This document shows, piece after piece, positions 1-26,767 of a stretch of 26,767 bases of DNA. A program made the position numbers and the translations under genes. The notes under the pieces are model-generated. The model saw only the letters and a list, made by a program, of their open reading frames with translations. It was not told the origin of the DNA and made no database searches. Every line of letters begins with the position of its first letter. Positions within the stretch are counted from its first letter, which is position 1. The DNA comes from a virus. Taxonomy: Duplodnaviria > Caudoviricetes. The stretch spans positions 1 through 26,767 of IMG/VR virus record IMGVR_UViG_3300005764_000070; one strand, written 5' to 3'.

Positions 1-114
1 GAGAACGAGCGGCTGCGGGCGGCGCTAGAGAAGCATCACGATCTGCTATCGGATGAACCTGGGGATGTCTGCCGGACGTGTGCTCTCGACTACCTTGGTA
101 GAGATACGGAGTGA
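1..114 (+). CDS. 3' end of a small accessory protein (ENERLRAALE coiled-coil motif, HH...CxxC), truncated by the window edge
   Basis: Frame 1 is open from base 1 to TGA at 112-114 and reads ENERLRAALEKHHDLLSDEPGDVCRTCALDYLGRDTE. The next ATG follows at 116. Confidence 0.6.
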   Translation, partial: ENERLRAALEKHHDLLSDEPGDVCRTCALDYLGRDTE

Positions 115-115
115 T

Positions 116-322
116 ATGTCTACAAAAGAGATGGTGTTAGTGAGCCGAATCGGACAGCGAGTCCAACGAGACATCAATGAGGCTTACCTCAAGGCGTGCC
201 AGGACCGGGACGCACTGCGAGCAGCGTTGGACATGATCTACAACGCGGAAGGCGACCACCCGGTCTGCGGCTGCCCCGTCCACAAGGCGATATTCGATGC
301 GTGGGCGAAGCACGGGGTTTGA
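116..322 (+). CDS. Hypothetical 68-aa accessory protein (H..CxC..H motif)
   Basis: ATG at 116 lies just after the upstream stop with GGAG at 108-111. It is a better start than the track's 53. Contains DRDALRAALD. Confidence 0.6.
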   Translation: MSTKEMVLVSRIGQRVQRDINEAYLKACQDRDALRAALDMIYNAEGDHPVCGCPVHKAIFDAWAKHGV

Positions 323-339
323 TAGCGATAAGAACTATT

Positions 340-588
340 GTGTCTGACAAGACTGAGCATGCTGTGCGGGCCGTCTCAGGCGTGTCGAGCGTGTTGCGCG
401 AAGTAACCCACGAGCGCGACGCACTCCGCGCCGACAACGAGTGGCTGAAGGTCGCTGTCCAGCGCAAGACCGAAGAGGTGGAAACGGCGATGAGCGAGGT
501 CGTGCGGCTGCGGGCGGCCATCCGCGCCTATCTCGAAAACGATTCGCAGGCGAACTGGGACGCATTGGCTGCGCTAGTACCGGAATAG
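340..588 (+). CDS. Hypothetical 82-aa coiled-coil accessory protein
   Basis: GTG at 340 is in the frame of track ORF 196..588 and avoids overlap with the previous gene. The protein is helical with ERDALRAD and EVVRLRAAI. The start is uncertain. Confidence 0.6.
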   Translation: MSDKTEHAVRAVSGVSSVLREVTHERDALRADNEWLKVAVQRKTEEVETAMSEVVRLRAAIRAYLENDSQANWDALAALVPE

Positions 589-620
589 GGTTGGCCGAAC
601 GTTCCGCAGCCGGCCAACCC
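588..620. terminator. Hairpin between convergent transcription units, possible bidirectional terminator
   Basis: Perfect 10-bp stem GGGTTGGCCG (588-597) / CGGCCAACCC (611-620) with a 13-nt loop. No U-tract. Confidence 0.55.
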
Positions 621-666
621 CCTGCCTGACGGCCCCGCAAGAACTCAGCCGCCAGACGATGTCAGT

Positions 667-879
667 TTAGAGAATGCGCTGGAAGATCTCGTAGATGAAC
701 AGCAGCACGAGCGCGATGCCGCCGACCAGCAGCAGGACCGAAACGGCCGTGCTTTCCCACTTGCCGGTCACCGTGTGGCCGGCGCGCTCGCGGGTGTAGC
801 CGACCGACAGCGTCACCTCGAGCTTGAACGCCGAGGAGCGCGGCGGGACCGGATCGAGGTCGTCCGGGTCCGGCAGCAT
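667..879 (-). CDS. 70-aa membrane protein with a single C-terminal TM segment, last gene of the lysis cassette
   Basis: Hydrophobic stretch AVSVLLLVGGIALVLLFIY. Starts 7 nt after the upstream stop. Confidence 0.65.
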   Translation of the reverse strand: MLPDPDDLDPVPPRSSAFKLEVTLSVGYTRERAGHTVTGKWESTAVSVLLLVGGIALVLLFIYEIFQRIL

Positions 880-886
880 CGGCAGC

Positions 887-1042
887 TCACAGCAACCGGG
901 CTACCGCCAGGGCGCCGACCAGCACCAGCATGGTCTTCGGGTCCGGCATGCCAATCACAAAGAAGATGATGCTCAACAACAGCACCACCAGGGCGATCAG
1001 CCAGCCGATCGTGATCACCGGCGTGTTCATCTCGAAACGCAT
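887..1042 (-). CDS. 51-aa two-TM membrane protein, holin/antiholin candidate
   Basis: Not in the ORF track. Translated by hand: MRFEMNTPVITIGWLIALVVLLLSIIFFVIGMPDPKTMLVLVGALAVARLL. TGATG overlap with the upstream gene and GGGAG upstream. Confidence 0.8.
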   Translation of the reverse strand: MRFEMNTPVITIGWLIALVVLLLSIIFFVIGMPDPKTMLVLVGALAVARLL

Positions 1043-1221
1043 CAGGCCGTCTCCCTTCCGAACATGAACCCCACTGCTGAGCCGACCACCAGCAGCGCCG
1101 CCTTAGACGCCGCCTCGTCCGTCGATGGACTGACCACGATCCACGTCATGGCGACAATCAGCACGATCGCCACCACCACGGTGCTCAGCGTCTTGACCAA
1201 GACGATCTGCTGATCGGTCAT
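1042..1221 (-). CDS. 59-aa two-TM membrane protein, holin candidate
   Basis: Not in the ORF track. MTDQQIVLVKTLSTVVVAIVLIVAMTWIVVSPSTDEAASKAALLVVGSAVGFMFGRETA. Starts 3 nt after the endolysin stop. Confidence 0.8.
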   Translation of the reverse strand: MTDQQIVLVKTLSTVVVAIVLIVAMTWIVVSPSTDEAASKAALLVVGSAVGFMFGRETA

Positions 1222-1224
1222 GCC

Positions 1225-1968
1225 TCACTCGTACGCCGCCAGCCCCAGGTCCGCGGCGAGCTGCGCGAAACGCCCACTGTCCCACCAGCGGTTGCCGCAA
1301 CACTGTGAGCGCGAGGATGGCGAGATGATGTTGTGGCCCATGAGCGATTTAATGCTTGGATACGTCTGCATCGCCAGCCGCGCCACGGCCAGTGTGCTCT
1401 GATACTGCTCCTCGGTCACCGGTGTGACACCCGAACCGTTGTCCTCAGTCTCGATGCTGACCGTCTGGTAGTTCGGATTGGCCGAGTTGCCGACGATGCC
1501 GACCCACTCGTTGCCCGGCTCAAGGATTCCATTCGCCCAGCTTCCGTCGGCGAGCTTCACGTACTGGTGCTGCTCGCCCTTCAGTCCGATGCCATAGTGC
1601 GAGCTGACCTGGCTGGCCGGGTTGCCGAACCACGAGTCGCAGCTGCTGAGCGTGCCGGCCATGGTGTGGACCACGATCGCCACCACCGGCCAGCCAGCGC
1701 GCCCGTTGTAATGGTTCGGGCTGCCGATCCAGACGACGTCCACCTGGGGCGGCTCGGGCGGCAGCACGTACAGTGGCTCCTTGGCCGAGATCTGCCCCTG
1801 CCAGGTCGGATTCAGGCCGTACAGGATCGCCTCGAGCGAGTTGGCGCCGAAGTCCTGGGCCAGCCACCTGGCCTCGTTCATGGCGTTGATGCCGGCCGAG
1901 ATGGCCGCCTGCTGCTCGCTGAGCTGGTTGAGCAGCTGCTCGAGCGTCGCGCCCTCAGCCGTCTGCAT
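1225..1968 (-). CDS. Endolysin, Zn-dependent N-acetylmuramoyl-L-alanine amidase (Amidase_2 type) with an N-terminal helical extension
   Basis: Motifs SPNH, AIVVHTMAG, SSHYGIG, SIETE, GHNII...SQCCG give the His/His/Cys Zn ligands and catalytic Glu pattern. Adjacent to membrane-protein genes. Confidence 0.9.
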   Translation of the reverse strand: MQTAEGATLEQLLNQLSEQQAAISAGINAMNEARWLAQDFGANSLEAILYGLNPTWQGQISAKEPLYVLPPEPPQVDVVWIGSPNHYNGRAGWPVVAIVVHTMAGTLSSCDSWFGNPASQVSSHYGIGLKGEQHQYVKLADGSWANGILEPGNEWVGIVGNSANPNYQTVSIETEDNGSGVTPVTEEQYQSTLAVARLAMQTYPSIKSLMGHNIISPSSRSQCCGNRWWDSGRFAQLAADLGLAAYE

Positions 1969-2140
1969 ATAGAGGTGTCTCAGGCTGCGTCTGGATATCG
2001 GGCGTCAGCGCCTTGACGTAGGCGTCGACGGAGTCCTCGCCCGTCCAGCGCGCCTCGAGCGCAGCCTTCAGCGCCGCAGACTGAAGCGACTGCTGCGCCT
2101 GGAGCTGCTGGATGGCGGCTTCGATCTCTTCGGGGGTCAT
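1955..2140 (-). CDS. 61-aa helical protein, paralogue of the endolysin N-terminal domain
   Basis: ATGA overlap with the upstream gene. Shares QL..QQ...SA...A..EARW...G..S..A....L.P..Q.Q..PLY with endolysin residues ~9-67. Confidence 0.8.
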   Translation of the reverse strand: MTPEEIEAAIQQLQAQQSLQSAALKAALEARWTGEDSVDAYVKALTPDIQTQPETPLYADG

Positions 2141-2439
2141 GCCTGCTGCCTCGCTTTGAACCGCACGTCGCCGGTGTTCCAGTCGATGTCCACGTCGTGC
2201 TCGCCTGCCGGGATCTGGATGCCCGCGTCCTCACACGCCGCCTCGAACGCCTGCTGGTAGATCATGCGCCGTGTCTGGTGGGCGTTGACCGCGGCCTGGG
2301 CAACCTCAGCACTACCCTCCACACCCGCACCCAGTCGCGACAGACGGCGCAGCGGACCGGCCGCCAGACGGGGCTGGTCCTGCACGATCTGCGTCTCGGC
2401 GAGTGATTCGACGTGACCGTTTTCGATGATCTCTTGCAT
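2137..2439 (-). CDS. Hypothetical 100-aa protein, possible fibre chaperone
   Basis: Start reassigned to ATG at 2439 (MQEIIENG...), which has GGAG 7 nt upstream and follows the fibre stop at 2442. Confidence 0.75.
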   Translation of the reverse strand: MQEIIENGHVESLAETQIVQDQPRLAAGPLRRLSRLGAGVEGSAEVAQAAVNAHQTRRMIYQQAFEAACEDAGIQIPAGEHDVDIDWNTGDVRFKARQQA

Positions 2440-2441
2440 GT

Positions 2442-3503
2442 TCACACTCCGAAAGCTATCCACTGGACCTGAACCGTCTGGGTGCCACTCTGGTTGGTCT
2501 GGCACCGAATGACTGCTTGCGTATTGCTGGCAGCCGTCGCGCCGCAGGCGTAGTTGGCCACGTCGCCGCCGACGCTATTGGCCGGTCCGTTGACGATGAT
2601 CACCGGCACGCTCGCGAATGCCCTGGCGTAAGTGATCGTCTGCGCGGCCACGCTGCCGAAAGTGCTGCTCGCACCGCCCGTGGGCGAAAGCGTGACACTG
2701 CCCGACTCGATGTGCGGCTGCTGCGTTGCGTTGGCCGCGACCACGGCGGCGTAGCCGCCGGCCGTCGTCTGCCCAAGGGCCGAGCTACCCGTGTTCTGGG
2801 TGTAGTTGCCGCTCGCGTCGAAGCCCGCGAACTGGACGCTGTTGGCCGCGTTCACGAAGCGCAGCCCCGAGGCGTGCGCTTGCAGCACAGTATTGGCGCC
2901 ATCGAACCACAGCATCCCGCCGCCGCTGCCGAACGTGGCGTTGGTGGGAATCGAGATGCTGCCGCCCGCAACCAGGGGGCTGGTGGGCAACACGTAGTTG
3001 CTGCCGTCGAAGCCGAGGTAATGTGAGCCGTTGCCCAGGAACACGTAGCCCGTGCCGTTGCTGCGGTTGGCGTTCAGGTCACCGGCTGCGGCACTGATGG
3101 CCGGCCCGGCCGTAACGTAGCTGCTCGCCCACACGTAGGTGGCGTTCACCCCGCCGTTAGCCACCAGGTTGCCGGTCACGGTCAGCGTGCTGCTCATGCT
3201 GGCCGCACCGCCGACGGTGAGCGTGCTATCCACCTGAAGCGTGGCCAGGTGGGTGTTGCCCAGCACCGTGGCAGTGCCGTTGACCAGCAGGTTGCGGCCT
3301 ACGGTCAGGTCGCGACTGGGCGACAGATCCTGAAACCCACCTCCCTGGTGTGCACCGGAGTGGTTGTGGCCGGTGGTGGTGTTGAACAAACCGTCGATAG
3401 TGTTGAGCGAGCCGCGCAGCCCGGCGGTCTGCGTCAGATAGTCGGCCGTGTCGTCGTTATCGACGCATAACGCGAGGTTGAGTTCAGCAGTCAGATCGCT
3501 CAT
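2442..3503 (-). CDS. Tail fibre / receptor-binding protein, 353 aa
   Basis: GHNHSG knot-like motif, beta-repeats (LTVG.., L.V.G), Gly/Ser/Thr/Ala-rich composition, and a C-terminal ITYARAF..VPVI...VQWIAFG tip typical of small fibre-end beta domains. Confidence 0.8.
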   Translation of the reverse strand: MSDLTAELNLALCVDNDDTADYLTQTAGLRGSLNTIDGLFNTTTGHNHSGAHQGGGFQDLSPSRDLTVGRNLLVNGTATVLGNTHLATLQVDSTLTVGGAASMSSTLTVTGNLVANGGVNATYVWASSYVTAGPAISAAAGDLNANRSNGTGYVFLGNGSHYLGFDGSNYVLPTSPLVAGGSISIPTNATFGSGGGMLWFDGANTVLQAHASGLRFVNAANSVQFAGFDASGNYTQNTGSSALGQTTAGGYAAVVAANATQQPHIESGSVTLSPTGGASSTFGSVAAQTITYARAFASVPVIIVNGPANSVGGDVANYACGATAASNTQAVIRCQTNQSGTQTVQVQWIAFGV

Positions 3504-5542
3504 AAGGCCCTCAAGCTGGAGACTTTATAGCCACGCAAATCACCCACCCTGGTGCCGCGCAGACGCTTCACGATGCCGTACACGGTCAGGATGCGGAACT
3601 GGGTGGCCTGGATATCGATGCCCCACGAGCGGCCACCACCCGCTTGCATGGGCAGCATGCGCTCCTGATAACCAAAGACGGCTACCTCGTTGATCGTCTC
3701 GTCGGGCAGCTCGATCGCCAGGCTGCCGGGCGATGCGGCGAAGTCCAGCATGTCGGCGTGGAGCTGGTCCGAATTGAGCCGCTGCACCGCACCGTCCAGG
3801 CGCGTGTGAAACCCGTTGGCGTCGATGGTCATCTGCACGTCGCGTTTGAAGGCCGGCACCACGCGCTCGTGGAAAGCCACGATCTCCAACACCGGCGTGT
3901 CGGCCGTGGTGGTGTTCTGGAGCGAGGCCTTGAGCGACAGAGCGTTACCCACCAGATTGGGCGGCGTGTCGATGCGCTGGCCATTGCTGACGAACTCGCC
4001 GAGGTACAACCAGTTGCCCGTGGGGTCCGTCGGCGGAGCTCCAGCCGAGGCCATGATGCGGTAGTAGAGCAGCACCTCGTCGCCCGGGCGCATCACCGGT
4101 CCGAAGACGGAAAAGCCCAGCCAGTGCTTGAGATCCGCCTGGAACATGGCGTGATGCAGTGGGAAGACGATCTCGCTGGGGCCGGTGATGAACTCGGCGC
4201 CCGAGTCGGCCGCCAGCGGCGAGCGCACCAGCTTGATCCACGTCCACGTGCCGTTGTCGAAGCCGATGTACAGACGGTCCTGGCCGCTCGCGCCGGAGAT
4301 GCCCATCGCCGTGACCCGCACGCTGGCCCAGGTCGCCAGGGCGCCGTCGAACTGATCGTCAAACGAGAAGGTGGTGCCCTGGTCCGTCTCGTGCGGCTCC
4401 CAGTTGCCGTAGCTGAGCAGGTAGCTGCTGGTGGTCGCCGTGTTGTACACGCACAGGTAGGCGCGGTAGCCGCCCCAACCGGTGAACGCCTGCACGTCGC
4501 CCCGTACCGGCGAGGCATTGTCCAGCAGCATGCCGGGGCCGCTCGGGTTGAGCGACTCGGCCGGCACGTCCAGGCGATAGAAACTCGGCCCCACGCGGAA
4601 CCAGAGCGAGCCTAACCAGGCTGCGACGGTGCGCCCGTTCTCGAAACTGGCTGGCCCGCGCAAGCCGGGGAACAGGTCGTTGGTGGTGCCGTCCGAGTTC
4701 AGCGTGTAGACGCTGCCATCAGCCTTGAAGATGTGCAGGCGGTTGGCGGTCTGCTTGATGGCCGTGATGTAGTTCGCTGGCGTACCGATCAGGTATGGCC
4801 CACTCCAGTTGCCGGCCACCTTGGGGTCGCTGGTGACCTTGCGCACCACGCTGTTGGCGGTGTCCGCGGCCCACAGCTCAGGCCCGACCACCTCCAGGCG
4901 ATTGGCCAGAAAGCCGCTCGGCAACGCGCAGTTTGTCCATGTCCCGCCGGGCGTGCGCTCCCATAACGCCCCGTTGTTGAACGCCACATATATGCTCGCA
5001 CCAGCCCCGGCGAACCCACCCTGGAAGACGACGGCATCCAGGGGCAGAGCCGGGCTGAAATCGCGATCGACGGGCTGGAGGTTGGTGTCGTCCGTCCTGC
5101 GGTAGACCTTGGTGCCGGCCAGGATGAACTGCACCGGCGAACCGCTGGCGTTGGGCGCGTCGATGAACTCGTACACCTGGCCGCCGGCGGCCGTGTTGGG
5201 GGTGATCGGGTGCGGCAGCGGCCCCTTGCCGAACAGCCCGCCGTCCACCTGAATGTTGTTGCCCCAGTAGTAGCGCCGATCGCCGAAGCTGATCTGCACG
5301 CGCTCGCCGTAGCCTGCCGTCGGCCGCAGCGGAAACGTCCTCTCTCTATAGACGGGCGCGGAGCCATATTCTTGCACCGAGGGCACCACGCTATCGAGCA
5401 TCTGCTGCTTGCGCGCCAGCATCAGCGTGCCGTCCTGCCCGACCACCAGCATCAGGCCGATGCGATCGATGGGATCGCCCAGGATGCTGCCCATGCGGAG
5501 GTGCCACGGCCAGGGGCGTCGGCGACTGCTGAGCAGGCTCAC
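3500..5542 (-). CDS. 680-aa beta-rich virion structural protein, probable short-tail nozzle/stabilisation protein (T7 gp12 / P22 gp10 analogue)
   Basis: Size, repeated short beta-strand/Gly-Asp turns suggestive of propeller blades, and position between adaptor/fibre genes. The function is inferred. Confidence 0.6.
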   Translation of the reverse strand: MSLLSSRRRPWPWHLRMGSILGDPIDRIGLMLVVGQDGTLMLARKQQMLDSVVPSVQEYGSAPVYRERTFPLRPTAGYGERVQISFGDRRYYWGNNIQVDGGLFGKGPLPHPITPNTAAGGQVYEFIDAPNASGSPVQFILAGTKVYRRTDDTNLQPVDRDFSPALPLDAVVFQGGFAGAGASIYVAFNNGALWERTPGGTWTNCALPSGFLANRLEVVGPELWAADTANSVVRKVTSDPKVAGNWSGPYLIGTPANYITAIKQTANRLHIFKADGSVYTLNSDGTTNDLFPGLRGPASFENGRTVAAWLGSLWFRVGPSFYRLDVPAESLNPSGPGMLLDNASPVRGDVQAFTGWGGYRAYLCVYNTATTSSYLLSYGNWEPHETDQGTTFSFDDQFDGALATWASVRVTAMGISGASGQDRLYIGFDNGTWTWIKLVRSPLAADSGAEFITGPSEIVFPLHHAMFQADLKHWLGFSVFGPVMRPGDEVLLYYRIMASAGAPPTDPTGNWLYLGEFVSNGQRIDTPPNLVGNALSLKASLQNTTTADTPVLEIVAFHERVVPAFKRDVQMTIDANGFHTRLDGAVQRLNSDQLHADMLDFAASPGSLAIELPDETINEVAVFGYQERMLPMQAGGGRSWGIDIQATQFRILTVYGIVKRLRGTRVGDLRGYKVSSLRAL

Positions 5543-5826
5543 TAGATGCCGATGATCCTTGAGATGAAGGTCATGTCCACGGCGTCCAGGGCGGTGTCCA
5601 GATCGGCGATGGCGCTTTTGATGGTCGCCTCCTGGCTAGCGTCGAAGTAGTACGGCGCACCCTTCAGATCGGTGACTGCCAACCACGCGGCATCCTGATT
5701 GATGGTGATCTTGCTGGCCGAAAAGCCTCTGAGGTGGAGGCCGATCAGGCCATTGACCTCGTCGGCGCTCCTGGGCTGGGTGCCGATAGTGGCTGGTGGC
5801 GCGGGAGGATCAGTGGGAATGGTCAT
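5542..5826 (-). CDS. Hypothetical 94-aa protein
   Basis: Overlaps both neighbours (ATGA upstream, TAGTG downstream) and has typical codon bias. Confidence 0.75.
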   Translation of the reverse strand: MTIPTDPPAPPATIGTQPRSADEVNGLIGLHLRGFSASKITINQDAAWLAVTDLKGAPYYFDASQEATIKSAIADLDTALDAVDMTFISRIIGI

Positions 5827-6722
5827 CGGTTCTCCAATGCTGCGAACCTTGCCTCGGTCTTGGCGATGTACTGCTTGAGGGCCTCAAACGTGACCGCCGA
5901 GATGCGGTCATAGTCGAGGGCTATCACGTCGCCGATGGCGTCCAGTACCACGACATTCGGCAGGACTGAGAGCCAATCGTCGGCCACAAACCCCACCTTT
6001 CGATTACCCGTGGCGATTTCCGTATAGCTGACGCCGTGAACACGCTCGTCCATGACCACACCGAGCGGGTCGGCCAGGGTAGCGATGTCGGATTTTGATC
6101 TGCGTGCCGATTGCGGAGTAAAGGCTTGCCCGAGGCAAGTCGCCCAGGCCGAGCCGCCTTGTGTCCGGAACCAGTGCTGGCCACCCTGATTGGCCAGTTG
6201 GTAGAAGCTCACGTTGCCATCACTGGAGATAAGCGCGCCATTGAACGTCAGGGTCTGACCCTTGATGGTCAGGCTGCCGCCACTGTCCAGGCTCATGGTC
6301 TGCACCAGAGAAGCCGGATTCGCACCAGAGGCAGCCATGTACCACTGGTGGGCGCCGCCTACGGTCGAGGTGTACAGCGACCCCTGGTTCGCCACGTTGT
6401 ATCGCTGCCAGTTTGTGCCGTCGTAGTACAGGTTGCAGGTGAGATTAGAGCCTTGCTCAGCGCTCAGAATGGCGAAATTACTCGCGCCTGGAGCTTCGAG
6501 ACTCAAGCAACCTGCTGCGGTCGCAGGGTTGCGGATGATCGCGCTCGGGCCGATCTTGATCTGGCGGCTCAGGTTCAGGTCGCGTGGCCTGCTCGCCCCC
6601 GACGCCCCGATGTCATAGGTCGCATCAGGCGCAAACGTCAGGTTCTGGCTCAGCGGCAGCGTGATACCGCCACTGCTCAGCGGCTGCCAGGCCGCGCCAT
6701 CCCAGTACTTCAGAACAGCCAT
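5823..6722 (-). CDS. Tail fibre/spike protein with a C-terminal intramolecular chaperone (peptidase S74-like) domain
   Basis: SARRSKSDI keeps the S-x4-K spacing of SDxRLKxNI, followed by GFVADD, LDYDRI and a terminal coiled coil. Confidence 0.8.
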   Translation of the reverse strand: MAVLKYWDGAAWQPLSSGGITLPLSQNLTFAPDATYDIGASGASRPRDLNLSRQIKIGPSAIIRNPATAAGCLSLEAPGASNFAILSAEQGSNLTCNLYYDGTNWQRYNVANQGSLYTSTVGGAHQWYMAASGANPASLVQTMSLDSGGSLTIKGQTLTFNGALISSDGNVSFYQLANQGGQHWFRTQGGSAWATCLGQAFTPQSARRSKSDIATLADPLGVVMDERVHGVSYTEIATGNRKVGFVADDWLSVLPNVVVLDAIGDVIALDYDRISAVTFEALKQYIAKTEARFAALENR

Positions 6723-6926
6723 CTACGAGGTGTCTACCCACAGAATCTGCGAGGTGCGAGGCGAGGGCGCGGTCGTACCGACGTACACCTGCCAGGATTG
6801 CCAGGCCGTGCCGTTCCACCAGTACATAACGTTGGTGCTGGTGTCGTAGTACATCTCGCCCACCTGGGGCGTGGCTGGAGCTGCTGCCAGCCGAACGTTG
6901 CGGAGCCGTCCGTAGATCTCAGGCAT
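6723..6926 (-). CDS. 67-aa fibre-associated protein (AP..P..G.hYYDT...hhWW.G..W module)
   Basis: The true start is ATG at 6926 (TGATG overlap), MPEIYGRLRN...ILWVDTS. The track's longer 7364 start overlaps the upstream gene. Confidence 0.8.
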   Translation of the reverse strand: MPEIYGRLRNVRLAAAPATPQVGEMYYDTSTNVMYWWNGTAWQSWQVYVGTTAPSPRTSQILWVDTS

Positions 6927-8287
6927 CAGCCAATGATCGTGGTCCGGATGGTGTTGGCCGTCTGGCTCGCGCCGAAGGTAATCGTCACGTCGCCGTTTGC
7001 CGCCACGCTGATGTCGGGCAGGATGACGGCGCCGGTCGCGTCGATCTGGCACTGCACCAGCAAACCTCGCGAGGCGCGGCAGCCGTGGGTTGCCTGAGTG
7101 ATAGTGATAGTGGCGCCTGCGCCGTGGGTAGCTGACGAGTAGTAGACCACCGACTGGAAGGCGAGCATCGCCTGGGTCACGCCACCCGTGGTGATCTGAA
7201 TCGAATCGGCGTTGACGGTGATCCCCGAGCCAGCCCCTACGTCCAGGCTGTTGCCGGTCTTGGTCAGGCCCGCACCAGCGGTGATCATGCCCGCGCCCGA
7301 GAACTGAGCGAACACCAGTGGGGTGGTATCGAGCGTGATCGGCTGATTGGTGGTCAGTACCCACCCGCTGTCAGCGTTGGCCGTGCCCTCCTCGATGAAG
7401 GTGAACATGCCGGCCGTCATCTCGGCACTCACGTCCGCATCGGTAGCGCGAGTCACGCCGACGGCAGCCCCGTTCCAGACCCAGATGCCGTTCTGGGAGC
7501 CAGTCGTTTGATCCTTCAGCAGAATGCGGTCACCGACGACCAGGGTCACGCCGTCGAGGGTCGCGCCGGGGGAAGACGTGTTGACGTTCGCCGTCGAGGC
7601 GGCGCGGCAAGAGTTCTTGACATCCAGCCCCTGCGCGATGCCATCGACGTAGCCCTTGCTCGCCGCGTCAAGGACGCCTATGGGTGTCGCCAGATTGCTG
7701 ATGCGCTGGTTGTTGAGTGACACCGCCGCAACCGGTGCCGTAATAGCGTCCAGGGTGCGGTTGCCAGGCATGGCTTGCTGGGCACCGGCTCCCAGCGTGC
7801 GGAGGCTGCCGGTAGCCACCACCGCATCCACGGCCATTGGGTCTGAGCCACCTGGCTGGTGGGTGGTGGCGTGCGCCGTCGGCGTGCGAGCGTCAGTGAA
7901 ACGGCTGTCATTGCCCGCCGCTGCCTGGGTCCCGCCTGTACCCAGCGTCCGCAGGCTGGGCGTGCCGGCCGTGCCGTCCTTGTTGGCCGCCGCGACATCG
8001 GTATCCACGATGACGCCCGTGGCGATCTGGACGCTGGTAGCCGTACCGGTGATGTCGCCGGCAAGCTGGATGGTGCCTTGCGTCGTGGTGGTCGCCGGTG
8101 GGGTTCCACCCGCGCCGCCCTTGGCCGATTGCCAGACGCTGCCGTCCCACCACCACAGGGTGTTGTCAACGGTGTTGTAGTAGAGCTGCCCGGTGACAGG
8201 GCTGGAGGGCGCGGTGCCAAGCTGGTGGCCGCGCAGGTTGCGCGCCTCGTACTTGGAGAAGTCCAGGGCGTTGGCAAGCGTTGGCAT
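6926..8287 (-). CDS. Fibre protein (tail or head fibre), 453 aa
   Basis: GQLYYNT..WWWDG module, G.IQLAGD, duplicated SLRTLG.G..QA..GN, RISNLATP...DAASKGYVD neck motif and LDGVTL..GDRILLKDQ...QNGIW, all common in trimeric phage fibres. Confidence 0.8.
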   Translation of the reverse strand: MPTLANALDFSKYEARNLRGHQLGTAPSSPVTGQLYYNTVDNTLWWWDGSVWQSAKGGAGGTPPATTTTQGTIQLAGDITGTATSVQIATGVIVDTDVAAANKDGTAGTPSLRTLGTGGTQAAAGNDSRFTDARTPTAHATTHQPGGSDPMAVDAVVATGSLRTLGAGAQQAMPGNRTLDAITAPVAAVSLNNQRISNLATPIGVLDAASKGYVDGIAQGLDVKNSCRAASTANVNTSSPGATLDGVTLVVGDRILLKDQTTGSQNGIWVWNGAAVGVTRATDADVSAEMTAGMFTFIEEGTANADSGWVLTTNQPITLDTTPLVFAQFSGAGMITAGAGLTKTGNSLDVGAGSGITVNADSIQITTGGVTQAMLAFQSVVYYSSATHGAGATITITQATHGCRASRGLLVQCQIDATGAVILPDISVAANGDVTITFGASQTANTIRTTIIG

Positions 8288-8289
8288 GG

Positions 8290-8730
8290 CTAGTTGAAGT
8301 ACGCCTTTCCGCTGGTTGCGCTACCGAACGAGAGCGTCACCTGAGAAGTACTGTCGTAGTGGATGTCGGGCAGCACGGTAGACCCGCCCGTATCGACCAC
8401 GTCCACGGCGGGGTACTTGCCCAGGGCGTGCGCGACCGTCCATGTCGCTGCCGGCGCCGACTGGTTATGCACGTAGTTCAGGTCGCCGCCACCCGTGCCG
8501 CCGCCAGCCGGCGCGTCAACGTCCACCCACAACACGAGTGTGTCGCGTGGCGAGGGCGCGGCAGGATCGATCCACACCTCCTCGACGGACCCGCTGCCAC
8601 CCTCACCGGGTGGCCCTTGCGGCCCCGGCGGACCGGGTGGGCCTGGTGGTCCCGGCGGACCGGGTGGGCCGGGGTAGCCCCACTCGGGCGGCAGCGGCGT
8701 GCCGCTAACCGGATTCCAGTTGACCGTCAC
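8290..8730 (-). CDS. Collagen-like fibre protein, 146 aa
   Basis: About 10 Gly-X-Y triplets, then a C-terminal Q...A.TW.V.H.LG..P.V.V.D..G...VT..F beta domain. Confidence 0.8.
   Translation of the reverse strand: MTVNWNPVSGTPLPPEWGYPGPPGPPGPPGPPGPPGPQGPPGEGGSGSVEEVWIDPAAPSPRDTLVLWVDVDAPAGGGTGGGDLNYVHNQSAPAATWTVAHALGKYPAVDVVDTGGSTVLPDIHYDSTSQVTLSFGSATSGKAYFN
8591..8680 (-). repeat. Collagen (GPP)n coding repeat
   Basis: GYP-(GPP)5-GPQ-GPP-GEG-GSG. The exact 20-mer cccggcggaccgggtgggcc occurs at 8624 and 8651. Confidence 0.9.
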
Positions 8731-9620
8731 AACACCACGCCCTGGCCTGCGGTGCCGACCACTTCACCGAAACCGATGCGACGAGCAGGCGGTGGACCCC
8801 AGATCAGGCTCTGGCGCGTGAACTCGCGTGCGGCCATCTCCTGGGTCGCCTGGAGATTGCCAGCCGCTGCCGCGAACATATGACTCGGGAACAGGTGCCA
8901 GGCCTCGATGTGGCCTGCGCTCGCGGCGTAGTCGAGGTCCACGGCTAACTGGTCGGTGTCCTGGGTTGGACCCGTGCTGGACTCAGCGCTATTCACCCAG
9001 GACCAGGCCGGCCGCGAGGCGGTCACCCACAAGCTGGCCGGCGCGTAACTGCCGCTGGTCCCGCCAAGCAGGACGTGCCCCTGCTGCACGTACGCGTGGA
9101 AGGGAGCCTCAGCCCACGGTTTCAGCCAGCCGTACTGTGCGCCCGTGACCTGATCCGGGTTCGTCAGCCACGGGAACTGATAAGTCAGGTCGATGTCGCC
9201 GTACCCGTTGGTGAGGCCAGCAGGCACCAGCTCGCTGGTGAAGCAGCGCCGCAGTCCGGCCAGCACCGCCTGGCGCAGCTCCTGCTCGGGGTGCAGATGG
9301 GTGAAGTCGGCGAGCTCGCCGGGCACCATCGGCGCGTACCAGTTGCGATCGATGACCACGCGGCCTGAGGCCGAGTCGAAACTCTGCACCTGGCGCGTGC
9401 GGTCCTGGGCGTTGTAGGCCACCGTACTGCCGTCCGCTTTGACGCCGCGGCGCAGCAGCCACAGGTTCTCAGGGCCGCCCAGGATCGAGGACGAGCGCAG
9501 CGTGGGCATGTACGCCGAGGTCGCCGTCGAGGTGGTCGGCACCTGAGCGTCCTGGGCAGCCTGGAAAAAAGGCCCGGTCCTGCGGGCCACCTCCTGCTCC
9601 AGTTGCGCGAGCGTGATCAC
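8727..9620 (-). CDS. Putative head-tail adaptor, 297 aa
   Basis: N-terminal TLAQL..EVARR helix, alpha-beta-alpha layout, first large gene after the capsid cluster. The function is inferred from position. Confidence 0.55.
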   Translation of the reverse strand: MITLAQLEQEVARRTGPFFQAAQDAQVPTTSTATSAYMPTLRSSSILGGPENLWLLRRGVKADGSTVAYNAQDRTRQVQSFDSASGRVVIDRNWYAPMVPGELADFTHLHPEQELRQAVLAGLRRCFTSELVPAGLTNGYGDIDLTYQFPWLTNPDQVTGAQYGWLKPWAEAPFHAYVQQGHVLLGGTSGSYAPASLWVTASRPAWSWVNSAESSTGPTQDTDQLAVDLDYAASAGHIEAWHLFPSHMFAAAAGNLQATQEMAAREFTRQSLIWGPPPARRIGFGEVVGTAGQGVVL

Positions 9621-10030
9621 AGCGTCCTGAAGGTAAGATCCGGCGTGAGCGAGGTATAGCTGCCCACGGTCACCGAGATGCGGTAGTGATAGGTGGTGCC
9701 CGTGGTCAGCGCTGTCAGGTTGGCCACGATCGCGCCCGTGCCAGCCGCTGGCGTGGCGTTCTGGTTGCTGCCGTAGGCCGTGGTCGTGCCGTAGTTGACC
9801 ACCATGCCCGTGCAGGCCACGTCCACGGTCCAGTTGACGGTCGCCGTGGTGGTAGCGATCGGCGCCACGTAGATGCCGCGGATGTTGGCGCCCTGCATGG
9901 CCGCCTTGCCCGAATTGATCAGGTCGCGCACGTACGCCTCGTCGGTGATGCTGGCGGCGTGCCCGGCCCCGTGAATGGTGGTCGGCGTGACCGAGTCCAC
10001 CGCCGGGGCGAGGAAGACAATGTTGGACAT
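9617..10030 (-). CDS. Putative capsid decoration protein: small N-terminal domain plus FN3-like domain
   Basis: TTATVNWT...V.YG....YG...L.AL..GTTYHYRI...FRT is an FN3 signature. Confidence 0.75.
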   Translation of the reverse strand: MSNIVFLAPAVDSVTPTTIHGAGHAASITDEAYVRDLINSGKAAMQGANIRGIYVAPIATTTATVNWTVDVACTGMVVNYGTTTAYGSNQNATPAAGTGAIVANLTALTTGTTYHYRISVTVGSYTSLTPDLTFRTL

Positions 10031-10224
10031 CAGGCTGCCGGTGCCGAGAACAGCGCAGGTGGCGGCGGCCCGTCGAGGAGCTCCGCCTTGCCCTCGAGCA
10101 AGAGGCTCTTGATGTAGTCGTAGTCGGCCTCGACGTAGTCCGTCTCGTGCCCCGGCCCGTAGGTGGTGGCCGGGTGGTCAGGACGCGGGTCCGTCGCCGG
10201 AGCCAGGAAGCGGATGCGCGGCAT
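10030..10224 (-). CDS. 64-aa post-capsid protein, paralogue of its neighbours
   Basis: TGATG overlaps on both sides. IRFLAPA.D...GH...EGKA is shared with the 137-aa protein. Confidence 0.8.
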   Translation of the reverse strand: MPRIRFLAPATDPRPDHPATTYGPGHETDYVEADYDYIKSLLLEGKAELLDGPPPPALFSAPAA

Positions 10225-10454
10225 CAGCCCTTGCTCCGGCTACTCGGCTTTGTCTGGACCGTGTCTTCTCTGGCGGTGCGCTCGGCATAGTGGGTGGGTT
10301 CTGGCTCGGCCTGTTCCGCGGCGAGGTCCGACACCTTGCCGTCGGCGCGCCAGGCGGCAAATACCTCGTCGTCGACGTCCACCTCCGTGCCGGCCGCGAA
10401 GTTCTCACCCGTCTTGGGATGGGTGAGCGGCACCAGCGTTCGTACTTTCGGCAT
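10224..10454 (-). CDS. 76-aa post-capsid protein
   Basis: Start reassigned to ATG at 10454 (TAATG overlap): [29 protein letters not shown]...DGKV. Confidence 0.8.
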   Translation of the reverse strand: MPKVRTLVPLTHPKTGENFAAGTEVDVDDEVFAAWRADGKVSDLAAEQAEPEPTHYAERTAREDTVQTKPSSRSKG

Positions 10455-10591
10455 TACTTCTTGCCTTTCCTGCCCTGCCGCGCCTGGCGCAGCGCCGCGG
10501 CGACGGCCTGCTTCTGTGGGTGGCCGGCCTTGACCATCTCTCGAATGTTCTGACTGATCGTGGCGCGGCTCGAGCCTTTCTTGAGCGGCAT
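10454..10591 (-). CDS. 45-aa highly basic protein (MPLKKG.S...IS.NI.E....G.P.KQAVA type)
   Basis: Not in the track. [45 protein letters not shown], with 1-nt overlaps on both sides. Confidence 0.85.
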
Positions 10592-10767
10592 CAGCGCATC
10601 TTCCGCAGCGTGAGCGCGAGTCGAGCTCGTTGGCCGGTCTTGCCCTTCTGCTTCGCCGCGGCCTCCAGCCTGGCGCGTGGGATGGGCTTGTCGCCGGAGG
10701 CACCCAGCGTCTTTCGCAGCGCACCGGGCTTCGAGATCGCGCCGGAGATCCAGTTCTTCTTGGCCAT
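10591..10767 (-). CDS. 58-aa highly basic protein (WI..AI.KPGAL...G.RARLA.TL type)
   Basis: Not in the track. [58 protein letters not shown], with a TGATG overlap to the next gene. Confidence 0.85.
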
Positions 10768-10771
10768 CGGA

Positions 10772-10861
10772 CTACGCCGGAGTCGGGGGCACCGGCTCCG
10801 GTTCAGGCTCTGGCTCGGGCTCGGGATCGGGCGGCTGCGGAGGCTTCGGATCTTCGTACAT
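10772..10861 (-). CDS. 29-aa acidic Pro-Glu repeat peptide
   Basis: Not in the track. MYEDPKPPQPPDPEPEPEPEPEPVPPTPA fills the gap with 4-nt spacers on each side and has GAGG upstream. The PE codons vary synonymously. Confidence 0.65.
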   Translation of the reverse strand: MYEDPKPPQPPDPEPEPEPEPEPVPPTPA

Positions 10862-10865
10862 CGTG

Positions 10866-11873
10866 CTAGCCCTCACCACCGGTGGCGGCCTTCTGCTGCA
10901 GCGCAAAGAAGGGATAGCGGGACGCCTTGGTCGATTGCTGGCGGTTGACCGGGTTGGGGATCGCCCACGCGAAGCGAGCGGTCACGCGCAACGCGACCAT
11001 GTCCTGCTGCATCAGGTTGTACTGAATGACGGGCGGGCTACCGTTGTCGGTGATCACGCCGGTGTCGAACATCTCCATGCTGATGTCGTCGCGGATCGCC
11101 AGCATGCTCTGGTCCCACTGGCCACCAATCATGGAATAGCCCGAGGCGCCGGTGTTGAAGCTGGTCAGGCCCGCGTTGGAGAAAATGATCGGCTCGCCGA
11201 ACAGGCTGCCGGTGTTGATCGACGCATTCGGCGTGGCGTTGTCGCCCAGGAAGAGCAGACCTTTCTGTGCATCGCGCAGACCACGCAGCTTGGCCTTGAC
11301 CTGGCGGCGTGCCCAGAAGCCGGTCACGTCGAAGCCGTCGGCTTCCACCGTGGCCATGGCGTTGTTGATGTCGTCCAGGTAGTCGACGGCGCTGGAGACA
11401 ACCACGAGGTTGCCCGCGGAGTTCGCGCCGGTGACGATCGCTGGCGGGAAGGTGGTGGGCGCGTTGGTGCCGAAGAACACGGCGTCATCGAGCGCCACGC
11501 CAAACGCCTCGGTGACTTTGGGCTTGACCTGGCTCCAGAAGTCGTAGTCCATGTCATCGAGCAGGTTCTTGGCGATCGGCACGATGACGGCCATCTCTTC
11601 AGCGTTGAGATACACGTTGTCCCACTGGAGCGAGGTGGTCTGCTTCATGCCGATGTCGCGCGCGTCCAGGCTCGCGCCGGTGATCCAGTACGCGGTCGGC
11701 AGCTGGCTCATAACCGGGATGCGCTGCTGCGCTCGCTTCATCCTCACGTGAGGCATCAACTGGAGCGCGGCGCTCTTGACCTCGATTGACTGGACGATGT
11801 CGCGCTGAACGTCCTCGGGAATGAGCGGCCCCGAACCTGGGGTCGCACGGGTGGCGATAGAGCTGTACGGAAT
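10866..11873 (-). CDS. Major capsid protein, HK97 fold (335 aa if initiated at ATT 11873)
   Basis: LIPEDVQRDIV...SAALQL, EEMAVIVPI...LLDD, EAFG.ALD.AV.FG and NL.QQDMVALR...RFAW are HK97-family motifs. The frame is open 38 codons upstream of the track's TTG start. Confidence 0.92.
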   Translation of the reverse strand: MPYSSIATRATPGSGPLIPEDVQRDIVQSIEVKSAALQLMPHVRMKRAQQRIPVMSQLPTAYWITGASLDARDIGMKQTTSLQWDNVYLNAEEMAVIVPIAKNLLDDMDYDFWSQVKPKVTEAFGVALDDAVFFGTNAPTTFPPAIVTGANSAGNLVVVSSAVDYLDDINNAMATVEADGFDVTGFWARRQVKAKLRGLRDAQKGLLFLGDNATPNASINTGSLFGEPIIFSNAGLTSFNTGASGYSMIGGQWDQSMLAIRDDISMEMFDTGVITDNGSPPVIQYNLMQQDMVALRVTARFAWAIPNPVNRQQSTKASRYPFFALQQKAATGGEG

Positions 11874-11874
11874 G

Positions 11875-11905
11875 GGAGTGGCCCTCTATGGAACGGGGCC
11901 AGTCC
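11875..11905 (-). promoter_or_regulatory. mRNA hairpin overlapping the capsid Shine-Dalgarno
   Basis: Minus strand GGA-C-TGGCCC [11 nt] GGGCCA-C-TCC. The SD AGAGGG lies 8 nt before ATT and partly in the 3' arm. Confidence 0.5.
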
Positions 11906-11910
11906 GAAAA

Positions 11911-12669
11911 CTAGCCCGCGCTGTTGTGTCGATTGCCGACGCCGTAGTACTCGCGAAAGATGTCCGACATCTGCTTGTCAGCGGCTGAGCCGCTCGAGGC
12001 GGGCAGCAGATCCGGTTCGGTGGTGCCGCCGCGCGCCTCGCTCAGGATCTGTTTCCTGAACGCCTGGTTGCGCCTGAGCTTGCCTTCGGCTTCTTTTTCG
12101 CCCTCGGCCTTCCAGTGCTTTTCCAGGCTCTTCAGCGCCTCGGCGACCACCAGCTTGCGTCCGTCCAGTCCCTTGCCCGCGCCCTCGAGCTGCATGATCC
12201 GCTGACGTTCGCGGGGCGGCAGCACCTCCATCAGGGGGTCGATCGAGATCCGATCGTGCTGGCTGCCCACGGTGGCGAAGAAGTCCGTCAGGCCAGCGCT
12301 CTGCTGCTGCTGTTGCTCGGCCTCGCGCTCCTGTTGCGCGTATGCCCACGGATCGTCGTCGCGGAGTTTGCGACGGTCTTGCGCTCGCTGGTCGGCGGCC
12401 CGTTTCGCCTCGCGGCGATCGGTTTCGGCCTGAACCCGACGCTGTAACTCGTCCTCGGTCAGCGTCAGCGTCTTCGACGCTCCGTCCGGCTCGCCTGACT
12501 CCTGCGTCTCAGTCTGAGTCTCCGGGGCTGGCCTGCGGTTGAACAGCCGCTGCCACCAGCCTGGTGAAGACTCCTCCTGAGTCGGCTCCGAAGTCGGCTC
12601 CGAAGCGGGTGCATCGGGCGACTGCGCCTCCTGGGAAGGAGTGTTTTCTGCTTGTTCGTCGGCCATCAT
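11911..12669 (-). CDS. Capsid scaffolding protein
   Basis: Acidic disordered N-terminus and charged coiled coil (LTEDELQRRVQAETDRR), immediately upstream of the capsid gene. No protease motif. Confidence 0.75.
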   Translation of the reverse strand: MMADEQAENTPSQEAQSPDAPASEPTSEPTQEESSPGWWQRLFNRRPAPETQTETQESGEPDGASKTLTLTEDELQRRVQAETDRREAKRAADQRAQDRRKLRDDDPWAYAQQEREAEQQQQQSAGLTDFFATVGSQHDRISIDPLMEVLPPRERQRIMQLEGAGKGLDGRKLVVAEALKSLEKHWKAEGEKEAEGKLRRNQAFRKQILSEARGGTTEPDLLPASSGSAADKQMSDIFREYYGVGNRHNSAG

Positions 12670-12678
12670 AGAACCTTT

Positions 12679-14565
12679 CTACGGATACGCGTAGTCCGGC
12701 GCGTACTGATCCCACGGATTGCCCGTGGGGATCGCCCCGAAGTTGGGCGCCGCCGGCGGCGTGGGCTGCATGTTGGGCACCAGCGCTTGCTGGCGCTGGG
12801 CCAGCACGTCGGCAGCCTGGCGGTTCTGCCACTCGCTGAACCAGTCGGAGGTGGGCAGCTCCGGCGTGGGCACCGACGTGCGCGTGCCCGGCGGGTTAGG
12901 CGCGCCGGGCGGCAGCGGTGGTGACGGAGGCGGCGCGGGCGCGCCGGGCGGGGCGTACTGGTTGCGGCCCAGTGCCGTCGCCACGTCGACGTTCTGGAAG
13001 TTGGGGGCCGGCAGCCCGTTGGCCTGCGCCGCGGTGGGGTCGATGTACTTGAGCGCGTTCATCGTGCCCTTCTGGTACAGGTCGACCGGGTTGGGACCCT
13101 TCCACGTCAGGGCGCTCGGGTTGGTCGGCGTCTGGCCTTTGGCGAGCTGGGCCGAGGCAGCGTAGAACTCCGGGTTGGTGACCGGGTGCGCGGCCTGCAG
13201 CGCCTTGAAGGCGTTGACCGCGCCGGTGCCGTACGGCTCCGCCGCGGAGGCCGCGGAGGTGCGCGCCTTCATCTGGTCGAGCGCCTGCTGCTGGTAGGCC
13301 TGCTGCTTGACCGCGTCGAGTTGGCCCAGCTGCGGCGCGACGTTGGCGTCGTACCACGTGTTGTAGTCCTTGAGCGCGTTCTCAGCGGTGTACGACGGGT
13401 CGCCTTTGGCGGCTCGGGCCTGGACCTCGTCGCTCTTCTGCTGCATCAGCGTCTGGATCTGGCCGATGCGCGCCTGGACGTCGGCCAGCGTCTTGGGCTG
13501 GAACGACGGGTTCGCCTGCGAGGTCAGCTTGCCGGAGGCGTCCATGGTGGTGATGTACGGCTGATCGGCACCGGCCGTGACCTGGGTCGGCTTCTCGGGC
13601 ACGGCCCGCGCACCGATGTCGGTCGTCTTCCACTCCCCACCCTCGTACGTCTGGGTGACGTGGTAGTTGTTCTCGATCGCCGGCCGCGTGTCGCCCGGCT
13701 GCGGCGCGCCGGGAATGGCTGAGGCACCCACCTGGGTGGTGCCCCAGTTCCCGTTCTGGTACGTCTTGGTGACGTAGCGGCCCTGGACGACGTCGGTCAT
13801 CGTGTCGCCGTTCTTGGGCTGCGAACCGGGCTGTAGCGTGGTCAGGTTCTGGCCGTCCCAGGCGAACATCGAGCCGCCCTGGCCCTGCACGATCTGACGC
13901 TTGTCCGGCTCGGCCGGGCGGAGCTCCTTGAGCGTCGTGCCGTCCCACGAGAACTTCTGGCCGCGCTGGCCGTCGACGACGGTCGGCTTCTGGGCGTTGG
14001 CGTCGGCCGGCACGGTGACGCGATTGCTCGAGTTGCTGGGGTCCTGGAGCGCGATGACCTTGCTGGTGGGGTCCGCCGGATTGGCGTGGATCTGCACCCA
14101 CGACGCCGGGTCGCTGGGTGGGCGGCTACCGGCTGGAGCGGCTTTGCTCTCGGGCGGGATGCTGGTGTCGAGCTCGAACGCGCCGGTGGCGCCCGTGCCG
14201 CCCGGTGGCGTGCCCTTCGGATTCCAGCGGTAGGTGTACGTCTTGACCGAGCCGTCCGGCTGCGGCATGTCGATCGTCTTGGTTGTCGGCGCGGCCTGCG
14301 ACGTCGAGGCAGCAGGCGGCTTGAGATACGGCAGCATCGACCGCTCGTCGCTGTTCAACTTGTCGAGGTTGTTTCGGGCAACCTGCATCGCAGCAACGTT
14401 GTTCTTGCCGTCTGGATTCAGAACGGGGTCGACGCCACCTGAGTCGATGATGGCTTGCTGACGCGCCTTGTCCTGCTGAAGCCGCTGCCACTGCGCCAGG
14501 ACCACCTGGTTGAAACTGGCGGTATCGGTCGGGAGTTGAGGCTGCTGAGTCTGATCCGGATCCAT
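12679..14565 (-). CDS. 628-aa Pro/Gln/Thr-rich protein with internal repeats, putative ejection/internal virion protein
   Basis: Long ORF with GGGAG upstream and two pairs of internal repeats. The function is inferred from composition and context. Confidence 0.6.
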   Translation of the reverse strand: MDPDQTQQPQLPTDTASFNQVVLAQWQRLQQDKARQQAIIDSGGVDPVLNPDGKNNVAAMQVARNNLDKLNSDERSMLPYLKPPAASTSQAAPTTKTIDMPQPDGSVKTYTYRWNPKGTPPGGTGATGAFELDTSIPPESKAAPAGSRPPSDPASWVQIHANPADPTSKVIALQDPSNSSNRVTVPADANAQKPTVVDGQRGQKFSWDGTTLKELRPAEPDKRQIVQGQGGSMFAWDGQNLTTLQPGSQPKNGDTMTDVVQGRYVTKTYQNGNWGTTQVGASAIPGAPQPGDTRPAIENNYHVTQTYEGGEWKTTDIGARAVPEKPTQVTAGADQPYITTMDASGKLTSQANPSFQPKTLADVQARIGQIQTLMQQKSDEVQARAAKGDPSYTAENALKDYNTWYDANVAPQLGQLDAVKQQAYQQQALDQMKARTSAASAAEPYGTGAVNAFKALQAAHPVTNPEFYAASAQLAKGQTPTNPSALTWKGPNPVDLYQKGTMNALKYIDPTAAQANGLPAPNFQNVDVATALGRNQYAPPGAPAPPPSPPLPPGAPNPPGTRTSVPTPELPTSDWFSEWQNRQAADVLAQRQQALVPNMQPTPPAAPNFGAIPTGNPWDQYAPDYAYP

Positions 14566-14568
14566 GCG

Positions 14569-17500
14569 TTATCTCCCTTGCGCCGCGGCGAGGTGGTCTT
14601 CGATCAGTTTGTCGATCGCTCGATTCTGCTGCTGCTGAATCTGTTCGGAGACGCGATACACCGGGCTGACGATGCCGCCGTAGAGCGACGCAAGCTGGAC
14701 CTCCTCGTTCGTCGGCGGCGGCGCGTGGGTGGGGTCGGCCTTGTAGGCGTTCCAGCGCGCCACGGCGCGGTCGATGTGCGCCTCCTCCTGCGCGTCGGTC
14801 ACGCCCGGGTATTTCTGCGGCAGGCCGGTGTCCGCCGCCGAGTTGGGAATACCCACCTGATCGCGCAGCGTGTCGCGCAGGTGCAGCTGCGCGGTCCGCA
14901 TCATGCTGAGTTTGCGGTCATCGGTCGTGTTCGGGTCGTTGTATTCCGGCAGCTGGCGCACGGTCTTGGCCACCACCGGTTCCTGGAACTCGCCCATGAG
15001 CTGGTCCAGGCGGTCGTACTTGTCGGCGGCCATCTGGCCACCGTAGTTGCGAACGACGCCGGAGGTCAGCCCGCCGATGATGGCGCCCGGCAGCGACGTG
15101 CCTTCCTTGCCCATGGCCGCGTCGGTCACGCCCAGGCCGTAGCGGCCGAGCGTGCCCAGGTTCTCATTAATAAGGAAGTCGATCTGCATCGGCGACACGC
15201 CGTAGGCTTCGCCCAGACGCCGCGCCAGCAGACTGGTGCGGTCGTTGGCCTGGGCCGACGGCGGCAGATCCTGATACGCCTGGGGCACGATCGGCAGCCC
15301 GGTGTAGAAACGGCGGTTGGCCGCGAGCTCCGAGGGCGTCCGCAGCGGTGCCGGAAAGAACGAGCCGGCCACGGAGCTGGGCGAATCACCCGAAATGGGC
15401 GAGATCGTGCTGAGCGCGCCGAGTCCCACGTCCTGTGGCGAACGCGGGTCCCAGTGCGACTGGTCGGGGTCGGCGTGGCTCGAGATCCAGTTGACAGGAT
15501 CGGTAAACGCGGACAACTCGCCCAGCGGGATGCTGAGACGGTTGATCGTCTTGTAGCCGATGCCGTTGGCGTTCTTCTCCGACCCCGGCAGCATGATGAT
15601 GGCGTTCTGGCGACGTTCGTACTCGGGGATGTCGTAGAACGCCGGGTCCTGCTGGTTGCGCTCGTTGTTGGCCGCCACGGCAGCAGCCAGGCCGCCCAGC
15701 CTCAGCCTGGCGATGGGATCGTCGCGCAGGCTACGGCCGATGTTCAGCAGGCCCTGGCTGCGGGCGTTCAGGAACAGCGAGGCCATGTTCAGCTGCTGCA
15801 GGATGTCGCCGCTGCGCTGGAAGTCGACGGTGGCGCGACGTCCGGAGGTAGCCGCTTCCGCCGGCGACTCGCCGGCGAGCAGGTGCTGCTCGAAGGCGGC
15901 CAGGTGGGGTCCCTGCTCGATGACTTCGCCGGCGCGGGTGATGAACTTGAGCTTGAGCGCGTCCATGGCCAGCCGCGCCAGGTCGCTCTGGTCGTGCAGC
16001 ACGAGGCCACCGGTGTCGGCAATGAGCTTGTCGATGTCCTGTGGCGAACGCTGATAGAGCGACTCCATGCCGCCACCGGCCTGGATGTACTGGCGCCACA
16101 GATCGTCCTGCCTGGCAGCCGAGAGCATGCCGCGGGGGATGTTCTTCGCCGTCGTGCCGCCCTCGCGCACAAAGGTAGTGATGAAGTCGCGGATCGCGTT
16201 GGTGGCCAGGAACGAGGGACTCGCTGCGGTCGCGCCCCAGCGCAGGGGCGCGTTCAGCGCCTGGAGCACCTTGCCGAGCGCACCGGGGTCGGTGCCCTCG
16301 AGGTTCTTCATCAGCGACTCGAGGCCCGGCACCTGGCTGACGTCGTAGTAGACGCGCTTGCCGTTCTCGTATTTGCTGACGCGGCCCGGCACGTCGCCGC
16401 TCATGCGCCTGAGCACGGTGGCGATGTTCGACGGCGCACCCAGCAGCTGGCTCATCGGTGCGCCGCCGGGGCCGGCCACCTCCGGACCGGTGACGAGCTG
16501 CATCGGGTTGATGCGTTTGACGAGCGGCGCACCGGCGGCATCCACCAGGGTGGGGTCGTTCATCGCCGCGTCGAGGATCGCGCTGGCGACCCCGTTGCGG
16601 TTGTTGAGCACGTCACTCTGCATGAAGTGGCGCACCAGCGAGCGCAGCGGCTGCTCGGTCGCGTCCTCTGAACCCTCGCCGGCCAGCCGCCGCAGCAAGT
16701 TGTCGGTGGTAACCAGCCGATTGCCGCCGCCGCTCACCCCGCCGGCTTCCTCGTCCAGATACTTCATCAGCACGGTGGGGTTGTAGTGGGGCTGCTCCGT
16801 CATCAGCCGCTGCGCCAGGTCGGGGTCGATCATGCCCGCGTCCACACGCGCCTGGAGTAGACGGGTGGTCGCGTCGTTCAGCATCTTGTCGCCCTGTTGC
16901 AGCGCGGCCCAGCCTTTGGGACCCACCTCCTGCTCGAGCGAGTCGAGCGCGGCCTGGGCGTCCGCGGCGGTCTTGACCCCGCCCGAAGCCTCGCGTGCGC
17001 CGCCGTACAGGTTGGCGACTTCCAGATCGCGCTGGTACTTGCGGAACTCGTTCAGGTACTCGTCGCCTTCTTTCTGACCCAGTACCTCGCGCACGCCACG
17101 CAGCGCCGGCGTGATCTCGTCATCCACCAGCAGCTTGGCCCGTGCGCCGCGGCCGGCGTACGTCGCCAGCAATGATTCGGCATCCATCTCCGGCGTGAAC
17201 GCCGACCCGAGCGCTTCCCTGGCGCGGCCGGACATCTGGTTGATCTGCGCCCACTTGTCGGCGGCTGCCGTGTCGAGCGTGCCGGTGCGCCCGCCCAGCC
17301 CGATCGCGTTGGCCACGCCTTCGGCGACGCGGTCGGGCAGCGACGGCTGCGTGTCCTGGTCACGGAACATCTTGATCGTCGCGTCGCGCACGGCGTTGCC
17401 GGTGGTGCTGGGCTTGCGCGTCGCGGCGTAAGCGACCTCCGGCGGCGAGAGCACGTCGAGCGCGCCCAGCCCCCGTCCGGCAAGTTCGCCGGCTGCCTCC

Positions 17501-19689
17501 CGCGCCAGCCTGGCACCCTGTTCCTCGCCACCCATCGGGATCAGCAAGTTGGCGATCTGGCCGGCGACCTCGCGAGGACCGACCTGTAGCGGCCCGACCT
17601 CGAACCCGAAGTCCTCGTGGCCGGGCACGCCGGCGCGCTCGAGGCCGGCCGTGGCTGCCTCGCCTAGGTTGGGCGCGAGCTGCATCGCGAGCTGGCTCCC
17701 GGCCACGCCGGGATTGAGCTCCGCGCTAATCACGCCCTGTGGGGTCAGGTTCTCGAGCACCTGGCCGACCCTGGACTGCTCCTGCTCGCCGAGGTTACCG
17801 AGGGCGCCGCCCACCGCCTGCTTGACGCCGCCCAGCACAGGCGCCTGGTCGAAATTTTCGCCGGCCTGGCCGAGCACGTCGCGCTGCGACTGAGGCATGG
17901 CGTTCTGGCCGACGGAGTCGATGAAGTCACCGAAGGCGCTCTTGAGCCGCTCCGCCGGAGTCTGGTCCTCCACGATCGCGGGAGGGCTGGTGGATGTGGT
18001 CGTCGACGTCGAGTCCGGCAGGATCGACTCGGTCGGCGTCGCTGGCTGGAACGCGTCGTGGAAGGTCGCGCCCACGTTCGAGAAGAAGTCACCGAAACCT
18101 TGAGCAACGCCACGATCAGCGGTGCTGGTGGCCGGTACCTGCGGGTTGTCGGCAAATAGCGCACCCTGGATGCGGCCCATGCGCTGCTGCATCTGGTCGG
18201 CGGTCATCCACTCAGAGCCGCCCCTGAGGTCCAGCCCGGACTGGCCGACGTGGAACGCGCCACTCTGCGGGTCGTAGCCGTCGGCAAAGAAGTAGTGGCC
18301 AGGGGTGCTGATGGTCACCGGGTTGCCGGTCTGCGCCTCGCGGGCCATGGCGTTCACGTCCGGTCCCACTGCTCGCGTGGCCACGCCGAGTTTGTCCATC
18401 AGCGCTTTTTCGGACCCCAGCCCGGCCATGCCGCCGGCACTCGTCCAGCCCACCGTGGCAGCCAGGTCGGTGGCTTCCCTGAGCGTCGGGTTGCGGCCGT
18501 ACATCTGGGCGAAGCGCACCGCCGCGGCCGGGCCGCACGCAGCATACGCCTCGTCGTTGGAGAGCTGCGGCTGGCCGAACTGGCTGACCTGGCTGGCCGG
18601 CTGCGCGGCTGCCTGCTGCGCCCAGCCACCGGTCCTGGCCAGCAGATCCTGGGGCGTCAGGCCCGGTCCCGCGCTGAGCTCGTTGAAAGCGCTGGCGTAG
18701 TTGCGCCGAGCGGCGGAGGCAGGGTCGGTGAAACCGGCCGGCCGCTCCGCCTGGGCGGCCACCCACGAGGCCTTCTCCGCGCCGGTGAGGCCCTGCGGCG
18801 CCGACTGGTACGCCTTTGCGTACAGCGGGATGATCCTGCTCGCCTGCATCTCGGCGCCCTCGGAGCCGAGGAGCTGCGCCTCGGGGATGCCGGCGCCCAT
18901 GCCGCCCAGGTCGAACTGGAACAGGCCGCGGCCACCGCCACCCTGCTGGACGGCGTTGATGTTCCAGCCGCTCTCCGCCTTGGCTCCGGCCGCGACCGTG
19001 CGAATGAAGTCGGGATCGTTGGCGAGCTCGCCCGGCGCGTTGCGGCTGATCAACTGTCCCAGCCAGTCGGGCACGCCGGAGACGGGAGCCGACGTGCCCG
19101 CTGGTGAGGGGGGAGTGGGCAGCTGAAAGCTCGAGGCGAACTGGTCGAGGTCGGCGCCGCTGCCCTGCGCCGCCGTGAGCGCGTTGCCGACCACGTCGTG
19201 CATGCCCTGACCGGCCTGGTTGATGCTCGAGCCGAAGCTCTGGGCAAAGGCGTCGACGTCGCCGCCGGCCTGCTGCACGGCGTTCAGCCCGTTGCCGAAC
19301 ACGTCGGCGAGCCACGACGAGGACAGGCCCCCACCCCCCGGCTGTGGTGGCGTGGGTGCTGGAGGTGCTGGCGACGGTTCGGGGGGTGCCGGCGCCGCGG
19401 CCTCCGGCTGCTCCGGAGATGGCCCTGACGGAGCAGTCTCGGGCGGCGGCGTAGGCTCAGGAGGGAGCGTCGGCGGCGGCGCGGCCCAGCCGCCGATATT
19501 GGCCAGGCTCTGCTCGATGCTCGGCGGCGTGGGCGGTGGCGGGGTCGCGACGGCGCCCACGGTGGCGCTGCGATCGCCGAGCATCTGGTCCAGGCCGAAG
19601 CCGTCGATCTTCTGCTGGAGCTGCTGCTGGAGTTGCTGCTGCTGGTAGGCGTCCCAGTCCTGCTGGTCGATGTCCGGCAGCATCGTCAC
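14569..19689 (-). CDS. ~1706-aa multidomain internal virion/polyvalent protein: Pro-rich N-terminus, lysozyme-like domain, C39-like peptidase, C-terminal LPD38-like domain
   Basis: AESGWN...GRGLFQ...ERPA; SQF...ACGPAA...GHY..ADGYD; YDIPEYER...P..E..AN..FYTG.PIVP...TS.LA..LG....SP.QID.LI...LG.LG. Start is GTG 19689 (GTGA overlap) or ATG 19683, not 19743. Confidence 0.85.
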   Translation of the reverse strand: MTMLPDIDQQDWDAYQQQQLQQQLQQKIDGFGLDQMLGDRSATVGAVATPPPPTPPSIEQSLANIGGWAAPPPTLPPEPTPPPETAPSGPSPEQPEAAAPAPPEPSPAPPAPTPPQPGGGGLSSSWLADVFGNGLNAVQQAGGDVDAFAQSFGSSINQAGQGMHDVVGNALTAAQGSGADLDQFASSFQLPTPPSPAGTSAPVSGVPDWLGQLISRNAPGELANDPDFIRTVAAGAKAESGWNINAVQQGGGGRGLFQFDLGGMGAGIPEAQLLGSEGAEMQASRIIPLYAKAYQSAPQGLTGAEKASWVAAQAERPAGFTDPASAARRNYASAFNELSAGPGLTPQDLLARTGGWAQQAAAQPASQVSQFGQPQLSNDEAYAACGPAAAVRFAQMYGRNPTLREATDLAATVGWTSAGGMAGLGSEKALMDKLGVATRAVGPDVNAMAREAQTGNPVTISTPGHYFFADGYDPQSGAFHVGQSGLDLRGGSEWMTADQMQQRMGRIQGALFADNPQVPATSTADRGVAQGFGDFFSNVGATFHDAFQPATPTESILPDSTSTTTSTSPPAIVEDQTPAERLKSAFGDFIDSVGQNAMPQSQRDVLGQAGENFDQAPVLGGVKQAVGGALGNLGEQEQSRVGQVLENLTPQGVISAELNPGVAGSQLAMQLAPNLGEAATAGLERAGVPGHEDFGFEVGPLQVGPREVAGQIANLLIPMGGEEQGARLAREAAGELAGRGLGALDVLSPPEVAYAATRKPSTTGNAVRDATIKMFRDQDTQPSLPDRVAEGVANAIGLGGRTGTLDTAAADKWAQINQMSGRAREALGSAFTPEMDAESLLATYAGRGARAKLLVDDEITPALRGVREVLGQKEGDEYLNEFRKYQRDLEVANLYGGAREASGGVKTAADAQAALDSLEQEVGPKGWAALQQGDKMLNDATTRLLQARVDAGMIDPDLAQRLMTEQPHYNPTVLMKYLDEEAGGVSGGGNRLVTTDNLLRRLAGEGSEDATEQPLRSLVRHFMQSDVLNNRNGVASAILDAAMNDPTLVDAAGAPLVKRINPMQLVTGPEVAGPGGAPMSQLLGAPSNIATVLRRMSGDVPGRVSKYENGKRVYYDVSQVPGLESLMKNLEGTDPGALGKVLQALNAPLRWGATAASPSFLATNAIRDFITTFVREGGTTAKNIPRGMLSAARQDDLWRQYIQAGGGMESLYQRSPQDIDKLIADTGGLVLHDQSDLARLAMDALKLKFITRAGEVIEQGPHLAAFEQHLLAGESPAEAATSGRRATVDFQRSGDILQQLNMASLFLNARSQGLLNIGRSLRDDPIARLRLGGLAAAVAANNERNQQDPAFYDIPEYERRQNAIIMLPGSEKNANGIGYKTINRLSIPLGELSAFTDPVNWISSHADPDQSHWDPRSPQDVGLGALSTISPISGDSPSSVAGSFFPAPLRTPSELAANRRFYTGLPIVPQAYQDLPPSAQANDRTSLLARRLGEAYGVSPMQIDFLINENLGTLGRYGLGVTDAAMGKEGTSLPGAIIGGLTSGVVRNYGGQMAADKYDRLDQLMGEFQEPVVAKTVRQLPEYNDPNTTDDRKLSMMRTAQLHLRDTLRDQVGIPNSAADTGLPQKYPGVTDAQEEAHIDRAVARWNAYKADPTHAPPPTNEEVQLASLYGGIVSPVYRVSEQIQQQQNRAIDKLIEDHLAAAQGR

Positions 19690-19775
19690 GGGTTCATGCT
19701 CCGCATGGCGATGATGACGATCAACGCCACCAGCGTGCCCCACGCGACGAAGATGCGGAACTGGTCATCGCTCAC
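19686..19775 (-). CDS. 29-aa single-TM peptide
   Basis: Not in the track. MSDDQFRIFVAWGTLVALIVIIAMRSMNP, with GTGA overlaps at both ends and GC-rich third positions. Confidence 0.7.
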   Translation of the reverse strand: MSDDQFRIFVAWGTLVALIVIIAMRSMNP

Positions 19776-19891
19776 GCGAAACGCCAGGTGGGGTGGCGGC
19801 TATAACCGGGACAGCCGTCGAAGGTGGTCCAGTACAGCGGCGCTCGAGGCGACCACCACCAACTGCGGCGTTTCCAGAAGCGCGGCCTCAC
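19772..19891 (-). CDS. 39-aa Trp/Arg-rich peptide
   Basis: MRPRFWKRRSWWWSPRAPLYWTTFDGCPGYSRHPTWRFA, with GTGA overlaps at both ends. Confidence 0.6.
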   Translation of the reverse strand: MRPRFWKRRSWWWSPRAPLYWTTFDGCPGYSRHPTWRFA

Positions 19892-21123
19892 TGCAAGCGC
19901 CACGTCCCGGCCGTCGCGTTGTTGCTGCCATATTGAGGAAGCGCCTGGTTGTAGAGCGCCGTGACGTCGTCCTTGTTCCAGCCCGCAGCTTCGTACTGGC
20001 CGAGCATCAACTGTTTCTGCGACGGGGTGAAGTTGTTCCACGCCTGTGCGGAGATCTGGTTGGGGGCCGGCAGGTTGTACTGCTGCTGCTGGCCACCGTA
20101 CATGTTGGTGCCGTTGCCGGTGGCCTGCGCCTGCTGGTCCGGCGTGGCGCCCTGGCCGCCGACACCGATGCCCGAACCCCACACTTGGCCGCCCGAGGCC
20201 TGGGCCTGCGGGTTGTAGCCGGCGATCTGTTGCTGCATGGTGTACAGATCGACGGCCTGGGGCTGCACGCCGGTGGTTGCTCCGCCGCCGGGCACGTACT
20301 GGCCCATGGCCGCGGCGTACAGGTCGCGCATGCCCTGCGGGGTAGAACCCAGCACCTGCTGGTACTTGGCCCAATCGGCCGGACCTCTGAGACTGGCGAG
20401 CTGCTGCAGGTACGCGAGCGTGTTCTGTTGCGCGAGCTGACGCTGCTGCGCCTCGAACTGCTGCTGCTGGAAACCCTGACTCCATTGCTGCTGCTGGCCC
20501 TGGAGCGTCTGCGTTTTCCCGTAGTCGGGATTGGCGTTGTAGAACTGGTTGAGGCCGGCCGAGGCATCCCTGGCCCAGGACATGGCCGCCTTCTGCGGGT
20601 CGTTCTGGTTGTACTGGATGTACGTGTCCTGGGTGCCCTTGTCCTGCGCCCAGAAGTCGTTGGGGTTGACGTTGGCCTGACGTGCCGGCGTATACCAGCC
20701 GGTCAGCCCGGCCTGTTGCGCGGCGAGCGCCTGGGCCTGCTGCTGGGCCTGCTCGGTCTGGTAGCCCTGGTACGGCATCTGGCCACCGGGCGCGATGTAC
20801 TGGCCGTAGAGCTGGCTCTGGTTATAGGCCTGCTGGTACTGCTGCTGCGCGGCGGTCAGCGTCTGCTGGCCGGTGGTCGGCTCGCCGCCGGCCCCGAACC
20901 ACGTGCCGAACTGGCCGGTGAACCACTGCTCCTGGGGATTGTTCCACTGGCCGTTCCACATGCCCGTCTGGCCGGCCTCGTCCAGCTTCTGCTGCCAGCG
21001 GAACTTGGCCCACGCCAGCGCGTCGGACTGCGACTGCCCCTGCGCCAGCGCCTGGTAGTAGGCATTCTTGGCTTCGGAGTCGGCCAGGCTGGTGTCGAGA
21101 TAGTTCATCGATTCCGGATCCAT
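19888..21123 (-). CDS. 411-aa Gln/Gly/Ala/aromatic-rich protein, putative ejection (DNA-delivery) protein
   Basis: TGATG-coupled to the upstream gene. Very Q-rich with few charges and A.L.G.Y / QTL..QQQ repeats. Confidence 0.65.
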   Translation of the reverse strand: MDPESMNYLDTSLADSEAKNAYYQALAQGQSQSDALAWAKFRWQQKLDEAGQTGMWNGQWNNPQEQWFTGQFGTWFGAGGEPTTGQQTLTAAQQQYQQAYNQSQLYGQYIAPGGQMPYQGYQTEQAQQQAQALAAQQAGLTGWYTPARQANVNPNDFWAQDKGTQDTYIQYNQNDPQKAAMSWARDASAGLNQFYNANPDYGKTQTLQGQQQQWSQGFQQQQFEAQQRQLAQQNTLAYLQQLASLRGPADWAKYQQVLGSTPQGMRDLYAAAMGQYVPGGGATTGVQPQAVDLYTMQQQIAGYNPQAQASGGQVWGSGIGVGGQGATPDQQAQATGNGTNMYGGQQQQYNLPAPNQISAQAWNNFTPSQKQLMLGQYEAAGWNKDDVTALYNQALPQYGSNNATAGTWRLQ

Positions 21124-22040
21124 CAGGCCCTCCTCGGGATGTATTGCCGCTCCTGCTGCTGATGCAGGCGCAGGGCGTAGTCCGTTGCGGCCTCCGGCGA
21201 GGTGAAGATGCCGAGGTGCCGGCCGGTGTCGTAGTACTGGTCGATAGCTTGCTGGTTGGTCAGGATGCGGCCGTCATCGCTGACCGTAGGCACCAGGATC
21301 TCGCGACCGTTCTCGTCCTCGAAAGAGATCGAGCGCACCGTACTGATGCTGCCATCCGGGTTGTTCACCACCGGGCGGGTATTGAGGTCGATATTCCCAC
21401 CAGCGATCAGTCCAGGGGCGGATGGCTGGCCGCCAAGGCGCGCGGCCAGGTCAGGATCAGGCATCTGGGAGTTGGTCAGCGGCACCACCGCTTCAGGCCC
21501 TTGCTCACCGATCAGGGCCACAGTCGGCTCGGTGACGACGCCACCGGAGGCCATCGGGCGGACGCCGGGAGGTGGCATCATGGGTGGGCGTGGCGGAACG
21601 GGCATTCGCGGACCAGCTAACGGTGGCCCTGCGGCGCCTGGGCCTGGCAACGAACCGCCTGGAGGACCTGGCGGCGCGCCTGGAGGTCCTGGAGGCCCGC
21701 CTGCGGGTCCGCTCGGAGCGCGAGTCGGCCACTGGTTCGGGACTGCGATCTCAGCTGGAGTCGGAATCTTCAGCTCCGGATGCGCCCGAATGATGGCCTT
21801 GTAGACCAGCCCGAAGCCCTCCACGCCCAGCCGCTGCAACTCCTCGTTGCGTCCCTGCGCATTGGGTGAGCCGTCCGGGTTGAACAGCTTCTGGCGGTAG
21901 TACTCGACCTTCTGCGCCTCGGTGGTCTGCGCGGCGAACGGCGCCCGCGTCGGGGCGAAGGCCAGCGCGATGTCGTTGGCGGTCTGGTCGATCCACAGCG
22001 CGAGGTCGTTGGCGACCTCGTCCATCATCGTGCCGGCCAC
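21123..22040 (-). CDS. 305-aa mosaic virion-associated protein
   Basis: GGAGG upstream of GTG. Helical N-domain, Pro/Gly linker, ASGGVVTEPT.ALIGEQGPEAVVPL motif and a compact C-terminal domain. Confidence 0.75.
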   Translation of the reverse strand: MAGTMMDEVANDLALWIDQTANDIALAFAPTRAPFAAQTTEAQKVEYYRQKLFNPDGSPNAQGRNEELQRLGVEGFGLVYKAIIRAHPELKIPTPAEIAVPNQWPTRAPSGPAGGPPGPPGAPPGPPGGSLPGPGAAGPPLAGPRMPVPPRPPMMPPPGVRPMASGGVVTEPTVALIGEQGPEAVVPLTNSQMPDPDLAARLGGQPSAPGLIAGGNIDLNTRPVVNNPDGSISTVRSISFEDENGREILVPTVSDDGRILTNQQAIDQYYDTGRHLGIFTSPEAATDYALRLHQQQERQYIPRRA

Positions 22041-22042
22041 GC

Positions 22043-24181
22043 TCAGCCTCCGGGCATGGGCAGCGCCCGCGCGGGTGGGCCGGGCACCACCGGCGTGCCG
22101 GGGATGCCGCCACCTCCGCCGGGCGGCGGCGGAGCGAGGGGCAGGCCCTGGCCGGGGCTGGGCACCGGGTTAGGCGGCATGCCGCCGGGTCCGGGCATGG
22201 GCGGCGCACCCGGCGTCCCGCCTTGGACACCCGCAGCTCCGGGAGGGGGCATGCCGGGTGGCGGGGCGCCGGGCATCTGCTGGGGCAGGCCGAGCGCTTC
22301 CATGCGCGCGGAGCGGATGGTGGCGATCTTCTGGAAGATGGCGTTCTTGAGCTCCTGCTGGATCTCCTGGCTATTCTTCAAATCGTGCAGCAGCCAGCTC
22401 TTTTCGACCTCGTCGGGGTTGGCTCCGGCGCGCTCGACCGCGTCCTCGTAGGTGATGAGCTTGAGCTGCATCTTCTCACCGATGGCGCGCGTCTCGATGA
22501 TTTCGTTCGAGGGTGTGGAGGGTGCGAGCTTCACTTCGTAGCGGTGGACGCCTTTCAAGTCATCGGGACCGATGCCGAGCCAGGTGGCTTTACTCTGGCC
22601 ACCAATCGTTTTCTTGCCCTTCTTGGCTTCGATCTCGCCCCAGGCGTAGACCTTCTCCGAGATCCTGTTCTGGATCAGCCACGACTCGAAACCGATGCGC
22701 TCGCCGAGTGCGACCTCTGCATTTGAGACGATCGGGTCCCACCCCAATCTGGCCAGATACGCGGCCTGGTTCAGCGCGTAGCCCGACTGGTCGGAGGCGA
22801 CCATGCCCTGCACGACGCTGGGCAGCGCCCACTCGAGCATGTCCTTGATGTTGCCCAGGATCTTGTCGGCGTCCACGCCCGACTTCGGCTGGTCGATGGG
22901 AGAAACGTCGAACGGGAACAGCTTGCCCGGCTCGATGGTCTGCGCCCCGCTGGCCTGCTCTCTGGCGTCGGTGCCGTAGGGCATCGCCGGCAGCCCGGGG
23001 ATGACGCCCGGCGGGGTGGTCTTCTTGAACGCCGGGTAGGCAGTCATGTACGCCGCCTGCCCCTGCATCGTCAGCAAGCTATCTAATAAAGGAAAGAGCC
23101 TGAGGAAGCCGAACAGGATGCTCAGGCCGGCCCGTTCGGGCAGACGGCTCGCGGTGGTGATGCCCAGCGCGTGGAAGTAGGGTCCTTTTAACGTTTTCAG
23201 GACGGGGTCGCCGTAGGGATGCTTGAGCACCCTGCACAGCGTCGCCTCGCCCAGGCTGCCCTGGCCCTTCGAACGCTGGCCCGGTCCACTGAGCAGGATG
23301 ATCTGACGCTGCCAGTCCCAGGCCTCGACACAGCGGATCGTCTCGGTCGTGCCACTCTGGCGTCCACCGTGCAGCATGCCGCTCCACTCCGCCCGGGCCA
23401 GCTCCGCGGCGGCCGGGTCGAGGTCGCCCCACGTCTTGGGGCTGACCACCTCGCCGTTCGAGTTCAGCCCGGTGTGGAAGCGCTCGAGCGCCTCGAGGTA
23501 CGGCAATTCCTTGATCTCGACGGCGCTCGTCAGGCCGTTCTCGTTCTTGGTGTAGTAGAAGGTTTCGGGCGGCACGTCGGTGGAGGCGATGGGGTACGGC
23601 AGGCCGAGCTTGAAGTCCTCCGTCGCGTGGTCGTACATGCGATCTTTGGCGTCCTGGTCGAGCTCGTGCTCGGCGTCCTGGGCAGCCTGCAGCGCTTCCT
23701 GCTTGGAGTCGTAGGTCGACCAGGCGGCTCTGGTGCGTTCGACGGTCTTGATGATGCCCTCGCCCTTGACGGCCAGGCTCCACATGAACAAGCGCAGCAA
23801 TTGCCGCCGCGCTTCCTGCTCCTGTCTGGTCCACGACGCCTCGAAGAAGTGCTCCCTGAGCGTCGAGTTGCTCTGGTACACGTCGCCGAAACCGATCGGC
23901 TTGAAGACGATGGACATCGGGTTGACCGACAGCGCCGCGGTCACCGTGGTGGCGATGTGCAGCGCCAGCGGCGATCTGACCTCGATCGCCGTCTTGCGGT
24001 ACGCCTCCGGGATATCCACGGGCAGCTCGCCGAAGAGCACCGCGTCGATATCCCTGTACAACTCGTCGCGATCGGAGAACTGGCGCTGCAGATCCTGGGC
24101 CAGCTCCAGCGTGGCGCGCTCCATGGCCTCCTCGTCGGACGACTTCGTCGTCTTGAACCAGGACGAGGGCGGGCGCGTCAC
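22043..24181 (-). CDS. Portal protein with a Pro/Gly/Met-rich C-terminal tail
   Basis: Size, position after the terminase, helical character, and QG...SDQSGYALNQ resembling the portal tunnel-loop region. Called from synteny and general pattern. Confidence 0.8.
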   Translation of the reverse strand: MTRPPSSWFKTTKSSDEEAMERATLELAQDLQRQFSDRDELYRDIDAVLFGELPVDIPEAYRKTAIEVRSPLALHIATTVTAALSVNPMSIVFKPIGFGDVYQSNSTLREHFFEASWTRQEQEARRQLLRLFMWSLAVKGEGIIKTVERTRAAWSTYDSKQEALQAAQDAEHELDQDAKDRMYDHATEDFKLGLPYPIASTDVPPETFYYTKNENGLTSAVEIKELPYLEALERFHTGLNSNGEVVSPKTWGDLDPAAAELARAEWSGMLHGGRQSGTTETIRCVEAWDWQRQIILLSGPGQRSKGQGSLGEATLCRVLKHPYGDPVLKTLKGPYFHALGITTASRLPERAGLSILFGFLRLFPLLDSLLTMQGQAAYMTAYPAFKKTTPPGVIPGLPAMPYGTDAREQASGAQTIEPGKLFPFDVSPIDQPKSGVDADKILGNIKDMLEWALPSVVQGMVASDQSGYALNQAAYLARLGWDPIVSNAEVALGERIGFESWLIQNRISEKVYAWGEIEAKKGKKTIGGQSKATWLGIGPDDLKGVHRYEVKLAPSTPSNEIIETRAIGEKMQLKLITYEDAVERAGANPDEVEKSWLLHDLKNSQEIQQELKNAIFQKIATIRSARMEALGLPQQMPGAPPPGMPPPGAAGVQGGTPGAPPMPGPGGMPPNPVPSPGQGLPLAPPPPGGGGGIPGTPVVPGPPARALPMPGG

Positions 24182-24264
24182 GCGCGATCGCTCCGGTTCT
24201 CGGGCACGGGCGTCGTGGCGGGGATCTTCTTAATAGGTAAGCAGCGCGCCGGCCGCTCGGCCAT
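24178..24264 (-). CDS. 28-aa bridging peptide
   Basis: MAERPARCLPIKKIPATTPVPENRSDRA, with a TGATG overlap upstream and a GTGA overlap with the portal start. Confidence 0.5.
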   Translation of the reverse strand: MAERPARCLPIKKIPATTPVPENRSDRA

Positions 24265-24812
24265 CAGCGCTTCTGCTCCGTGACGTAGAACGTGCTCGGC
24301 AGGCCGTCCAGGATCTGGCTGCCGGCGGGTCCGTGCAGGCCCAGGCCGAGTCGGCCGCTGCCGGGACCCGGCGGCTGGTAGTAGTAGATGCCGACGGCCA
24401 TCATGCCGAAGTCGGCCTCCGGCGCGTCGATGGCGCCCAGTGCCTGGCCGATGAGCGCACCGTTGATGGTCACGCCCCACATCAGGTGCTGGCCTTTGGT
24501 GGCGCACGACAGCGGCACGTTGAACTCGATGCGGATCGGTGCGCCGCTGAGCGACAGCGTGACCTGGATCGGACTCTCGAGCCACGTGTAGGCCTGCGGC
24601 AGGGTCCAGGCGACGAAGTCGACGAAGCTGCCGACGAGCGCCTGGGCGGCTTGCGGCGCGAGCTCGTTGGTGGTGATCGAGCCGGCCGGGAAGCTGACGG
24701 AGCGCGTCACGGTCAGGTCGCCGTCGATGACGAACACGCCGGTGTGGGTGCGCAGCCCGTCGGTGTGCAGCTCCGAGCCGGTCGACGCCGGCTCCCAGCC
24801 GACGTTGATCAC
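24264..24812 (-). CDS. 182-aa beta-rich protein resembling a short fibre/spike tip
   Basis: IDGDLTVT and GSITTNELA fibre-like motifs followed by an all-beta pattern. The GTG directly abuts the terminase TAA. Confidence 0.65.
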   Translation of the reverse strand: MINVGWEPASTGSELHTDGLRTHTGVFVIDGDLTVTRSVSFPAGSITTNELAPQAAQALVGSFVDFVAWTLPQAYTWLESPIQVTLSLSGAPIRIEFNVPLSCATKGQHLMWGVTINGALIGQALGAIDAPEADFGMMAVGIYYYQPPGPGSGRLGLGLHGPAGSQILDGLPSTFYVTEQKR

Positions 24813-26165
24813 TTACCCATACCTGAGGCTGACCGTGTCGGTGACCGGCGGCGGCTGCGCCTCGGCGGCGAGCGCGTAGCGTAACGCGTCCACGGCGTGG
24901 TCCTCCGTCTTCTGGCTGCCCACTTTGTCGGCGACGTCCTCCGGATCGAGCGGGTCAACGACCATGGTGGGCAGCGTGCGGATCAGGTTGGGGCACTTGC
25001 CGTCGAAGATCTGGAGACGAGGCCCACCTTCCGTGTCCTTCGCCAGCGCTCGGCGCACGATGGCCCAGCCCTGCTTGCGGCTATTCATGCCGGGCACCAC
25101 CGGCCACAGCCCGTTGCTGGCGTACACCGCGGCGATGCTCGGCCGCTGCTGCTCCGTCCTCAGGTTGAACATGCTCGGGTCCAATACCTTTAAAAGGAGC
25201 GTTTCGTCGCCCGAGGCGTCGAGGATCCTGTCCACCTGCTGCTCGTCTCGCAGCCCGGCGCCGTAGAGCTCGCGGTACACGTAGATCCTTCTCGTCTCCG
25301 GTTCCCTCGCCAGCCACAGGCAGCAGAACGGCGCGGCGAAGCCGTAGTCGACGGCCAGCCAGCGCGGCCACTCCTCCGGAATCTCGAACGGCCTGACCAC
25401 GTGCAGCGCCGGGTCGAACTCGGTGAAGTACTGGCCCTCGGCGGCCACCCACAGCCCGAGCCTGAGGCGCTGGTACTGGTAGCCGCTGAGGCTGTCCAGG
25501 CCTTTCATGTAGTCCTCGGCGAGCTGGTCGACGTACGCGCCGGTGTGGGGATCGATCAGACTGGGGTTGTCCTCGTGCCTGCTCTCCAGCAGCAGACAGT
25601 CGCCGCGGTTGCAGCGCTGCTTGAGCCAGTGCGTCGGAGCGCTGGGGTTGGTGTCGGCCATGATCTGCTGGTACGACAGCACTCCGTTTCTGAGTCCACG
25701 CAGCAGCATGCCCCAGTCGTCCTCGTCCAATTCCGTCGCCTCGTTGACGTACACGAGGTCGAATTCCGTCGAGCCGATCTTGTCCGGATCGTCCAGCCCG
25801 GCGACGATGACCCTGGCCCCACTCGGGTAGCGGTACTCCTGGTCGCCTTCGTGGAACCTGACCTGATTGGGCACCGGCAGCACCTTGTTCTCGAGCGTGA
25901 CCATGGCGCTCTGGGTCAGCGCCTTGCGCGTCTTCCGCACGATCAGCGCGCGGATCGGCTTCTGCATCGCGATCAGGTTCAGTTTTTCTAAACACGCCCT
26001 GGACTTCCCCGTCCCGGCCGGCCCGCTCAGGAGCACTTCTCGCTGCCGACATCGGAAGAGCTCGAGCGCCGCCCCGAAAGGCTGGTACGGCCGCTCCTCC
26101 ACGGTCGTGGTCTGCCCCACCTGCACCGTGGCCGGGCGGAGCAGCGCATCGCTTCTCTTACTCAT
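24813..26165 (-). CDS. terL: Terminase large subunit (PBSX/SPP1-like)
   Basis: Walker A GPAGTGKS, Walker B LVYVNE, coupling motif DTNP, HWLK, nuclease AVDYG and DHAVDALRY. Confidence 0.95.
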   Translation of the reverse strand: MSKRSDALLRPATVQVGQTTTVEERPYQPFGAALELFRCRQREVLLSGPAGTGKSRACLEKLNLIAMQKPIRALIVRKTRKALTQSAMVTLENKVLPVPNQVRFHEGDQEYRYPSGARVIVAGLDDPDKIGSTEFDLVYVNEATELDEDDWGMLLRGLRNGVLSYQQIMADTNPSAPTHWLKQRCNRGDCLLLESRHEDNPSLIDPHTGAYVDQLAEDYMKGLDSLSGYQYQRLRLGLWVAAEGQYFTEFDPALHVVRPFEIPEEWPRWLAVDYGFAAPFCCLWLAREPETRRIYVYRELYGAGLRDEQQVDRILDASGDETLLLKVLDPSMFNLRTEQQRPSIAAVYASNGLWPVVPGMNSRKQGWAIVRRALAKDTEGGPRLQIFDGKCPNLIRTLPTMVVDPLDPEDVADKVGSQKTEDHAVDALRYALAAEAQPPPVTDTVSLRYG

Positions 26166-26175
26166 GGGCGCTTGG

Positions 26176-26415
26176 TCACTGCTCTACACTCTGATCCGAA
26201 GCACCCGCTTCAGCCTGGACGGGAACGGACTCTGTCCCGGGGTTTCCGTCCAGGTCTTCTCTTTCTCCTTCTGACCGCTGGACCCACAGGTACAGCGTCT
26301 TCCAGTCCTCGAGCAGGTGCAGCCCCCACACTCGCCCGCTGATGTCCCGAGAACCAGCCAGCTCACTCCCCACCTGCTTCTGCAACAGCAGCAATTCGTT
26401 CAGATGTGCCGGCAT
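26176..26415 (-). CDS. Hypothetical 79-aa protein upstream of terL
   Basis: MPAHLNELLLLQKQVG...; ends 10 nt before terL. The start could also be 26427. No terS-like features seen. Confidence 0.55.
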   Translation of the reverse strand: MPAHLNELLLLQKQVGSELAGSRDISGRVWGLHLLEDWKTLYLWVQRSEGEREDLDGNPGTESVPVQAEAGASDQSVEQ

Positions 26416-26417
26416 CT

Positions 26418-26446
26418 CGTGAAACATCCCCGTTCGTTGTTTCACG
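26418..26446. repeat. 9-bp perfect inverted repeat, candidate operator
   Basis: CGTGAAACA-(11 nt)-TGTTTCACG in the divergent intergenic region. Confidence 0.6.
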
Positions 26447-26518
26447 GCGGAGCGTAACATAGGCCTTGACTTTCCAGAACACTGGACAGGATTCGGACTC
26501 GTCCGCCCTCCGTTCCCG

Positions 26519-26692
26519 ATGCCGGTACGCCTCTGTCCTCGCTGCAAGACCTACTACGGTCTGTCCTACTGCGAACGCTGCCAGGCCAAGAAGAACTGGT
26601 ACCACGATCAGAAGCCGTGGTTCTGGAAACGGCCCCCGGTCTACCACTCCGCGCAGGACGCCCCTCCGCCGGACCCACCCCGTGCTGCGTAG
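26519..26692 (+). CDS. 57-aa Zn-ribbon protein (CxxC-x8-CxxC)
   Basis: Not in the track. MPVRLCPRCKTYYGLSYCERCQAKKNWYHDQKPWFWKRPPVYHSAQDAPPPDPPRAA, with mostly GC third positions. No clear SD. Confidence 0.6.
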   Translation: MPVRLCPRCKTYYGLSYCERCQAKKNWYHDQKPWFWKRPPVYHSAQDAPPPDPPRAA

Positions 26693-26767
26693 CACGTTCT
26701 CCGGTTGACGCTCTACGGAACCCGGTTTTCATTTCGCTGATCCGGGAATTTTTCGAACGTGGGCTAG

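Follow-up and report, generated by a model that had tools for sequence, protein, structure and literature searches.

A phage amidase and the small protein encoded upstream of it share a candidate scaffold domain that relatives may supply in free form by duplication, internal initiation or frameshifting

The window analysed here (the whole 26,767-nt stretch of Caudoviricetes DNA presented above, from a linear virus record that is 62% complete) encodes an amidase endolysin whose N-terminal domain also exists as a free protein, specified by a small gene immediately upstream. On balance, this pair and its relatives favour the view that a previously undescribed scaffold domain is required both free and enzyme-bound, and that this state has been reached by gene duplication, by an internal translation start and by -1 ribosomal frameshifting within one family.

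The minus strand of the window carries terminase and capsid genes, a giant LPD38 protein and tail-fibre genes, after which come a 61-aa ORF (1955-2140), a 247-aa ORF (1225-1968) and three small hydrophobic ORFs. The giant protein (14569-19743; 1724 aa), which combines an LPD38 domain with a weak Peptidase_C39_2 match, is probably a large ejected virion protein. The 61-aa and 247-aa ORFs, both on the minus strand, overlap by 14 nt, as the first-pass annotation had read them. A GAGG (2149-2152, minus strand), Shine-Dalgarno-like as judged from the letters alone, precedes the ATG of the small gene by 8 nt; the endolysin starts within the small gene, at an ATG 14 nt from its end that has no clear Shine-Dalgarno site, and the two genes may be translationally coupled. 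Downstream of the endolysin, and likewise on the minus strand, lie genes for hydrophobic membrane proteins of 59 aa (1042-1221) and 51 aa (887-1042), both putatively holin-like, and for a 70-aa protein with a single hydrophobic segment at its C-terminus (667-879). No family match was found for the holin-like ORFs of the window, and their identity as holins is presumptive. Genes like the 51-aa and 70-aa ORFs were also found 3' of related lysins, and the 70-aa protein is probably a member of the lysis cassette. With tail genes before it and three small hydrophobic ORFs after it, the position of the amidase fits a phage lysis cassette.

Residues 6-58 of the 61-aa protein align with residues 9-67 of the amidase at 22 of 59 positions (37% identity; BLASTP E 9e-8), a likeness that had been proposed by eye. 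Four schemes of 10,000 shuffles each gave no score as high as their Smith-Waterman score of 79 (the maximum under the strictest, a local-window shuffle, was 78), and among 364 six-frame segments of the window the best score beyond the small gene itself and the amidase was 44. The alignment is significant by these shuffling statistics, which rule out a chance resemblance, and the sequence comparison confirms the 61-aa protein as a paralogue of amidase residues 9-67. The motif EARW, initially put forward as the signature of the domain, was not borne out, as the wider consensus (L..QQ..QT.AL...LEGRW.G..S..A.L.AL) reads LEGRW instead. The small gene has 56 other homologues of 58-65 aa and a pooled pN/pS of 0.23, and is therefore considered real; the corresponding value for the fused copy is 0.34 (14 loci each), and both copies are under purifying selection. 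An AF2 model of the small protein (pLDDT 92) consists of a helix at residues 3-28, a second helix at 38-45 and an extended C-terminal tail. In the endolysin, the fused copy delimited by the alignment and the predicted fold (residues 9-67; 1768-1944, minus strand) is followed by a proline-rich linker (residues 68-75; 1744-1767, minus strand), modelled as coil with lower pLDDT, and by an Amidase_2/AmpD-like catalytic domain (1231-1743, minus strand).

The catalytic assignment is supported by a match to Amidase_2 (PF01510) in residues 94-225 (57.3 bits versus a cut-off of 26), by a predicted fold whose best Foldseek match is AmpD (E 6.8e-10), and by residues H101, E173, H212 and C224, which are invariant in 62 homologues and which we take to have catalytic or metal-site roles by analogy with AmpD and T7 lysozyme. 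The predicted fold has nothing after the catalytic domain, in agreement with the earlier reading that the enzyme lacks a C-terminal wall-binding domain. The catalytic domain is predicted to have the fold common to AmpD, PlyL and T7 lysozyme, whereas an unnamed N-terminal domain replaces a known wall-binding domain. The domain was absent from 21 of the 120 closest amidases, of which 14 keep a short N-terminal peptide and seven, which may be truncated, are catalytic-only; the enzyme clade can therefore manage without it. In the 14, the peptide resembles the P-L-Y tail of the domain. One relative (L007:5387-6213) encodes a second amidase of the same clade that is domain-less and has a free 76-aa LGFP-like protein directly upstream (Atlas 0.97; Pfam E 0.011, below cut-off). 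A role in cell-wall anchoring has been suggested for the LGFP module, according to the accessible text of PMC6116114. This arrangement, together with a docking peptide, is possibly a second type of two-gene lysin.

A profile built from free and fused copies recovered 68 representatives at 50% clustering, or 67 after P0162, a beta-propeller false match, was dropped. Domain hits numbered 43 in free proteins (mostly 55-105 aa), 13 in N-terminal fusions and 13 in C-terminal fusions, and the domain is attached at either terminus of several unrelated hydrolase folds. Partners above Pfam cut-offs were Amidase_2, GH19, NlpC/P60 and an Rv2525c-like hydrolase, and weak matches or motifs added C39-like peptidases, TIM-barrel hydrolases and an SLT-like domain. 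Natural tandem copies in one chain occur in P0185, where they precede NlpC/P60, and in P0188. No known family for the domain was found in Pfam or PHROGs, tblastn gave no match among 50,697 GenBank phage records, and the best ESM Atlas match (0.82) is treated as a lead only. Sequence matches in the PDB proved to be beta-propeller repeats that have a brief motif in common with the domain; none contained a single stretch that reached significance, and they were rejected. Fold searches gave no Foldseek match in the PDB, none under E 0.001 in BFVD and a best Z of 5.2 in VIA, to generic helical hairpins, negatives that do not make the fold new. No likeness of the domain to known wall-binding folds was found.

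Bacterial carriers were confined to a single Chloroflexota order. An HMM scan identified the domain in nine of 39 genomes of this order, a class-wide scan of 66 genomes found nine carriers and a phylum-wide sample of 401 genomes found four, none of them outside it; the phage host therefore likely lies in the same lineage, which is known here from assembled genomes alone. In the sequenced flanks examined, the chromosomal loci had no evident phage genes, and neither a signal peptide nor an evident holin accompanied the chromosomal copies. A syntenic chromosomal copy of a frameshift-type gene, present in at least five host genomes (L057, L062, L063, L069, L070; also L064-L066), adjoins a divergently oriented gene that we presume to be SAF-like. 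Upstream of it is a conserved direct repeat, ATTGAGTG in two copies, which is partly degenerate in some loci and may be a promoter or operator; the syntenic copy itself may be a domesticated autolysin. Other chromosomal pairs sit among ordinary host genes. At least two different pairs of free and fused genes occur in tandem in G008:C283 (L061, L071) and in L103, as C39-like then amidase or C39-like then GH19, and one host or phage can therefore carry several enzyme versions of the module. Clusters of WXG100 genes were present in four of the 39 genomes of the order (G009, G011, G012 and G030), which suggests that type VII secretion is patchy within it.

An internal start cannot free a domain that lies at the N-terminus of its enzyme, and for such fusions duplication or frameshifting therefore remain. 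The first of these is the arrangement in the window, and it is conserved: all 45 of the N-terminal fusion clusters defined at 90% identity (amidase in 25, C39-like in 13, GH19 in six and one without an assigned enzyme) have a free copy upstream, as do 25 of 25 at 70%. Many metagenome loci in this set were retrieved through a free-type motif, but it also takes in every locus retrieved by searching with the amidase or with the fused domain. The HMM scan of the 39 genomes gave the same picture (5/5 N-terminal fusions with a free copy upstream). The sole locus without a free copy (L067) is a clipped view of L061. Across 54 pairs the downstream gene lies in the +1 frame in 18, the -1 frame in 35 and the 0 frame in one, and overlaps are mostly 1, 4, 8 or 14 nt; these varying frames and short overlaps point to coupling, and not to frameshifting, at paired genes. 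A frameshift fusion of the two window genes was accordingly rejected, as frames vary over the 54 pairs and an A/T-type slippery site was found in none of 48 partnered free genes.

Free copies resemble each other (mean identity 57%) more than their own fused partners (35%), and in 27 of 27 pairs the closest relative of the free member was a free copy from a different pair. One well-supported free clade, in a tree of 63 columns with many forks open, takes in both amidase and GH19 pairs. Judged from these comparisons, the duplication is old, the free and fused copies are separate lineages, and the pair persisted through a swap from amidase to GH19. In L133:443-1273 (also L126 and L128), an insert of ~830 nt separates the free gene from the fusion. 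Its opposite strand carries a gene for an endonuclease that is HNH-like by a motif picked out by eye, and the 3' end of the free gene is duplicated; the insert resembles a homing element under which the target gene stays whole. In L050:3990-4191 and P0099, the free gene is broken or fused by what appear to be assembly errors of a single base, and P0099 seems to be an artefact in which free and fused copies are read through as one, not a real tandem.

C-terminal fusions may produce the free copy from an internal start. A Met was present at the position where free proteins begin in 11 of 13 C-terminal fusions versus 44 of 133 background windows (p 4e-4), and a Met together with an encodable GGAGG/AGGAG in eight of 13 versus seven of 133 (p 2e-6), counts that are protein-level for 12 of the 13 and DNA-level for one (L035). 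The remaining two have Val at the start of the domain, and in L035, the one Val case with DNA, the sequence reads GGAGG, 6 nt, GTG. Eight of ten C-terminal fusions looked up derived from Logan assemblies, and no DNA of further examples was found with P0176 or the C-terminal-fusion alignment as query. The L035 locus (3170-5779) has three hydrolase genes in a row. The N-terminus of the first resembles the domain faintly, at a score under the HMM threshold; the second ends in the domain and carries the internal start; the third is GH25-like and follows a slippery site and a hairpin in the -1 frame.

For relatives in which the domain and the enzyme lie in different frames, -1 ribosomal frameshifting is predicted. 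Of 22 partner-less free genes (clusters without a domain-bearing fusion downstream), 20 carry an A/T-type slippery heptamer within their final 15 codons, versus none of 48 partnered ones. The loci are related, and the p-values quoted above therefore overstate independence (at 70% identity, 25 fusion clusters and about eight frameshift clusters remain). Behind the heptamer of the partner-less genes, a lytic enzyme lies in the -1 frame. For example, the site C CCA AAA occurs in 19 metagenome loci and is followed by a C39-like peptidase in the -1 frame; in the 17 of these analysed, which range from 41 to 96% DNA identity, its codons are unchanged throughout (17/17) and other invariant residues do vary synonymously. 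In these relatives, the X XXY YYZ heptamer is thus conserved more strictly than its codons require, and the second ORF occupies the -1 frame. That frame is closed nine or fewer codons upstream of the site in seven of the 17 loci, a conserved W-D-P stretch lies ahead of the first Met, and 12 of the 17 have a GGAG/GAGG whose last base is 10-14 nt before the site. An upstream Shine-Dalgarno sequence at such spacing (9-14 nt) is a described stimulator of -1 frameshifting, according to the available part of PMC5009743. Seven other loci carry C CCT TTC/T before an amidase or GH25-like enzyme, and a hairpin lies just after C CCT TTC in L035 (z -2.2) and in L049 (z -0.7, not significant).

Conventional initiation would be served by several features that count against this prediction. 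A GTG overlaps the stop of the free gene in nine of the 17 C CCA AAA loci, a Met occurs nine codons further on in all 17, and an ATG or GTG lies within 14 codons in six of the seven C CCT TTY loci; in addition, the heptamer is absent from L066, and the locus L065 is broken. P-K or P-F is also the ending of many other free proteins and C-terminal fusions, which may hint at a wider use of frameshifting.

Wherever DNA could be examined, the domain appears in free as well as fused form, and three unrelated devices appear to yield the same two products, from which we infer that the products act together and that their ratio matters. A first-pass proposal had described a two-gene lysin whose shared domain hetero-oligomerises; the shared domain and the conserved pair stand, and for the hetero-oligomer the evidence is a structural model. 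A complex of two free domains and one fused domain gave weak support, scoring 0.39 versus 0.14 for the best control, on a scale where 116 of 157 solved pairs and two of 215 mismatched pairs attained the mark and where scores of 0.60 or less took in only 18 solved pairs plus both mismatches; contact agreement was at least 55% and partner pLDDT at least 47. It is quite probable that the free and fused domains co-assemble. By analogy with CTP1L, Lys170 and PlyC, we lean more modestly towards a mixed oligomer of free and fused copies that holds the enzyme on the envelope of the Chloroflexota host. In such a complex, free copies would join the fused copy, presumably in excess over it, since no clear ribosome-binding site precedes the downstream gene and only some ribosomes usually shift frame. 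The oligomer core could consist of the long Gln-rich helices, several domains would give avid wall binding to one or few catalytic domains, and the downstream holin-like proteins would release the complex. Targeting to the wall fits the movement of the module between hydrolase folds, at either end, within one host lineage, the lack of any other binding domain in the carrier enzymes, and the free LGFP-like protein of L007, which takes the place of the domain before a domain-less paralogue. However, wall targeting alone leaves the chromosomal copies, which have no evident export route, unexplained.

Those copies, with neither signal peptide nor evident holin, sit more easily with a reading that we consider fairly unlikely, in which the free and fused pair forms a holin-independent export or chaperone module resembling Ms6 Gp1 or WXG100 pairs. 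Ms6 Gp1 is a lysis cassette protein that binds the first 60 residues of LysA, as described in the accessible text of PMC6116114. The WXG100 pairs of type VII systems share with the domain a helix, W-x-G turn, helix layout and the placement of a small gene directly before a larger one, many domain members have W-x-G at the hairpin turn, and WXG100 genes scored above cut-off in three of nine domain-bearing genomes versus one of 30 others. In contrast, WXG100 proteins have about 90-100 residues versus 60 here, the second helix of the domain is very short (just 8 residues), its W-to-G spacing runs from 1 to 5 residues, and profile similarity is absent (hhalign probability 3.4% with nine host WXG100 proteins). 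G002 and G008, which are incomplete genomes, have five domain copies each and no WXG100 match, and PF06013 was not among the best 25 of 28 weak Pfam families for the domain. WXG100 membership was rejected on the length of 61 aa, the helices at 3-28 and 38-45 and the hhalign result. The broader export reading must also accommodate phage copies that adjoin holin-like genes and a domain that occurs at either terminus.

It is also possible, if decidedly improbable, that the free domain acts as a brake, sequestering the fused domain and holding the enzyme inactive or off the wall until lysis, with the free-to-fused ratio setting the timing. All three coding routes would link free and fused levels, the two copies have diverged into separate lineages, and the activity of CTP1L is tuned by its free domain (available part of PMC4777826); but the proline-rich linker and the variety of unrelated catalytic folds argue against a specific block of the active site, and two-product lysins studied so far become more active with their free subunit, as far as described in the available parts of PMC4777826 and PMC9430671. 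A virion role, with the oligomer tethering the enzyme to the tail for entry, had been raised in the first-pass annotation and has become very hard to sustain: the pair does come after tail-fibre genes in the window, but phage copies are flanked by holin-like genes, the syntenic chromosomal copy is kept in at least five host genomes, other pairs sit among ordinary host genes, and the chromosomal loci lack evident phage genes. Partial duplications are common in phage lysis modules, but a small gene left over from one without a joint role is barely credible given its pN/pS of 0.23, its retention in 45 of 45 clusters, its old separate lineage and the two further routes to the same product set.

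If the domain is indeed supplied by these three routes, the predicted frameshift genes would include the first frameshift-built endolysin found in the literature surveyed. None was found in titles and abstract openings, and the words 'endolysin' and 'lysin' are absent from the available part of a frameshifting review (PMC5009743). Titles and abstract openings likewise held no prior description of the domain, or of a lysin's own domain duplicated as a free subunit, with subscription papers and supplements outside the scope of the survey. An internal start and a frameshift in the same gene, as at L035, would yield up to four products and place two different hydrolases on one oligomer. One domain family with seemingly three interchangeable coding routes would provide comparative evidence for selection on subunit ratio, and would add paralogue duplication and -1 frameshifting to the ways in which lysin complexes are encoded. 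Annotation pipelines would overlook such subunits and split frameshifted lysins. The 60-residue module, portable and able to accept many hydrolases at either end, could also serve as a probe for the poorly known envelope of this Chloroflexota lineage.

Among known systems, PlyC of phage C1 resembles the window in having a free non-catalytic subunit from a separate gene. To our knowledge, PlyCA has no copy of PlyCB of its own, whereas the free subunit of the window is paralogous to the N-terminal part of the enzyme that it accompanies. PlyCB forms a ring of eight subunits that binds the wall and is expressed separately from PlyCA, and the separate-gene arrangement is as given in the accessible portion of PMC6023083; PlyCB was not among the matches listed in sequence or fold searches with the domain. 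Ms6 Gp1 is similar in being a small cassette protein that binds an Amidase_2 endolysin within its first ~60 residues, but is set apart as an export chaperone of LysA that is not described as a copy of the LysA N-terminus in the available text of PMC6116114.

The closest parallels are two-polypeptide endolysins of the CTP1L/Lys170 type, in which the non-catalytic domain is both enzyme-fused and free, as in the window, and whose internal-start signature matches the C-terminal members of this family. According to the available parts of PMC4777826 and PMC9430671, their subunit ratios are 2:2 in CTP1L, CD27L and CS74L, 1:3 in Lys170 and LysIME-EF1 and 1:5 in LysP7951, and the free subunits of hetero-oligomeric lysins of the CTP1L kind are wall-binding domains. 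Several features differ. The free product of the CTP1L/Lys170 type arises from an in-frame internal start and the shared domain is C-terminal, whereas the window has a separate gene in a different frame, an N-terminal domain (residues 9-67 of 247) and a free copy that is a diverged paralogue; in addition, a -1 frameshift is predicted for some relatives, the domain is without a Pfam or PHROG family, and the likely hosts are Chloroflexota. By analogy, the system would work like the two-polypeptide endolysins but falls outside the single-gene class, because its free subunit comes from a paralogous gene and its shared domain is N-terminal.

Follow-up and report, generated by a model that had tools for sequence, protein, structure and literature searches.

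We describe here the junction between a putative scaffold gene and the major capsid gene in a 26.8-kb virus record, which was analysed over its whole length of 26,767 nucleotides (hereafter the window) and carries a late operon on the minus strand (Table 1). Most of the genes that follow the capsid gene (10030-10591 and 5542-9620, minus strand) overlap stop-to-start (TGATG, GTGA, ATGA) and have canonical start codons, and the first of them has its own Shine-Dalgarno (SD) sequence inside the last capsid codons. A 1,700-aa protein with an LPD38 match and a weak C39 peptidase match is encoded between the portal-like and scaffold genes (14569-19743, minus strand).

Table 1. Annotated and predicted features of the scaffold-capsid region and the late operon of the window.
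Feature	Position	Strand	Basis
Late operon members: terminase (PF04466), large putative internal proteins, 252-aa gene, capsid gene (PF05065), amidase		-	Pfam
-35 position of the predicted promoter: TACGCG, poor match	12688..12693	-	TTG at homologous spacing in relatives
Predicted -10 element TATGAT on the scaffold ATG-ATG start	12665..12670	-	conserved TA-NN-AT
Putative scaffold gene, 252 aa	11911..12669	-	position ahead of the capsid gene
Arm 1: last scaffold bases, stop TAG and 2 nt (GGGCTAGTT); predicted to pair with arm 2 in the open state	11909..11917	-	folds, covariation
UUCG loop of helix 1:2	11905..11908	-	predicted fold
Arm 2 (GGACTGGCCCC), common to helix 1:2 and helix 2:3	11895..11905	-	predicted folds
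In-frame TAG closing the capsid frame upstream	11886..11888	-	sequence
SD-like AGAGGG, 8 nt before ATT	11882..11887	-	sequence
Arm 3: SD and spacer, predicted to pair with arm 2 in the closed state (hairpin of the first-pass annotation)	11875..11886	-	predicted folds
ATT at the capsid start position	11871..11873	-	homologue alignment, contigs
Major capsid gene, HK97-fold PF05065, 335 aa from ATT	10866..11873	-	Pfam and start alignment

The close relatives of the window are contigs of 40-45 kb from IMG/VR and JGI metagenomes, and the five runs that contain the window stretch are all soil metagenomes, with no RNA run listed among them. Four of the five complete relatives encode a tyrosine integrase; neither an IF3_C match nor a phage-encoded sigma factor was found in any of the five. 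The closest matches in cellular genomes reach just 31-42% and those in cultured phages about 41% or less, and no host organism was named by cluster look-up or by the integrase search. No Rfam families were found in the window. A tRNA scan of seven stretches of G001-G003 gave a single call, a tRNA-Leu(CAG) of 93 nt in the complete relative G001 (L337:4823-4915; ARAGORN).

The 252-aa gene is regarded as the putative scaffold gene by its position. Profile searches of this gene gave no match in Pfam or PHROG, and the weak leads are a similarity to the C-terminus of Eileen gp5 (E 0.18) and PF09306 as the closest named Atlas cluster (0.89, with 76 shared features). Its GC3 (0.79 in the window, 0.74 on average) is below that of most neighbours, and its codons 3-8 (window 12625-12660, minus strand) are A-rich and conserved at the DNA level across the relatives. 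A conserved hairpin that was seen by eye near the 5' end of the gene was discarded because a synonymous shuffle gave it no support (12/23).

The capsid protein belongs to the HK97-fold class, with a PF05065 match (E 2.9e-27) of 96.2 bits against a cut-off of 24.2 that extends over residues 15-306 of the protein and positions 2-270 of the 280 in the profile. Gene callers predict a product of 296-297 aa that begins at 11759 or 11756, where the first canonical in-frame starts (TTG and ATG, respectively) lie 38 codons past ATT. The first-pass annotation had placed the start at ATT 11873 instead, with a conserved N-terminal segment preceding the first ATG, GTG or TTG, and this placement is borne out by the Pfam match, which begins at residue 15 (counted from ATT), whereas TTG is residue 39. 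The absence of ATG, GTG, TTG and CTG in frame before 11759 holds and extends to ACG, and the upstream TAG and the AGAGGG preceding ATT were both located as described; the residues after ATT are P-Y-S-S-I-A-T-R. A miscalled ATG was checked for with one contig each from the runs X2 and X5, which span 11871-11873 with 0 differing letters; the check was made on contigs instead of reads, the window DNA may itself derive from X2, and the runs X1 and X3 have no cover there. The nearest relative (97% at the amino acid level) has ACG at the homologous codon.

The start regions of the capsid gene were compared in two sets of loci. The first set consisted of 80 viral loci, 75 of them with a complete start (introns interrupt 3 of the others, and 2 are partial), and gave 60 distinct start regions together with the window; the second set consisted of 160 further loci, from which 11 partial or interrupted ones were dropped, and added 32 new distinct regions to a total of 92. 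The codon compared, which stands before P/S/T-Y in the homologues, is ATG or one base off ATG in all 92 regions (GTG 24, ACG 22, ATT 19, ATG 17, TTG 6, ATC 3, CTG 1), as expected if the homologous ATT of the window is the start. ATG in relatives had been named as evidence against the ATT start; it does occur in 17 of the 92 regions, and fixes the start position rather than contradicting it. A near-cognate codon (ACG, ATT, ATC or CTG) is found in 45 regions, none of which has a canonical in-frame start upstream. The distance from the SD sequence is 8-9 nt in 40 of these 45, whereas that of canonical starts is spread from 5 to 10 nt. Residues Y3, R9, T11, P12, G13 and P16-E20 are invariant among 15 diverse capsid proteins, and codons 2-38 (91 rows) have 1274 synonymous versus 572 non-synonymous differences, so this segment is conserved as protein. 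With an ATG-like codon at SD distance and no canonical start at the homologous N-terminus, the gene has the sequence pattern of near-cognate starts typified by infC, and it almost certainly starts at ATT 11873.

Among the genes compared, the near-cognate start is a trait of the capsid gene. A canonical start is lacking nearby in 29 of 59 capsid genes versus none of 31 scaffold genes; the corresponding counts are 0/56, 0/51, 0/46, 4/55, 0/38 and 0/30 for the better-sampled neighbours and 1/4 and 1/2 for two poorly sampled neighbour genes. A phage-wide relaxation of initiation is ruled out because the neighbour genes use ATG or GTG, and C-to-U editing of ACG would not account for ATT, ATC or CTG. 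On a capsid-gene tree of 60 rows, whose bootstrap values are not fully settled, the label canonical or near-cognate requires 13 changes, 9 of them forced by well-supported branches, versus a mean of 20.3 after shuffling; the sister pairs include ATT/ACG, ACG/TTG and ATT/GTG. We infer selection against ATG that acts at the capsid gene alone.

Constrained folding of the RNA at the scaffold-capsid junction (scaffold stop TAG, 11913-11911, minus strand) yielded two mutually exclusive helices that use the same arm 2. In the closed form (helix 2:3), GGA (11905-11903) and TGGCCCC (11901-11895) are paired with 11886-11875. This is the SD-overlapping stem, 5 nt after the scaffold stop, that the first-pass annotation had reported, and it is present in the minimum-energy fold (-29.2 kcal/mol, z -2.13, with 8 of 200 shuffles as stable). 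In the open form (helix 1:2), arm 2 is paired with the end of the scaffold gene as GGGCUAGUU-UUCG-GACUGGCCC, with -18.4 kcal/mol in the window versus -16.6 kcal/mol for the closed form. The two forms differ across loci by a median of 0.6 kcal/mol and are separated by a median barrier of 12.3 kcal/mol.

In a structure-blind alignment, 91.1% of the cells of helix 1:2 are paired (59.4% at most in slid registers), with 20 two-sided changes versus 7.6 in shuffled alignments, and at least two bases of the stop codon lie inside this helix in 48 of 70 loci. The 28 loci that end in G-GGC-stop, 26 of which have the arm-2 core, were used to determine covariation with the stop codon. Both variable stop bases have a Watson-Crick match in 16 of the 26 (TAG/CT 6, TGA/TC 8, TAA/TT 2; permutation mean 7.3) and in 7 of 10 new loci. 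The core of helix 2:3 is 86.6% paired, and its covariation in a fixed register did not exceed that of shuffles (33 and 62 of 500); by eye, the register slides to cover GTG starts. When the scaffold end was masked, 42 of 49 loci had a higher predicted opening cost than the spacer-shuffled control (14.9 versus 9.4 kcal/mol); the support for helix 2:3 is energetic and comes from modelled folds, not from covariation. A loose three-arm test was passed by 55 of 70 loci and failed by 15, while 286 of 700 shuffles passed as well. The loci are related, so that p-values make the support look stronger than it is, and the counts ignore kinship. Taken with these limits, the comparisons indicate that both helices are very probably under selection. 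No terminator was found on the coding strand of the scaffold-capsid gap. Nested in helix 1:2 of 22 of 81 loci (e.g., L012, L013 and L026), but absent in the window, is a small hairpin that carries a bulged U and has a loop of 4-6 nt (mostly GCUAA), which is a possible protein-binding site; a search with the strict motif found no second copy at scaffold starts.

A further conserved pattern coincides with the scaffold start. Of 68 distinct scaffold starts, 67 are full-length and one, being partial, was left aside; in 11 loci the rule used found no start. The ATG lies inside a TA-NN-AT hexamer in 51 of the 67, TTG is located upstream of the hexamer in 32 (at a spacing of 17 nt in 23 and 18 nt in 9), and one or the other element is present in 63. 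The controls gave 0/327 for TA-NN-AT and 6/327 for TTG at homologous ATG starts of other genes, and 0/98 and 2/98 at SD-led ATG starts without an overlapping stop, where one of the two was a slipped-in scaffold gene. A perfect TTGACA is present in 7 of the 16 starts where TA is missing versus 0 of the 51 where it is present. Tandem ATG-ATG contributes 17 of the TA matches, and 34 of the 49 remaining starts still have TA; 18 of the 32 TTG are TTGA and may include an upstream stop. The -10 and -35 elements of a sigma70/sigmaA promoter are thus recognizable as a signature of the family and not in the window alone, which has the -10 element only and gave no hit in a strict consensus promoter scan. 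The signature is absent from the two outgroup scaffold starts examined (L169 and L171, with ATG at the capsid gene). It is probable, from this conservation, that a sigma70-like promoter overlaps the scaffold start codon. Transcription from sigma70 promoters starts 6-8 nt after the -10 hexamer, which would place the start at approximately 12659-12657, past the scaffold start codon. SD scores are weak at the in-frame internal starts of the window scaffold gene, with -5.5 kcal/mol as the best value. An mRNA from such a promoter would lack the scaffold start codon, and no ribosome would cross its arm 1, which is what an inverse switch requires. One control start in L116, upstream of the homologue of the window gene at 3500-5542, has TTGACG at promoter spacing and a -10 position on its ATG.

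Translational control specific to the capsid gene, which the first-pass annotation had proposed, is likely, and the SD-blocking stem is supported. Its assumption that ribosomes ending on the scaffold gene open the capsid gene probably has the wrong sign, as the competing helix holds the scaffold stop and frees the SD sequence. When the RNA was masked to position +5 past the scaffold stop, the cost of opening the capsid site rose in 51 of 70 loci overall. In the first set of 49, which is without 4 loci with gaps of <20 nt and without insert-bearing loci, it rose in 36 and fell in 9 (mean +4.0 kcal/mol, versus nulls of +2.4 kcal/mol for synonymous recoding and -0.5 kcal/mol for a spacer shuffle); among the 21 held-out loci, which include a near-duplicate (L268, of L009), it rose in 15 and fell in 2. 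A terminating ribosome covers roughly 10-13 nt past the stop. In 36 of the 55 loci that pass the three-arm test, the shared arm begins at least 16 nt past the scaffold stop and hence beyond this cover; in 17 it begins within 12 nt. For the window, masking to +12 or further returned the opening cost to the naked value, with the blocking stem melted. In naked RNA (33 nt of upstream and 18 nt of downstream context), the SD sequence is paired with p>0.5 in 57 of 70 loci, whereas helix 1:2 reaches p>0.5 in only 19, so that the open state would need kinetics or a ligand. The height of the barrier and the earlier transcription of the open helix suggest that this helix may persist until a ribosome unwinds it. 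The modelled folds make it likely that scaffold translation closes the capsid gene, opposite to the earlier assumption; whether such inverse coupling is the working mode appears evenly balanced.

The explanation that we consider best, and to which we give about an even chance, is that the capsid gene is gated by a two-state RNA that would be shut by scaffold ribosomes and open on mRNA from the internal promoter. On the read-through late mRNA, a ribosome that reaches the scaffold stop would unwind helix 1:2, and the freed arm 2 would pair with the SD sequence and block capsid initiation. On an mRNA that begins just inside the scaffold gene, arm 1 would remain uncrossed, helix 1:2 would form first, and the SD sequence would be free. 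Either the near-cognate codon or the burial of a GTG in the stem would damp leaky initiation, and the arrangement would serve to decouple the synthesis of capsid from that of scaffold, in timing or in ratio. More tentatively, and with somewhat less than even confidence, we propose that the promoter in the scaffold start codon gives rise to a decapitated, scaffold-silent mRNA, that the bistable RNA lets a given mRNA serve either scaffold or capsid translation but not both, that selection holds the capsid start one base off ATG, and that the trait may recur in unrelated phages, where it would be hidden by gene callers.

The closed helix includes the start codon in 20 of 24 loci with GTG or TTG, 14 of 36 with a near-cognate codon and 3 of 10 with ATG; the more frequent burial of GTG and TTG than of near-cognate codons suggests that burial and codon are interchangeable dampers. 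In 14 of the 92 regions, an insert lies between the switch and the capsid start. The codon is still near-cognate (ACG, ATT or ATC) in 6 of these 14, so the switch seems dispensable and the codon seems to be retained for a separate reason. AUU, AUC and CUG starts reached 1-2% of AUG in E. coli (bioRxiv 10.1101/063800); AUU competed in vitro at about 25-60%, and infC is described as fairly well expressed (PMC5499595). A weak start on the most abundant protein speaks against the explanation that we consider best; the weakness might be offset by an ample supply of mRNA from the putative internal promoter, by a host that is more tolerant of such starts, or by discrimination that is lost late.

Among the alternatives, a switch held by a protein would have the closed fold as its default, with a late phage protein (the scaffold or another) binding helix 1:2 or the inner hairpin and holding the site open, and with the overlap with the stop codon being incidental. 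The mostly paired SD sequence in 57 of 70 naked RNAs agrees with this, as do a CG-Y-U-bulge hairpin, which 22 of 81 loci have at most 75 nt from the capsid start (expectation, about 0.014 per stretch of this length), and the P22 scaffold, which one report implicates in translational autoregulation (bioRxiv 2022.12.13.520362). We nevertheless consider a protein-held switch unlikely, since the inner hairpin is missing from the window and several close relatives, the sequence of helix 1:2 varies freely, the strict motif has no second copy at scaffold starts, and 48 of 70 loci place at least two stop-codon bases within helix 1:2 even though spacers of 50 nt leave room for it elsewhere. The positive coupling assumed in the first-pass annotation, by which terminating scaffold ribosomes melt the stem and reinitiate, or admit others, at the weak codon, is rather improbable. 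It leaves unexplained both the covariation of helix 1:2 with the stop codon and a promoter that skips the scaffold start, and it is at odds with shared arms at least 16 nt past the stop in 36 of 55 loci and with the loci L006, L021 and L221, where an antisense HNH gene puts a near-cognate start 530-570 nt away from the scaffold stop; in its favour are the block lifted in the window by a mask of at least 12 nt past the stop, the 17 of 55 loci whose shared arm begins no more than 12 nt past the stop, and an upstream stop 0-4 nt before the capsid start in L069, L045, L296 and L306.

Static damping, in which codon and stems keep capsid synthesis low (e.g., in a lysogen) or make it depend on IF3, on ppGpp or on the supply of ribosomes, with no switching by the scaffold gene, would accord with the 6 of 14 insert-bearing regions that keep a near-cognate codon in the absence of the switch, with the integrase in 4 of 5 complete relatives, and with the loss of non-AUG mRNAs under nutrient limitation and ppGpp, as described for in vitro competition (PMC5499595). 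An anti-blocking helix would be superfluous for a static damper, and yet the support for helix 1:2 is better than that for helix 2:3, and IF3_C was matched in 0 of 5 relatives; as a full account of the locus static damping is improbable, but for the codon itself it can be compatible with gating by the two-state RNA. That no initiation takes place at ATT, owing to an assembly error, a start at 11759 or 11756, or the production of a scaffold-capsid fusion through readthrough, a frameshift or hopping as in T4 gene 60, is scarcely credible. The shorter form chosen by gene callers would fit this, as would a stem-loop with Gly codon, stop and UUCG loop that resembles the T4 gene 60 take-off site; an in-frame GGC landing codon is absent from the window gap, however, and gap lengths occur in all three frames (21/28/24), so that neither the landing codon nor the constant frame relation of the T4 gene 60 bypass is found. 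Together with the agreement of the X2 and X5 contigs, the N-terminal conservation and the ATG-like codon in 92 of 92 regions, the gap frames lead us to reject error, downstream start, fusion and hopping.

Hidden or weak starts that are opened by upstream translation or by a phage protein are known from the coat-lysis and coat-replicase pairs of MS2, genes V and VII of M13, and the TIS and Com of Mu mom. The present locus differs in that the anti-blocking helix spans the upstream stop and the promoter signature removes the upstream start codon. In P22, gp8 control acts on the synthesis of the scaffold itself, and we know of no switch or near-cognate start at the P22 coat gene. The likeness lies in post-transcriptional control around a scaffold/coat pair (bioRxiv 10.1101/2022.12.13.520362). 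A sequence relation between gp8 and the window scaffold gene is a weak lead; scaffold autoregulation as in P22, if it applied here, would make the switch a ratio homeostat. The closest cultured relative is gp6 of Arthrobacter phage Eileen (40.7% identity), which has the scaffold gene directly upstream and whose annotated capsid gene includes the N-terminal part and begins 21 nt after the scaffold gene.

The AUU starts of infC and pcnB in E. coli share with the capsid gene a near-cognate codon at a fixed distance from the SD sequence, and AUU/AUC in infC is described as a target of IF3 autoregulation (PMC5499595; bioRxiv 063800); here, the gene is a phage capsid gene, its start toggles among seven ATG-like codons, and a two-state RNA lies ahead of it. 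In attenuation by upstream ORFs (ermCL-ermC, toiL-topAI), a ribosome on the upstream ORF likewise selects the fold that hides or frees a downstream site, with leaders typically under 50 codons (PMC12121999). The predicted folds of the window agree with such attenuators in having exclusive helices, one hiding the SD sequence and the other overlapping the upstream ORF. They differ from them in that the upstream ORF of 252 codons is not a short leader with conditional stalling. The predicted effect of a ribosome has the opposite sign in 51 of 70 loci at the +5 mask but depends on the footprint in the window. The upstream ORF here is a full structural gene of about 250 codons, the sensitive arm is its stop codon, the presence of the ribosome is predicted to correspond to the closed state, and there is no sign of a stalling peptide or of a drug.

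The strongest start sites would be expected at major capsid genes, yet at the capsid start of this family ATG is a minority choice (17 of 92). For the question of how tailed phages set the ratio and order of scaffold and capsid, the locus offers a compact device of about 60 nt and a putative promoter, for which natural variants supply compensatory changes. If our reading is correct, it represents an inverse translational coupling between two full structural genes. The error in annotation is systematic, as many database entries of the family are cut to 282-319 aa and have lost the conserved N-terminal residues. No description of near-cognate capsid starts or of such a switch was found in the open-access literature, which excludes older subscription papers, and a three-part capsid control of this kind, as read from the sequences, appears to be undescribed.

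Of the 14 insert-bearing regions, 13 have an HNH-like frame, and NUMOD4-HNH was confirmed for 4. Antisense NUMOD4-HNH genes are located at the capsid start in L006 (2477-2995), L014 (2342-2977), L021 (2478-3002), L020, L043, L075, L221, L227, L229 and L261; at antisense HNH inserts, the old switch, the SD sequence and sometimes ATT remain upstream, and several of the antisense genes look leaderless, with TANNNT 6-9 nt before the start codon. Three loci (L247, L321 and L322) have no N-terminal match before residue 20. Group I introns (RF00028) are located near capsid codon 17 in L037 (2744-2993), L062 (995-1305) and L073 (2776-2993). Sense-strand HNH genes take over the capsid start in L046 (2595-2993), L296 and L306, and a new capsid start (ATT, ACG or ATC) follows 4 nt after their end; L046 matches the leader of L249.
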